Positions 1 through 56,938 of a stretch of 56,938 nucleotides of DNA are shown here, one piece after another. The notes beneath the pieces are model-generated. The model was not told the origin of the DNA and made no database searches. It worked only from the letters and a program-made list of their open reading frames with translations. The translations under genes and the position numbers were made by a program. The first letter of the stretch is position 1. Each line of letters begins with the position of its first letter. Origin of the DNA: a virus (taxonomy: Duplodnaviria > Caudoviricetes); IMG/VR virus record IMGVR_UViG_3300033067_000643, positions 1 to 56,938 of that record; one strand, written 5' to 3'.

Positions 1-134
1 GTCCTAGGGTTGCGAAAGCCATAAAAAATCGAGCTTCTAATCCAGCCTCGGCCACCTCACGCATCATGCCTTTTGACCGTCGCCTTAAGTCGTTATGTGA
101 ACTTGGGTGCATTGGGCAGCCTCGACCTAACTCC

Positions 135-452
135 TTATGTCACTCTGCGGTGTTCCGCTCGCGTCTTCTTACCGTGGCACTTGGCACACAGCGTTTGCAG
201 GTTGCTCGCGTCGTCACTGCCCCCTTGGTCACGCTCTACGATGTGGTCGATGGCATAGTCTTTTGGCCTTATCCCAACATCACAGCCGCAGTTGAGGCAC
301 CGATACTCATCTCTTGCGAGCACCAGTTGTTTGGCTGCTTCCCATCCCTTGCCTCCATAGCCACGCTGTGAGGCCGTGCCGCGTTGCTTGTCGTACTGCC
401 GGGTTCTTTCCTTGGTCTGCTTGGCTGTGAGAGACTGGGGCTTGATGGGCAC
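135..452 (-). CDS. HNH endonuclease (terminase-associated, HK97 gp74-like)
   Basis: RGYG..WE, CLNC, DHIV, NLQTLCAKCHGKKT motifs; adjacent to terS across the genome ends; GTG start at 452 overlaps the upstream stop. Confidence 0.9.
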   Translation of the reverse strand: MPIKPQSLTAKQTKERTRQYDKQRGTASQRGYGGKGWEAAKQLVLARDEYRCLNCGCDVGIRPKDYAIDHIVERDQGGSDDASNLQTLCAKCHGKKTRAEHRRVT

Positions 453-790
453 TACGTGCTCGCCTCCACAATCAAAGGACATTTCTCGCCAATCGTCTGA
501 CCAGCCGTGGTCGATGCCAACGCCTTCAAGACGTACCGGGTATTAGCCACACCACCCGTCACCACGAACTGAATCACTTGACCCGCTGAGCAGGTTGAGC
601 CATTCACCGTCAAGGCCCCCGTGCTGACCGAGATTGAGCTGACAACAATCAGGGTTGAGCCACCTATCACCGTGACCGTGGGCGTTCCGGTCAGCGTCTC
701 GCCGCTTTCCAGCTTGCCTTGCATGTCGAGGCGTGCGTTGAGCACTTCGTCGGTGCCCTTGTACTGAACCTGCAATGCCTTGATCGTCAT
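452..790 (-). CDS. Small virion adaptor-like protein (fibre-tail adaptor type)
   Basis: K..DE.L...D......GETLT...V pattern and VTGG...Y...T..G C-terminus; beta-rich. Confidence 0.6.
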   Translation of the reverse strand: MTIKALQVQYKGTDEVLNARLDMQGKLESGETLTGTPTVTVIGGSTLIVVSSISVSTGALTVNGSTCSAGQVIQFVVTGGVANTRYVLKALASTTAGQTIGEKCPLIVEAST

Positions 791-799
791 GGCGTCCCC

Positions 800-994
800 T
801 TACTCTTCGGAGGTCCAGTGTGCTCGCTGCTCGCGTGCGGTCCAGTGCGCTAGACGCTGTTCGGCGGTCCAGTGCAGCTTGCTTTCCTTGGTAGTCCAGG
901 CAGCCGTGGCATGTGTCAATCCCGTTTGCCCGCTACTGGCCTGGCTATACCAACCCAAGATGGCTCGGAGGTAATCGACGTTTCCGGCTGACAT
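800..994 (-). CDS. Hypothetical protein with 9-aa (H/A)WT repeats
   Basis: AWTTKESKL-HWTAEQRLA-HWTAREQRA-HWTSEE; tightly packed in the operon. Confidence 0.6.
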   Translation of the reverse strand: MSAGNVDYLRAILGWYSQASSGQTGLTHATAAWTTKESKLHWTAEQRLAHWTAREQRAHWTSEE

Positions 995-997
995 TTA

Positions 998-1267
998 CTA
1001 GGTCGCTCCAAACAAGCTGGTTGCCGTTGTGCCGGTCTGCCAAACGCGGCTGAAGTAGCCGTCGATCACATCGCCCACTTGCACGCTGGTAAACGTCACG
1101 TCTGAACTATCCACAGCGTTGCGGAGCTTGATGTCGCCCGCTGCGCCGTACACCTTCACTCGCCGAAACACTACGCTCTGGTCTGAGTCGGAAGTCGTGA
1201 TTGCCGACCACACGATGCCCGGACCAGATACGCTGAGCTTCGGGCTCAATCCGTCGAAGTAACCCAT
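998..1267 (-). CDS. Head-spike base protein, Rcc01079-like
   Basis: Matches the family pattern P...A.IT.SD...R.V.V.G.AG.I.L.......VTF..V..G.......RV..TGTTAT. Confidence 0.75.
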   Translation of the reverse strand: MGYFDGLSPKLSVSGPGIVWSAITTSDSDQSVVFRRVKVYGAAGDIKLRNAVDSSDVTFTSVQVGDVIDGYFSRVWQTGTTATSLFGAT

Positions 1268-1326
1268 TGCGAACCATCTTTCCCCCCGTGTTCGCTATGG
1301 TGTGATTTGCTGACCTGCTCCCCGTG

Positions 1327-4194
1327 TTAAATCCTGAACCCAAAACCAAATCCGAAGCCGCCTTGCTGGCGTGAACTACCGACCACTGGTGCCGTATTCA
1401 TCACTGCTGCCCATGAAGCCACTTGCGTAGGCGTCAGCGACGAGTTGAACACTAGAATGGGGCCGAACCGGAAGTCGCCGCCCTTCGTGCTCTCTGAACG
1501 TGCCCCAATACCTAAAGCCAGTGTCGAGGCAAACGTGCCGTCTGTGCCCGTGATGTTTCCAGACGAGTCGACCTTGGTGATAGTGGCCGGTGTTCCTGTG
1601 GTGTAGATGCTCTTATAGAAATGCACCTTGGAGCCGCGGCCGTTGCCAACCACTCCCAGGAAATACCAGCGGTTCAACGTGATGCCGCCGCTCATCGCTT
1701 CGTTGAAGTTAGCCGAGCCCACGCCAATCGTGGCTTGCACCGTGTTGGTTGTTGTGTTCACGAACATCGAGAAGCCGTTATTGGCTCCCGAGTTGTTGAT
1801 GTTGTCCATCAGGATCGCATAGTCGGAGAATGAATCCGTCACGCGATTGACGCACATCAGCACCGAAAAGACGCCGGTGTTCTGAATGAAGTCGAGGTCG
1901 GTGCTGGCCGCACTCCGCTTGAACAGGTCAACCGCCGCATTCGTAGTGTTGCCCTTGCTCAATCGCACATGCCTACCGAATTCCGTATCCGTGTCCCAGA
2001 AGCTTCCTCGGTTCTGGCTGTTGGTTACGAACAGCCGGTTTAAGCTGCTGCGGTCTTCGTAGGAACTGATGCACGTTCCGTCGATGGGTGGACCCATTGG
2101 GTACGAATTGCCGCCGTACCTGTCCGCGATGCCGTAAGCTCCGACGCCACCCAAGCCAGGGGCGAACAGAGCCATTTTGAGATTGCTAGTCGATGGGATC
2201 GTTGTTGATGCTGTAGGAACGTAACCAATCAGCGTTGACAGGCTCGGCTTGGTCGCTGCAACGGCCAGCATGTTGCCCGTGGTGACGGCCTTATGCGTCA
2301 CCCGCATCATGCGAATACTGGTTCCGGCCGGCGCTGGTGACGTTCCACCCGTCAGCGAACCAACGCGAGCCACCGCACTGCCGGTGACGCCAGCCGTGGC
2401 CGACATGCCGTCAGAGGTGCTTGAGTTGAGCACGCCGTCCACATAGACCCGCAGAGTCACGCCACGATTGAGTACCACCGCAATGTTATGGTAGACCGAC
2501 GAACCCGAGACAGCCGCGCCACTGCTGGCAGTTGCCGTTGTCGTGCCGTCATTCATCGCGGCCGAAACTACGCCAGCATTAATTTGCACCGTACATCCGC
2601 GGCCCGAGTTGGCGCGATTGTCAAACAGGGTCCAGGTCGTTGCAGTCGTGTCAAACTTGACAATCCATTCGTATGTGATTGACTTAAGTCCCGCGTCCCA
2701 CATGCCGCCGTTGTTGCCCGTCTGGGCCGATTGCATTTGCAGGCCAGCGCCAGAACCCGCGAACGTGACGCCTCCCGTCGAGACGCTGCTTGAATCCCAG
2801 CTAACTCCAGCGCCACCCTTGCCCGGTGGGCCGTAGCCTTCCCAACAACCGATTTCCGTGCCGCCCGTGTAGGTCGCAGCCCCGATCACGCCATCGTTCA
2901 GATAGTAGGTTGCAACGCCGGGGTAGGTGCTCTCATCGGTGAACCAGTCCTTCGACCAGCGTGTGACTCGCACGAACTGGGCGCTATTCAGACCATCGGT
3001 GACCGTGGCGTTTTCGTAGTCGTCAACGGCTTCATAGATGCTCAGGAAATTGCCGGTCGACGTTTCTAGAATGCCCGAATAGCCGGCAAAGCCATAGAAC
3101 AATCGCCGGTTTGTGGCAAAGGATGTTCCGTTGTTCGTGCTGCGGTGAATTACGAGACTTGACCGCGTGCCGCTGTTCGATGGAAACACCGCCCAGATAT
3201 CGCCAGTCGCGTCAACGTGCAATGAGCCTTGGCAACCGCTGGTGGGTATGTCATTGGTGCCGTCGCTCATCTTGGTACACGTCGGCCAAGTGCCGGTGAG
3301 TTGGGCCGTGGTGATGATGGCTTGGCCGCGCACCGTGTCGCCGAATGTGCCGGTCCCGATCATCCGCGTCGACAGGAAGTAATCGCCCGTCGCTAGCCTG
3401 GCTATCTGGCACTCATTGGTGCCTTCATTGGCCGCAACGCTTTCCTTGAATCCACCGCCCAGCGAATGCGTGGCCCCGTGGTCGTTCGAGATGACGCAGT
3501 GGTCGAAGCTATCAATACCGTTCCCCGCGTCCGTGCTTTGGTCGAGCGAATAACGATGGTTGCAGGGGATGACGAGCTGGCCGGTTGACGGATTCGTGTA
3601 GAACTTGCCGGGGCCGAACGCATACCAACCCCAAGCCGCATTTGCCAAATCAAAGGTCGTAGCGTCGATGCCTGCCGGGTGCGTGTTGTCAACCTTCTTA
3701 ATGCTAGTGGTGATATCGGTGACGGTGCTTTGGTCCGATGCTGACCACGTTGCGCCGTTGTCATCGGAGTAGATTTGCTTGCAGGTGGTGACCCGCGCCG
3801 TGGCTGAACCATCTGAGTGCGTGAAGTAGATAATCACCCGGCCATTGGCGTTGACGCCGCACACGCCTAAGTTCATCCACTTGCTGCTAGCGCCGCCGTC
3901 GTAGAAGTAATCCGTGCGGTTATAGATCAACGTCGACTGGCCGAAGCTTGCGCCGCCGTTGGTCGATCGCTTCATCCAGATGCCGCGGCAGTTATAGTCC
4001 TCACGCAGCGGCCGCCACTCCGTGAACACCAATATGTCGCCGTTGGATGCGACGATCGGCCCGATGCAAATCCGGTTGACTGCCGAGACGTTGATACCGC
4101 CAGAAAACAGCGAGTTATCCGGGTCCACGTCACCGCGAGTAAACAGCGGGGCCATCTTCTGCGTGCCGAATCCTGGTGCGATGTCTGGCATCAA
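1327..4194 (-). CDS. Sialidase-fold (BNR/Asp-box, GH33-like) protein with two LamG/ConA-like domains; probable virion appendage
   Basis: Asp boxes RSTNGGASF, YSDDNGATW, ISNDHGATH, RSTNNGTSF; NECQ, LSTR, AGYS motifs; LamG-like YHNIAVV..LRVYVDG and WYFLGVV; ends in GFGFGFGFRI. Confidence 0.8.
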   Translation of the reverse strand: MMPDIAPGFGTQKMAPLFTRGDVDPDNSLFSGGINVSAVNRICIGPIVASNGDILVFTEWRPLREDYNCRGIWMKRSTNGGASFGQSTLIYNRTDYFYDGGASSKWMNLGVCGVNANGRVIIYFTHSDGSATARVTTCKQIYSDDNGATWSASDQSTVTDITTSIKKVDNTHPAGIDATTFDLANAAWGWYAFGPGKFYTNPSTGQLVIPCNHRYSLDQSTDAGNGIDSFDHCVISNDHGATHSLGGGFKESVAANEGTNECQIARLATGDYFLSTRMIGTGTFGDTVRGQAIITTAQLTGTWPTCTKMSDGTNDIPTSGCQGSLHVDATGDIWAVFPSNSGTRSSLVIHRSTNNGTSFATNRRLFYGFAGYSGILETSTGNFLSIYEAVDDYENATVTDGLNSAQFVRVTRWSKDWFTDESTYPGVATYYLNDGVIGAATYTGGTEIGCWEGYGPPGKGGAGVSWDSSSVSTGGVTFAGSGAGLQMQSAQTGNNGGMWDAGLKSITYEWIVKFDTTATTWTLFDNRANSGRGCTVQINAGVVSAAMNDGTTTATASSGAAVSGSSVYHNIAVVLNRGVTLRVYVDGVLNSSTSDGMSATAGVTGSAVARVGSLTGGTSPAPAGTSIRMMRVTHKAVTTGNMLAVAATKPSLSTLIGYVPTASTTIPSTSNLKMALFAPGLGGVGAYGIADRYGGNSYPMGPPIDGTCISSYEDRSSLNRLFVTNSQNRGSFWDTDTEFGRHVRLSKGNTTNAAVDLFKRSAASTDLDFIQNTGVFSVLMCVNRVTDSFSDYAILMDNINNSGANNGFSMFVNTTTNTVQATIGVGSANFNEAMSGGITLNRWYFLGVVGNGRGSKVHFYKSIYTTGTPATITKVDSSGNITGTDGTFASTLALGIGARSESTKGGDFRFGPILVFNSSLTPTQVASWAAVMNTAPVVGSSRQQGGFGFGFGFRI

Positions 4195-5657
4195 CTAATT
4201 CCTGTAATTGGTGGTGCCGCGGCGTCGGTCGCAATCGTTCGCTGGCCTAGTTCCGTCGTGCCATCGGTTTTGAAAATCGTCAGCTTGTTGGCGTGGGCCG
4301 TGGTGTTGCTCTCTTGGGCCTGCTGAACTAGCCCATAGAGCGAGCCCATGCTGATGGTGTTGCCGTAGCTCGATAGCTCAACGTTCGCCATCGTGCGCCT
4401 GAGCGTGGTGTCGGCAATCTGGTCGATATGCGCATCGCTGAAAGCCACGCCGGTCGAGATAACTGCCGTGTAGATTGCATCAACGTCGTTCGCCACGGCT
4501 GTCAGGTCGGTGCCCTGCGCCGTGTCATTCGTGAACTTGCCAGCCAGGTTAATTGGGGCCGTCTGTTCGGCAGTGATGAAATAGGTGCCAGTTGTCGGCG
4601 TCGTGACCCATGCCCGATTAACCGTGGCAACTTTGGTCGTGCCGTTGTAGGCCGTGATGGTTCTGAATTCACTGCCCCACTGCACGCCGCAATTGATATA
4701 GGACGAGTCGCTTGACGATGCTCCAGCCGCGTTCAGTGCGATCGTGGTCGAGGTGCTGATGCCGCCCTGAACTGTGTTGGTTTCGATGTAGTTGACGGCT
4801 GCGGTATTGGCAGCATATCCAGCGGTTGGTCCGAAGTACGTGCTCGCATAGGTTGCCAGGCGTGCGTAGGAATCGCCTGTCTGTGCTGTGTGGCCAGTGA
4901 GCGAGCCCACCGAGCCCGTCAGATTTCCAGTGAAGGTGGTGGTGAATGAAGTCGTGACCGTGGTTGCCGCGTTCGTTCCAGCAATGAAGATGCCGCCCGA
5001 TGCACCCGGAACCGCACCGTTGATGCGTAGGTCGTTGCTGGCGTTCGTTCCAGTAACCGCACCCGTGAACGTCGTCGTTCCCGAATGCAGTGTGTTGCCG
5101 GTAATCGTCAGAGCGCCTAGCGTAGTCGTGCCGCTGTTCGACCCTGAAATCAGCACACCGCCAGAACCACCAGCCGCCACGCCATTGACCCGCAAGTCGT
5201 TGCTCGCATTCGTAGCGCTGATGGCACCCGTGAGCGTGGTTGCTCCGGTTACCGTCAATGCTCCTAGCGTGGTCGTGCCAGAATTAGAACCAGAGATTAG
5301 CAAGCCACCCGAAGCCGCAGCGGACGCATTCGGCAAGGCCGTCAAGCCAAGTCGCACCGAGTCTTGAGGGTCGAACGCTACCACCTCAAACAAGATGTCA
5401 ACCGGGTCAGCCGCCGTTCCCGTGGCATGCAAAATCAACGGGCCAAGAGTGCCCGAGTCCGTGGCATTGCCGGCCACCTTGTACCAACCGTTCGCAATCT
5501 CCGTGACGGCACCCGACGGCGAAGCAAAAGAGCCGCCCGCTTTCGAGAGCGTGACCGTTGGCGATAGACCCGTCTTGGCCGTTACGTGGTCGGTGGAATC
5601 GACCATCAGGAACACAAGCGGGTAGGCGGTTGTGGATTGCTTGATCTGGTAACCCAT
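4191..5657 (-). CDS. Thr/Gly-rich virion structural or fibre protein with internal repeats
   Basis: Repeated GG(L/V)LISGSNSGTTTLGALT(V/I)TG..T.TGA....NASNDLR(V/I)NG blocks; coupled to the sialidase gene. Confidence 0.65.
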   Translation of the reverse strand: MGYQIKQSTTAYPLVFLMVDSTDHVTAKTGLSPTVTLSKAGGSFASPSGAVTEIANGWYKVAGNATDSGTLGPLILHATGTAADPVDILFEVVAFDPQDSVRLGLTALPNASAAASGGLLISGSNSGTTTLGALTVTGATTLTGAISATNASNDLRVNGVAAGGSGGVLISGSNSGTTTLGALTITGNTLHSGTTTFTGAVTGTNASNDLRINGAVPGASGGIFIAGTNAATTVTTSFTTTFTGNLTGSVGSLTGHTAQTGDSYARLATYASTYFGPTAGYAANTAAVNYIETNTVQGGISTSTTIALNAAGASSSDSSYINCGVQWGSEFRTITAYNGTTKVATVNRAWVTTPTTGTYFITAEQTAPINLAGKFTNDTAQGTDLTAVANDVDAIYTAVISTGVAFSDAHIDQIADTTLRRTMANVELSSYGNTISMGSLYGLVQQAQESNTTAHANKLTIFKTDGTTELGQRTIATDAAAPPITGIS

Positions 5658-6722
5658 TTAGACGGTCCTCCCGCGTGAATAGCCGCTTCCGCCCGATGCG
5701 CTCATTGAATTCAGCAACAGACCCAGCCCGACTACATCCGTTGTCGAATCTGTCCAACTAATGGTCCCGGCCGTCACGTCAGTCGTGATACTCAACCCAA
5801 AGCCACTGGGTCGCACGCCCGCTGCTCGATATGACGCCGTGTTCCATTGCCAAGAGTTGCCGACATTTGCCGATGAAGCGGAGTCGACAACGAGCCGATA
5901 CGTGCCTGCCGTGAGTGAAATAATCGCCGGCAGAAACGCCCGCACACCTCGCCCACCCTCTGGGATGATCGAGTCCTTGTCGAGCGATACAGTGCTTCCG
6001 CTCACCGTTGCATCAGCCGACGTAAAGATCCTGAACCGCAAATCGCCCGCGGGAGTTCCGTTTGTCGAAAAGATCGTTGAGTATCCTGCCACCCCCAGCG
6101 TGATGCCGGTTGGGACTACGAATTTCTGGGCCACCGCGTTGGTGGTGTAGACCTTTTGAAATGAATTTGCCCCGATTGGCAGAAACCCAAGCGTCTCCTA
6201 TGCGTCGTCCTCGAATACAATCGTCGCAATCGGTATGGCGTTTGCTGTCTCGGTGAACGTCGATCCGTCAGTGGTCTGAAGCGTGATCGCAGGATTCGAG
6301 TAAGACCCGGTTACATAGGCTCGCAATGAGTGCGTTGTGCCTGTCGATGCCGTCACAACTACAATCGCATATTCCGCTCCAGCGGTTAGTCCCGTGGTTG
6401 GAAGCGATGCGAACTGAACATTCTGCCAGCCGGCTACCGGAGTAAATGTCTTGGTGGCGTTCGCGTCGTAGAGCGAGCCGCTCGGCTTGCCGGTGGCGGC
6501 GTTGATCGTCTGAATGCTAACCGTCACCGTGCCGGCGCTGGCAATTGAAGCCCATTGGATGTACACGCTTTTAACGTCGCGCGTGTCTGGAGCCATGAAC
6601 CGAAACGCAACACCGTTATTGATCGTCTGCATCGCAACATTTGTTGGACCGCTAACGTGGACCGAACGCGCATAGTCGTCGAATCCGTATTGCGTCCCAA
6701 AGAGTTGACCGACAGCAGGCAT
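5658..6722 (-). pseudogene. Beta-rich virion protein gene interrupted by one in-frame TAG (readthrough or pseudogene)
   Basis: ORFs 6198..6722 and 5658..6134 are in the same frame, and the 63 nt between them are open (FEDDA*ETLGFLPIGANSFQKVYTTNAVAQKF). Confidence 0.75.
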
Positions 6723-6723
6723 A

Positions 6724-6897
6724 TTAGGCTACACTTAGTTTCGGTTGATGTTTCGCAAACCACAAAACGCACTTCTCGCAAATCGGCCGTTCGTTTCTCT
6801 TGGCTGGTGCCGGGCTGATTCGCTTGCCGTTTCTCCAGACGGTTTCGATTACGTCTCCGCAGGTTGAGCAGTCGCACGCTCGTAATTCACTTGCCAT
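6724..6897 (-). CDS. Small CxxC..CxxC protein (57 aa, below the ORF-track cutoff)
   Basis: Hand translation MASELRACDCSTCGDVIETVWRNGKRISPAPAKRNERPICEKCVLWFAKHQPKLSVA; fills the gap exactly. Confidence 0.6.
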   Translation of the reverse strand: MASELRACDCSTCGDVIETVWRNGKRISPAPAKRNERPICEKCVLWFAKHQPKLSVA

Positions 6898-7239
6898 TTA
6901 CTGGGCTCGCTTGTCCAAGATGGCGCGGTGAATGTCTTCTGTGCGCTTGTCGATTGTGCCGAGAATCGTGTGCGTCTTTTCGTGCCCGCCTTGGCCGATT
7001 TGCACCAAGGCTTTCAGCTCCTCTTGATGATTGCTAACCCCGTCGATGAACTCCGATTGCTTGCCGAGCATTTCCTTGGCGGCTTCGACTAGGCTGTTGA
7101 TGTGCGGCGTGACAAACTTCCACACTGACCGCGTACCCCAAATGCCAAGCAGAACGAACACCACAAGAATCACTGCCGGCCAACCGTACTTGTCCCCAAA
7201 GGTCAGCCATTGCTCGGGGTTCATGGTTGATTCGTTCAT
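6898..7239 (-). CDS. Holin-like membrane protein
   Basis: Single N-terminal TM (YGWPAVILVVFVLLGIWG) followed by a charged helical tail; late-operon position. Confidence 0.55.
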   Translation of the reverse strand: MNESTMNPEQWLTFGDKYGWPAVILVVFVLLGIWGTRSVWKFVTPHINSLVEAAKEMLGKQSEFIDGVSNHQEELKALVQIGQGGHEKTHTILGTIDKRTEDIHRAILDKRAQ

Positions 7240-7270
7240 CGCATGGGCCTCTCTGCTCTCTGTCTTGAAT

Positions 7271-7313
7271 CCCCGGCCGGCTTGCTGCTTGCTTTTGCAG
7301 AGCCGGCTCGGGG
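7271..7313. other. GC-rich intergenic stem-loop
   Basis: CCCCGGCCGGCT...AGCCGGCTCGGGG inverted repeat. Confidence 0.55.
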
Positions 7314-7323
7314 CTGTGAGGTG

Positions 7324-7518
7324 TTACTTTTGTTTCTCTCGTTCAGCGATCATCCAATCGGCGTGTTCGTATGCGTCCTTGACTGCGGCTTCACCCCATG
7401 CGCGGGTTAGGATTCCAGCCAACGCTTGACCAGCGAACCAGTCGCGCAGCGACATGCCACCTCCGTAGTAGTTGTCGGTCGGGAACGCATTGCCACCACT
7501 TGCCTTGATAACTTGCAT
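7324..7518 (-). CDS. Conserved small phage protein
   Basis: AFP....GMSLRDWFAGQAL....AY..AD.MIAER pattern, common in phages. Confidence 0.75.
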   Translation of the reverse strand: MQVIKASGGNAFPTDNYYGGGMSLRDWFAGQALAGILTRAWGEAAVKDAYEHADWMIAEREKQK

Positions 7519-7520
7519 CG

Positions 7521-8054
7521 CTATTTGATTTCCATCCGTGTCGAGTGCTGCAAATGCTGTTTGAAGTTCTCCGCGAATCGGTCCACCACTTTCGGGTCGT
7601 CTTCCAGAACCAACGCTTCCGCGTTCCGTTCTTCCGCGCCGCTCGAATCGTTGAAGCTGCCGAACATCACCCGCTTGCCGTCGAAGATGCGCGTTTTGTT
7701 GTGGGCGATGGCGTGTTGAGCATCGAGGAACACCGATAGCCCCGCCTTGGCACAGTCATCGGCTTGGCTCACCTCTTGCTTGGTTGACTTGGCGTCTAGT
7801 AAGAGCGTGACCTTGACGCCGCGTTGGTGGGCTCGCTGCAAGGCTTCTGAGATTGGCCGCGAGGTAAAGGAGTACATCTGGTAATCAATGCTCTTGCGGG
7901 CCTTGTCGCATTGCTCAACGATGGCAGCCGTGCAGCCTCCGTGCGGGCTGAACCACTGGCCGATAATCTCGGCATGCGTCGGCACCACGTTGGTACAGAC
8001 CATGCCGGCAATCAGGCAGGCGGTCGCGGCTAGTAGTTCAAGCGGCTTGCTCAA
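7521..8054 (-). CDS. Exported phospholipase D-family (Nuc-like) nuclease/phospholipase
   Basis: Single HKD motif HNKTRIFDG...GSFN, RNAE; N-terminal hydrophobic signal; TTG start after GGAGG inferred. Confidence 0.88.
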   Translation of the reverse strand: MSKPLELLAATACLIAGMVCTNVVPTHAEIIGQWFSPHGGCTAAIVEQCDKARKSIDYQMYSFTSRPISEALQRAHQRGVKVTLLLDAKSTKQEVSQADDCAKAGLSVFLDAQHAIAHNKTRIFDGKRVMFGSFNDSSGAEERNAEALVLEDDPKVVDRFAENFKQHLQHSTRMEIK

Positions 8055-8338
8055 ATCAAGACCTCCATGCTTCCGACAATCCACTGCCCCACTCCCTGCA
8101 CGTACAGCCAAAACGTTCCGTCATCGGCAGCAATTGGATCGCGGTACTTGTCGCCTGTTTTGCTCTTTACGGAATCGAAAGCGAGTTCCTTCGATGTGCG
8201 AATAGCGACGACTTTCCTGTCTGCGTCATAATCATCTATCTCAAATGTGACGTACCAAACAATCAACGTCTCGCACTCCATTTCAAAACCCGGCTGGGCC
8301 GGCAAATCCCTCACTGACCCAGCCGGGCGGTACTCCAT
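8051..8338 (-). CDS. Hypothetical protein
   Basis: ORF fills the gap and overlaps the PLD start; start may be 8281. Confidence 0.5.
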   Translation of the reverse strand: MEYRPAGSVRDLPAQPGFEMECETLIVWYVTFEIDDYDADRKVVAIRTSKELAFDSVKSKTGDKYRDPIAADDGTFWLYVQGVGQWIVGSMEVLI

Positions 8339-8347
8339 GCTTCGCTA

Positions 8348-9271
8348 CTACCGGGAACCGGGTGGCTTGATGATGCTTGTGCCACCGGCCGGAAACGCTG
8401 ATTCCTGCGCGCCACCATCGCCGTAGAATCCATCCGCGATGGGCCAGCGAGCCGCCCACACGTTGGCGACGTTGGCCGCAATGCCGCTGATTGGCGTGAG
8501 GTCGTTTGTGCTGGGCCACCACTGTTCGGGCATCCGCTCCTCCACCATTTCGCTGGAGGTGAACAGCGACTCTGGGTTGTAGGTGCCTTCTGCGAACTTC
8601 GTGTTCGGAATTACCAACCCTTCTCCGGCCCCGGCCTTGACGACCTCCTCTTTCGTGTAGCCCAGATACTTCATTGCCATGTCGCCTTGAATGCGGAACA
8701 AGGCCTTCTGTACTAGGCTGGCAATGAAGGTCGTGAAGTTGTCGTCGTAGTCGTTGTCCGAATGCTGCTGCACTTCGCCAAGCAGCTTGAGCATCTGGCC
8801 GCACCACGTCAGGGCATCTTGCTGGCGAATGCGATTGCCGAAGTACGGCACCGGGTAATAAACAAACGCCTTGGGCGTGTTCATTACGTGCTCAGCGTCA
8901 CCGGTTCGATCTTCACCCCAATTGATAGCGCCGTCCTTCATCCGCTTGATGCCGAGTTGCAGCATCTTGTTGAGGTCGAACAGCCATTCGCCGTTGAATG
9001 GGCGCGAGAACTTCACGTCCGGCCGGTGCATTAGGTTGAATAGCTCAAAGCCAAGGAACTGGTGAATTCGCCAGATGGATTCGTTCGAGGTGGTGGGCTT
9101 GCCGCCGTCATTCGGGATGGCATAGCCAGCATCGCCCCACACGCCGTTTCGCCACCAGAGAATCTCCGAGCTGGCGAACTTCGGGCCGGTTGTTTCGTCA
9201 AACGCGGCCGGCTGAAACATCGGTACTTTTGGATCGAGCTTGACGGTAGCTTGGTCGGTCGGGTCAGGCAT
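8348..9271 (-). CDS. Hypothetical protein (307 aa) coupled to the thioredoxin-trypsin gene
   Basis: Long globular-looking ORF; its start overlaps the upstream stop. Confidence 0.8.
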   Translation of the reverse strand: MPDPTDQATVKLDPKVPMFQPAAFDETTGPKFASSEILWWRNGVWGDAGYAIPNDGGKPTTSNESIWRIHQFLGFELFNLMHRPDVKFSRPFNGEWLFDLNKMLQLGIKRMKDGAINWGEDRTGDAEHVMNTPKAFVYYPVPYFGNRIRQQDALTWCGQMLKLLGEVQQHSDNDYDDNFTTFIASLVQKALFRIQGDMAMKYLGYTKEEVVKAGAGEGLVIPNTKFAEGTYNPESLFTSSEMVEERMPEQWWPSTNDLTPISGIAANVANVWAARWPIADGFYGDGGAQESAFPAGGTSIIKPPGSR

Positions 9272-10949
9272 GGCTCAAATCTCCAGATAGTTGGACCTTA
9301 TAGGTGTCTTCAAAGAACTTCGCCGCGTGGCGAAGTTGAGGATTGGCATCGGTTGCGGCTTGGATAGCGCGCCTAAAGTCCGGCAGCTTGTCGCCAATCG
9401 CCGGTTGTCTGTACAGAACGGGTTGTTGAGCCTTGGCTAGCTCGGCAAGTAGTCGCTCGTTTTCAGCCCGCAGAGAATCCGCCAATGCTGTGTTCTGCTT
9501 GAGCGGTTCGGCTGGGCGCGCTAGTGGCGTTTCGGTGAATGGCGGGATATTCCAGGTGATGGGAACAGATGGAGCATCCGTCTTTCCGCCAGACTTTCGA
9601 TTCGCCCACCAGCCCTTGAGTTTCTTGCTGATGAAGTTCACGGCCAGCGCACCACCCACACCAGCAACCACGCCCGCGGGTCCAGAGCCAATGCCAACCG
9701 CAATTAGCAGCCCTTCAATCCATGAAGTTGCGGCCTTAGTAGCCACGCCTTCAACCTTGCCTTCGATACGATCGACGATGCCGCCATTGCTCGGGCTTGT
9801 GGAATTCGTTTGTGCTGGCGGATTGCCACCCGATTGCGCCACGCCAGCCGGTGGGCCAGCGGGAATCGGTATGGTGATGTCCGGTGCTCCCGGCGTAACT
9901 GGAACGAGTGGGCCAGCACTTTCATCCGGTAGCGGCTTGACTGGCGTGGTTCCGACTGGCGGAACGTCGGGCCTGACTTCAATCGTTCCAGGCTTAGTGC
10001 CGTTCTGAGGCTGCGGCTGGCGATGTCGGGCGCGGATGCGTTCCAGCAAATCCCTAATCGGAGTGCAAGAGCAAGCCGTGACCATGCGGGCGGGATTCAT
10101 TGTGCCGTCGTCGTTCTTCTCTGGCGTCGTCGATTGCACGACGCCCACCAGTTCGCCGCGTTCGTTCAGGACTGGTCCGCCTGAATCGCCGTGCCGTGCC
10201 GGACCATGAATTGAAAAGAAGCCTCGCACGTTGTTGGCGGTGACGAATTCAGCTAACGCGCCGCGATTTACTAGGTAGCGCCCCTGCTCGCCATAGCCAG
10301 ACGACAGCAGCATTTCGCCGATTCGCGGGTCGCTTTGCCCGATGGGAATTGGCTGGACATTTGGGGCCGCGATTTCTAGGACTGCCAAGTCGTGCGGTCG
10401 GTCTAGCTCGATCATCTTCGCGGCAAGCGTTTCGCCGTTTGGAAAGGCCACGGACAATTCGCCAGCGCCCGCCTCTTGCGTGAATGTGTGCGCCGCAGTG
10501 ACGACAAGTGCCGTCGCTCCGTTGCGTTCAACAAGCGTGCCGGAACCCATGTAGTAGGCACCAGCCACATGGTTTCGCACACGACAGACGGCAGGCGGAA
10601 CACGGTCGGTTCGCTGTTGCAGCTTCGGGCCTTGGTTCAATAGCGCAAGCAACTGCTGCTCGCTCGCCATGCCAGTGATTCGGCCGATGAGCGTGTTGCC
10701 TTCGATGACGAGAAACGTCGGATAGGCCGTGACTTCGCTTTTGTATGGCTCCCATCCCGTTGGCATGCCGTTGCTGCAATCCACCACGCGAACGTCGTAG
10801 CCAGCGTTGGCAATATTCTGGACAATGGGCTTCATCTGCTGGCAAGGTCCGCACCAGCTAGCCGTGAAATCGAACAGCACCGGCGCACCGTCAGCACTGC
10901 CGCCAAGGGCGACTAAGATTGCAGCGACAGTTAGCCAGCGATAGAGCAT
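9264..10949 (-). CDS. Exported thioredoxin + trypsin-like serine protease fusion with a C-terminal hydrophobic segment
   Basis: Signal peptide MLYRWLTVAAILVALGGSADG; WCGPC; triad TAAH / HDLA / GDSGGP; Pro-rich linker; Gly-rich hydrophobic helix. Confidence 0.9.
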   Translation of the reverse strand: MLYRWLTVAAILVALGGSADGAPVLFDFTASWCGPCQQMKPIVQNIANAGYDVRVVDCSNGMPTGWEPYKSEVTAYPTFLVIEGNTLIGRITGMASEQQLLALLNQGPKLQQRTDRVPPAVCRVRNHVAGAYYMGSGTLVERNGATALVVTAAHTFTQEAGAGELSVAFPNGETLAAKMIELDRPHDLAVLEIAAPNVQPIPIGQSDPRIGEMLLSSGYGEQGRYLVNRGALAEFVTANNVRGFFSIHGPARHGDSGGPVLNERGELVGVVQSTTPEKNDDGTMNPARMVTACSCTPIRDLLERIRARHRQPQPQNGTKPGTIEVRPDVPPVGTTPVKPLPDESAGPLVPVTPGAPDITIPIPAGPPAGVAQSGGNPPAQTNSTSPSNGGIVDRIEGKVEGVATKAATSWIEGLLIAVGIGSGPAGVVAGVGGALAVNFISKKLKGWWANRKSGGKTDAPSVPITWNIPPFTETPLARPAEPLKQNTALADSLRAENERLLAELAKAQQPVLYRQPAIGDKLPDFRRAIQAATDANPQLRHAAKFFEDTYKVQLSGDLSHA

Positions 10950-10956
10950 GGTAAAT

Positions 10957-11475
10957 TTAGCGGCAACGTCGGTGAAAAATGCGGAGCCTTGGACGGCAGC
11001 GCTGAGCGGGTTTGCATTTGGCCGGTGGCGCAATGGCTGCGGTCGGCTGCGGCTTGGGGGCTTCGGGGGCTGGGGTGGGAACTGTGTCTGTCTCGCGCTT
11101 TTGGGCCTTATCGCAACGGCATGTAGCACCTAGAAATACTCGCGGCCAAGGATTCCACTGCCACCCGCTCTCCCATTGGTCGCACGCACACGATTCGCCG
11201 CAAAGGCATTGGCCGAGCGGACCCGGCTTGATTTCAACGAGTGGCTTCGGTGCCTTGCATTGACACGATTTGCAATCGCATGGCTTCTCTTTTTCGCAGC
11301 ACGCCGCGGGCTCCGCAGGCTTCGCCGTTCCATTTGGGCAACACGCAACAGGCGTCCGAACGTGCTCGGGAATCATGCTCAGCGACACCACCCAAGTAAG
11401 CAGCATCAAGCCGAAAACGGCGGCAAAGGCAAAGGCCACAGTCCAAGGCATGGCGGTTTCGTTTTTCTTGCTCAC
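10957..11475 (-). CDS. Membrane-anchored cysteine-rich protein
   Basis: TM segment, then CC, CDCKSCQC, CLCGESCAC, CRC clusters; GTGA overlap with the upstream stop. Confidence 0.7.
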   Translation of the reverse strand: MSKKNETAMPWTVAFAFAAVFGLMLLTWVVSLSMIPEHVRTPVACCPNGTAKPAEPAACCEKEKPCDCKSCQCKAPKPLVEIKPGPLGQCLCGESCACDQWESGWQWNPWPRVFLGATCRCDKAQKRETDTVPTPAPEAPKPQPTAAIAPPAKCKPAQRCRPRLRIFHRRCR

Positions 11476-12083
11476 GGTATCACCAGCCCTTCCCATAAAA
11501 CCGCGTGATAGCCACGCTGTAAGTCGTTCGGTTCGATGAACCTGTCGCCACGCCGCGGGCAGGGGTCGAAGCCTTCACCCTTGCCAGCCAATCGCTCAGC
11601 CCAGCCCACCGTCTGCGAGCAATGCTTCAGGTCTTCCCACTTGCTGGGCGTCGTGTCTGTCGTGTCGATCTTTCCGAACCCGAACCAACCGGCCACAATC
11701 CGAATCAGGTTGCACCGAAACCACAGAGCCAGAACTACCGACCAGACTCCATACTGATGGCCTGCTTGCCGGCAAACGATGTCAGCCGACTTGGCCGCGC
11801 ACTCTTGCGAGCACTTCGGCCGGTATACGTCGATGCGTCCTGGGTACTTTTCAATCTGGCTCGACGCGGTAATGATTCGCCCCCCGAAGAACTCCCGACA
11901 CTCCGCAATCATCAAAACGGTTTGCTTGCCCCTCGCATCCCGCAGCCAAACGAACTTGCCAACGTGTGTGTAGGGGTCGACCTGCGTGGCTCCAATCAGT
12001 CCGCCATTCCTGAACATGGCGTTGTCGCCCGTCCGAATCAGGCGGCGAACTTCGTGGTATTGGGTGGTGTTGGGCTCGTCCAC
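11472..12083 (-). CDS. Permuted papain-like NlpC/P60 enzyme (YiiX/YebB-like)
   Basis: IRTGD..F, YTHVG (His) preceding G..Y and CSQ (Cys), terminal P.DL. Confidence 0.8.
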   Translation of the reverse strand: MDEPNTTQYHEVRRLIRTGDNAMFRNGGLIGATQVDPYTHVGKFVWLRDARGKQTVLMIAECREFFGGRIITASSQIEKYPGRIDVYRPKCSQECAAKSADIVCRQAGHQYGVWSVVLALWFRCNLIRIVAGWFGFGKIDTTDTTPSKWEDLKHCSQTVGWAERLAGKGEGFDPCPRRGDRFIEPNDLQRGYHAVLWEGLVIP

Positions 12084-12278
12084 TTACGATCCCTCGGAAA
12101 TAACCCGATCCGCTTCGTCTCTAAAGCTGTCTCGATTCACCATCCGCTCAAGTATCAGCAGCGCCGCACGGCAGCTATTCGCCGGCGTCTGAGCGTCCAG
12201 CGCAAACATCATGTTCACAGCCACTCTGGCCACCGCCTGCACTTCGTGGCCGTATGTTCTCTCGTTCCCGTCGACCAA
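12084..12278 (-). CDS. Hypothetical protein
   Basis: Abuts the NlpC/P60 start. Confidence 0.45.
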   Translation of the reverse strand: MVDGNERTYGHEVQAVARVAVNMMFALDAQTPANSCRAALLILERMVNRDSFRDEADRVISEGS

Positions 12279-12312
12279 CGATCACCCCCTTTCGACTGCT
12301 AGAGGGCCGCCG

Positions 12313-12558
12313 CTAAACCACGTTTATCCCGCTCTGCACAAGCATGTCGATGTCGGCCTTGTGTCGCGCCGCTTGCTCGTTCATTTGCTGAGTGAGCTTG
12401 CGAACTTGGTCCTGAAGCTTTGAGATGTCGCTATTGTAGAAACCGCGGAACTTAGCTTGCCGCTCGAACTCTTCTTTCATCGAAAGGTTAATAATCACCC
12501 CAATGCCGATGACGAGCTCGACGCTAACAAGTGCAATAAATAAGGCGGCTTCGGCCAT
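12313..12558 (-). CDS. N-terminal TM plus coiled-coil protein
   Basis: Hydrophobic N-terminus and heptad-like C-terminus. Confidence 0.6.
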   Translation of the reverse strand: MAEAALFIALVSVELVIGIGVIINLSMKEEFERQAKFRGFYNSDISKLQDQVRKLTQQMNEQAARHKADIDMLVQSGINVV

Positions 12559-12560
12559 CG

Positions 12561-13574
12561 CTACTTCGCTCCCTGATAAACCCGGTAAGTGCCGTCTGGA
12601 TTGGAACCATCTGCGGGAAGGAAGCTCGCCTTAGAGCGGCGCGCCTCCACGTCGTAGATTGCTTTGGCCGTGCCTGGAACAACCGTGAACGTGCAGCCAT
12701 CCACCAAGAATTGGCAGGGCTGGCCGTCGGAGTAGTACTGGTCCGTGATGGCCGCAATGCGGGGGCAGCCAAACTTGCCGGTCGGTTCGTATTCCGTCGT
12801 GAGTCCGGCCGATGAGAAGAAGCTATTGCGGATGGTCGCTTTTCCGCCTCGCATCAACACGCCAGCTAGGACGCCGCCACGGTTCACATCAGAACCGCTC
12901 GATTCTCCAAACGACTTGGAGCCATCAGCCGTGCCGAGGAACTTGCAGTTCTCAGCTTCGATAGCGACTCGATAGCTTCCGCTGCTGTCGAGGCCAGTAA
13001 GCCCCATGCGGGCATATTGCAAGGTGCAATTGCGAAAGCGGACGGTACGGTGACCAGCACTCCAGTTGTAGAACAGCCAGTCGTTGCCCTGCGAACCGTC
13101 TAGCGTGCAATCCTGGAACGTCACATCGGCGTCGGATTGCGGCTCACCAAACCCGATGAGCCCTCCATCTTCATTCCCGTCATAGCAGCGTCCAATGAAC
13201 GTGAAGCCCTTGAACGAATACTTGCCTTTGACCAGCACAAAGCCCGGCGTCCCTTTCGGCTTTGTCATGGCCGTGGCGTCGATCTTGCAGCGGGTAGTCC
13301 AGACGGCTCCCTCGCTAATCCAGCACGCAGCCGGCAGCGAAAGCACGTAGTCTTTGCCGAAGTCCGCTTCGCCGCGGGCGATGAGCGTGTCTGTTTCGAT
13401 AACCTTCGTGCCGATGCCGCCCAGCGTAGAGCGAATGACGGCAGCCCGGTCTGCGGAGTTGGTCGACTTCGGGGAATCGAGCAGCGTTTTGCCATCTCGC
13501 ACCCATGAGATATCTTGAGCCGCCGCCGAAAGCGTCAGCAGCAAGAATGCCAGGGCTGAGAGCAAAGGTCGCAT
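12561..13574 (-). CDS. Exported right-handed beta-helix (pectin-lyase-like) protein
   Basis: Signal peptide MRPLLSALAFLLLTLSAAAQ; repeated TFQDCTL, RFRNCTL, ENCKF, IRNSFF, VDGCTF coils. Confidence 0.7.
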   Translation of the reverse strand: MRPLLSALAFLLLTLSAAAQDISWVRDGKTLLDSPKSTNSADRAAVIRSTLGGIGTKVIETDTLIARGEADFGKDYVLSLPAACWISEGAVWTTRCKIDATAMTKPKGTPGFVLVKGKYSFKGFTFIGRCYDGNEDGGLIGFGEPQSDADVTFQDCTLDGSQGNDWLFYNWSAGHRTVRFRNCTLQYARMGLTGLDSSGSYRVAIEAENCKFLGTADGSKSFGESSGSDVNRGGVLAGVLMRGGKATIRNSFFSSAGLTTEYEPTGKFGCPRIAAITDQYYSDGQPCQFLVDGCTFTVVPGTAKAIYDVEARRSKASFLPADGSNPDGTYRVYQGAK

Positions 13575-13594
13575 TCGGGGTTTCCCTATGGGCA

Positions 13595-13647
13595 AATAAA
13601 AAACGGGCGCTGCTAGTGACATTGGCTTGTCACCGGCAGCGCCCGTT
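13595..13647 (-). terminator. Intrinsic terminator separating the early and late blocks
   Basis: AACGGGCGCTGC..TGACA/TGTCA..GCAGCGCCCGTT long stem followed by TTTTATTT on the minus strand. Confidence 0.8.
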
Positions 13648-13764
13648 CACGTCGCCGCATTGGCTTGCGGCAAGGGTACTGTTTCAGATTATCGGGGCAG
13701 AATTAGCGTTTCATGGCATCACCTCGCGTTTTACGCGGAGAGCAAATTGAAATCGGTAAGACGA

Positions 13765-13977
13765 TCAGCCATTAAGCCTATCGTGGCTGGCTTTGTCCGT
13801 CAAGTAAATCGCGGGGCCTTTCCGCGTCATCCACAGCTCAGAGCCCGTGATCGAGCGATACGACAGCCGCCCATCCTTGACCGATAGCACGATGTCCCGA
13901 ATGTGAACTTCCTCGCCTAGCACGTAAGCCGTGCTCTTAACAGCTCCGCCCATCCCTAAGGCCCTCTCACAAGGCAC
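13765..13977 (-). CDS. Hypothetical protein
   Basis: Short ORF with GGAG upstream. Confidence 0.4.
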   Translation of the reverse strand: MPCERALGMGGAVKSTAYVLGEEVHIRDIVLSVKDGRLSYRSITGSELWMTRKGPAIYLTDKASHDRLNG

Positions 13978-14476
13978 ACTCCGTTATTTAAGGCTCGCTT
14001 CCTGCTAGCCCACCCGTGCCGAACGTGACACGGAACTCGCTTCTGCTATAATCTATTATGCGTGGTGGAACCGGACTTAGCGTCCGATCAGCCGCCATGC
14101 TTGCCCTGTATCGTGCGAATGCTCGCGTACCACGCGGGTTCGGGTCGACAAAATTCGCGGTTCGTATGAGCTGTGAATTGATGCCGCCTATAGCCCGGTA
14201 CGGGGCCTTTTTCGGGGGTGCCACTCGTATCCGAAAACCCTAGTTCATATTAGGGAACCGCCTCAGTGCGGGCCGCAAGGCTAGGTGCGAGGGTGCTCCC
14301 GTTTTTCATGCGCCGCATGGCCGCACTTAACCACCTATGCGACCATTGGTTGCGTAAATAAATGCGGCAAATACACGACTTTCATGGCCAAGCTTTTCCC
14401 TCCCCCTGCTAGCCCATGTACGCCGCCGTGGCGTACCCGATTGAATCTAAACCCGAGAGCCCGCCACCATTGACGG

Positions 14477-14737
14477 TCAGCACTCTCGGGTTGCTGCGCG
14501 GCTCAAGTCCGCGTCAGTCTCACAAGCCCCTTGCGGGGAAACTTCGTAATGGTACTCGCGCACCTCTTTGCCGTCCCGACGCACCGTCGCCAATCGGTAG
14601 GTGCATGGCGCAACGTGGTTACCGAACACGTCCATGCAGCCGGGGAACTCGTATGACTCCGGCATGGGGTGGGCCATAAACTTCTCGCCGGCATGATACC
14701 CACCAACGAACTCAACCCGGTGAAAGTAAGCCGCCAT
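14477..14737 (-). CDS. Hypothetical protein
   Basis: GGAG RBS; MAAYFHRVEFVGG start. Confidence 0.6.
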   Translation of the reverse strand: MAAYFHRVEFVGGYHAGEKFMAHPMPESYEFPGCMDVFGNHVAPCTYRLATVRRDGKEVREYHYEVSPQGACETDADLSRAATREC

Positions 14738-14772
14738 TTCCGCTCCCCGATCTTTCCCAATTTGGGAAGAAG

Positions 14773-15120
14773 TCAGCCGCCACCGTACCACTTACGACGC
14801 ATTTCCTCGCTGGCCTTGGCTTCTGCGTCAGTCGGGCCAGTCTTGGTGGCGAACTCTTCATAGGCCGCGAAGCTGACTAGGCTGGCAGTCGGCCACTTGG
14901 TAGCAGGCTTCTTGGGCTCTCCCGGCTGTGGGTCGAGGTAGGCACCGATTTCAAGCTGGCTGTCTTCAAGGAAGTAACCGCTTCCCACCACTCCCCAGCA
15001 ATGCCGCGTTCTCTCTCTCAGCGGGGAACCTTCTGGCAGCGGGTCGCATTTCCCAACGGTCCAGTCTGAATCTTGCGACTTGAACCGCACGTAGTAGAAC
15101 CCAGGCTTCAGGTCGCTCAT
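14773..15120 (-). CDS. Hypothetical protein
   Basis: ATGA coupling; KPGFYYVR..W motif typical of small phage proteins. Confidence 0.65.
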   Translation of the reverse strand: MSDLKPGFYYVRFKSQDSDWTVGKCDPLPEGSPLRERTRHCWGVVGSGYFLEDSQLEIGAYLDPQPGEPKKPATKWPTASLVSFAAYEEFATKTGPTDAEAKASEEMRRKWYGGG

Positions 15121-15401
15121 GGCCGCTCCTCAAACTTAGGGCACGACCACTGAGGGCCGCACAGCAATCCCGATGATAGCTGATCGCCAGAAGTAAACGC
15201 ACCAGCATCGTCCAGCGTCTTCTGCGCCGGCCAGCGCCGATCGAGTCCGAATCGCGTGCCGTCCAGAATTCCATTGCAAAGACCATAGCCAAGCTTAACA
15301 GCGAAGTCTTTAACGCCATGGCCAAATCGCCCACGGAACGTCGACACCTTCACTGGCATCGGTTCCCAGTGCTTGCAGTTCTTACAGAGACGCTCGCTCA
15401 T
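15117..15401 (-). CDS. Cys-rich hypothetical protein
   Basis: CKNCKHW...G.C...C..F pattern. Confidence 0.65.
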   Translation of the reverse strand: MSERLCKNCKHWEPMPVKVSTFRGRFGHGVKDFAVKLGYGLCNGILDGTRFGLDRRWPAQKTLDDAGAFTSGDQLSSGLLCGPQWSCPKFEERP

Positions 15402-15598
15402 AACTTGCTCCAAGTGGTTTCCGGTATCTTAGCAGACCGCTGGCCGGACGTGAGTAGGGTCAAACGCGCACTACGGCGTAAAGGAAAAACATCCCCACAA
15501 AGAAGCCGATAATCAATCCAATTGCAAACCAGAACAGCGACGGTATGCGCGGCTCTTTAATCACGCTCACTTGGTATTCCTCCTCGGTGGTGGCGGGG

Positions 15599-15871
15599 CT
15601 AGACGGCCTGTCGCCTCTTGCGTTCGACCGGCAGGCCGTGGAGGTAGTCTAAGTTCCGAAGTTTGGTTGTGATCTCTCCCAGGGATTGCGCGTCGATGCG
15701 AACTAGGAACTCGGGCAAGAACACGTACCGCCGCATTGTCGAGCTGCGGCTGATGTGGCCAAGGTGGTAATGGTCCCATTCCCTGTACACTTCGAGACGC
15801 TTGGATTTCTGATTGCCGTGGGTCGCCTGATCGACGAACTTTACTGCTGACTTGTGTACTTTGCTTCCCAT
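15599..15871 (-). CDS. Hypothetical protein
   Basis: ORF co-oriented with the operon. Confidence 0.5.
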   Translation of the reverse strand: MGSKVHKSAVKFVDQATHGNQKSKRLEVYREWDHYHLGHISRSSTMRRYVFLPEFLVRIDAQSLGEITTKLRNLDYLHGLPVERKRRQAV

Positions 15872-15913
15872 GTCTGCTCGCTTGCTCCAGGTTAGGGGGT
15901 GCCGGGTGGATGG

Positions 15914-16189
15914 TTAGAAACGAAGCGACGCCAGATGCTTCCACTGGGCCTTAAGAACTTCACGAAGCGACCTGCCTTCGCTGAACATCATCCATTCGGT
16001 CAGCGTCGTACCGACGTACAGGGCAAAGAGAGAACCTAGTAAAATCAACGCGACGAACACTGCGTCGCTCATGCCGCCGTCCGCGTATTGATAGCCGCAG
16101 TTCCGGCAGACTTCGACGGTTGACTCGATGTGATTGCAGCCGGGGCATCTTGGCGGTGGGCTGCTAGTGTGTGGGATGAACGGGGTCAC
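15914..16189 (-). CDS. Zn-ribbon plus TM protein
   Basis: CPGC..CRNC followed by a hydrophobic helix; GAAAGGA RBS before the GTG at 16189. Confidence 0.6.
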   Translation of the reverse strand: MTPFIPHTSSPPPRCPGCNHIESTVEVCRNCGYQYADGGMSDAVFVALILLGSLFALYVGTTLTEWMMFSEGRSLREVLKAQWKHLASLRF

Positions 16190-16236
16190 TTTGGATTTCC
16201 TTTCGGTTAGGTCGCCGCGCCCACTGGGGGAGCAGC

Positions 16237-16250
16237 GGGGGGGGGGGGGG
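16237..16250. repeat. G14 homopolymer
   Basis: Direct count. Confidence 0.9.
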
Positions 16251-16254
16251 TTAG

Positions 16255-16461
16255 TCACCACGAAAGATCGTTCTCAATAACCGTCTTGTCGCAAGCTTCG
16301 GCCGCTGCCTGAAGCACACACATCGACGCATCAGCCATCCGCGATTCAAGGTTTTCGGCCCACCAAATATTTATCATTTCATCCTCGGCGATCTTTCCGG
16401 TAACCTTGCCAATGGCTTCAATCAACATCACGCGAATCTTCGCTTTGGTTTCTTCATTCAT
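16255..16461 (-). CDS. Hypothetical protein
   Basis: ORF with RBS. Confidence 0.6.
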   Translation of the reverse strand: MNEETKAKIRVMLIEAIGKVTGKIAEDEMINIWWAENLESRMADASMCVLQAAAEACDKTVIENDLSW

Positions 16462-16512
16462 CTCGCTTCACCTTCTCCAAGTAAGTGGTTGTGAGTAGCG
16501 CCCTTGTGAGTC

Positions 16513-18192
16513 CTAATCCTGCTCCCCCGTTCCCTTGGCTGTTACCGGGGGCTGCGATTCGGGGCCATACGCCATCACCCTTAGCCGCCTCACGTTAGCG
16601 ACCAAGCCCGCAATCGTGTAGGCGTTTCGTGATCCCTCCGGCCAGCCATAAGCCAGAGCGGCGATTGTATCTACCCATGCGGCGTACTGGCCCCCGCCTA
16701 CCTCTGCTGCTGGGGGTGCGGATGGTAGGACGAACTCGCGTATGAATTTCTTCATGCCCTGGTTCGCATCAGAGATAAACCGTTTATCAAACTCCGCTTC
16801 CCAGTTGCTGGCTGCTGGCGGGGCGGCGGGCATTGGAACCCAGCCGGCAGTTAAAGCCGCTTCATCAAGTGCGTTGCGAATGTCAGCGTCGCGCGACTTG
16901 AACCTTGCGGCTCGCTCCTCGCTGGCTGCTGGCGGTGCGGGGGGCTGTTGAAACGCAACTCGAATGATCTCCGCGATGGCCTCCTCGAACGGCTCTCTCG
17001 TCGCAAGGTCGACGCTGTATTCAGTCGGGATAATTGGCTTGCCATGCAAGCTCTGGCAACTCAGCCATGAAACGATCCGTTCTGCCGCCCTTGCTTCTTT
17101 CGTCTGGCACAATCGCTGCTCCTCGCTGGCTGCTGGGGCCTTGGCTGTTACCGGGGGCTGCGATGCCTTTTGCCGTGTCAGCATTCCGACGAGCATTCCA
17201 ACCGCCAACTCCAAGTGCTGGATGTCGTAAGGGCCGTTCAGGTGTGTGCGGATTTCGCCGCCGGTGTTCGTGTGCAACCATTCGCACACGTCGTGGACAT
17301 TCGCTTTTAGGTCCGCAAACGCCAAGGCGTCTGCAAGCATTTGTTCGTCTCGCTGCTCCCCGCCTACCTCTGCTGCTGGGGGGGCGGCGGGAATGTGCTG
17401 CCTAATCTCTTCGTAGATTGCCCGGCGAACACTGATTGCGATTTGGGTGTTCGGCAGCCATCGCTTAATCGCCGCACAAAACTTATCCCACGCTGCGTCA
17501 TAATCTGGATTCATGCCATGCGGCTCCTCGCTGGCTGCTGGGGCCTTGGGGGCTGACTGTTCGCGTGTTGACTTGTACGCCATAGCAATTGTCTGCCGCT
17601 CGGCGGCTTGCTCAAGGCCGCTGATGTAATCGGCGACGATATCGACCTTTTCGCCGGCAGACCTTTTTGTCCAGTGCTCGTCGGAAATTCCATCAGGCCG
17701 GATACGCTCAAGCGTTCCGTGGAATATCGCGCGGGTTATTTTCTCGTCGTTTGCCGCGTCCCCTTCCCCGCTCTCGGCCTTGGGGGGATGCCAGCGTTTT
17801 AGAATCTTGCGCGGCAGGCCGATCCATTTGCTGCCCGATTTACTGTGGTCGGAGTAGCGAACATTCCCTAGCGCATCGAGGAAGGTGTCGCCTGCCCTAA
17901 CCTCCCGGTCACAATCAATCACGTGCACCACCGCTCCCTCGGGCAGCACGCCGGCAGATAGGGCGGCTCCGGCTTTCATTTGCCAGTGGTCGCGGTCTCG
18001 CTCCATCGTGGATAGATTGTCGGACAGCCGCTCTGCTCTCTGGTTCGCTTCGGCTAGCTGGGCCTTCAGTGATTCGACCTCCAATTTATAAACTTCCCGT
18101 TCGCAATCGTTGATGATGAATAAGTGTTTAGCGTTTTCTAATTGCCGAATAGCTGAGTTGAATCCTTGCTCAGCGGTTGCGGTCGTGCTCAT
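16513..18192 (-). CDS. Mosaic multi-module protein with repeated Pro/Ala linkers
   Basis: Coiled-coil N-terminus; unique segments separated by PAASEE, PAAEVGG and SQPPVTAK repeats. Confidence 0.8.
   Translation of the reverse strand: MSTTATAEQGFNSAIRQLENAKHLFIINDCEREVYKLEVESLKAQLAEANQRAERLSDNLSTMERDRDHWQMKAGAALSAGVLPEGAVVHVIDCDREVRAGDTFLDALGNVRYSDHSKSGSKWIGLPRKILKRWHPPKAESGEGDAANDEKITRAIFHGTLERIRPDGISDEHWTKRSAGEKVDIVADYISGLEQAAERQTIAMAYKSTREQSAPKAPAASEEPHGMNPDYDAAWDKFCAAIKRWLPNTQIAISVRRAIYEEIRQHIPAAPPAAEVGGEQRDEQMLADALAFADLKANVHDVCEWLHTNTGGEIRTHLNGPYDIQHLELAVGMLVGMLTRQKASQPPVTAKAPAASEEQRLCQTKEARAAERIVSWLSCQSLHGKPIIPTEYSVDLATREPFEEAIAEIIRVAFQQPPAPPAASEERAARFKSRDADIRNALDEAALTAGWVPMPAAPPAASNWEAEFDKRFISDANQGMKKFIREFVLPSAPPAAEVGGGQYAAWVDTIAALAYGWPEGSRNAYTIAGLVANVRRLRVMAYGPESQPPVTAKGTGEQD
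16533..17549. repeat. Interspersed exact 25-27 bp direct repeats
   Basis: 16533-16558=17139-17164; 16692-16716=17358-17382; 17118-17144=17523-17549; shorter copies at 16914 and 16807. Confidence 0.9.
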
Positions 18193-18225
18193 GTTCGTAC
18201 TCGCTTTTAGGTGTTGGAGGGTGGA

Positions 18226-18489
18226 TCAGCGTGGAAGCGTTTTTGGGTATCGTGGGTGGTCGTCGAAAATGTACAGGTCGAAGAACTCCTCGATTACGCC
18301 GTGATCGCCTGCGCGGAAGCGGTCACGAAGCTCACGCAAATGTTCTCCGAGTCCGTAGACCTTTCGCTGTCTCAGCAGGTTCATCAGGTCCACCCGCATC
18401 TTACAGTCGTGTGGACTTGGCGGCGGTGGCGATACCTGCGGAACGCCCTTGGCCGACCCTGGCGGATTCACTCCAATTTCATTTTCCAT
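18226..18489 (-). CDS. Hypothetical protein
   Basis: Overlaps the RuvC-like stop. Confidence 0.55.
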   Translation of the reverse strand: MENEIGVNPPGSAKGVPQVSPPPPSPHDCKMRVDLMNLLRQRKVYGLGEHLRELRDRFRAGDHGVIEEFFDLYIFDDHPRYPKTLPR

Positions 18490-19045
18490 TTCGCTTCCCT
18501 TTCTTCGTGGTCTTAATCCCCAGCACCGTGTCCGCCGCTTCTCTTTGCGCTTGATTCGCTGGCTCGCAGATTCCTTCGGCTACGAGTCCTAAGCGATATA
18601 GGCCGTAGGCGTCGAACTCATCGTCACTCTGGAATGTCACCCCGTAGTCCTTGGACAAGTGAGAAATGACGCCAACCTTTTTTCCCTTCCCCGTTCCAGT
18701 GACAAACTTCTTCAGAGTCGTAGGCGCCACCTCAAAAATCGAGTTGCTTTGCTTCAGCAACCGCTGCCGAAGGATGCCGCCGAACTCCGCAGAGAACTTG
18801 GCATTGGCATCGTTTGAACCATAGCTGTACGCCTCAATGAATACCGCCAAGATGCGTCCAGACTTCGATGTGGCCCAAAATAGAATGTCATCCGCAAGCC
18901 GTTCGTACCGCGTCACCCTTTCGCGCACGCTCTTGCCAAGGTTGGCTGAGCCAAAGGTTTTTATTTCGCACCAAAGCCCATCGCCAACAACAACCGCCGT
19001 GTTGGTAAGTGACGGGTCTACCGCCAGAACTGCTACTCCATTCAT
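18479..19045 (-). CDS. RuvC-like Holliday junction resolvase
   Basis: LAVDPSLTNTA, VFIEAY, PTTLKKFVTGTG, DDEFDAY. Confidence 0.88.
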   Translation of the reverse strand: MNGVAVLAVDPSLTNTAVVVGDGLWCEIKTFGSANLGKSVRERVTRYERLADDILFWATSKSGRILAVFIEAYSYGSNDANAKFSAEFGGILRQRLLKQSNSIFEVAPTTLKKFVTGTGKGKKVGVISHLSKDYGVTFQSDDEFDAYGLYRLGLVAEGICEPANQAQREAADTVLGIKTTKKGKRNGK

Positions 19046-19091
19046 TCCTGTGCTCTCCCTCTCTCGTTAGGTCGCCCGACTAGGCCCGCGG

Positions 19092-19910
19092 CTAGTACGC
19101 AAACTCCGTGACGCCGTGCTGAGCTACATGCTTCATCATGTAAGTATTCAATCGGTCCACGCCCTCTTGCGTGTTGCCTGCAAACTCGTCGTCGCCTTCC
19201 CGGTGATACCACGTCAACCATTGCTGGTCGTTGTAGATAATGGGCTCGTCTCGCACGCCGTCACGCTTTCGCCAGTCGCGTTTGGAGTAGGCGTCGTAGG
19301 CGTCCCCCGCGAAGCAGTTGCAGCGGACCATCGTGGAATAGCAACCGTGCTCCGGCGTGAGCTTCCCGAGCTTCGCCAGGTGCATCGAATCCGCCGCCCA
19401 ACATTTCACCAAACCCCGGTCCTGGCAAAGCGGGCAGCGGTGTCTGGGCTCATCTTCGGGGTCGCCGGGGTAGAGTTCACGACTCGCAGCACCGATTGAC
19501 TTCCCGGTCTTGGCAGCGTGCTCTTGCACCTTGACGGCCATGTCCCAAAGGCTTTCCTTCATCGGCTTCAGCAGGTTCATCGGCAAGGCTTGGTCGAGCG
19601 GGTTTCGTGGCATGGCTTCGGCAATCCGCTGACGCTTCACCTTGTCGCAGCACTTCGCCACGAACACCGGAATTTCGTGCTCTTTGAAATCCGCTGGCGG
19701 CTGAAACCCTTCGACGCGGTGGAGCATTCGCCGGGTAACTTCGTGGGCGTCTGCCAGTTCGACAGTTGCTAGCTCCCTTTGCCAAACGCCTAGCACGCGA
19801 ACCACTGCGGCCCCGTCATCGTTCCGGCCAAGGTCGTCGATGAACTTGCCAACCCTCGGGAAGCTGGCGAAGTAGTTTTCGCTCCATTCGTTGAACTCGG
19901 TGCCATTCAT
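19092..19910 (-). CDS. Replication accessory protein (helicase loader/inhibitor-like N-terminus, Zn finger)
   Basis: Coupled to the initiator; W...L..V...PP motif; CPLCQD.G...RCNC. Confidence 0.55.
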   Translation of the reverse strand: MNGTEFNEWSENYFASFPRVGKFIDDLGRNDDGAAVVRVLGVWQRELATVELADAHEVTRRMLHRVEGFQPPADFKEHEIPVFVAKCCDKVKRQRIAEAMPRNPLDQALPMNLLKPMKESLWDMAVKVQEHAAKTGKSIGAASRELYPGDPEDEPRHRCPLCQDRGLVKCWAADSMHLAKLGKLTPEHGCYSTMVRCNCFAGDAYDAYSKRDWRKRDGVRDEPIIYNDQQWLTWYHREGDDEFAGNTQEGVDRLNTYMMKHVAQHGVTEFAY

Positions 19911-20644
19911 GGTGATTTCTCCGCGATCTGTGCTAAAGCTCTAGAAAGGTTGCTGCCGGCAGGTTTGCTTGGTGCGGCCCGAGAGGGCTGCGAGTAGTCG
20001 GAGTTCTCCCAGCCCCGCACAGCGGCCTTCCAATCCTTCATTGGATTGCGACCGACCTTCCAGCCGTTGGCGGTGTAGTAATCGAACCACTTCTGGGCAG
20101 AGACGCCCGCGTTGCGCTCGGAGCAGTACGCTTGAACTTCTTCGAGAGTGGGGCGCTTGGAACGCACAGCCGCGACAGCGGCCGGTATATCCTCTCCCTT
20201 CCTATCCTCTCCTATCCCTTCCTTTCCATTCAGAATCGAATGGTCGTCGACCGTTCGTCGACTGCTCGTCGAATCGTCGTCGAATGTCTCCGGTTCAAAC
20301 GGCCCGTTGGCTTCTTCTGGGCCGGGCCAGCGGGTAGGCTGCGGGCGATCTATCTTCTGGTGGTCCCAACCACTTACGAAGAAATAGCGGTCTCCATCTA
20401 CAGCATAGGGAACGATCAAGCCAGCGTCAGCCAGCTCACCCATCAATGCCTCGACCGTGGCTGTTGTGATGTCGTCGTCACCGGGGAAGATGCACATCTT
20501 CAGCCGCTTGGCGGAATAGGGGTGCCGGCCCTTGTCGTCGCAGAAGTTCCACGTACCGACGAACAGTAGTCGAGCATTCGTCGAACATTCGACGACTCGC
20601 TCCGAGGTCCAAAACTCTGGCTTAATGCTACGAATCCTAGCCAT
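19907..20644 (-). CDS. Phage replication initiator protein
   Basis: MARIRSIKPEFW...ARLLF.G.W..CDD.GR; C-terminal PTLEEV..Y...F.DYY.ANGWKVG.NPMKDWKAA. Confidence 0.88.
   Translation of the reverse strand: MARIRSIKPEFWTSERVVECSTNARLLFVGTWNFCDDKGRHPYSAKRLKMCIFPGDDDITTATVEALMGELADAGLIVPYAVDGDRYFFVSGWDHQKIDRPQPTRWPGPEEANGPFEPETFDDDSTSSRRTVDDHSILNGKEGIGEDRKGEDIPAAVAAVRSKRPTLEEVQAYCSERNAGVSAQKWFDYYTANGWKVGRNPMKDWKAAVRGWENSDYSQPSRAAPSKPAGSNLSRALAQIAEKSP
20244..20283. repeat. Putative origin iterons
   Basis: TCGTCGA at 20244, 20255, 20266 and 20277 (11-bp period) inside the initiator gene, as in lambda O. Confidence 0.7.
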
Positions 20645-20705
20645 CGCAACCGGCCTCCTTGACCGACTCCCTTTCCTCACCGCTTTGGCCGCCGTGGCCC
20701 CGAAC

Positions 20706-20912
20706 CTAACGACTCAACTTCCAAACCGCCTCGCGTCTCTTCTTCCCCATCACGAACCCCGCCCGCTGCACCTCTCCACGACGCCAGAGACGACACCTTG
20801 CGCCCCTCACGGTACTTGGCCTCACATCGTCTAAGAGCTGCTCTAAGGCTTTGTCTGTGAGACGGTCGAAGGCTAAGAGCAGGTAGCGGATGCGGGTGGT
20901 GGGTGGGGTCAT
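20706..20912 (-). CDS. Small winged-HTH-like protein
   Basis: LTD.EL....PSTVR.AR..L...G.V pattern; ATGA coupling. Confidence 0.6.
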   Translation of the reverse strand: MTPPTTRIRYLLLAFDRLTDKALEQLLDDVRPSTVRGARCRLWRRGEVQRAGFVMGKKRREAVWKLSR

Positions 20913-21292
20913 GGGTCGGACTCCCTGATTCGCTCGGGCTCGCCAGGAACATTTGCAGACTTCCACGCGTCTCGAATTGTGTTCACGTCCACGCCGTCTA
21001 GCTCGATGACGTGCTTGGATGGTGGCTCTCCCCAACACCATTCGTGCGGCATGAGCGGACGAATGATGGCGACCGTATCAATCAACGCCTCTTCAGATTT
21101 TCGTAGCTGTTCGATGACGCCTTCCGCATTCTCAACCGATTGTGATAGCGTCTCGCTGGTTAGTCCGGATGATTCATCGAGCCACATTTGGAACAACGTC
21201 ATGGCGCTACGGGCGCAGTCCAAGGAGAACTCTGCGTTTGCCAACCTGTTCTTCAGCCGCACAATCTCGGCCTGGAGTTCCTGTTCATCCAT
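20909..21292 (-). CDS. Hypothetical protein
   Basis: Coiled-coil-rich ORF. Confidence 0.6.
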   Translation of the reverse strand: MDEQELQAEIVRLKNRLANAEFSLDCARSAMTLFQMWLDESSGLTSETLSQSVENAEGVIEQLRKSEEALIDTVAIIRPLMPHEWCWGEPPSKHVIELDGVDVNTIRDAWKSANVPGEPERIRESDP

Positions 21293-21333
21293 CCGTGTAT
21301 CCCCCGCCCTAGTGGCGACCCCCGGTTATCGTG

Positions 21334-21825
21334 TTAGTCCAGTGAATCAAACGGCACCCTACCCAAGAGCAGGCAGAGCCGCAGCCAGTCAGTTTCGTGT
21401 CGCTCGTACTGCCACTTAGCACGCCACAGGAACTGGTACGCAGACGGTTGGCTTTGAACAATTTCGTGGCAGTTGTGGCACAGGCTGATTAAGTTGCATG
21501 GCTCGTCGCTTCGCCCCTTCGACCCGCCCGTTAAATGGTGCGGTTCTCTCTGGGTTCTGTTTTTGCACCGACGACAAATCCCGAACGTCGCGTAGAATGT
21601 CGCCACGGACGGATTGACCACCCGCTTGAACGGCAGCAGCTTCGCCGTGGCAAACGCCGCTCCGACTTGATCGAAGTAGACGCCCTTGCCATCTTGATAT
21701 CTTTGCTTTGCCATCTGTCGTCTAGCCTTGTGCCTGGGGCTCTTCTTGTTGATTGGCTTGCGTGGCTTCGTGAACGTGCTGTACTGGCCGGGGACTTGCT
21801 TGCGCTTGATGCCTGTCCGTTTCAT
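21334..21825 (-). CDS. HNH-like nuclease
   Basis: MKRT.IKRK start; CRRC..PHHL..NLISLCHNCH. Confidence 0.75.
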   Translation of the reverse strand: MKRTGIKRKQVPGQYSTFTKPRKPINKKSPRHKARRQMAKQRYQDGKGVYFDQVGAAFATAKLLPFKRVVNPSVATFYATFGICRRCKNRTQREPHHLTGGSKGRSDEPCNLISLCHNCHEIVQSQPSAYQFLWRAKWQYERHETDWLRLCLLLGRVPFDSLD

Positions 21826-22019
21826 ACCCGCCACACCAGATAGCCAAATTCATCCCGAGATACCCGATACCGCTTCCCGTCCGTCGATACCTTGAATTCG
21901 CCGTTTTCGTTCAATGCCGTTCGCTTAGCACCTGGTGCAAAGCAGTGCCGACAGAACCAGTTAGCCGCTTGCTCTGGAGTCATGCTCAGGTTCTTTATTT
22001 CCGCTGTAACCGTTTGCAT
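21822..22019 (-). CDS. Hypothetical protein
   Basis: GGAGG RBS, coupled. Confidence 0.55.
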   Translation of the reverse strand: MQTVTAEIKNLSMTPEQAANWFCRHCFAPGAKRTALNENGEFKVSTDGKRYRVSRDEFGYLVWRV

Positions 22020-22022
22020 CGC

Positions 22023-22232
22023 TCACCCTCCGTGTTTGACGCTCGCTTCAATCCGTGCCACCGTTTCGCACATATGCCCCATAGAGAACCGCTGACCACC
22101 GTCCCACTTCCAAAGGTTCGCTGCGTCGTAGACAATGACGATGGTGAAGCCGTGGAAGTCGATTTCTACGCGGTGCTTGTTAAGCAGTTTCTTCTTCCGC
22201 AGTCGTTGCAGTAGGCCCATGATGGCTCGCAT
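22023..22232 (-). CDS. Hypothetical protein
   Basis: Short ORF in the operon. Confidence 0.5.
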   Translation of the reverse strand: MRAIMGLLQRLRKKKLLNKHRVEIDFHGFTIVIVYDAANLWKWDGGQRFSMGHMCETVARIEASVKHGG

Positions 22233-22521
22233 CCTTTGCGCTGGTGGTTTCCTTGGGGGTAAGAGCGGCTAGAGCGGATTCGATTTGCAAGTACAGTTCT
22301 GTTGATATGTCGGACCACATCGCTTTTGCCATCGCTTCGCGGCACCGTTCAATTGCTCCCTCTGGGTCTTCGATCCCTTCACAGGCGCGGACACAGGCGT
22401 TGATGCGAGATTCAAAGGATTTGAGTTCTGCGACCTTGGCTGGGTCCGCGAAGTAACCGTCGTAGACCACGCTGCCCTGTACGGCCTTAATTGCTTGCCG
22501 GTACTTTTCGATTGCATCCAT
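22180..22521 (-). CDS. Hypothetical protein
   Basis: RI.ACV.ACEGI motif common in phages. Confidence 0.65.
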   Translation of the reverse strand: MDAIEKYRQAIKAVQGSVVYDGYFADPAKVAELKSFESRINACVRACEGIEDPEGAIERCREAMAKAMWSDISTELYLQIESALAALTPKETTSAKDASHHGPTATTAEEETA

Positions 22522-22552
22522 CTGCTCCGCTGTCCTTTCGTGGTTGCCATAG

Positions 22553-22753
22553 CTACTGGAAAATAGTGGTAAAGAGCCCGGCCGTATATCGAATCCAAAA
22601 TCCGAATGCCAAGGCGATGCTCAACACGACGAACCCAGCCGTACCAGTCGGTTCTTCCGATTTCCTTCCGTTGAAGCAATGGTGGGTCAGAATTAAAAAG
22701 TGCAGTGCCATTGATGCCAAACAAATCCACTGGCAAGTCTCTTGGCTGAGCAT
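22553..22753 (-). CDS. Small two-TM membrane protein
   Basis: Two hydrophobic segments; AAAGGA RBS. Confidence 0.55.
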   Translation of the reverse strand: MLSQETCQWICLASMALHFLILTHHCFNGRKSEEPTGTAGFVVLSIALAFGFWIRYTAGLFTTIFQ

Positions 22754-22844
22754 GTTGAATCCTTTCGTGGTTGCTCCCCTTCACCTCCTCCCATGGCGCA
22801 TCGCGGACGACACGGCCAGAGGAGAGAGGCGAAAGGAGGACTCG

Positions 22845-23921
22845 CTACGTATTGGGGTGGGTGTCCATCAGATTCTTTTGGCCCTTACTTTTGGCGGCTA
22901 GCTTCGCCAATGCGTCACGGCCGACGCTGCTAACGATGTCCATTCCCTCTTGCGTCAGCAGGGAGTCAGGGCCGGTGGCTTGGTCGATTGCAATCCGAAT
23001 GCTCGCGGCGTCGCCATCTGCCAACGATTGCTTGATGTCCGACACGATGTCGTCAGGCGTGACGCTGGGCTCGGGGCGTGACTCGGGATGTTCTTCGGGC
23101 GTGTGCTCGATTCGTTCGGCCGGAACTTGCTTGGCGTGAACGGGCGTTGACAAGTCGAGGTGATCGTTGAGGCTCGACCGTTGAATCCGCTTGGCTGGTG
23201 TGCGGTCTTGGGTTTCGTATTGCTGGTCGTCTAACTCCGCGGCCTGCACAAATCCTGGGTCGTTGCAGTAGAGCTTCAAGGCTCGCCGCAGCACGGTCTT
23301 CTTTCGCATCTCGTCGGTATCGGTGACCCACGGCCCAGAGCCAGAAGCCTTCGAGCGATTGCGGATTGCGTCCAGGTCCGCCAGGCTCATCAAGTCATAG
23401 GTCCATTCGCCACCCGGCAGCGTCACCACGGCATAAGCCCCGAGCGGTGCGCCGCGATCTTGTCCGAAGTCCCACGTATGATCGAGCTGGCACTTGTCGC
23501 CGTGCCGTGCGTGCGTGAAGTGGTCGTGCTCGTAAATCATTCCCGAATAGCAATTGATAATCTGGCCCGAACGCTTGGCGACCACCACCAAGCCCATATA
23601 GGACGGTTGAAACTGGGCCTCTAGTTCGCCTTTCTTGCTGTTGAAATAGCTCACCGCATAGCCGAGCTTGCCGTCGATTGGCAGGCCGATTTCAGCCCCC
23701 TTCAAGACCGCCGTGATGAACGAACTAGCCGAGCACTTGCGGAGCTGGTCCGATTGCGAGAACGTCATCAGTGCCCGCTTAACGAACCAGTCGGCCTGAT
23801 GCTTCAGCACTGGTGGCAGTAGCTCGCGGATGCCTTCGACGCGAGATAGCAACCCATCGCTGACTTGCTTCACCACGTTGCCGTTCGGTTCCGGTCGCGT
23901 ATTCTTTACTGCGGTACTCAT
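22845..23921 (-). CDS. recT: RecT-family single-strand annealing recombinase
   Basis: L..CS..S...A....A..GL, AQFQ.SY.GL...A.RSG, SGPW.TD.DEM.KKTVLRR. Confidence 0.92.
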   Translation of the reverse strand: MSTAVKNTRPEPNGNVVKQVSDGLLSRVEGIRELLPPVLKHQADWFVKRALMTFSQSDQLRKCSASSFITAVLKGAEIGLPIDGKLGYAVSYFNSKKGELEAQFQPSYMGLVVVAKRSGQIINCYSGMIYEHDHFTHARHGDKCQLDHTWDFGQDRGAPLGAYAVVTLPGGEWTYDLMSLADLDAIRNRSKASGSGPWVTDTDEMRKKTVLRRALKLYCNDPGFVQAAELDDQQYETQDRTPAKRIQRSSLNDHLDLSTPVHAKQVPAERIEHTPEEHPESRPEPSVTPDDIVSDIKQSLADGDAASIRIAIDQATGPDSLLTQEGMDIVSSVGRDALAKLAAKSKGQKNLMDTHPNT

Positions 23922-23923
23922 CT

Positions 23924-24760
23924 TTATTCGCTCTCCCATTCTGCGGACCTAAAGGCCCAGCCGGGGTACGTGACCGTCAGAACTTGTTTCGTCCATTCCG
24001 CCGCCCACTCGTCGCGTTCGTAGCAGACCGCCATGCGATCTATCAGCCGGCGATTCTCTTCCTGTCCCAACCTCAAAACTTCGCCTTCGATTTGGTACAG
24101 ACCGACTTCAAAGGTTTTCTTGCTGACTGCAATGAACAGGTGCGAGGCTTGTTCGCCGGTTCGCACTAGGTGACCCGCTCCACGCCAGGCCGCCGTGCGG
24201 TGGTAACCAAAGTTCAGGCACGAACGGAAGAACGATTCCGGCGAAGCGTCGTCGGTTGTTTTCAGGTCTAAGATGATGTTGCTGGTGAGCGTCTTGTCGG
24301 GCCGTGATTTCAACTCCAGCCCCGTCTCGTCGTCGGTCCATTTGAAGCTGTGCTCGACTTCTCCGGGGGCGTCGAGGAACTTGCGGGCCGCGTCGTTCGC
24401 CAAGACCGCTTCACGTATCCCAATGACCATCCACCAGTCTTCAGCCGGTACAATCTCTCTACCTTCATTCCTCAAGCAGAAGTCAGCGTGGGCTGTTTTG
24501 CCGATGGTGGTCCGCCTATCAATTCCCATCAGCTCGCAGACGTACTTGCTGGCCCAAACATCCGGCTCCAGAATCGCGGTGTGAACCCACGTTCCCATCT
24601 TCAAGGCTGGCGTAGGCTCTGGCCAAGGAATCGTCTTGGCGACGTACTGGCCGTAGTAAAGTGCCTGGCTCTTGCGAAAGCATTCCTTGCCGCTGTTGCT
24701 GATGATGTCGGTCGAGGCGTGGTATTCATCGGCGGTCTGGTTTAGTTCAATCGTTGCCAT
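23924..24760 (-). CDS. PD-(D/E)XK exonuclease (RecE/ExoVIII-like, DUF3799)
   Basis: EYHA, GT..H.AILEP, KSRPD, DLKTT, YH..AA. Confidence 0.9.
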   Translation of the reverse strand: MATIELNQTADEYHASTDIISNSGKECFRKSQALYYGQYVAKTIPWPEPTPALKMGTWVHTAILEPDVWASKYVCELMGIDRRTTIGKTAHADFCLRNEGREIVPAEDWWMVIGIREAVLANDAARKFLDAPGEVEHSFKWTDDETGLELKSRPDKTLTSNIILDLKTTDDASPESFFRSCLNFGYHRTAAWRGAGHLVRTGEQASHLFIAVSKKTFEVGLYQIEGEVLRLGQEENRRLIDRMAVCYERDEWAAEWTKQVLTVTYPGWAFRSAEWESE

Positions 24761-24767
24761 GATGCAC

Positions 24768-25757
24768 CTACAGAGTTTCGGCCAGCTTGCGAATCGAAAC
24801 GGCACAAGAGTCAATCAGCTTGGCGGCCTTAATCAATGCCGGGCGTGAGGCATCCGATAGGACCGGCGGTAGGCCAACGGTTTGGATGGCGTCAGCCAAT
24901 GCCAAGAGCTTTTCCTTGTCTGGCCGTTTGGCCTCGGCAAGCTGTCGCTCTTCTTCGATGCGAGCCGCTTCCGCTTTCGCGCGAGCCTCGGCTTCTTCAC
25001 GCTCACGCTTCAGGCGAGCTTCGGTTTCAACCTTGGCACGTTCCGCCGCTTCGGCTTGAGCCTTTTCCAATTCAGCCTTGCGAGCCGCAGCCGCTTGCTC
25101 GTCGGCAAGGCGTTTCTGTTCGGCGTCGATCTTGGCTTGCGCTTCCTCTTGGGCCTTGCGCTGGCGGTCCAGTTCCGCACGTTCTGCCGCAAGCTTTTCT
25201 TGCTCAGCCTTGAGTCGGGCGGCTTCTTCAGCGGCCATCCGTTGGCGTTCCGCTTCTTCCGCCTTAGCCTTCTCAAAGGCTTCGGTCGCACCAGCTAGGT
25301 CCGTAAGGAACTGCTCTTCGGTCATCGCTTCGGCGTGCTCGTACGAGACGAAGTAATTGACCGCAGCCAGCTTCGCCATCCGGTCGCCAACCATCTTCCG
25401 CTTGGCGTCGTCGAGTTCTTTCTTGAGCCGGGCCTTTTCTGCGGCAAGCTTGCCATCCTCGATTGCCAGGTGCGACTCGATGGGCTCGATGGCGTCTTGA
25501 ATGCCCTTGGCCGTGGCGTCGACCATCCGGCCGTATTCGAGCGACGCGGCCTTGAGTTCCTTGCGGCGCTTCTCCGTGGCGATCCGAGCACCCTTCACGA
25601 CGGTCAAGGCGTCATGCACCTTAGACAGCTGCTGTTTGTCCTTCAGGTCGGTTACAACCAGACCCAAGAACTGCTCGCGCCATTCGGCAATCTTGGCCGT
25701 GGTCACGTCATAGGCGATAACGCCCGTTGCGATTTCTTCAAACGCTGTAGCCATCAC
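24768..25757 (-). CDS. Coiled-coil protein upstream of RecE/T (DUF1351-like)
   Basis: EK.RKELK...L..G..VD..AK.I...IEPIE followed by an E/A/K-rich coil. Confidence 0.7.
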   Translation of the reverse strand: MMATAFEEIATGVIAYDVTTAKIAEWREQFLGLVVTDLKDKQQLSKVHDALTVVKGARIATEKRRKELKAASLEYGRMVDATAKGIQDAIEPIESHLAIEDGKLAAEKARLKKELDDAKRKMVGDRMAKLAAVNYFVSYEHAEAMTEEQFLTDLAGATEAFEKAKAEEAERQRMAAEEAARLKAEQEKLAAERAELDRQRKAQEEAQAKIDAEQKRLADEQAAAARKAELEKAQAEAAERAKVETEARLKREREEAEARAKAEAARIEEERQLAEAKRPDKEKLLALADAIQTVGLPPVLSDASRPALIKAAKLIDSCAVSIRKLAETL

Positions 25758-25849
25758 AATCTCCTTTCGGTTTAGGACTCAACTGTCCAATGATTTGGGA
25801 TAGTTCGTCTGGCTCATTGCGGGGCACCTTGCTACTGGGGGACGGGGGG

Positions 25850-26047
25850 CTAGACTCGTTCTGCGGCCAAGTCGATGATGCGATCTACACGCGGTGAAAA
25901 GGACTCCGCCTCCGACAACTCCCCGTCGATGAATGCGATCTCGTACATCGAGCGAAGCAAGCACACGGGCACACCGAGTGCGTGAACGTCGTTGCCGACA
26001 CGCTCCATCATTTCTGCGAATCCGGCATCCATCTTTGGGCTGGGCAT
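25850..26047 (-). CDS. Hypothetical protein
   Basis: TAAGGAG RBS; MPSPKMDAG start. Confidence 0.55.
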   Translation of the reverse strand: MPSPKMDAGFAEMMERVGNDVHALGVPVCLLRSMYEIAFIDGELSEAESFSPRVDRIIDLAAERV

Positions 26048-26057
26048 TGCTCGCTCC

Positions 26058-26303
26058 TTAGTCTGCGTTGTTGTGATGGCTGCGGACGGCTTCATACATT
26101 GCCGTGTCAAACTCTTGGCACTCCGACTTCCGCTTGACGATAAGGGCCGGGAAAACTCCGATGGCTTGCATCGAATCCCGCAGCATTCTGAGTGCGATTC
26201 CCGCTTGCTCAGCGGAGCAAAATTCCTCTTCCTCTGGCCCCCAGATGCGGTTGGCTTTAATCCGCTGGTTGTCTCGCATGTTCCAGATGATGTAGGTATC
26301 CAT
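26058..26303 (-). CDS. Hypothetical protein
   Basis: AAGGA RBS; MDTYIIW start. Confidence 0.55.
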   Translation of the reverse strand: MDTYIIWNMRDNQRIKANRIWGPEEEEFCSAEQAGIALRMLRDSMQAIGVFPALIVKRKSECQEFDTAMYEAVRSHHNNAD

Positions 26304-26591
26304 TGGGTCGGTTTCCTTGGCTCGCGTGTGCGGGGGGATATGCAATAGCTCAATCGACTCGCTGATCTTCAAACGCCTCGGCCAATTGCTCCAACGCAAT
26401 GCAAAGTTTGTCGAGTATTTCGGTCGATTTATCTGGGTTTGGATCACGGTCGATCAGGCCGCGTGCCTCGCTGATGGCGTCATAAAAACGGAATGTCAAA
26501 TCAAGCTTCTTCACAGTGTGCCTCACATGTTGTTTCGTCTCGCGCCGCTCGCATCCCTGCGAACTAAGCGCTCCTGCTCGGTCTACTCCAA

Positions 26592-26663
26592 GGTCGCGGG
26601 GCGGACTCGAACCGCCAACCTCCGGGTCGTCACCCAGGCTCTATCCAGTTGAGCTACCGCGAT
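26592..26663 (-). tRNA. tRNA-like RNA with a non-canonical anticodon arm (identity undetermined)
   Basis: ATCGCGG-TA-GCTC-AACTGGATA-GAGC-CTGGG-TGACGA-CCCGG-AGGTT-GGCGG-TTCGAGT-CCGCC-CCGCGAC-C; D and T arms canonical, 6-nt loop, no CCA. Confidence 0.8.
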
Positions 26664-26674
26664 TACCACAGGCA

Positions 26675-26833
26675 TCACGCCGCCTCTTTCAACAGCTCCG
26701 TTCGCATTACCTTCTCCGAATTAGGGGCCTGGATTCCTATGCGGACCACATTTCCCCGAATCTCGGTGATGGTAATCACCACGTCCTTGCCAATCCTGAT
26801 GGACTGCTTCGCCTTCCGTGAGAGAACTAGCAT
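26675..26833 (-). CDS. csrA: Carbon storage regulator CsrA/RsmA (52 aa, missed by the ORF track)
   Basis: MLVLSRKAKQSIRIGKDVVITITEIRGNVVRIGIQAPNSEKVMRTELLKEAA; family signature and RNA-binding Arg retained. Confidence 0.95.
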   Translation of the reverse strand: MLVLSRKAKQSIRIGKDVVITITEIRGNVVRIGIQAPNSEKVMRTELLKEAA

Positions 26834-26864
26834 CGTGCTTTCCTTCCGTGAAACAGGTAATCCG

Positions 26865-27221
26865 TTAAACCGCTTCCTTGACTAACGCCTGGCGGGCCGC
26901 GCAAATCGCACACGGCCGCAGCTTCACAATCGACTCACAGCCCTTGCACCGATACTGACCGACTTCATAGAACCCCATCAGTCGGCTGGCTGGAGCTTCA
27001 CTTCTTTGGCGTGGCGACTGAGCGCCACAGTCTTCCCTGAACCACCGCTGCACTGTCTCGCGTCTCAGCCCAATCTTTCTGGCTATCGCTTCGTCCGTGA
27101 ATCCTTCCGGGGATTTCCGCATCTCACGCGCCACGCCTCGCAAGCGAAGCAGCTCTGCGGCCTTGGCTTCTGGTGAAGCGTTCCTCCACTTCCGCGAGCG
27201 AAAGACTTTCGGTATTGCCAT
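26865..27221 (-). CDS. HTH plus Zn-finger protein
   Basis: TDEAIARKIGLRRETVQRW; RCKGC....PC.IC. Confidence 0.75.
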   Translation of the reverse strand: MAIPKVFRSRKWRNASPEAKAAELLRLRGVAREMRKSPEGFTDEAIARKIGLRRETVQRWFREDCGAQSPRQRSEAPASRLMGFYEVGQYRCKGCESIVKLRPCAICAARQALVKEAV

Positions 27222-27240
27222 TGATTCAACTCCGTTATTT

Positions 27241-27307
27241 AAAACCGGCTGGCGTGCAAGCTGTTGTCGCCCCAGCTACTACTCGGGGGGAATGCACGCT
27301 AGCCGGT
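27241..27307 (-). terminator. Long stem-loop or terminator at the end of terC
   Basis: CCGGCT(A/G)GCGTGCA arms at 27245-27258 and 27293-27306, followed by TTTT on the minus strand. Confidence 0.55.
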
Positions 27308-28261
27308 GGTAGTTGCCTTCTGTCCGCTTTCACGACTGCCGATGATCGAGGCCACAACGGCAAGCCCAATGAATGCTCCAATGACTCCGAGCGACTGCAA
27401 TGGCGTTGCCAATTCGTGTTCCGCAAAGAACGCCCACACCATCTTGAACCCAAGAAATGCGAGCACCGCGGATAGGCCATAGTTGAGGTATCTGAAAAGG
27501 TCCATCACGCCGGCTAGTAGGAAATACAAAGCGCGCAGCCCGAGGATGGCGAAGATGTTTGAAGTGAACACGGTGAACTTGTCGTTCGTGATGCTCAGCA
27601 CGGCAGGCACGCTGTCGACCGCGAATAAGATGTCCGTGCTTTCGACTACAAGCAGCACCAGAAACAGCGGCGTTATTGCCCAGCCACTTGCTAGTCGGAC
27701 AAAGAACTGCGGCCCAGAATGACCGTCTGCCACGCGGCACACCTTGCGAGCGGCACGCATAAGAATGTTTCTATCTGGGTCAACGTGCGAGTCACCAGAG
27801 GCCAGGAGCTTGCAGGCCGTGTACATCAGCACCACCCCGAACACGACCGACATCCACGCGAAGTTTTCCAAGATGGTAGCGCCAGCCATGATGAACCCTA
27901 GCCGTGCGAAGATCGCACCTGCCACTCCCCAGAACAGCACTCGATATTGATACTTGAGCGGTACGCAGAAGAAACTGAAGATCACCGCGAACACAAACAC
28001 GTTGTCGATTGACAACGACTTTTCCACCAGATAGCCCGTGAGGAAGAGGGCCGCTTGTTCGGGTCCGCGCCACGCCCACACCAGGGCATTGAACGCGAGC
28101 GCGAGCCCGATCCAAGCAGCCGTCCATAAGCCTGATTCAAGCAATGACGGATCGTGGTCCTTGCGATGAAATACGAATAGGTCGACGCCGAGCAGCAAGG
28201 CCACAAGGGCACCAAATGCCGCCCAGTGAATAACGCCGGGCTCCATGAGTAACAATTCCAT
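27299..28261 (-). CDS. terC: TerC/Alx-family integral membrane protein
   Basis: FLTGYLVEKSLSIDNVFVF, VESTDILFAVDSVPA, FTSNIFAILGLRALYF. Confidence 0.96.
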   Translation of the reverse strand: MELLLMEPGVIHWAAFGALVALLLGVDLFVFHRKDHDPSLLESGLWTAAWIGLALAFNALVWAWRGPEQAALFLTGYLVEKSLSIDNVFVFAVIFSFFCVPLKYQYRVLFWGVAGAIFARLGFIMAGATILENFAWMSVVFGVVLMYTACKLLASGDSHVDPDRNILMRAARKVCRVADGHSGPQFFVRLASGWAITPLFLVLLVVESTDILFAVDSVPAVLSITNDKFTVFTSNIFAILGLRALYFLLAGVMDLFRYLNYGLSAVLAFLGFKMVWAFFAEHELATPLQSLGVIGAFIGLAVVASIIGSRESGQKATTTG

Positions 28262-28282
28262 CGCAGAATCCTTTCGCTAAAA

Positions 28283-28711
28283 CTAGGCTGCGTAGTTGGC
28301 ACTCGACAAACCGAGGACTCCACACAGTTCGACCAATACTTTCTTTTCCGAATCATCAAAAGTGCCGTCGGCATTGGCGATGATTAAGGCCACCTTTAAT
28401 GCCGTGTCGGCTTGTGACTCATTGCCCTTCAGCTTGCGCACCACCTGAAGGAGGTCGAGGCGAGAGAACTCGTCTTCGGCCTTCACGCAGTATTCCTCGA
28501 ACGTGTCGCGCAGATCGGTCGGCTGGAATACGCTAAGCATTTGGTTGCCGACAATCAGCTTGGCTACCTTGGACCGTTCGTCCTTGCTAACCGTGCCGTC
28601 GGCCGCAGCCATGAGCGCACAAACTGCCATCGTTGCGTTTTTGAAAGTCGCGTTGTTGAATTGTGCGACCATCGTTGTGGCCTTAGCCTGAAAATCTTTA
28701 AGCCATTGCAT
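28283..28711 (-). CDS. terB: TerB-family protein
   Basis: A.CALMAAADG.VS.DE; IANADG.FD..EK. Confidence 0.93.
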   Translation of the reverse strand: MQWLKDFQAKATTMVAQFNNATFKNATMAVCALMAAADGTVSKDERSKVAKLIVGNQMLSVFQPTDLRDTFEEYCVKAEDEFSRLDLLQVVRKLKGNESQADTALKVALIIANADGTFDDSEKKVLVELCGVLGLSSANYAA

Positions 28712-28797
28712 GCCCTGAATTCCTTTCGTGGGATGGGGCGTTTAGGAGCAGGGGTGCTGGGTGCCAAACGGTGACACCCAGCCGAGCCCCGGCACTA

Positions 28798-29403
28798 CTA
28801 GTCCGCGAACGTCTTTTCGATGAGAGCTTCGATAGTGAAATTCTCTACTTCGGCAATCTTGACCGTGTCGACGATGTCGAACTTGGCACCTGCGGCCACG
28901 AGGCCGTCATCAAGCCAAGTCAGAAACTTCGACGCGGCGGGGTCTTGTCCGACCTGGATGAAGTTGATTGCCAATTCTTCGTCGGCACCCATCTTCTTTG
29001 TCGCGGCCACGATCACGTCAGCCACGGCTTGCTGGTCATTCGGCTCGCCATCCGTCATCACGAAGATGCACGTAGACTTGTCGCTGCCAGCGGCACGTCG
29101 GGCAAAGTGCGCGTCGATGCGATTCTGAAGAACGGCAGCCGTCTCGGTCGAACCACCGGGACTGTTCTCGGAGTAAATCTGGCCGACTTTCGCACCAGTA
29201 ACTCCCTCGTAAACCTTGAACTGGCCGGCGAACGGAACAACGGTAATGCCGTCGCTGTCAATCCGCTCGCAATGCACGGCCAAGGCGTGGGTAGTTTCGC
29301 GGCTGAAATCCCACCGCGACTTGCCACCAGGACAATCCGCCATGACCATGCTGCCGCTCTTGTCCACCAAGAACTCGATATCCAGTTTCTTAAGGTCCAA
29401 CAT
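28798..29403 (-). CDS. von Willebrand factor A domain protein (ter-associated)
   Basis: MIDAS DKSGS...T...TDGEP; FIQVG.D; AAGGAGG RBS before 29403. Confidence 0.92.
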   Translation of the reverse strand: MLDLKKLDIEFLVDKSGSMVMADCPGGKSRWDFSRETTHALAVHCERIDSDGITVVPFAGQFKVYEGVTGAKVGQIYSENSPGGSTETAAVLQNRIDAHFARRAAGSDKSTCIFVMTDGEPNDQQAVADVIVAATKKMGADEELAINFIQVGQDPAASKFLTWLDDGLVAAGAKFDIVDTVKIAEVENFTIEALIEKTFAD

Positions 29404-29486
29404 GATGGGCCTCCTTGTGTTGCAGTCCGGTTGATGGGCCAGAGTGCTGAACCAATAAATCCCGCCATCACGGGGTTGGAAGTTTT

Positions 29487-29630
29487 CTAGATCGCGCGTC
29501 GCAGCAGCCAACCGTTCACGATGCCAAGCCCCAGCAATAACGAGTCGCCGAATGGAACCGGCAGGAAATAAACGGCCGCAGTTGCCGCAATCACGCATAG
29601 CCATGTCGAACCTAATAGATACTTGCTCAC
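29487..29630 (-). CDS. Small membrane protein (47 aa)
   Basis: Hand translation MSKYLLGSTWLCVIAATAAVYFLPVPFGDSLLLGLGIVNGWLLRRAI; GTGA overlap. Confidence 0.55.
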   Translation of the reverse strand: MSKYLLGSTWLCVIAATAAVYFLPVPFGDSLLLGLGIVNGWLLRRAI

Positions 29631-30358
29631 GACTTCGCTCCTTCAATCAACTGGTCAGCTTTCGCCTTAATGTGTTCAGCCACCGCGTTGCGAATGTGGA
29701 CCGGATGCTTTTCGATTCCCTGCAACGCTTCGCCTAACGATTCGTTCACTCGCTCCTCGAAGAACCTGATCCATCCCGGCTCAACTGGACCTGCCTTAGC
29801 AACTGGCTTTCGCGGTGCTGGCTGCTCATCTGGTGCATCGGTTTCTATGCCTCTATCAAAGTCGCTGCTGCCCGGCTCTGGCGAGCTTCCTGGAACCAGT
29901 GGAACGCTATCGACATGGGGTGACTCCTTTCGGGGTTGGACTTCATCGACCGTGCGGGCGTTGTCGAAGCGTTCGCGGTCCTGAATCTCTTGGATGATTT
30001 CCTTGGCCCGCTCATGCGTGATGCGCTTTCCGCGATTGGCTTCTGCCTTGGCTTCTTCGGCCGCGGCTTCGTTCCTTGCGAGCAGATACAACGCGGAGTC
30101 CTGAAAATTCCCAATATTGGGAAACCGGCCGAACACGCGGGCCGCATCCATGTAGCGATACGCGGTGCTCTTTCCGAAGAAGCAATCCTTCTCCACCCAG
30201 GCAACGAACCCGGTGTCAAGCAAGTCTCGAATCTCCATCAGCGACGTGCCGATGGTGACCGCACAATTGATGAGCCCTAGGTGGGCGTGGTCGATTACCT
30301 CGAGATGCTTCTGAAGCTTCTTTGCGTCGGTCTTTGAAAGCTCTGTTGCGGTGCTCAT
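29627..30358 (-). CDS. DUF3102-like DNA-binding protein
   Basis: IG..L.EIR.....F..W.......STAYRYM; SALY.LA. Confidence 0.75.
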   Translation of the reverse strand: MSTATELSKTDAKKLQKHLEVIDHAHLGLINCAVTIGTSLMEIRDLLDTGFVAWVEKDCFFGKSTAYRYMDAARVFGRFPNIGNFQDSALYLLARNEAAAEEAKAEANRGKRITHERAKEIIQEIQDRERFDNARTVDEVQPRKESPHVDSVPLVPGSSPEPGSSDFDRGIETDAPDEQPAPRKPVAKAGPVEPGWIRFFEERVNESLGEALQGIEKHPVHIRNAVAEHIKAKADQLIEGAKS

Positions 30359-30359
30359 T

Positions 30360-30698
30360 TCAGTTGCCTTCCGCTGCACTGGCCTCGGTGGTGATTCCAA
30401 GTTGGTCGCAAGCCGCCAACCGAAGAGGGGTTGACTGCCGGCGCCAAGCTGCCCACATAGTCCAAATAAGTCCGTCTGAAAACGGGAAGTATTCATCCGT
30501 TCCAGATACCGTTGACCACTCACGCTTAACGTCAGCAATCATCTGCGGACGATACTTGTCGAGGTCGGCAATCCAGTAATCAGCACCGGGGTGCATGCGC
30601 TGGCTGCGGTACTTTTCGTAAACCACGGCGACTGCTCGATACAGAACTTCGGGGTCGGCACGATCAAGGTACAACTGCAACGGTCGATCTACTGCCAT
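30360..30698 (-). CDS. Hypothetical protein
   Basis: Coupled to the methyltransferase. Confidence 0.6.
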   Translation of the reverse strand: MAVDRPLQLYLDRADPEVLYRAVAVVYEKYRSQRMHPGADYWIADLDKYRPQMIADVKREWSTVSGTDEYFPFSDGLIWTMWAAWRRQSTPLRLAACDQLGITTEASAAEGN

Positions 30699-31594
30699 GA
30701 CTCAACCTCCATGATTCGCCTGCCAATCCACCGAACGACGGGGACCGCAAACGAATTGCCAAGAACTCTCATGCGTTGACGTTCGCTAACGCCGTCAACT
30801 GCCGTGTAGCCATCGGGGAACCCTTGCAGCCGCTCCCACTCAACGGGAGTCAATTGCCGCATGAGGCTGTTGCTGATGACGCCTACCCCTTCGCCGCCTT
30901 GGCCGGCACGGAGCGTCGGTGTCGCTTCCGGTTGGAACTTTGGGGTTTCGTCTCCGGTCCATCCGAAGCATGCCGTTCGAGCATGCCCATTACTTGCGTG
31001 TCGCTCTTTCCGTATTTGAGTAGTCGCTCGTGCATTCGCTTGGCCCGAGGGCCGGTCGAACAATACTGCGGCGGAACGTCGCCAGTCTCCAAAATGTCCG
31101 ACAACAAACACTCGCTGCCGTCGCTGGGCAACTCCGAAACCGATTGCATCAAGCACTCGCCAGGCACAGCGATACCCGCAGTCAACCAAGGCCCCGAGCA
31201 AGGCTCCAAAACCCTTTCCGCATTCGGTACGCAACGCTCCGGTGACGTTCTCCCAGATGAACCATCGCGGACGAGTGTCAGCCAGTATTCGGCAGAATCC
31301 TTGGGAGAGCTGACCACGAGGATCATCCAGGCCCTTTCGTAGTCCGGTAACGCTGAAAGACTGACAGGGGGTTCCTCCAATAACGACATCAACTTGAGCT
31401 GGGTCGCTGACTTTCGTGAGGTCGCCATAGTTCGGAACATCCTTGTAGTGATGGCTGATGATCTTGCAGCAGATGGGGTCGATCTCGGAAACAAACCGAG
31501 CCTTCCAGCCGAGCGGTGCGAATGCGACAGATGCACCCTCGATGCCGCTGCAAAAACTTCCGAATGCAAGCTTCATGCTTGGGATGGCTGCCAT
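30689..31594 (-). CDS. dcm: DNA (cytosine-5) methyltransferase
   Basis: FCSGIEG, GGTPCQSFS, WENV, QRRQRVF, LTPVEWERLQGFP, GNSFAVPV. Confidence 0.95.
   Translation of the reverse strand: MAAIPSMKLAFGSFCSGIEGASVAFAPLGWKARFVSEIDPICCKIISHHYKDVPNYGDLTKVSDPAQVDVVIGGTPCQSFSVTGLRKGLDDPRGQLSQGFCRILADTRPRWFIWENVTGALRTECGKGFGALLGALVDCGYRCAWRVLDAIGFGVAQRRQRVFVVGHFGDWRRSAAVLFDRPSGQANARATTQIRKERHASNGHARTACFGWTGDETPKFQPEATPTLRAGQGGEGVGVISNSLMRQLTPVEWERLQGFPDGYTAVDGVSERQRMRVLGNSFAVPVVRWIGRRIMEVESWQ
30883..31428 (-). CDS. Overprinted alternative-frame ORF, M.EcoHK31I beta-like
   Basis: Open for 228 codons inside dcm; W.TAG....GE......E.PS...EC.LSDILET motif; start uncertain. Confidence 0.65.
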   Translation of the reverse strand: MATSRKSATQLKLMSLLEEPPVSLSALPDYERAWMILVVSSPKDSAEYWLTLVRDGSSGRTSPERCVPNAERVLEPCSGPWLTAGIAVPGECLMQSVSELPSDGSECLLSDILETGDVPPQYCSTGPRAKRMHERLLKYGKSDTQVMGMLERHASDGPETKPQSSNRKRHRRSVPAKAAKG

Positions 31595-31650
31595 AGCCGC
31601 ACCTCCGAAAGAGAACTCCATTCAGCCCGCTGCCATAGCGAGCCGGTCGG

Positions 31651-31878
31651 TTACTTAGACGCTGTACGACGCTTGGCCCGCGGCACTGACTGCTTCAGCG
31701 CACGGTCGAACTCGGACTCTTGCAGCGGTAGGGCGAAGCCCTTGTTGATGATCTTCCGCCAGGTGGTGACCTTGGCAGCGACCTTACGACGAGCCTTCTC
31801 GTAGCACGCGATACAGAGCCCGCGGCCACGCTCTATCTTGCACTTCCCACAACCCAAGCAAATCCGTTCGCCCTTCAT
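31651..31878 (-). CDS. Small Cys-containing protein
   Basis: CLGC...RGLC..CY; GGAG RBS. Confidence 0.65.
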   Translation of the reverse strand: MKGERICLGCGKCKIERGRGLCIACYEKARRKVAAKVTTWRKIINKGFALPLQESEFDRALKQSVPRAKRRTASK

Positions 31879-31887
31879 CGCCTACTC

Positions 31888-32172
31888 CTAGATGCCGTGT
31901 GCCTCCATGAGCCGACGATCATCGTCGGCCGTGCCGTGACTGCTGAGCGCGTCGAATTCTGGAGCAGTCAATCGCTCCATGAATCTTTGAATGGCTTCGA
32001 TGGAAGTGACCCACCTACCGCCAAGGTTGTTTGCTTCGAGTCGCACGCCCTTGAATCCGCATGTGACCCAACGATGAACCGTCGTGTAGCTGAGCGACTT
32101 CCCCTTGCTCCCCGGCAGCATTGCCGCAGCCTGGTGAAGAGTGAGGGCCTTTTCTTTGACGATGTTGACCAT
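31888..32172 (-). CDS. DUF1580 / MerR-like HTH, probable excisionase
   Basis: LTL.QAA..LP......TVHRW...G..GVRLE...LGGRW.TS.EA..RF. Confidence 0.88.
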   Translation of the reverse strand: MVNIVKEKALTLHQAAAMLPGSKGKSLSYTTVHRWVTCGFKGVRLEANNLGGRWVTSIEAIQRFMERLTAPEFDALSSHGTADDDRRLMEAHGI

Positions 32173-32360
32173 GTTCCTTTAGCGTCCGTTGTCGTTTCAT
32201 CCTCAACGTACGCAATGATACACGACTTCAACCGACTTGCAAGATCATTATTCAATATTGGTCGATATTGTTCGACATTGGACGTAAGACTAGGCACCGT
32301 AGGCACTTATGTTGACTTATGCGTATGGCTGTGTGTGATTCGGCCAAAGGAATCCAAATC
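32173..32360. promoter_or_regulatory. Divergent promoter region (putative genetic switch)
   Basis: AT-richer gap between divergent genes, with TTGACT/TTGCAA-like hexamers. Confidence 0.55.
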
Positions 32361-32690
32361 ATGGCGAGCACGACAACCGGCCCGATCACCCCCGAGAAGC
32401 TGCTAACCGCAGGCACGGACATGGTTCGCGCCGGGGAAATACTGGCGACTGTTGCCAGGAGCGTGGCGAAGAATGGCTGGCCGCACTTAGAGGTGGGCTA
32501 CGTCGCGGTGTTTGAAGATACCGTTGCCAAGCTGATTCGTTTCGCCGAGTCCGCCGACAAGTCGTTGCGTGATGCGAAGCTCGCCGAGGAACTGGCCTCT
32601 CTACCCAAAAACGTGGGTATGGCACCCAAAGAAACGGGTAACGATGGCAATGAACGCCGAACGAAGCCGAGGTCAAAAACATCGAAATAG
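32361..32690 (+). CDS. Hypothetical protein at the repressor position
   Basis: AAAGGA RBS; no recognisable HTH. Confidence 0.65.
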   Translation: MASTTTGPITPEKLLTAGTDMVRAGEILATVARSVAKNGWPHLEVGYVAVFEDTVAKLIRFAESADKSLRDAKLAEELASLPKNVGMAPKETGNDGNERRTKPRSKTSK

Positions 32691-32864
32691 CCGGGAAACA
32701 AGCACATTTCCCAAGACATGCGGGCGTAGCTCAGTTGGCAGAGCGCTAGCTTCCCAAGGATGTTACCTCCCATCTTTTTACCCACGCCTTTTGCTCTACG
32801 GTGAAACGACTTGCGGGAATCGCACAAAAGGTTACTACCCACGAACACGCGATTTTCTACCCAC
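32613..32864 (+). other. attP: 5' half of tRNA-Gly(CCC) at 32720-32758 plus arm-type repeats
   Basis: GCGGGCGTAGCTCAGTTGGCAGAGCGCTAGCTTCCCAAG stops just after the anticodon loop; TACCCAC at 32779, 32836 and 32858, inverted at 32613. Confidence 0.85.
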
Positions 32865-32866
32865 AA

Positions 32867-34030
32867 ATGAAGATCCCACCGAAGAAACTGCACAAAGCCA
32901 GTGGGCTAGATCGAGCCCGCTACAAGGGGCAGGATTATTACTTCGGCACGTCGGGCTCGCTGGAAAGCGAACAGCGTTACGACCAGTGGGTCAAGCAGCT
33001 TTTAGCCGGCAATCCAGACCCATCGCCGAAGCTCGGTTCCGCCACAATGGCCGGGCTCGTCAAGCAGTTCCTCGACCACGCTAAGAAAAAGTATTCCGTG
33101 GGTGAGTATTGCAACGTGAAGTCAGCTTGCGGCGTGCTGCTCGCCACGCATCGACCGACCCGCCCGAATCACTTCGGCCCCAAAGCTCTAGCCGATGTCC
33201 GCGATGCGATGATTGCCAAGGGCTGGCCGCGCACCAGAGTCAACGAACAGATTAGCCGCGTCCGCCGTGTGTTCCGCTGGGGAGTCTCGCAAGAGATCGT
33301 TTCGGTTCACACGGTCTTAGCTCTGCGCGAATTGCTCCCGCTACGTGAAGGGGAAGTAAGGGGCTTGACCGAAAGCTCGCCCGTCACGGCAGCCAGTCAA
33401 GAGCAGGTTGACGCCGTTCTCGCGCAACTAGTTCCCACGCTGGCAACGATGGTCCGCGTTCACCAGCTCGTCGGCATGCGGCCATCGGAACTCTTCACGA
33501 TGCGACCCGACGACATAGACCGCACCGATAAAGTGTGGGTCTACTGGCCCCGCCAATTTAAGACCAAGTGGCGTGGCAAGAAACTCCCTTACGCCATTGG
33601 CCCCAAAGTGCAAAAGCTCTTGAAGCCGTACCTTGACAGGCCGGGCGATGAGTACCTGTTCACTCCGCGGCAATCCATCCTCGAACGCCAGGCGATGCGT
33701 ACGAAGCATGCTAAGAACAAACCGAGCACTCAGCAGCTAAGCCGCCGCACTGGCCGCGTGCGCAAGGTGGCACCGCTCTATAATAGAACCAGTTACCGCA
33801 ACGCCTTAGCCCGAGCCGTGAGGCGGATAACTGGCTCGGACGAGGAAGCGTTTTTGAAACTCTTCTTTCGTCCGAACCAGCTTCGCCACAAGCGAGCCAC
33901 CGAGATGCGATCCAAGGTGGGCATTGAAGATGCCCGAGCCTCGATGGGGCATTCCGACATATCGGCTACCCTGATTTACGCGGAGGCCGATCTAAAGAAG
34001 GCAAAGGAGATCGCCCGCAAACACGGATAG
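32867..34030 (+). CDS. int: Tyrosine integrase
   Basis: GMRPSE, K(T)K, NQLRHKRAT, MGHS, IYA catalytic set; LHKASG..R....G.DYYFG N-terminus. Confidence 0.95.
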   Translation: MKIPPKKLHKASGLDRARYKGQDYYFGTSGSLESEQRYDQWVKQLLAGNPDPSPKLGSATMAGLVKQFLDHAKKKYSVGEYCNVKSACGVLLATHRPTRPNHFGPKALADVRDAMIAKGWPRTRVNEQISRVRRVFRWGVSQEIVSVHTVLALRELLPLREGEVRGLTESSPVTAASQEQVDAVLAQLVPTLATMVRVHQLVGMRPSELFTMRPDDIDRTDKVWVYWPRQFKTKWRGKKLPYAIGPKVQKLLKPYLDRPGDEYLFTPRQSILERQAMRTKHAKNKPSTQQLSRRTGRVRKVAPLYNRTSYRNALARAVRRITGSDEEAFLKLFFRPNQLRHKRATEMRSKVGIEDARASMGHSDISATLIYAEADLKKAKEIARKHG

Positions 34031-34623
34031 CGATAGGCCGCACAACCGCCGAATAGGGAGTGCGACGACAGCCAGAATTGTAAATGTCCGCCAGATGATT
34101 GGCGTGAGGTTCTTCAAGGCCCACGCCTAGCGATTCGACGACCCGCGACTCCGTCTCCACAAGCACGCAAAACAACCGATCAAACCCAAGCAACGAACAA
34201 ATGTCACCATCCCCGTGTTGCCGCGCCTCAACACCCGCCCCTACTTCGACGCTCATTGAAAACCAGCCTTTCGCGCACCTTGCGCCCAGAATTGTGAGCC
34301 ATCATGACCCAGACTGTCCCCCGCGCCAGAGGGAATCAATCACTAGTCGAAGTGTGCATTTTTCGCGTGCGATTACAACCCACCCCGTCAGGTGGAAATC
34401 ATCACTTTTATCGTGCACAATCGCACACCGCACAGGCCCACAGCGACAGCCATTAACGACGACCGCCACGCCGGGTTCAGGGGCAGACAGTGCCCTTTCG
34501 GTGACCGGGTGATAGTGTAAGTTTGTCCATGTTAGATTGCAACTTAAAAATGGGAACCAGCGGCTAGCGGATACAATGCCGTAATCGGGAACACGCATAG
34601 CCTTAGTCTTTGGAGTAAAGCAC

Positions 34624-34917
34624 ATGACATGCCGAAAGGAATCGCCAGTCACGGCCACGATCAAGAAAATTGCCGGATTCTTCGATGTGGCTCCAGAGAG
34701 TCTTGCAAAAGCTCTGAACGAACCGCACGCGTTTAAGCCTGAGAAGCCAGAGCCAACCGCAGAGGGCCGAAAGCGTTACTCGCCAACCGGCACATATGAC
34801 GACGGCTGCGGTGTTTATTCTTGCACCTGCAAACCAGACTGCGAGGATCCGTGCGAGGGGCGGTGTGGGTGCGAAGCCTGCGATGCCGCATATCAGGACT
34901 GGCTTTCGATACAGTGA
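34624..34917 (+). CDS. Hypothetical protein, partial HTH-like N-terminus and Cys-rich C-terminus
   Basis: TIKKIAGFFDVAPESL; CTCKPDCEDPCEGRCGCEAC. Confidence 0.5.
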   Translation: MTCRKESPVTATIKKIAGFFDVAPESLAKALNEPHAFKPEKPEPTAEGRKRYSPTGTYDDGCGVYSCTCKPDCEDPCEGRCGCEACDAAYQDWLSIQ

Positions 34918-34963
34918 CTTGATCTTGTTCAGGTTCTTTGCAACTAGAATATGGGAGCCAGGC

Positions 34964-35572
34964 ATGATCTCTACGCTATTGCTGGTGGCTGCTCTGGGGG
35001 CTGGGCCGATGACGCTCGAACGGGCCGAAGCCTATCAGGTCGCCTGCAAATCGGCAGCCGTGCGTGAGAAGGCCGAAGCCGCCAAAGAATTGAAGGCCGC
35101 TCGCATGGACCTGGCTAAAGCCCGTCGCTATGGCGGTGACGCATACAGCCAGTCCGAGCGGGTGGCCGCCGCGACGAAGCGTGTTAAGGCCGCAGCAAAA
35201 TCAACGGCAGCCACGCCCATCCTCGAATCAACGCCAGCCAAGGGGAGCATCGGTGCGTTGATGACGAGCGAATCTCGCGTCTATCGAATAGTTCGCCATT
35301 CCGGCAATCGCCTGGAACTCGCACCCGAAATGGCCTTGAACAGCACGGTAGTGATTCGCGGTGTGGGAGAAGTTGACGGAGGATACCGTGCCATCCCTGA
35401 CGGTATTCAGTTCATCATCAAATCGCCTGCTGTGGCAACGGTTCGTGAAGATGCCCAAGAGTATCGCCCAGCTGAAGTCTATGAGGTGACTGGATTTGAA
35501 GGTGGCAAGCCCGTACTAGAGCCATTCGACGTGCAAGCCGCCAAAGACATACTGGCAAAGCAGAAGCCATGA
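34964..35572 (+). CDS. Exported hypothetical protein (moron-like)
   Basis: Signal-like MISTLLLVAALGAG; GGAG RBS. Confidence 0.7.
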   Translation: MISTLLLVAALGAGPMTLERAEAYQVACKSAAVREKAEAAKELKAARMDLAKARRYGGDAYSQSERVAAATKRVKAAAKSTAATPILESTPAKGSIGALMTSESRVYRIVRHSGNRLELAPEMALNSTVVIRGVGEVDGGYRAIPDGIQFIIKSPAVATVREDAQEYRPAEVYEVTGFEGGKPVLEPFDVQAAKDILAKQKP

Positions 35573-35662
35573 ACCGCCGGCCGCTATTCTTCACCGCCCG
35601 CAATATCGGCAGCTTGGTCTATTGGGTTCTGTTCGCTATTGGTTACTGTGTCTGGTGGGTGG

Positions 35663-36493
35663 TTAAGGCACTTTAGCCAGTCCGACAATGCCATCGCTTC
35701 CGCCAACCATGCCGGTAAAGTCTGCAATCTTCGTAAGCACTGGAGATGCCGCGTCTATGTCGTTGCAAACGAATAACGCCGTCCCAACAGCATAGGCTTT
35801 CACGACGCCGCTGGGCTGCTTGACCATCTCCATATCAAACGGGACGTGACCTGTAGATGATCGCGTGAGCGCCCGCCCAGTCGATGCAATTCCCGTCGAA
35901 GTGCTTAGCAACGATATATAGTAATTCGACGACGCGAGGTCTTGTCGCCAACAGTACATCAATTCATTGATGGGGTGAAAGGCTGCGCCATACGCAAAAG
36001 ACGACACGATCAATGGGGAAGAATTGTCGTAGTTCGCTCCGAACTTTGTAGCAGTCCCAGTTGATACGTCGATCGTCATCAGGCTCGCGTTGGTGTGCGA
36101 ACTGCCAGAGTCGGAGCCGCCGTAGAGCGTGTTACCTGCCGGATTGAAAGTCGCATAGCCTCCGTAGACGCCTTCCTCAACGTCATGCGCTGCAACGCCG
36201 GTGTAGTGGGTCGTTGCCTTGAGTTGTCCGATTCTAGTGGCCGCTCCGCTGGTACGGCTGATCTCGTACAAGTACGAAGTCGACCCCTCAGACAATGCTT
36301 GCCCAAATGAGTAGAGCTTCCTTGTCGACTTATTATAGGCTAGCGGGCCGATGCCGCCCTGTAGAGAAGGATGGCTCGTAATCCCGGTGAACCGTGGGCG
36401 CGACAAGGCACCCGTCTTCATGTTCAAGTTATAGAGGTAGCCCGACGTTCCCAGGGCCAACCAAGTTCCGTGGCAGCACGGTTGAATGCACAC
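35663..36493 (-). CDS. Beta-propeller tail or receptor-binding protein
   Basis: Repeated LY.I...TG.AT.IG blades; N-terminal PCC; last tail gene. Confidence 0.65.
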   Translation of the reverse strand: MCIQPCCHGTWLALGTSGYLYNLNMKTGALSRPRFTGITSHPSLQGGIGPLAYNKSTRKLYSFGQALSEGSTSYLYEISRTSGAATRIGQLKATTHYTGVAAHDVEEGVYGGYATFNPAGNTLYGGSDSGSSHTNASLMTIDVSTGTATKFGANYDNSSPLIVSSFAYGAAFHPINELMYCWRQDLASSNYYISLLSTSTGIASTGRALTRSSTGHVPFDMEMVKQPSGVVKAYAVGTALFVCNDIDAASPVLTKIADFTGMVGGSDGIVGLAKVP

Positions 36494-36496
36494 GGA

Positions 36497-36955
36497 TTAC
36501 TCCTCGCACTCGAAATGCCCGACGAACGTGCTGGCCTGTGCCGGGGTGTTGATTCTCAAGCCCATTCGCTCGCCGCCCTTGACGTACATATCGCGGCCGG
36601 GCGGGAACACGATATCGCGCGCACCCTGGGGATGGACCGCGAACTTCTGCTTGACGATTGAACCGCCAGCGTCGGTTGGTTCGGTTGACGAGAAGCCAGT
36701 GCGGGCCGTGGTCTGAATCGTTTCAGCATCACTCGCGTTTTGCTTGACTGGAGTTTCGGAACTTGACGTGCCAGCCGAAGTCTGCGGCAGCATCTCAAAC
36801 GTACAAGGAGCGTCGGTATTCAGTACGCCCTTGCCTGTGATTACGATACGCTCGATGCGCACCCTCTGATTCGTGGGGGCGATGATTTGAGCTACTGTGA
36901 TCGTGCTCGTGGAGGTCGTGACAGTGAACGGAACAATGAAGCGAACGCCAGCCAT
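36497..36955 (-). CDS. Tail structural protein
   Basis: Beta-rich; tail operon position. Confidence 0.65.
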   Translation of the reverse strand: MAGVRFIVPFTVTTSTSTITVAQIIAPTNQRVRIERIVITGKGVLNTDAPCTFEMLPQTSAGTSSSETPVKQNASDAETIQTTARTGFSSTEPTDAGGSIVKQKFAVHPQGARDIVFPPGRDMYVKGGERMGLRINTPAQASTFVGHFECEE

Positions 36956-36957
36956 GA

Positions 36958-38445
36958 TTACACCTCTCCAAAGTAGACGTTAGAAACGATATCGGGCTGG
37001 CCTCCGTAGCCGTAGCTGCCCAAGTTGATTGATTGACTTCCTTCACCGCCGACTCCGACTTGCACTGTGTCGTCGGGGCATGCCACCCAGATAGCGCGGT
37101 AGATTTGCCCGTTCGGCGAATAGCGAAACTGGCAGGCGGCGTTATGCTCGCCCTCGAAGACGTATGTTCCAGTTTTCGGGTCGTATGGATTCCAGACAAA
37201 CACAAGCGTGTTTGCCGAAAGATTGCCGTCGTCGTCGTGGATGACGTTGGCTAAGAATCCATAGGATGTCTTTGCGAAGTTGGCGGCCACACCGCCTTCG
37301 ATGATTCCATAGCTCTGCGATGAGCCGCCAGTTTTGAACAGGTAATAAAGTCCGTCGTCTGGGTTCTTATAGACGTGCGCGTAATCCTCCGCGTTCATCG
37401 TCGTGTCGGACCAGTTGGTAGCCGACACGGTGCCGCTGGGGATGGTCACGCTAATCGAAGCAAGGGACGCAACACCAGGAACTGGAATCGTAATGTTGTA
37501 GATTTCCGCAGCCGTTCCCGCTTGCGTCTTAATAAGCTGATAGGTCGCATCCCCTTTATCTTTATAGACCGTTACCTTATCGCCGCTCGAAAGCGCCGCG
37601 CCATTCACTTCGTTGTGCGCTGTGACTGAGCCGGCTACTGGGGATGTAACGGAAACCGTGCCGCCGTCAGAAACGCCAGAGCCTAGTGTCGTGCGAAAGA
37701 TCTCGGCATCGCTGGCAGCGTCTTCAAGGTTGACGATTTCCCAACCGTTATTGATTCTCTGCAACACCGCCCAGTCGTTATTGACGCGAGCCCCTGTCCG
37801 ATTCCTTGCCGATGGAACCGTGGTGAACCCTGCGTCGGATTCTGAGCCCATCGTCCCGGCATAAATCTTGTAGGCCGTGGTGGAGGTGTTATTGCTGACG
37901 CTGCCGGTGAAGCGAATCAGGGCTGTGGTGATTTGGTTGAACGAACCGAACAGCCGCTTTGATTCTGAATTAGTCGTGCCATCCGCAATCGTGGTTGCCG
38001 GGTAGCCTTTAGATAGCGTCCACTGGCCAGGCTTCGGGCCGTATCCACCGCCAATCGTCACTGTGCCAGATTCGAACGCCTGCTCGCATGGCCCCTCTAG
38101 GCATAAGAAGCCGCTTTCGCCAGCGGCCACTTGCAGCGAACTGTTAATCGCGTATCTGCCGAACGTGGTATCCGGCTTGACGGCATGATAGACCCTGGAG
38201 ATTACCGCGCCGCCTGTGGCATCTTGCAGCGAATCAAACGTGCTGTTTGATAGCCTGACGACGGCATTGGCCGGGATGGTTTCGCTGGAGTCATTTACAA
38301 ATGGCTGCCAGTTGACGGGGCCGGAATCCCTTGGATACGGCCGGTCGTCTCGCTGCCTATGGCTCTTTCCGAGAACCTGCGCCACCACCTTCGCCAAGCG
38401 GCGGATTGTTTGCTCATTCAGCAGGTAGCCTTCTTCATCAGCCAT
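36958..38445 (-). CDS. Tail tip protein
   Basis: F.NDSSETIPA.AV motif, repeated small beta domains; position. Confidence 0.65.
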   Translation of the reverse strand: MADEEGYLLNEQTIRRLAKVVAQVLGKSHRQRDDRPYPRDSGPVNWQPFVNDSSETIPANAVVRLSNSTFDSLQDATGGAVISRVYHAVKPDTTFGRYAINSSLQVAAGESGFLCLEGPCEQAFESGTVTIGGGYGPKPGQWTLSKGYPATTIADGTTNSESKRLFGSFNQITTALIRFTGSVSNNTSTTAYKIYAGTMGSESDAGFTTVPSARNRTGARVNNDWAVLQRINNGWEIVNLEDAASDAEIFRTTLGSGVSDGGTVSVTSPVAGSVTAHNEVNGAALSSGDKVTVYKDKGDATYQLIKTQAGTAAEIYNITIPVPGVASLASISVTIPSGTVSATNWSDTTMNAEDYAHVYKNPDDGLYYLFKTGGSSQSYGIIEGGVAANFAKTSYGFLANVIHDDDGNLSANTLVFVWNPYDPKTGTYVFEGEHNAACQFRYSPNGQIYRAIWVACPDDTVQVGVGGEGSQSINLGSYGYGGQPDIVSNVYFGEV

Positions 38446-38448
38446 AGC

Positions 38449-38973
38449 TTAGGCGTACTTCTCAGCGAACTTGAGCTTGGCAGCGAACCCACGGGCATTG
38501 GTGCTCGTGCCGGTTAGCGTGCAGGTAAAGGCCCACACGTCTCCGCTAGCCATCGTGGTATTCGAGATGGTGGCTGTTTGAGGCACCAACAGCACGGAGG
38601 CGTTATCGAACGCCAGCGGAGTCGAGAGCACCGATGCGAACGTGCTGCCGGCCGTCGAACGATACAGGTTCAGCTTGACCGTGTTCGCGGTCGACGATGG
38701 GATGGTGCCGGTGATGACGCCTTGTACACCCACGATGGTTCCAGCCGCTCCGCTGATGTGAATCACCTGATAAGTGGACGCCGCTGGTTCAACGGTTGGT
38801 GCCGCGAACTGATAGGTTGCCGCCGCATGGCAAATCAGTTTGCTGGCCGCGATGTTCGCGGAGCCCGACACGTCGTCATCAGAGATTGCAGCACTCGGGA
38901 AGTCCGGGGCCTGTGCGAATGAGACGGAATCATTGAAGATAACCGAATTAGAAAAGATGGTTGGCGTCGACAT
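38449..38973 (-). CDS. Tail structural protein
   Basis: A.I.ASKL motif, beta-rich; position. Confidence 0.65.
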   Translation of the reverse strand: MSTPTIFSNSVIFNDSVSFAQAPDFPSAAISDDDVSGSANIAASKLICHAAATYQFAAPTVEPAASTYQVIHISGAAGTIVGVQGVITGTIPSSTANTVKLNLYRSTAGSTFASVLSTPLAFDNASVLLVPQTATISNTTMASGDVWAFTCTLTGTSTNARGFAAKLKFAEKYA

Positions 38974-38981
38974 GATGGCTC

Positions 38982-39884
38982 CTAGAAGGGGAACATGGCG
39001 CTAAAGTTGCGCTCTTTGTAGTGGCGATAGCGGAGGTAAACGACGTTTCCAGCGGCACTCGATTTTTCGTCGTAGAACGCCGCATCGCTTGAGACGATAG
39101 CTCCGCGGGGCACTGGCCTGTCATCTTTCACGTATAGCGTCATTGGTTCTGTGCCTTGCGGAAGCGGGACGTATACCGGATCGGCTCCAGCGGCCGCACT
39201 GTTGTACCTAGTCGCCTGATTCAAGATTCGCAAATCCCACGTCAGCCAGTTAATGTGGAACTCGTACCGCACCGAATAGAACTCCAGACCGTTGCGGTTC
39301 TGAATCTCGCCCGGTGTGATGCTCTTCACCTTGACGGTACGGGGTGCGCAGCCTTTCCAGGCGTATTGATTCACCGAGTCCGATAAGTCGACGATGCCCG
39401 GTAGGTTGATATAGGCTTCGTTTCTCTGCACGATGTAGACCGGGCGCGACTGGTCGACTTCGGGGGGCGGTGTAAAAACCTGATCCACCGAGTTGATGAT
39501 GCGTTGCCCGAACGAAGTCTGCCGGGCAATCTCGCTGAACTGGTCGAACCCGCACGAATACTTGACTTGATCCGTCAGCGGGTTGCTGCCAACTTCCGCA
39601 CTGATGGCGTCCGACCGATATTCGCAAGTAACGATCCAGCTCTTGTGCCCTTCCCCTTCTTCACGCGGCTTCTTGGAAACTAAGAGGGCGTAGGGGTCTG
39701 AGTCGTTGCCGCTGGAGTAGGGGTCGAACAGTGCCGGCAACCCAGAATAGTTGACGACAACGGCCGGCCCATCTAATGGGTCGTTCGTCTGCACGCGCCA
39801 CAATTGGGTCCAAACGCGGATGTTTTTCGCGTCGTAGGAACCATCGCGGTTCACGCCAATCAGTCTACAGTCAATAACGGCCAT
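38982..39884 (-). CDS. Distal tail or baseplate hub-like protein
   Basis: First gene after the tape measure. Confidence 0.65.
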   Translation of the reverse strand: MAVIDCRLIGVNRDGSYDAKNIRVWTQLWRVQTNDPLDGPAVVVNYSGLPALFDPYSSGNDSDPYALLVSKKPREEGEGHKSWIVTCEYRSDAISAEVGSNPLTDQVKYSCGFDQFSEIARQTSFGQRIINSVDQVFTPPPEVDQSRPVYIVQRNEAYINLPGIVDLSDSVNQYAWKGCAPRTVKVKSITPGEIQNRNGLEFYSVRYEFHINWLTWDLRILNQATRYNSAAAGADPVYVPLPQGTEPMTLYVKDDRPVPRGAIVSSDAAFYDEKSSAAGNVVYLRYRHYKERNFSAMFPF

Positions 39885-39924
39885 TCGTGAGCATCTTTCC
39901 CCCGTGCTCCGAAATGTGCTGGTC

Positions 39925-41610
39925 TTAGAAGTTTGCTAGGCGGAACTTTCTTTCTGCGGCTCTAGTGGCTGCGCGTTGTTCGACTAGTTGTTGTTGCGAA
40001 AGGTTGTTGGCGGTTTGCGCTAGTGGAATCAGCGGGTTGGTACTGCCGCTATTGTTCTCAGCTACAAAGGCTTGGGCGGTTCCGAATAGCAGGGCTCCGA
40101 CGTTGCCGCCGCGATCTAGGGCACCGGCTGGAGTGCCGTTGACATTGGGCAGGCCAGCGGCAATGGCAGCCGCTAGCGCCGGGGCCTTGGCTAAGGCGTC
40201 TCGAATCAAGGCGTCGATACCGGGGCCAAACTTGTCTTTGATTTGGGATAGGATGGTTTCCAGCTTGCTCATGTCGACGCCTGCCGGCGATAGTCTTGGT
40301 AGACCGCCAAATCCCGGCAGTCCCTTCAGCGTTGGTGCGGTAAATCCAGGAACAGGAAACGCCTGCGAAATTTCCTTCGGTGTCAAGGCGTAGGCATTTC
40401 TCAGAGTCCCAGGTATCTGGCGGGCTAAGTCGATGAACGCTTGATATCCTGGCGGCAATGCGCTTCCAAGGCCGGGAACTGAATCTATCAGTGCAACGAG
40501 ATCCTCAACGATGAGTATCATCGGCTCAGTGATGAAATTAATCAGGTCGTTGCCAAGCTTCGCAGCAAACCTATTGGCGTAAGCGCCGATTGCATCAAAC
40601 GCATATTTGAACCCGGACATCAGAACTGCACCAATGTTCTGGCCGATAGTCTCGAATGTCGCCACCAAGTGCGTGCCGATGGCCGTAGCCGATGCGGCCA
40701 TGAACGCCGTCAGTGCCGACCAGTTCGTTTGCAAGAAATCCAGTGCTACGCCGGCCGACGCGACGACTACTTGAAAGAGCATCGGCACGTTTTCTACAGC
40801 AAGCTTCAAGGCTCCTATACCAACTAGGATGGCCGCTTGTACGATTTCTATTGCACCGGAAACGGACTTCACCGCTCCAGGAATCGTTATCCCGAAGTAT
40901 GCCGCGATTTGCTGGCCCATCGACAACAGCCACGAACCCAAAGCGGCTATTCCAGTCCGCAAGGCCCGGATGGTTGATTCAATTAAGGCCGAAGCCGCCA
41001 CGATAATCGGTGCCAGGAAGTTCAACGCAGCGGACCACGCGGTGTTCCATGCCGCCCGAATGCGGTCGAACACCTTTGACCAATCCAGGCCGCTGAAGAA
41101 TGATTGCACGCGACCGATAAACCCGAAGACTGTTGGCAGCAACGGCTGCAATGCCTTTACGATGTTGGAACCAAGCTGGCGCAGGAAACCGCCAGACGCC
41201 GCAGTGAATGCCGTGACCTGCCGAATTAGCGGCGTAATGGTGTCGGCAATCACCTTGATGATTCGTGCCGTCCGCTCTGCCATCGGTGCCAAGAATTCAC
41301 CAACCGCATTCGACAGATTGCGAACCGCCAATCGCATGACGGCCATCGTCTGCGAGAACCGGCCAGCGCCCGGCAGATTGCTACCAGCAAAGTCCGCTAG
41401 TGCTTTCTTAGCCGCAAACGCCGCTAGAATGGTTCCTGCAATCGGGGTAACAATCGTGCGGATGGCTCGGCCGATGGTTGTGGATACCGTGGCCGACTGA
41501 CGCTCCAGCACAGCTAGCGCACGCTGCGAAGCGCGAACCGCGTCCGTGATGCCCGCGGCATTACCCACGAACTCCAGGTCGAGCGTTGCTTGCGTGCTGC
41601 TGCCTGCCAT
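39925..41610 (-). CDS. Tape measure protein (short, 561 aa)
   Basis: Ala/Gly/Ile-rich amphipathic helices with spaced W/F; downstream of the chaperone. Confidence 0.8.
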   Translation of the reverse strand: MAGSSTQATLDLEFVGNAAGITDAVRASQRALAVLERQSATVSTTIGRAIRTIVTPIAGTILAAFAAKKALADFAGSNLPGAGRFSQTMAVMRLAVRNLSNAVGEFLAPMAERTARIIKVIADTITPLIRQVTAFTAASGGFLRQLGSNIVKALQPLLPTVFGFIGRVQSFFSGLDWSKVFDRIRAAWNTAWSAALNFLAPIIVAASALIESTIRALRTGIAALGSWLLSMGQQIAAYFGITIPGAVKSVSGAIEIVQAAILVGIGALKLAVENVPMLFQVVVASAGVALDFLQTNWSALTAFMAASATAIGTHLVATFETIGQNIGAVLMSGFKYAFDAIGAYANRFAAKLGNDLINFITEPMILIVEDLVALIDSVPGLGSALPPGYQAFIDLARQIPGTLRNAYALTPKEISQAFPVPGFTAPTLKGLPGFGGLPRLSPAGVDMSKLETILSQIKDKFGPGIDALIRDALAKAPALAAAIAAGLPNVNGTPAGALDRGGNVGALLFGTAQAFVAENNSGSTNPLIPLAQTANNLSQQQLVEQRAATRAAERKFRLANF

Positions 41611-42024
41611 TTAACCTAGCCCCTGAACAAACGCCGACAACAATACGTCACCCGCCGCCGCGCAAATCGCATCTCCTATCTGGGCTCCGAACTCATCGAA
41701 CACCGGCCGCATGAAAGGTTGTGCCGCCATGTTCTTGGTGCCGTACTCAACAAAGAAGGCGTAATGCACGTTCGTCGTGATGAAGCAATAAGGGTTCTTA
41801 ACCGACAACGCCCCAACTCTTCCCGGTGCGTGTCGCTTGGTCTTGTCCGTTTCCGTGATGTACAAGCTGTCTCTGAGGTGGCCCGTGTCGACCGGGCATT
41901 GCTCCTTAACACGTTCGAGCATTTGCCGGGCACCGTCTAACGCCAAGGCGTCAATCTGGCCGATGCTCTCGACCATCTTTTCCAGACCGAGGTTGATGTC
42001 CTTAAAGGTTCGCTTTCGGCCCAT
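41611..42024 (-). CDS. HK97 gp10-like tail component
   Basis: PVDTGHLRDS, YAFFVEYGT..MAAQPFMRP. Confidence 0.92.
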   Translation of the reverse strand: MGRKRTFKDINLGLEKMVESIGQIDALALDGARQMLERVKEQCPVDTGHLRDSLYITETDKTKRHAPGRVGALSVKNPYCFITTNVHYAFFVEYGTKNMAAQPFMRPVFDEFGAQIGDAICAAAGDVLLSAFVQGLG

Positions 42025-42687
42025 TCGGTAGTCCGCCCATTGCCATCATCAAAATCTGTTCCATCTCTTCGGCCGTCTGTCGGTGGGGAACTGGCATCAG
42101 CTCTTGCCACTTAAACTGACCGCCACCTTGTTTTCCTCCGAACGTGTTCTTGATGTCCGACCTGAGTGCAGCCGTTTGGCGCCATGGTTCGCCAAACGGT
42201 TCAAGCAGGTAGAACGCCTGTTGCTTCCGTAGTTCGACGCAGCTAATACGCCGCATCATTTCCTCTTGCAGCATCCCTAGGTCGTGGGCGAGTCGGAAGC
42301 TGAATCGCTCGGTGGGATGCTGTTCGAGTTTTTTGCTAATTCCTCAATCGACTTATCGAGCCCGTTGAGCTTCGTAGCCGCTTCGTGCAGTCGCTTCAAA
42401 GCCCGGAAAGACTTCTTCCCGAGTGCGTCAATCTGCGAATCATTGAACAGCCTACGGCCTTCGTTGTCGCACATGCACCGCGCCAGCAATTTGGCGTAGT
42501 GGTTGGCAATGTCCGCCTCTTGCGAAGTCCCTTTGATCTTGACCATCGACCGTTCATAAGCGGCTTGCTCGTCGCCGCTCATGACTTTGATACGCACTTG
42601 GGCATCCTTGCCCCATTCCGGCACGTCGACTAGTTCGGTAACTAAGTCTGGTGCCTCTAGGATTTGCTTGAACGATAACTCTGGCAT
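42002..42687 (-). CDS. Tail assembly chaperone G/GT pair with -1 frameshift
   Basis: G is 42277..42687; slippery A-AAA-AAC at 42328-42334; the -1 frame reads KLEQHPTERFSFRLAHDLGMLQEE into 42002..42274. Confidence 0.88.
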
Positions 42688-42704
42688 GTCCCCGTGAACT
42701 CCTA

Positions 42705-43133
42705 TTAAACGGTAGTCGGATAAGTAATCGCGCGGGTGGGCTGAATGGCACCGTCAGCCATCCAGGTTCCTTCCACGTCGCCGCCCTTCAGCGTCCATTC
42801 GCTGACGTTGCCAAAGAACCGGAAAAAACGAGTGGTGGTCGGCATTACGACCTTGAACTCGTCTCCTCCGACGACAGTGGAAGGGGTCGTCATCCGTGAT
42901 TGAATGAGCGTGGCCCCGGAGTCTTGCACGTCATAGATCACAGTAAACTTGAATTCTTGCGGGTCACCAATGGTTGCTTCGTATTCTTTGGTTGCGCTCA
43001 ACAGGTGGGTTACGTCGCGCTTGCCGACTTTCATGCCGGGCGCATCGAGCGTTTGAATCTGGCCGATTTGCACGAACGCCGAAGTGGCACCCGTCATGTA
43101 GAGGGTCGCACCCTTAACACCTTGGTTAGCCAT
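42705..43133 (-). CDS. Tail tube protein, copy 2
   Basis: DVTHL.S..KEY...GD..E..FT; position. Confidence 0.85.
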   Translation of the reverse strand: MANQGVKGATLYMTGATSAFVQIGQIQTLDAPGMKVGKRDVTHLLSATKEYEATIGDPQEFKFTVIYDVQDSGATLIQSRMTTPSTVVGGDEFKVVMPTTTRFFRFFGNVSEWTLKGGDVEGTWMADGAIQPTRAITYPTTV

Positions 43134-43146
43134 GAATCAATCTCCT

Positions 43147-43560
43147 TTAAGCGGTAGTGGGATAAGTAATGGCGCGTGTCGGTTGAATAGCACCATCCGC
43201 CATCCATGTCCCTTCAACGTCTCCGCCCTTTGGTGTCCATTCGCTGATGTTTCCCTGGAACTGAAAGTATCGCGTCGTGGTCGGCATGATGACCTTGAAT
43301 GTGTCGCCGCCGATGACGGTTGAGGGCGTGGTGACTCGCTGTTGGCAGAGCGTGGCCCCGGCATCAAGTACGTCGTAAATCACGGTGAACTTGAATTCCT
43401 GTGGGTCGCCAATCGTGGCTTCGTATTCTTTGGTGGCACTGAGTAAATGCGTCACGTCGCGCTTGCCGACCTTCATGCCAGGTGCGTCGAGCGTTTGAAT
43501 TTGCCCGACTGCAACCGCACCGATATACAGAGTCGCGCCTTTAACACCTTGGTTAGCCAT
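43147..43560 (-). CDS. Tail tube protein, copy 1
   Basis: Near-identical paralog of 42705..43133. Confidence 0.85.
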   Translation of the reverse strand: MANQGVKGATLYIGAVAVGQIQTLDAPGMKVGKRDVTHLLSATKEYEATIGDPQEFKFTVIYDVLDAGATLCQQRVTTPSTVIGGDTFKVIMPTTTRYFQFQGNISEWTPKGGDVEGTWMADGAIQPTRAITYPTTA

Positions 43561-43572
43561 CCATAATCCCCT

Positions 43573-43998
43573 TTAAGCAAAGGTCGGCACCGCCATGTCG
43601 TGGCGCAGCCAATAGTCCGTGGAATTTCGGTACAGTCCCGTGTCCGAGTTATCCTGCGGAGGTTCGTAGAGGTCTTGAGAGTTTTTCAAGACAACCGACG
43701 TAACCGAAGCCGTCCCCATTGCTCCCGAGTAGCCTTGCAACTGGTTGCGAATCGCTTCGGACAGTGCGTCCGTTTCCGTTTCCGTTTCCGAGTACACGTC
43801 TAATTGAATGCGAGTGCCAGCGTAGCCCGCCCCGCCTGCTAAGTGGTGGGCCGCATCCTGGCTAATGATGCGATAGACGATCACCGGAAACACTGAGTTC
43901 TTCTGCGGTATCTTGCGCGGGAACATCCGCGTACCAACCAGCGACGTAATCGCCGATTTGCTGAGCAGATATTTTCTGAGGTTGGTGCTGATTGACAT
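43573..43998 (-). CDS. Tail terminator (DUF3168)
   Basis: LVGTR.FP...PQ....P.IVY..IS; RIQLDVY. Confidence 0.88.
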   Translation of the reverse strand: MSISTNLRKYLLSKSAITSLVGTRMFPRKIPQKNSVFPVIVYRIISQDAAHHLAGGAGYAGTRIQLDVYSETETETDALSEAIRNQLQGYSGAMGTASVTSVVLKNSQDLYEPPQDNSDTGLYRNSTDYWLRHDMAVPTFA

Positions 43999-44369
43999 TA
44001 GGCCACCAGTGAGACCGCAAAGATCATGTCGTTGCCGTTGAACAGTGCCGCGCCCGCGATGTTGTAGCGATACGTTGTGCCGCGAAATATCTCGGTGAAG
44101 TAGTCAGTGGCTTCAATGTCTGGCGTGTAGGGGATCGTCACGATGTACTTGGCGTTCACGTTGACGTGATAGCCGCCCCACTCTTCCGTCTGGCCCTTCA
44201 CGGCCACGGCATTCGGAGCGGGAATCGCCGCTTTCAATTCTCCCCACACGTTGCAAACCTTTACCGAAGTTTCGACCATCTGTCCGGTGTCGGCCGTGGA
44301 ACTTGGAATCGTTGACGCATCGCGCCAGACCGTGAGGTAGGTTGATCGCTTGCCGGCAGGTAGGCTCAT
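43998..44369 (-). CDS. Head closure / head-tail adaptor
   Basis: M..PAGK start, VWG.L, Y.PDI, YNI. Confidence 0.8.
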   Translation of the reverse strand: MSLPAGKRSTYLTVWRDASTIPSSTADTGQMVETSVKVCNVWGELKAAIPAPNAVAVKGQTEEWGGYHVNVNAKYIVTIPYTPDIEATDYFTEIFRGTTYRYNIAGAALFNGNDMIFAVSLVA

Positions 44370-45229
44370 TTGGCAACCTCCGCATAACTAAGCGGTGGCA
44401 CCTTGTGGCAGACGTAGATGATGTGCCGCGCATCTTGCGTGCGACCTGCAATCAGCGGCTCAAAACCCGTCAAGGCGAGCAACAGTTCAGCGGTCTTAGC
44501 CGTGAAGTACAGCGGATGGTCAATCTTGATGGCAGTTTCCAAACCAAACGCATTGGCCGTTACCGTGTAGTCAACGAAGTCAATCAGGAAGATGCCGTGT
44601 GGTGATAACCACTTGTGCACCTTGTTCAAAGCGGCCACGGGGTCTAGCAGGTGGTCAACCGTTTGAATCATGGAAATCAGGTCGAACTGACGATCCGTGT
44701 CAAAGTCCTCGACCAGCCCCGGAATGACTTCAAATTCCCGGTCAGTCGCTTTGGCCAGTTCGTCGGGCGCTGGATCGAGTACAGCCACGCGGTATCCCCA
44801 GCGCTTGCGTAGTTCATCCGCAAACACGCCAGTTGACCCGCCGATGTCCAGGGCTGTTTTCCGGTATGGCTTCGCCGCCAACGACGCGCACGCATCCGCC
44901 ATGCCTTGCGCATATAGCACCTGATGCTCTTGGAGTTGGTCGAGTGTGGTTTCATAGCCAGAGAAGGCGTTGACGAGTGGGCGATACCAGTGGGCGTACA
45001 GGTCCGCGTAGCCTTCACGCGTGAGGCGGTTGAAGAGGTACACGAACCCGCATTGCATGCAGTTGTCGGTCGATACCTTAAACCCGTAGCGATCTAACTT
45101 GGATACGGTCAAGGCGCGTTCGTGTCCGCACAGTGGGCAAGCACAGACGTGCTCTTTCGGCTGTGCGTCGAAGTCGTAGCCGACAGCCGCCACCCGCTCG
45201 CGCACTGTTGATTCGATAACCGTGCTCAT
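44366..45229 (-). CDS. Class I SAM-dependent methyltransferase with Zn-binding N-terminus
   Basis: CPLC..CMQC; LDIGGSTG; FDLISM.QTVDHL.DP. Confidence 0.92.
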   Translation of the reverse strand: MSTVIESTVRERVAAVGYDFDAQPKEHVCACPLCGHERALTVSKLDRYGFKVSTDNCMQCGFVYLFNRLTREGYADLYAHWYRPLVNAFSGYETTLDQLQEHQVLYAQGMADACASLAAKPYRKTALDIGGSTGVFADELRKRWGYRVAVLDPAPDELAKATDREFEVIPGLVEDFDTDRQFDLISMIQTVDHLLDPVAALNKVHKWLSPHGIFLIDFVDYTVTANAFGLETAIKIDHPLYFTAKTAELLLALTGFEPLIAGRTQDARHIIYVCHKVPPLSYAEVAK

Positions 45230-45858
45230 TAGTAGGCGTCCGGGCTCGGTGTCTGATAGGAATTGAAGCTGACGCCATCCAAGAGCGATTGCACTACTTT
45301 GGGAACCGACACGTCGTCGTCTCGATTCTGGTAGAGGTATTGCGCGTGAATCTTGATGGCCCGCTTGATGGTTTTGGGGACCGCTTCGACTGAGATGGTC
45401 GCATCGGTGCTAGCCGCTGGTCCGCCGTAGCCTTGCACACAAGTCAGCGTGATCGCATCCGGCCGCACTTGGGCAATCGGCCAACTCTGGCCATAGGGAG
45501 GCGACACGCGGCCCACTGGCCCCGTGGAAACGATGTATTGCGTACTCGTCATCACTACCGTCGAACCGCTGGTCGTCACGTACTTCAGTTCGGTGACGGA
45601 TTGCAAAGGCCCGTAAGGAACTTCGATGGCCTGGAAGGGGTTGTGCTTGCAGGGTCGCGGCCAGCAGTCGTATTTCATTTCCCAGGTTTGGGTGACGAAC
45701 GATTGACCGAGGTAGCGTTCGGCGGCGTCTCGGGCGTCTTCGATGTGGCTTTCAATCGCGGTGTCTTCGTAGTTGTGCAGAATGCGCGCGTGGTCTTTCT
45801 GTTCGGCCAGCGTGACGGGTTCCAGCGTGGGTGCGACGGTGCGTGAATAGCTGCTCAC
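45229..45858 (-). CDS. Head-tail connector (HK97 gp6 / phiE125 gp8-like)
   Basis: P..EPVTLAE.K.H.RI; ..TQTW; PLQSV; VP..IK.AI. Confidence 0.9.
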   Translation of the reverse strand: MSSYSRTVAPTLEPVTLAEQKDHARILHNYEDTAIESHIEDARDAAERYLGQSFVTQTWEMKYDCWPRPCKHNPFQAIEVPYGPLQSVTELKYVTTSGSTVVMTSTQYIVSTGPVGRVSPPYGQSWPIAQVRPDAITLTCVQGYGGPAASTDATISVEAVPKTIKRAIKIHAQYLYQNRDDDVSVPKVVQSLLDGVSFNSYQTPSPDAY

Positions 45859-46688
45859 GATTGCACCCTCCGTTGCCAGTAATCGTTATCTTCAAGAGCA
45901 CCCTCGAACTTGGCGACCGTCAATTCCCATTGTTGCAATTGAGCTTTGAGGTTAGCGACGTTCTGCTGAGCTTCCCGCTGCCGCTGCTGCAATTCTTTCT
46001 TGCGGGCCTTGCTCTTGCGGAACAAGTTCCCTTCGTCGTCCTGGTAGGCGTAGATGCGAGCACACTTCAGCAGGTCGCACTCCTCGGGAACGAAGACTTC
46101 TATTCCCATTCCTTTGGCGATGCCAAGGTGATATTCGCAGCTTGGGCGCTGATGCTGGTATTCGCCGTTTCCGTCGTGCATCGCAAGGTCGGCTTGCGCC
46201 ATGTCGACGCCCCACAGTCCGATATGCGTGGCACCTTCGATGATGGCCACTGCGATCATCTCGGATATCGAATTCGTGAGGTATTTCCCAAACCGCTTGA
46301 AAGTCTCTTCCCACGGGAATGGAATTCCATGCGGGGCAAGTGGATTGGCCGCCCGGATGTACAGCGGCTTGCCGTGGTCTTTGGCTAGCCATTCCTTGTA
46401 CTCTGGCCCCCAACGTTTAACGCCTTCATCCAGGTCGTGCAGCTCGAACCAGCGATCCCATCGCTTGATGAGGTTGAGCGAAGCGGCATTCGAGAGCGAC
46501 CAGATTTCCCATTCGGGGTCGTCGAAGGGAGCCAGGTTCATCGAGGAGGGGGCGCGGCCGACAATGGCGATTTTCTTGATGGCCTTGGGGTGAACGTCGT
46601 GGTTCCCACAATGCCGAAGGTCCAGCCCCTCTGGGCCGACGATATTTCCGTATCCGTCCCGCGTCGGACGTGTTCCATTAAGCGTCAC
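45855..46688 (-). CDS. Rossmann-like transferase (MptE/Maf/sialyltransferase-like fold, tentative)
   Basis: KIAIVGRAPS, EIWSLSN, NSISEMIAVAIIEGATHIGLWGVDM, EY..QRP. Confidence 0.6.
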   Translation of the reverse strand: MTLNGTRPTRDGYGNIVGPEGLDLRHCGNHDVHPKAIKKIAIVGRAPSSMNLAPFDDPEWEIWSLSNAASLNLIKRWDRWFELHDLDEGVKRWGPEYKEWLAKDHGKPLYIRAANPLAPHGIPFPWEETFKRFGKYLTNSISEMIAVAIIEGATHIGLWGVDMAQADLAMHDGNGEYQHQRPSCEYHLGIAKGMGIEVFVPEECDLLKCARIYAYQDDEGNLFRKSKARKKELQQRQREAQQNVANLKAQLQQWELTVAKFEGALEDNDYWQRRVQS

Positions 46689-46714
46689 GATTCAAAACCT
46701 CCCTGATGTTAGAT

Positions 46715-46754
46715 ATAAAGCTCGGGGCCGAAGCTATAGACTCCGACCCCGAGC
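46715..46754 (-). terminator. Strong hairpin after the capsid/decoration genes
   Basis: GCTCGGGGTCGGAG-TCTATAG-CTTCGGCCCCGAGC-TTTAT on the minus strand. Confidence 0.7.
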
Positions 46755-46767
46755 CGGAACACGGGGA

Positions 46768-47226
46768 CTAGCTGAGCCCGACCGAGTTGACGTTCGACGT
46801 TACGTGCCAATTGGCAGTAGACGTGGAGATGAGCGTCAACGATTGGATCGAACTCGTGAAGGTGATCGTCGTCAAAGCGGCAGTGGTTCCACCCGTGATG
46901 GTGGCCCCAGTCGCAGTGATGACCTTGGTGACAGTGGTGGCACCATGCACCGAATTGGCAAGCGTCACTTTCAAGCCGGCGCGACTTGGAGCAGCCAGGG
47001 TATGGATACCGTTGGCCGTCGAAGTCATAACGACGATGCCGTGATTGTTGAACACGGTGGCAACGGTGGTTGCCAGTACCGTGACGGGCTCGGCAAACTG
47101 CCCACCCGATTCAATCAACAGCGAGCCGCCGCTTTCGATACTGATTGACTTTCCAGTCGGGGCGTACAGGTTTCCATCCTGTCGGATGTTCACCACGCCC
47201 TGACCGTATGTTGCGTCTGCGGTCAT
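46768..47226 (-). CDS. Thr-rich head decoration or fibre protein
   Basis: I.IESGG.L.IESG; TLAAP..G; position after the capsid gene. Confidence 0.65.
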   Translation of the reverse strand: MTADATYGQGVVNIRQDGNLYAPTGKSISIESGGSLLIESGGQFAEPVTVLATTVATVFNNHGIVVMTSTANGIHTLAAPSRAGLKVTLANSVHGATTVTKVITATGATITGGTTAALTTITFTSSIQSLTLISTSTANWHVTSNVNSVGLS

Positions 47227-47244
47227 AGGTCAAAGCTCCTGCTC

Positions 47245-47709
47245 TTAGGCGGTGGTGGGATTGACGATTTGGTAGTAGCCCGTGCCAGCAACCGTGCTCG
47301 GAGCATCGGTGGTCAGCGGAACCGGGTTCAACTTCGAGTCATAGGGGTAACCCATGATCGTGACGTTGGTCGCAGCCAAGCCGGTGTGCTTGACGCCAAC
47401 GTACTGATGGGGAACATTCTTGAGGTCCATCACCAGCACCTTGTTAGGGGCCGTGGTGGCAAGCGTGACGAGAGTAGCCGTCGAACCCGGAACGGCACAG
47501 TAGCCGCCCAAAGCCGAAGTGGTGGCCCCGCCCTGCGCTGTCATGGTGAAGCCGGTCAGCGTGGTGGCATTGACCGTGGCAACAATCAACAGGCTATCGG
47601 CCTGATAGGTTGCCAGGTTGACCGAAGCCGCGCTGGTTTGCGTGTAGCTGGTTCCAGCGACGACGTTCGCCATGAGAACCGGCGTGGTCTGTTCAGAAAG
47701 GTAAGGCAT
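47245..47709 (-). CDS. Head decoration-like protein
   Basis: Beta-rich, Thr/Ala-rich; position. Confidence 0.65.
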   Translation of the reverse strand: MPYLSEQTTPVLMANVVAGTSYTQTSAASVNLATYQADSLLIVATVNATTLTGFTMTAQGGATTSALGGYCAVPGSTATLVTLATTAPNKVLVMDLKNVPHQYVGVKHTGLAATNVTIMGYPYDSKLNPVPLTTDAPSTVAGTGYYQIVNPTTA

Positions 47710-47711
47710 GT

Positions 47712-47918
47712 CTACCGTCTCCTGTGACGTGGTTTGAATTTAAGAGCGGCGGTTTCGGTTGGTCCTACTTCCGCCGTTTCGATTTCGGTTTCTTGATAAC
47801 GCTCGGCCTGGCCGGCTTTGATGAGTCGTTCGGCTTCGTCGTGTGGCATGTCCACCACGTCGCCGTCCCACAAATCAATCCCGACACCAACCATCCCCGT
47901 GAGCATCCTGATTTTCAT
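47712..47918 (-). CDS. Small capsid-adjacent protein
   Basis: MKIRML...G......GDVVD....EA.RLI.AGQA pattern. Confidence 0.75.
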   Translation of the reverse strand: MKIRMLTGMVGVGIDLWDGDVVDMPHDEAERLIKAGQAERYQETEIETAEVGPTETAALKFKPRHRRR

Positions 47919-47927
47919 GACTCATCC

Positions 47928-49280
47928 TTAGTGGAGGAGAACCTTGACCGGGTGAGTACCCGCATCGAGCAAGTTGCCGTCGCCGCGAGCGAAGGCGACG
48001 AAGCCTTGCTGGTCGGTGTCGGCATACCGCTCTTCGAGACGGCGCAGGCGGATTTCGCCAACGTCGCGGATCTTGTATTTCGAGGCTTGCCCGAAGAGCA
48101 GAGTCTTCTTGGTGATGGCAAACGTCGAATCCATATCCTGGTTGTTGACAACCACGTTGCCGTCCAAGGTGTCGGGCACGCCAACTTGCGTACCGTTCGA
48201 CCAGAGGTAACGGCCGTTACCGTCCTTCAGCTTGCGGATGGCAGCCAGAACGCTGTCGTGGCACATGAAGATTCCGCCATTGCGATAGGCCGGGTCCACA
48301 GCGTGCTTGAGGTTGATAACGTCGTCGAAGGTGATCGACGTAGCCGCCGCAGCCGCATACGTGGTCGCCGCGGTGACGATACCGTTCGGTTGGCCGGACG
48401 AGGTGCCCGTGGTGAAGTGCTGATTCTGAATGCGACCCAAACGTTCGCCTAGCATCGAGCCCAGCGTGCTGTTCAAATCGAACGCCGAATCTTCCAGCAA
48501 TTCGTAGGGAACAAGAACCATCGCACTGGACCACTTGTAGGCCCGGAAGATGACCTGGCCGAACGTCGGGTCGGTGGTGGTGTTCTGCGCGGTGTTTTCC
48601 CCGATGAGAACGCCCTTATTGGACGTGTCGTTCGAGGTCGGCCACGGCATATCATTGCCGTCCGTGGTCCGCATCACGTCCGCCACCTGTCGCACGCCGC
48701 CGAATTGCAGCATGGCCAGTTCGAGGTTATCGACGAACCCGGTCGGGTTGAGGAAGTTTCCACGGACACCGCCCTGGGTCGAGAGCGAACGGAACTCGCG
48801 GCGGATGTTGGCGTAGGAATCACGGCGAAGCGGGATGCCCAACTCTTTCTTATGGGGGCGAATCCCGGTCAGCTCGCAAGCCCGCTGATGCTCTGGCTTA
48901 AGCTCCAGGTCCATTTGGGCACGCATCCACGCTTGAATAGCGAGGGCGCGGTGCTCTTCGCTGCTGCCTTCGTTCTTGCGGGCTTCGGCTTCCTGATGCT
49001 TGCGACCGTCGAAGTTTTCGCGGCCTGGGATTTCCTGGCGACGTTCGCCGAGCGATTCAATCGGAGCGGCTTGCTCCATGATGATTTGCTCGGCACGCTC
49101 GGCCATGCTGATACGCTTGGTGAGCAAGTCGTAATCGCGGTTCATCTTGCCCCAGTTGACCTCTTCTTCCGAAGAGAAGGAGCGTTGTTCTGCTTGAACC
49201 TTGTCGTTCAGTTCACGGATTTGGTGAGCCAGTGGCGCACGCTCTTCGCGGAGCTGCTTGGCGGTAATGAGATCGGCCAT
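47928..49280 (-). CDS. Major capsid protein, HK97 fold, with delta domain
   Basis: Coiled-coil N-terminus; VPYELLEDS; GT..GQPNGI; KLKDGNGRYLW; GFVAFARGDG. Confidence 0.97.
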   Translation of the reverse strand: MADLITAKQLREERAPLAHQIRELNDKVQAEQRSFSSEEEVNWGKMNRDYDLLTKRISMAERAEQIIMEQAAPIESLGERRQEIPGRENFDGRKHQEAEARKNEGSSEEHRALAIQAWMRAQMDLELKPEHQRACELTGIRPHKKELGIPLRRDSYANIRREFRSLSTQGGVRGNFLNPTGFVDNLELAMLQFGGVRQVADVMRTTDGNDMPWPTSNDTSNKGVLIGENTAQNTTTDPTFGQVIFRAYKWSSAMVLVPYELLEDSAFDLNSTLGSMLGERLGRIQNQHFTTGTSSGQPNGIVTAATTYAAAAATSITFDDVINLKHAVDPAYRNGGIFMCHDSVLAAIRKLKDGNGRYLWSNGTQVGVPDTLDGNVVVNNQDMDSTFAITKKTLLFGQASKYKIRDVGEIRLRRLEERYADTDQQGFVAFARGDGNLLDAGTHPVKVLLH

Positions 49281-49532
49281 CGTTCTGAGAGTCCTTCGGG
49301 GCTATGCCGCCGAGGGGACGATTGCCGCGCTGCTTAAATAGATCGCGGCGGATAACCCACCGGCGACGTGGCTTTGTGTAAGTACAAAACACGTTCACCA
49401 GCAAGCTGTCCGCCGACTTGGCAGCGTTCAGGCTTAGCTCTACGCAAGGTTTCTTGGCGTGACTTGGCGCGCCTTGAACCCGAGCGGTAATTAAGTTGTT
49501 AATGACACTCTACGAAATAAGGTCGCGTCTGT

Positions 49533-49691
49533 TCAATGGTTTTGTATCAAACTAGCGCCCGAGTATTTTCGGACGGTGTTGACCGATAGGCCAAGTTCTT
49601 TGGCGATTGCGCGTAGCGTGTCGCCGGCCGCTCGCCGTTCCTTGACTTCGAGGCGTGTTGAAATTGGAACCATTGTTCCCCTACGTGCCAT
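49533..49691 (-). CDS. Small HTH protein
   Basis: GDTLRAIAKELGLSVNTVRKY. Confidence 0.85.
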   Translation of the reverse strand: MARRGTMVPISTRLEVKERRAAGDTLRAIAKELGLSVNTVRKYSGASLIQNH

Positions 49692-49702
49692 CTGCTCCCC
49701 TC

Positions 49703-49840
49703 CTAGGTTCCGTCGATGTCGCCGTTCCACATGGCGTCGACAATCATCCGCTCTGTCTCAAGTTCTTCCCGTCGTTTCATCTCTTCCAAGAAAAGCTCGA
49801 ACTCCGGGTCGTGCTCTGACTTTTGCGATTCAGGTGCCAT
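49703..49840 (-). CDS. Small acidic hypothetical protein (45 aa)
   Basis: Hand translation MAPESQKSEHDPEFELFLEEMKRREELETERMIVDAMWNGDIDGT. Confidence 0.45.
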   Translation of the reverse strand: MAPESQKSEHDPEFELFLEEMKRREELETERMIVDAMWNGDIDGT

Positions 49841-50150
49841 CTTGCGTTACTCCCTGCGATTCCCTGAACAGCCGCAGTGCGATAATCAGATAACTAGCCC
49901 CGTCTAACATCGAATCTTCGGCCGACTCGTTAGCCAGCGTTCCCTTGACGCAGAATGCCTTTAATCGGGTTAGCTTCTCATTGGCTCGCATCAAGGCGCA
50001 GCGCCACGGCTCCACGCCCATATCGGCCGCTGCTCGCATGTTGGCGTAAGGGTCTGCGGACGTGCCGTAGTCGGCCCCCTTCTTCGCGTGCATGGCGTGC
50101 AATTCCTCTAGGATGTCGAGGAATCCGCGGTCGCCTTTAGAGCAATCCAT
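49830..50150 (-). CDS. All-alpha NTP-pyrophosphatase-like protein (DUF1599 / nucleotide modification associated domain-like)
   Basis: KKGADYG, YAN.R, R..EK..R, NESAEDS.LD.A.Y. Confidence 0.75.
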   Translation of the reverse strand: MDCSKGDRGFLDILEELHAMHAKKGADYGTSADPYANMRAAADMGVEPWRCALMRANEKLTRLKAFCVKGTLANESAEDSMLDGASYLIIALRLFRESQGVTQDGT

Positions 50151-50470
50151 CTAGATAGTCCTGATGCAAGGCCGTGATTGAGTGATAAACCGGGATGTCA
50201 ATCCCGCCCGCTAGTTCCGTTTCAATGTCGGCCCCGCTTGAATCGCCTGGCAGCCGTAGAACCACGTCGCAGACTTTGACCCACTCCAGGCACCATTCAA
50301 GCCACTCGTGGTATTCGTGTTCGTGCTGGCCGTGCCAGAAGTGCGACAGGTGGGGGATGAATGCGACATAGCCGCATGAGCTTTTCGCCGGCTGCAATAG
50401 CCGCTTCGGTGTTGGCGTCTGGGTCGCCAGAGTACGGCCCCGCCACGTAGCATTTGACGCCGTTTAACAT
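50137..50470 (-). pseudogene. DUF4406 / nucleoside-deoxyribosyltransferase-like gene, frameshifted
   Basis: N-part MLNGVKCYVAGPYSGDPDANTEAAIAAGEKLM (ATG 50470) and C-part GYVAFIPHL..CD..LRLPGDSSGADIE are in different frames; junction near 50375. Confidence 0.8.
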
Positions 50471-51564
50471 CGCTTCTTCCTCCGTGGCCGATACTTCTCT
50501 TCGGCTGATTCGTCGCAGTAGATTTCATCCACGCTCACCGGCAATGGTCGGTCGCGGTCGAAAACAACCAGCGTTTGACTCGGCTCCGAAAACTCCGCTT
50601 TGATCGACAAGGCGTAGGCGTTGTAGCCAATCAGGCAATTGCAGGCACACCAGCGGCGATGCTTCAGATGCTGATGCCAGTGCCCGAACATTTCATAGTC
50701 CGCCTTCTCGCTCTTGTTCCATTCGTTAATCGCCTTGTTGACTGGAATCGTGAGCCCGCCGACTCCGCCCTGATACTTCAGCCAATCGCCGTGGTGGAAC
50801 CGGACCCGCTTGCCTTGGATCGTTAGCCAGTTGTGGTAGCTTTGCTCCACCTTGAATTGGATGTTCTTCTCACCGCGTGCCGCGTACACGTCGGCCAGCG
50901 AGTGATACATGCCCCACTCAAAGCTGTGCTTGGCAGCCGTGGCTATTCTCGGCTTCGCGGTTGTTCGCCCGTGGTTGCCGTAGCTCGTGACTACCGTGAT
51001 CGAGTCAAAGTCGCCTTCGTTCTGCCAATGGTCAATGAGCCCGATTAATTGGAACTTCGCCCACCGGCACGCCTCGGTCGGACTTAGCGGGCTGTTCTCC
51101 GCTAGCTCTTCGTGGATGTGTCCCGTGATAATGTCGCCGCCAATCCACACCACTAGGTCACGGATGTTCGACAGCGACCGGCGCGAGTTAATCAGCCGCA
51201 AGGCATTCCGCCCCACGATGGCTAGCCGCTTCTCGGCAATCTCTAGCGAGTATTCGTTCAGCCCGTTAATGGTCAGCGGGTCGACTCGCTCCTCACCGTG
51301 CCAGTCATTCAAGGCAATCACTGCCGTCGCTTTGCCGCTAGGCTCACGATGCTTGTAAGGCGGGTGCGCTTGCCCACCGTCACCGCTGATGCCTTGCCTG
51401 AAGCCAGCCATTACCTCGGCTTCTAATAGCTCCTTTTCGGCCAGCCTTCGCCGCATCGACTCTTTAGCTAGCTTTGCGTTCAGGAAGGCAACCTGCTTGT
51501 CACGCTCGCGTTCAAGCTGACTTATTTCAGTGGCGTGCAATTCTGCCTGTATGTAATTTTTCAT
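50464..51564 (-). CDS. Calcineurin-like metallophosphoesterase
   Basis: NDWH, GGDIITG.IH, GNHGR, HHGD, GHWHQ. Confidence 0.9.
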   Translation of the reverse strand: MKNYIQAELHATEISQLERERDKQVAFLNAKLAKESMRRRLAEKELLEAEVMAGFRQGISGDGGQAHPPYKHREPSGKATAVIALNDWHGEERVDPLTINGLNEYSLEIAEKRLAIVGRNALRLINSRRSLSNIRDLVVWIGGDIITGHIHEELAENSPLSPTEACRWAKFQLIGLIDHWQNEGDFDSITVVTSYGNHGRTTAKPRIATAAKHSFEWGMYHSLADVYAARGEKNIQFKVEQSYHNWLTIQGKRVRFHHGDWLKYQGGVGGLTIPVNKAINEWNKSEKADYEMFGHWHQHLKHRRWCACNCLIGYNAYALSIKAEFSEPSQTLVVFDRDRPLPVSVDEIYCDESAEEKYRPRRKKRC

Positions 51565-51784
51565 CGAGCCACGCTGTCAGGGTGTCTTTGCCGATTAAGA
51601 TTCCGTTCTTACGGGCCAGCTCATGGATCGTAGACTTGGGGTAAGTGCATTTACCCTCTTGCCTCAGTTGTCGGATGAGCAGCATCTTTTCGCGGGCCTC
51701 TGGCGTTGCCTTGTCCAGCCAGCTTTTTTTGGCGGGTGCTAGAGCCTTCAGCTCGGCTAGTACGTCAATCTTTTCCTTCGCCAT
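51527..51784 (-). CDS. Small helical protein
   Basis: AAAAGGA RBS; MAKEKIDV start. Confidence 0.6.
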   Translation of the reverse strand: MAKEKIDVLAELKALAPAKKSWLDKATPEAREKMLLIRQLRQEGKCTYPKSTIHELARKNGILIGKDTLTAWLDEKLHTGRIARH

Positions 51785-52049
51785 CAGTGATCCTTTTCCA
51801 AATCTGTTTGTGCCGCAGAATGCGAGCGACATCGCTGGCAAACTCGGTCACGAACTCTTCGTCTAGGTGCCAGTTGGCAGCGTGCAGAACCTCATGGATA
51901 ACCACCTCAAGCAACGCCTCTCCGCGTAGTCCCTGCTCTACTCGTATTTGCTTTTCTGGTGACTCAGGATGCCCGCACGTGCCGCGATTCTTTCCCAAAT
52001 TGGGAACAAATCGGAACGTCCAGTATTTCCCCAGAATGCGAATACGCAC
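51765..52049 (-). CDS. Minimal zincin-like HExxH protein
   Basis: G.C....K.I.V; VIHEVLHAA; EE.V. Confidence 0.75.
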   Translation of the reverse strand: MRIRILGKYWTFRFVPNLGKNRGTCGHPESPEKQIRVEQGLRGEALLEVVIHEVLHAANWHLDEEFVTEFASDVARILRHKQIWKRITDGEGKD

Positions 52050-52059
52050 ACGCTAGACC

Positions 52060-52293
52060 CTACAGAATAGGTTCGATGGGTTGATCGTCTGCGTCGGTGT
52101 CGTCGAATCCGTCATCATCTGGGATGCCTTGCATCTGCTCTTCCCACAGTCGCCTAAACTCTTCGATGAACTCGTCTAACGACAGGTCGTCTCTGCGGGT
52201 GATATACTGAATCCCAGCAAACCATCCGATAGAGAACGGAGTGGCTTCTTTCCATTTGCCAGCGCCGGCTTCAACAAGAATTCGGACGGCCAT
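52060..52293 (-). CDS. Acidic hypothetical protein
   Basis: ORF directly after the protease. Confidence 0.55.
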   Translation of the reverse strand: MAVRILVEAGAGKWKEATPFSIGWFAGIQYITRRDDLSLDEFIEEFRRLWEEQMQGIPDDDGFDDTDADDQPIEPIL

Positions 52294-52296
52294 TCA

Positions 52297-52980
52297 TCAC
52301 GCCTCCAGTTCAGCGGCCCGCTTGGCATAGCCCGCCAAACGCTCTTTGATTTCTTCAGGCGATAGCGTGGCCACGTCTTCGGCTCGCTCTTCGGAATGCT
52401 CCACGGGAACTTGTGAGGCTTTCCAGGCGTCATAGCTGGTGCGAGCTTCCACGATGTCACCGGCCGCACGAACGCCCGTTGTGCTCCCCGTATAAGCCGG
52501 GAACACGACTGGGCCAACGTCCAGCAATCGCCCCACCTCTTCGATGGTGCGCACTTCTCCGGTTGGCGTCTTGTCCCAGCGTTCCTTGGCGACCGTGAAG
52601 GAAAATGAACTGCCGTTCAAGTTGCCCTTGCGGATGTTGTAGAGCACATCGCGCGAAGCCTGCGTGTCTTCCGCTGGGATGGTGTACCGCAGCCCTTTTG
52701 AGAAAACTTCCAGCTTGAGCGTACCGGCCGAACGTCGCCCCAAGAGCTGATTCGGGTCGTGATTAAATAATGCGGCCACGTCTTCACCATCCGACAGCAC
52801 GCGGTCGAAGGCTTTCGGGTCGATGCGTTCCGTGACCCCTTCCCAAAGTTCGTATTCGGTGCCGCGGCTGCCGTCGTAGAACACTGAGGCATAGCCTGTA
52901 ATTTTGGAAGGTTCGCCCGCTCGCTCTTCGACTGCGACCGCGTTATCCGTGGCGACAAATCGCCGTTCAACTGTGCTCAT
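52297..52980 (-). CDS. HK97-family prohead protease
   Basis: GYASVF, LFNHD, GSSFSF, VGPVVFPAY. Confidence 0.96.
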   Translation of the reverse strand: MSTVERRFVATDNAVAVEERAGEPSKITGYASVFYDGSRGTEYELWEGVTERIDPKAFDRVLSDGEDVAALFNHDPNQLLGRRSAGTLKLEVFSKGLRYTIPAEDTQASRDVLYNIRKGNLNGSSFSFTVAKERWDKTPTGEVRTIEEVGRLLDVGPVVFPAYTGSTTGVRAAGDIVEARTSYDAWKASQVPVEHSEERAEDVATLSPEEIKERLAGYAKRAAELEA

Positions 52981-54674
52981 GATTGGTCCTCGTTTTGAAT
53001 CGTGAATAGTTGGCCGACCAGTTTCTCAACCGATGGCCCCGTGAATCGTGTCGCCCATTCGTTGACTGCGCCTTCAAGACCTGAATAGGTGGCCTTATCT
53101 GCAAGCTCTCCTAGGTCGCGTGAGGCGATGCCTAGCAGTCGTTCGGCTAGCTTGTCTGGGCTAGCTTGCACGCCGCAGACAGCCCTACAGGCTCGCAAAT
53201 GCGGGGTGAATTCTTCTACCAGAACCGCGGAATGGTCGTCGCTAATGCCGTCAATCCAATCGACGAATCCGTCGCGCTTCTTGCCGGCTCTAACGGCACT
53301 CTTGGCAATACGATCCGCCATGCGTCGGCAGGAATGCGTCAACAGTTCTCGCATCTCGGCACGCGCGGAACTGGTATCCGTAGAGGTGTCGCCATCTTGC
53401 GTGTCTTCTTGCGGGCTATCTTGTGGTTGATGTGCCGGTGTTGGCGGTGGGCCATTGCCAGACGGGCCATAGAGCACATCCCCTTCTTCTCCCGGACGGT
53501 CGTTCATTCCCTCCGAGCGTCGAGCTTCGTCTACCGTCATCCACGGACCACCAACGGCCAGTGACAGGTATTGACCCTTGGCCGTGATGTCAGCCCGCAG
53601 CAATTGCTTGCGGTCGAACAGAATCTCATGGCTATCGTTTTCTTTTTCTTTCTCGGTGAGCACCTTGTCCCAAAGCTCTTGCTCCCAATCGACCAGCCGC
53701 CAGTCCAAGCAGTCATCAAGGAAGGACTGGTTCTCTTGTTCGAGCGAGTTGTAGGCCGTGCGGCTGCCGTCGCCGAGCTTGTGGGGTGGAAGTCCGAGAA
53801 TGTTCGCCGCTTCGATGATGCTGAACTTCTTTTGCTCGATAAGCTGGGCGTCATTCGACGTAGCGGTGAGCACGTTAGCCTTGGCACCGTTGGTGAGAAC
53901 TCCGGTCTTATGTGCGTTCTCAACCCCCTGATGTATCTTGTTCCAGCCCTTGGCCAGTGCCTCGACCTTGGCCGGGTCTTTCATCGCTTCGGGGACTTCG
54001 ATGACGATTGCCGGGATGGCGTTGTTGCGGAAGTATCTCCCGCCATATTCGATGGTCGCAATGCCCGCCCCGATGGAATCATTGCCGACTTGCCACAGAG
54101 GAAGACCTACCAGCCCATTTCGGCTTAGCGCCTTGATGTGAATGACATCCGTGCGGCTCATGAATTGAGGCGAGCCGTCGGCCTTGTAGGTGACGTAGAA
54201 CAGTTGGCCATTGAACCGCACCGGGTGCGTCTGCGTCGGGTCGAGCAACACGAACTCGATGATGGCTGCTGAATTATCGCGACGGCAGAACGTGTACCCG
54301 TTCCCCTCCATGATGCGATGCGCTTCCATCGTCTTCTTCCAGGTGAGCGCCGACATTTCGGCACTCGGACGATTAAGCAACTTAAAATAGGTGGGGTGCG
54401 TCGTGTCTTGTTCGGTTCCGCCTTCGACCTTGCGGAGCCGATGCAAGGGGAGCTTGCCGACCGTGCTCGATAGCAGGTCGATACCGCGGAGAACCGGGTG
54501 GAACCCTAGCGCCCGTTCTGCCGTGACACGAACACCAGCCGAACCGCGCGAGTGGTAGTTGAGTCCGTTCCAGCTCGCGTCATAGTCCGGGTCCAGCGGC
54601 GTGCTCGGATTCTCCAAAGAGCTGCGCCCGACGAACCAGCGAGCGGTTGAAATGATGGCGTCTTTTACGTTCAC
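52977..54674 (-). CDS. Portal protein, HK97 family
   Basis: KLPL, GNGY, DVIHIK, YFRNNA.P, DAQLIE, LPPHKLG, EAR..EG. Confidence 0.96.
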   Translation of the reverse strand: MNVKDAIISTARWFVGRSSLENPSTPLDPDYDASWNGLNYHSRGSAGVRVTAERALGFHPVLRGIDLLSSTVGKLPLHRLRKVEGGTEQDTTHPTYFKLLNRPSAEMSALTWKKTMEAHRIMEGNGYTFCRRDNSAAIIEFVLLDPTQTHPVRFNGQLFYVTYKADGSPQFMSRTDVIHIKALSRNGLVGLPLWQVGNDSIGAGIATIEYGGRYFRNNAIPAIVIEVPEAMKDPAKVEALAKGWNKIHQGVENAHKTGVLTNGAKANVLTATSNDAQLIEQKKFSIIEAANILGLPPHKLGDGSRTAYNSLEQENQSFLDDCLDWRLVDWEQELWDKVLTEKEKENDSHEILFDRKQLLRADITAKGQYLSLAVGGPWMTVDEARRSEGMNDRPGEEGDVLYGPSGNGPPPTPAHQPQDSPQEDTQDGDTSTDTSSARAEMRELLTHSCRRMADRIAKSAVRAGKKRDGFVDWIDGISDDHSAVLVEEFTPHLRACRAVCGVQASPDKLAERLLGIASRDLGELADKATYSGLEGAVNEWATRFTGPSVEKLVGQLFTIQNEDQS

Positions 54675-54708
54675 TGATTGGCCCCTTGGTTGGCGGTGTG
54701 TCCCGTCG

Positions 54709-54774
54709 TCAGATCAGGAAAAATTCCGCGTCCGTGCTCTGAACTGGCTTAGTAACCCCGCGTCCCACTGCCCC
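54709..54774 (-). pseudogene. Relic second copy of the terL C-terminus
   Basis: Encodes GAVGRGVTKPVQSTDAEFFLI*, versus terL ...VADAEFFLI*, with different codons. Confidence 0.75.
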
Positions 54775-54775
54775 G

Positions 54776-56425
54776 TTAAATCAAAAAGAACTCAGCGTCG
54801 GCAACCGTTTCTTCATTGATTGCGCCACTGAATGCCATGACACCAGCAACGATTCCGTCAACCGTCCTGAAGTCTCCATGCTTCTGTTTGATGGGTCTAA
54901 TGTTCTGGTTGTAATCAGATTTGACCCGCACATTTCCAGCCTGCCACGTCAGCACCGGGTTGCCGTTGTGATGTAGCCTGTGCTCTACAATGGCGTTCTC
55001 GTATGCCACTGTCGCGGCAGTGAAGCCCATTATGCTTTGTGCAAACGGATTTTGTTTCTCTGCCGGCATTCCGTCCTCTTCCCGTAGCCTCTGCATTAGC
55101 TGTGCGGCATAAGTCTCGTCATACGACAAGCTCTTGATGTCGAATTTGTCTAGGCAATCTAAAATGGTCCCGCGAACGAATCCATAATCAGTCTCGTTGC
55201 CGGAAGTGAGCGTAATAAATCCCCTGTCTGCCCATTCGAGATATCTAACTTGATCCCGCAAATCGTGCGCTCTGTCTTTTGGAAGCCAGTAATATGCAAT
55301 CTGCTTGAACGTTCCGTCGTCTTCCGGGAACACAAGAACTAGTGCCGTAGTGTCCCGAGTCTTTGCTAAGTCCAATCCCGCCCAGCACGGACGGCCCATT
55401 AGGCTCTCGACAGAGAACGCACGCTTGCATTGCTCCCAATCGCCGCCCTTTAACCACGGATTGGAACTCTGCTGCCAGATGTTGAGGCGGTACATCTTGA
55501 ACCGCAGGAACTCGGTCAACGAAGCGCGGCTTGAGTTGTAGTCCGCCAAGTACTCTTCTTCGCCAACCGTGTGGCCCCATGCTGGGTTGGCCATTTTGCC
55601 GTATTTGATTGGGTCCGCGGCTAGGTCAAAATCGCTCAAGTCTTGGGGGGCTTCCCACGACATAAACAGGAAGTTCTCGTCGGTAATGTCTCCACGCTCT
55701 ACCGACTTTCCGTAGTCATACCGCTTGCGTCCGTAGCTCTCTGGATCATCACCGGCCGTCGACACCTCTATCTGCAATGGCTCGCTGCGAGATATACCGG
55801 CCCGAGACACGCGGCCCATAAACGCTTCATCCACAACGTGAACTTCGTCGACGAGAATGCTGCCGTTGAGTCCCTCTTTTGATTTCTGCGACCGAGAATC
55901 ACCGGACGAAAGCGGCTTTAAGATTGAACGTGTTTCCAGGTGCGTCATCTGCATCTGAGTTCGGTCGATCTTGCACGACTCCGACAACTCATCGGATGAC
56001 ATCACCATTTCGATAGCGTGCTTTCCAGCAATCTCTCGGGCTTGCGAACCATCCTTAGCACAAAAGAAAACTTTTTGCCCTGGTTCTCCGTCGCCAGCCC
56101 ACAAGTACAGACCCCACGACGCGAGTGTGGGGCTTTTTTTGTTCTTCTTAGGCACGAAGAAACAAGCCTGCCGAAACCGCCTAATCTCCCTCTTCCATCT
56201 GGCGGATGACTTGACCCAGCCAAACATTTGCATCGTTGCTTCATAGGCCCAATCGGTGACGGTCAATGGCTGTCCGGCCCATTCCCCCTCATAGAGCCTG
56301 CAATAGCGCTCAATCCAATCGACAACGAACTGCCCTCGCGCCTCATCGAAGCGACAGCCATTAGCGGCCGCGCGTTCGTCTGCGACGTTTCGAACCCATC
56401 GTTGCGTAGCTGCGTCTATGCTCAT
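54776..56425 (-). CDS. terL: Terminase large subunit
   Basis: RRFR, PKKNKKS, Walker B ILVDEVH, STAG, ANPA, GLDLA...D, VDG.VA..MA. Confidence 0.96.
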   Translation of the reverse strand: MSIDAATQRWVRNVADERAAANGCRFDEARGQFVVDWIERYCRLYEGEWAGQPLTVTDWAYEATMQMFGWVKSSARWKREIRRFRQACFFVPKKNKKSPTLASWGLYLWAGDGEPGQKVFFCAKDGSQAREIAGKHAIEMVMSSDELSESCKIDRTQMQMTHLETRSILKPLSSGDSRSQKSKEGLNGSILVDEVHVVDEAFMGRVSRAGISRSEPLQIEVSTAGDDPESYGRKRYDYGKSVERGDITDENFLFMSWEAPQDLSDFDLAADPIKYGKMANPAWGHTVGEEEYLADYNSSRASLTEFLRFKMYRLNIWQQSSNPWLKGGDWEQCKRAFSVESLMGRPCWAGLDLAKTRDTTALVLVFPEDDGTFKQIAYYWLPKDRAHDLRDQVRYLEWADRGFITLTSGNETDYGFVRGTILDCLDKFDIKSLSYDETYAAQLMQRLREEDGMPAEKQNPFAQSIMGFTAATVAYENAIVEHRLHHNGNPVLTWQAGNVRVKSDYNQNIRPIKQKHGDFRTVDGIVAGVMAFSGAINEETVADAEFFLI

Positions 56426-56895
56426 CCCGTCCTGTTTCTCGAAATAACCGTGGCCTTCTTCTTGCCGTTGACCTGCTTGCCGTTTCGGGCCGTTGGATTG
56501 AGCCAAAACACATCTGCGTACCGCTTGATCTTGTCTAGCAAGGCATTCTTCTGGCCAACGGCAGGGTGTAAGCAGATGTAGCCCTTTTCCGTGTGGAAAA
56601 ACTCTCCCTCTCTGTCAATCACTTCCTGATATTTAGCCAAATCGTCGTAGCACTTGCAGAATGCGACAAACTCCCAAACGTCCAACTCAGTGAAGTAACC
56701 GGCATCCACCATCAACGGTACATGCTTCTCCCACATTCGCTTGCCATCCGGCCCGAGTTCATCAGGTGGATCAGCAAATGCTGTTACCGCTGGTGCGTCA
56801 GGCGACAAAGCAGGGTCTCCGTCACGGTCAACGCGATGCGTGCCCTCCAATATCTTCATGGCGATAGGGGCCGCTTTCGGCCCACGTCTTCCCAT
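56422..56895 (-). CDS. terS: Terminase small subunit, P27 family
   Basis: MGRRGPK..P..K.LEG; PP..L; HPAV; L.P.AR. Confidence 0.93.
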   Translation of the reverse strand: MGRRGPKAAPIAMKILEGTHRVDRDGDPALSPDAPAVTAFADPPDELGPDGKRMWEKHVPLMVDAGYFTELDVWEFVAFCKCYDDLAKYQEVIDREGEFFHTEKGYICLHPAVGQKNALLDKIKRYADVFWLNPTARNGKQVNGKKKATVISRNRTG

Positions 56896-56938
56896 CCCTA
56901 ACCCCCCACCCAAAAACTTGCCAAAAAATGTGCGAGAC

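Follow-up and report, generated by a model that had tools for sequence, protein, structure and literature searches.

The window analysed here, a 56,938-nucleotide stretch of a Caudoviricetes record (IMGVR_UViG_3300033067_000643), carries between positions 6898 and 13574 a block of 12-13 co-directional genes in the ORF list. The genes are tightly packed, most neighbours having a gap or an overlap of 0-25 nt, and all features of the operon described below lie on the minus strand. Directly upstream of the first gene is an intrinsic terminator-like hairpin (13+7 bp) followed by a U-run (13591-13648, minus strand). The hairpin itself (13648-13601) has a folding energy of -53.3 kcal/mol and a z-score of -6.08, and none of 200 shuffled sequences was equally stable. 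The 3' end of the block has no terminator. Here the stop codon of the last gene, encoding a 113-aa protein, abuts the ATG of a 57-aa CxxC...CxxC ORF (6724-6897), which indicates that the operon continues past the block and into fibre-like genes. An earlier note had described a terminator-bounded late operon, which holds for the 5' end but not for the 3' end. The gene order runs from the strong terminator through the block, which heads the late operon, to the fibre-like genes, an HNH gene and TerS/TerL across the genome ends.

The first gene (12561-13574, start at MRP...) encodes a 337-aa protein with a plain Sec-type signal peptide (hydrophobic residues 17-35 of the long ORF). It had been put forward as an exported beta-helix protein. 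The export signal stands, but the possible right-handed beta-helix is weakly supported, with matches to Beta_helix (PF13229) at E 0.04-0.056 (13.5 bits at E 0.056) under the cut-off of 25.9. Matches at E<=1 occur in two of five members of the family, which comprises three homologues and one in locus L009; the 337-aa protein gave no PDB sequence match. An 81-aa protein follows (12313-12558), with a single N-terminal transmembrane segment, as was noted before for a TM-coiled-coil protein, and no family in Pfam, PHROGs or NCBIfam. Next is a 64-aa ORF of uncertain reality (12084-12278; GC3 0.68; no family) that abuts the start of the following gene.

That gene (11472-12083) encodes a 203-aa protein which its family profile identifies as a divergent Peptidase_C92 or YiiX-type permuted NlpC/P60 enzyme. 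The window protein alone gives no match to PF05708 (Peptidase_C92) at E<=10, but 35 of 90 sampled family members do match it (best 2.4e-8), the homologue in L007 scores 30.3 bits against a cut-off of 27, and the family profile matches the PDB entries 3kw0 (1.3e-10) and 2if6 (1.6e-5). His40, Tyr111 and Cys155 are invariant across the 90 sequences; the His precedes the Cys, which is the permuted order, and both align with those of 3kw0 and 2if6. The profile and this catalytic order support the earlier call of a permuted NlpC/P60 enzyme. An AlphaFold2 model built from only 8 sequences has a pLDDT of 39, and a papain-like fold is not readable from it. The protein has one internal hydrophobic stretch (113-131) and no signal peptide, which counts against a role in lysis. 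By its His-before-Cys order, conserved Tyr and profile matches the enzyme resembles YiiX (2if6), B. cereus PPNE (3kw0) and the T6SS effector Tox-Act1/TseH; it differs from them in being very divergent and encoded in a phage late operon. PMC3142127 and PMC12994826 report lipid-directed activity for permuted NlpC/P60 enzymes of this group, and by this analogy in sequence the C92 enzyme, rather than the PLD-family protein described below, is the lipid-directed candidate of the block. Its family (710 cluster representatives) would form a phage-specific branch of these enzymes. Downstream, a single-TM ORF (10957-11496, likely start 11451) has 17 Cys in 179 aa, in agreement with the Cys-rich membrane protein noted earlier, and was not found in the related loci.

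The gene at 9264-10949 encodes a 561-aa protein in which Pfam matches, motifs and hydrophobicity delimit a signal or first transmembrane segment, a thioredoxin domain, a trypsin-type serine protease domain, a Pro-rich linker, a second transmembrane segment and a cytoplasmic tail. The thioredoxin domain (PF00085, 46.8 bits, cut-off 23.5) has a single CGPC at ORF residues 93-96, and the protease domain (Trypsin_2, PF13365, 81.9 bits, cut-off 27.6) has GDSGG at ORF residue 314, with the His and Asp seen by eye. The hydrophobic segments span ORF residues 68-86 and 471-489; the first fits the exported thioredoxin-trypsin fusion of the earlier note, to which the second adds a further membrane segment. 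The tail bears a conserved motif of ~50 aa, and the combination of membrane anchoring and cytoplasmic tail suggests control from inside the cell rather than simple secretion. The next ORF (8348-9271) shares 8 nt with the end of the fusion gene, stop codon included, confirming the coupling proposed for it. It encodes a conserved helical cytoplasmic protein of 307 aa with no known fold or family; its structure model, predicted with confidence, matched no known fold, lysozyme-like or other. This protein and the tail motif are two uncharacterised conserved elements, the 307-aa protein being the best-conserved unknown of the module.

A 95-aa ORF (8051-8338) has a stop that overlaps a TTG start of the following gene (7521-8111, true start probably near 8056) and is a possible partner of its product, a PLD-family candidate exported nuclease of Nuc/NucT type identified with Pfam and NCBIfam. 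This protein scores 85.2 bits to PLDc_2 (cut-off 27) and has one HxKxxxxD motif (HNKTRIFD at 137) and an N-terminal hydrophobic segment. The single HKD, the ~150-aa catalytic core and the N-terminal export signal are shared with the Nuc/NucT endonucleases, its best NCBIfam matches (6.5e-15); its 55.1 bits to the NucT equivalog (NF010492) compare with a curated cut-off of 297, and it is a predicted nuclease. At the same place 5 of the 11 related loci hold SNase or Endonuclease_NS. Given this resemblance and these swaps, cleavage of lipids by the PLD protein, as supposed earlier, is unlikely, although its export and its PLDc_2 domain are retained. Lysis does not require an exported nuclease, a point against that function for the block. 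The last two genes encode a 64-aa protein of phrog_2201 (7324-7518; PHROGs E 1e-11; no assigned function) and the 113-aa protein (6898-7239), which has one transmembrane segment (22-40) and a long polar C-terminal part, and is holin- or i-spanin-like in architecture only. It had been called holin-like, and the single segment agrees with this, but neither it nor the 81-aa protein matches a holin family in Pfam, PHROGs or NCBIfam. Inspection by eye found no lipobox ORF in or after the 113-aa protein, and no o-spanin-like lipoprotein. These small membrane proteins are not conserved in sequence among relatives, which also counts against lysis.

The gene neighbourhood, whose conservation was among the checks suggested earlier, is kept in related phages and prophages. 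The module, with the 307-aa family throughout, occurs at 11 loci and consists of four slots. The first (A) holds a lipid or ester hydrolase, which is of the C92 family in L004, L005, L007, L008, L009 and weakly in L003, Lipase_3 at the same place in L002, and in another case a weak alpha/beta-hydrolase. The second (B) holds the exported membrane-anchored protease and its tail, with Trypsin_2 in 7 of 11 loci, Peptidase_MA_2 (below cut-off) in L003 and L005, and thioredoxin in L002, L004, L005 and L006. The tail motif is found in 10 of the 11 loci, fused to the protease in eight and as a separate ORF in L010 and L011, and the 307-aa gene (C) is always encoded right after it. The last slot (D) holds signal-peptide-bearing nucleases of three unrelated families. 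Lysis cassettes typically show such non-orthologous swaps in fixed slots. The tail and the 307-aa protein, which are conserved best, have no assigned lysis role, and this counts against one for the module. In L003, L004/G002, L007 and L010 the module closely precedes terminase (Pfam-confirmed), and in G001 it stands between head and tail genes, inside the structural operon, so that its late-operon site is next to packaging genes or, in relatives, between head and tail genes. Genome matches of the 307-aa family fall in Planctomycetota MAGs at five of seven loci, the others being one Zixibacteria MAG and one 1.7-kb contig binned as Actinomycetes. This supports the planctomycete link suggested before, and the host of the window phage is probably a planctomycete. 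The two loci outside that phylum, and the rarity of the family within it (present in 5 of 401 genomes sampled), are further observations that count against lysis.

We found no lysozyme, amidase, M15, M23, transglycosylase or canonical NlpC/P60 in 78 window ORFs searched with Pfam and PHROGs (a set apart from the TerS ORF, 56422-56913, and small plus-strand ORFs), and no muralytic family among 34 window ORFs with NCBIfam. Six-frame searches with PF00959, PF01464, PF01510, PF00182, PF13539, PF00877 and PF01551 returned nothing in any of five records, and HMM searches of the near-complete relatives G001 (100% complete, with terminal repeats) and G002 (90% complete), 111 ORFs in all, found no muralytic family either. 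Nor did the domain searches of the window match Peptidase_C1, the papain-type protease family. The claim that no classical endolysin is recognisable is borne out at the HMM level; about 35 window ORFs have no family, which weighs against a lysis role as well. Planctomycetes have lysozyme-sensitive peptidoglycan sacculi (PMC4432640), so their peptidoglycan must still be cut or bypassed. Domain and family searches identified no peptidoglycan-cutting activity in the block or window, and this too counts against lysis.

We hypothesise, at somewhat less than an even chance, that a temperate HK97-like cos siphovirus of Planctomycetota uses this block as its lysis module to open the host envelope. The block would work with no recognisable peptidoglycan hydrolase, as one variant of the mosaic gene set conserved among the related loci. 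The catalytic motifs are intact in the thioredoxin, protease, PLD and C92 proteins. Late transcription would read through the terminator at 13591-13648, and the enzymes would be exported by Sec and accumulate, while the tail and the 307-aa protein would restrain the protease, or set its timing, from within the cytoplasm. The small membrane proteins would then act as the trigger, and the thioredoxin-protease would attack envelope proteins, possibly unleashing host autolysins that would handle the peptidoglycan. For the C92 enzyme the targets may be acyl bonds in membrane lipids or lipoproteins; the nuclease may thin the released DNA. The earlier scheme of disulfide reduction, proteolysis and lipid cleavage keeps its thioredoxin and protease but not its PLD lipase, and was incomplete in omitting the best-conserved elements, namely the tail of the protease protein and the 307-aa protein. 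A broader proposal, which we regard as doubtful, is that Planctomycetota phages lyse their hosts without a peptidoglycan hydrolase of their own: a Sec-exported thioredoxin-protease, tethered in the inner membrane and controlled from the cytoplasm via its tail and the new-fold 307-aa protein, would dismantle the protein-rich envelope and set off host autolysins, with the C92 enzyme helping and the nuclease clearing DNA. If true, this would add a new class to the lysis systems of tailed phages, together with a new regulatory protein family. To our knowledge, every tailed phage studied so far in walled bacteria relies on a peptidoglycan hydrolase to open the cell. Planctomycetota have an unusual envelope and their phages have hardly been studied; a conserved module at a lysis-cassette site in phages with no recognised endolysin is a concrete candidate for another route there.

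It is also possible, though unlikely, that the block is an accessory cassette: its protease, lipid hydrolase and nuclease would be set free when the cell lyses or afterwards, and would digest envelope debris, matrix and DNA, which would free virions and help them spread. The true endolysin would then be an unrecognised fold, for which the 337-aa protein, a 559-aa ORF (16513-18192) or a tail protein are candidates. Prophage DNases are known beside the lysis modules of streptococcal phages, and the occurrence of three families of exported nuclease in one slot is easier to reconcile with debris digestion than with opening of the wall. The many ORFs without family and the peptidoglycan of the host phylum (PMC4432640) also agree with this explanation. 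Against it are the muralytic searches, negative in the window and in both near-complete relatives, the unmatched model of the 307-aa protein, and the protease anchoring and tail. If a hidden endolysin does prove responsible for lysis, the exported set of protease, lipase and nuclease would still deserve notice as an accessory system.

We consider it improbable that the module serves lysogenic conversion or envelope remodelling, with prophage-made proteins altering the host surface for superinfection exclusion or secreted hydrolases scavenging nutrients. The integrase (32801-34030; Pfam, PHROGs) makes the phage temperate, planctomycetes are known for polymer degradation and could be fed by exported hydrolases, and the 307-aa family occurs in MAG prophages in up to three copies per genome; yet the block stands behind a strong terminator, contiguous and co-directional with fibre-like and packaging genes and adjoining neither integrase nor repressor, and the G001 module is inside the structural operon. 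Virion-borne or tail-associated enzymes that breach the envelope at infection are very improbable: the G001 module does sit between head and tail genes and the window block precedes fibre-like genes, but no virion-protein family was matched, and with Sec-type signals and a two-TM topology the proteins would leave the cytoplasmic site of assembly. We give almost no weight to a phage-carried defence or toxin module of protease and PLD nuclease, since the PADLOC domain-level matches to DrmC (2.7e-10) and RT-Protease_XI (5.4e-12) are accompanied by no other DISARM or RT gene and no other defence match among 13 block proteins, both proteins carry export signals, and the DrmC identity of the PLD protein was rejected at 39.4 bits in NCBIfam against an equivalog cut-off of 133.

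As a lysis module, the block can be compared with the classical cassettes, lambda S-R-Rz/Rz1 behind tR', that of HK97, and P2 Y-K-lysABC between head and tail genes. It shares with them expression behind a terminator, predicted to be late, a site either ahead of the packaging genes or between those for head and tail, the presence of exported enzymes and of small membrane proteins, and slot-wise mosaic replacement. It differs in having no muralytic enzyme and no recognised spanin pair, and in its core, a membrane-anchored protease, with or without thioredoxin, whose cytoplasmic tail is paired with a 307-aa protein of unmatched fold. Mycobacteriophages, whose hosts also have an unusual envelope, add the lipid/ester hydrolase LysB to their cassette, much as slot A holds C92, Lipase_3 or a weak alpha/beta-hydrolase, but they keep the peptidoglycan hydrolase LysA, for which no counterpart was seen in the window phage. 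The protease domain is closest in NCBIfam to MarP (Rv3671c; 3.5e-16), a membrane-anchored periplasmic S1 serine protease that activates the NlpC/P60 hydrolase RipA. At 59.2 bits, well short of the cut-off of NF033740 (250), the window protein is not a member of that family, and its thioredoxin fusion and C-terminal TM and tail are absent from MarP.

The block runs on the minus strand from 13574 to 6898 and holds 12-13 closely packed ORFs. It opens with a 337-aa protein (start MRP at 13574) carrying a plain Sec signal peptide, followed by a single-TM 81-aa protein, a 64-aa ORF and a 203-aa protein (11472-12083) of the C92/YiiX-type permuted NlpC/P60 family. A single-TM ORF with 17 Cys comes next, and then a 561-aa fusion of thioredoxin and trypsin-type protease (9264-10949, start MLYRW at 10949), whose stop is overlapped by 8 nt by the start of the 307-aa gene (8348-9271). 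The stop of a 95-aa ORF (8051-8338) overlaps a TTG start of the PLD gene (7521-8111), which encodes one HKD motif behind an N-terminal hydrophobic segment; the 64-aa phrog_2201 protein and a single-TM 113-aa protein complete the set. All of these genes lie on the minus strand. Directly upstream of the first gene is a hairpin of 13+7 bp followed by UUUUUUAUUU (-53.3 kcal/mol, z -6.08, 0/200 shuffles as stable). This long-looped hairpin was detected by folding and missed by a simple promoter/terminator scan, which returned 11 terminator-like sites against 12.2 expected and none at the ends of the block. The downstream end has no terminator: the ATG of a 57-aa CxxC ORF directly abuts the stop codon of the 113-aa gene, and the 174-aa gene comes after it. 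Because the genes run on in this way, the block appears to open a longer late operon. The 84-nt gap before the 113-aa gene (7240-7323, minus strand) contains a GC-rich inverted repeat that no U-run follows, possibly an internal regulatory hairpin.

Pfam and PHROGs scans of the 78 ORFs gave a siphovirus gene map for the 56,938 bases of this single IMG/VR virus record, with nearly all genes on the minus strand. TerL (54776-56506) is followed by the portal, an S78 prohead protease, an HK97-type capsid (47928-49280), connectors, two adjoining tail-tube paralogues (42705-43133 and 43147-43560; both phrog_158, 77% identity across 300 nt), chaperones, the tape measure (39925-41610) and five distal-tail ORFs without assignment. 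The prohead protease and capsid genes are separated (50137-51564, minus) by a Metallophos exonuclease gene and a truncated ORF resembling nucleoside 2-deoxyribosyltransferase. The integrase (32801-34030) is on the plus strand, and between it and the block are the early genes for a C5 methylase, VWA, TerB, TerC, exonuclease/RecT, a replication initiator and RuvC. Among these, TerC (7.8e-47), TerB (6.2e-21) and the VWA protein cluster at 27299-29646 (minus), in what resembles, by sequence, a phage-borne tellurite-resistance-like membrane stress set. A 559-aa ORF (16513-18192, minus) with several internal direct repeats matched no family in Pfam, PHROGs or NCBIfam and no PDB sequence. Beyond the block are ORFs of 174, 158, 488 and 955 aa (BNR_2), a 'tail fibre' PHROG and a fibre-tail adaptor (Gp77). 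An HNH endonuclease (135-482) occupies one genome end and a terminase small subunit-like ORF (56422-56913) the other, which we take to be an HK97-like cos arrangement of HNH and TerS-TerL. This match suggests that the record is essentially a whole genome, against the 73% completeness estimated by CheckV.

A muralytic enzyme was sought in several ways. None of the 78 ORFs matched a lysozyme, transglycosylase, amidase, M15, M23, CHAP or canonical NlpC/P60 family (Pfam E<=0.01, PHROGs; NCBIfam was also run on 34 of them). Six-frame searches, which are independent of ORF calls and were positive on built-in control genomes, found PF00959 in none of five records (the window and four relatives), and the same was true for each of PF01464, PF01510, PF00182, PF13539, PF00877 and PF01551. 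Two relatives are near-whole, G001 (100% complete with terminal repeats) and G002 (90%), and no muralytic family appeared at E<=0.001 among their 111 ORFs of 100 aa or more, a count that leaves aside the final 552 bases of G001 and any gene truncated by a 20-kb fetch border. The earlier note's claim that the window has no recognisable endolysin thus holds at the HMM level. About 35 ORFs have no family, and PDB sequence searches with the 203-, 307-, 353-, 559-, 495- and 488-aa proteins gave nothing below E 0.04; an unrecognised muralytic fold among the family-less ORFs is possible. On that basis the block could instead be an accessory exo-enzyme set beside an endolysin of unrecognised kind encoded elsewhere, which we consider rather unlikely, if the strongest of the alternatives.

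Searches of IMG/VR with the single 203-aa or 307-aa protein gave no usable locus, and among 50,697 phage records tblastn found no match to either protein, only partial single-domain matches to the protease fusion (4 records), and blastn of the block a single 47-nt chance-like match. Alignment-based scans worked, giving 6 viral and 7 genome loci. Eleven loci were used; L012 (whose sequence pattern repeats that of L003), L014 (1.7 kb long) and L021-L028 (with short flanking sequence) did not enter the neighbourhood counts. Gene-neighbourhood conservation, a check proposed in the earlier note, was borne out: tblastn, blastp, Pfam and our own profiles revealed a module of fixed order in the 11 loci, and 5 of the 7 genome loci are in Pirellulales (3) or Planctomycetaceae (2) MAGs, the others being one Zixibacteria and one Actinomycetes-binned 1.7-kb contig. 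The two closest genome loci (69% and 68% identity) belong to the Pirellulales/Planctomycetaceae set. The 307-aa family occurs in 5 of 401 sampled Planctomycetota genomes, and two MAGs of this phylum contain it three times.

Slot A of the module holds a hydrolase of ~200-300 aa. It is of the C92 family in L004, L005 and L007, whose proteins are members of the alignment behind our profile, and in L008 (2.5e-28) and L009 (7.5e-27), with a weak match in L003 (4.6e-4). L002 has a Lipase_3 here, and L010 and L011 share a common protein (34% identity) with a weak, below cut-off match to Abhydrolase_6 (E 0.0037). Slot B is a 322-812-aa protein with a signal or TM segment, with Trypsin_2 in 7/11 loci and below cut-off Peptidase_MA_2 matches in L003 and L005; thioredoxin is present in L002, L004 and L005, and L006 encodes it in an ORF of its own. 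Slot C is the 307-aa family and slot D, in 5/11 loci, a nuclease. Small single-TM ORFs accompany the module in relatives. No counterpart of the Cys-rich ORF or of the 81-, 113- or 64-aa protein could be detected there; for the 337-aa protein one was found, in L009 (30% identity). Upstream of the module L008 and L009 carry a UvrD helicase similar in size to the window's 559-aa ORF. Terminase lies within about 6 kb downstream of the module in L003, L004 (G002), L007 and L010. The G001 module (Lipase_3, trypsin plus thioredoxin, 307-aa family, SNase) has capsid/connector genes on one side and the tail terminator on the other. In the window the same hot spot holds a SAM methyltransferase whose N-terminus is zinc-ribbon-like (44366-45229, minus), inserted among head-tail connector genes. 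G001 also carries, at 2970-10577, a thymidine hypermodification set with 5-hmdU DNA kinase, amino acid:DNA transferase, a thymidylate-synthase-like protein, MazG and a family A polymerase.

The fusion protein of the window contains a thioredoxin domain (46.8 bits, with CGPC) and Trypsin_2 (81.9 bits, with GDSGG). Of its two hydrophobic segments one is N-terminal, and the second, Gly/Ala-rich at ORF residues 471-489, is followed by basic residues; by the positive-inside rule both domains would be periplasmic and the last ~130 residues cytoplasmic. A motif of ~50 residues at this cytoplasmic end is kept in 10/11 loci whatever the exported domains, and in L010 and L011 it is encoded on its own, by a small ORF immediately preceding the 307-aa gene. 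Together the tail and the 307-aa protein make up the invariant core of the module.

The 307-aa protein has 60 homologues (43-100% identity), no predicted TM segment or signal peptide, and no match in Pfam, PHROGs, NCBIfam, PADLOC or PDB sequences. An AlphaFold2 model from 44 sequences, an alignment that left out the initial wrong-frame L013 ORF, was mostly helical (pLDDT 79.5, pTM 0.77). Foldseek gave no match at E<=0.001 (best E 1.3 in PDB, 0.2 in BFVD), VIA-align against 48,161 chains reached a best Z of 5.5 with generic helical bundles, and the ESM Atlas, whose own model was poor (pLDDT 0.31), returned rows below TM 0.4. As modelled, the protein is not lysozyme-like. Its predicted fold is so far without a match, which does not prove a new fold.

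As a single query the 203-aa protein matched nothing in Pfam, PHROGs, NCBIfam, PDB or PF05708, and its AlphaFold2 model from 8 sequences was unusable (pLDDT 39). Its ESM Atlas neighbours are viral clusters with PF05708 in 12-15% of their members, and a profile from 8 close homologues recovered 710 cluster representatives at E<=0.001; the permuted NlpC/P60 label given from sequence alone was right at the family level. The PLD had been read as a lipid-cleaving enzyme, and this now looks unlikely: NCBIfam matched it best to NucT nucleases (6.5e-15) and DrmC, every score falling well short of its equivalog cut-off, and the 307-aa gene is followed in 5/11 loci by a gene for SNase (L002) or Endonuclease_NS (L003, L004, L005, L013), with N-terminal hydrophobic signals. 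That one slot holds three unrelated nuclease folds argues that the PLD is an exported nuclease and not a phospholipase. The product of the 95-aa ORF before it could act in the cytoplasm as an inhibitor that spares phage and host DNA until the nuclease is exported. Small ORFs precede the nuclease genes in L003 and L005 too.

Our best reading, held tentatively, is that the block is a lysis module. The location of the genes favours it: the block follows a terminator at the start of a late operon, and in relatives the module precedes terminase or is flanked by head and tail genes. Export signals, preserved catalytic motifs, non-orthologous replacement slot by slot and the lack of a recognisable endolysin in the window and two near-complete relatives favour it too. 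The exported enzymes would accumulate in the periplasm, with control exerted through the tail and the 307-aa protein; disulfide reduction would be followed by attack on envelope proteins, with lipid or lipoprotein deacylation, DNA clearance and possibly release of host autolysins. An older description of planctomycete envelopes is as cystine-rich protein envelopes. Because planctomycete sacculi are lysozyme-sensitive, according to Jeske et al. (PMC4432640), peptidoglycan must be dealt with, and this is the main gap in the lysis-module reading. Lysogenic conversion is a distinctly doubtful explanation for the block and a role as virion entry proteins a very improbable one. That the block proteins form a defence system is scarcely credible and was rejected after a defence-family (PADLOC) search.

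The literature searched gave no account of a module like this one, nor of how planctomycete phages lyse their hosts, and a 2025 review (PMC12673574) uses the word 'phage' once and describes neither. Passages of two phage papers mention C92 enzymes only as an annotation or in tail-associated wall degradation (PMC7289586, PMC9703825). In the wider superfamily, canonical NlpC/P60 members cut peptidoglycan, whereas the permuted ones possess a hydrophobic pocket and target lipids, Tox-Act1 being a phospholipase (PMC3142127, PMC12994826). By present knowledge the 203-aa enzyme would for this reason be no hidden endolysin, but a candidate lipid- or lipoprotein-directed enzyme.
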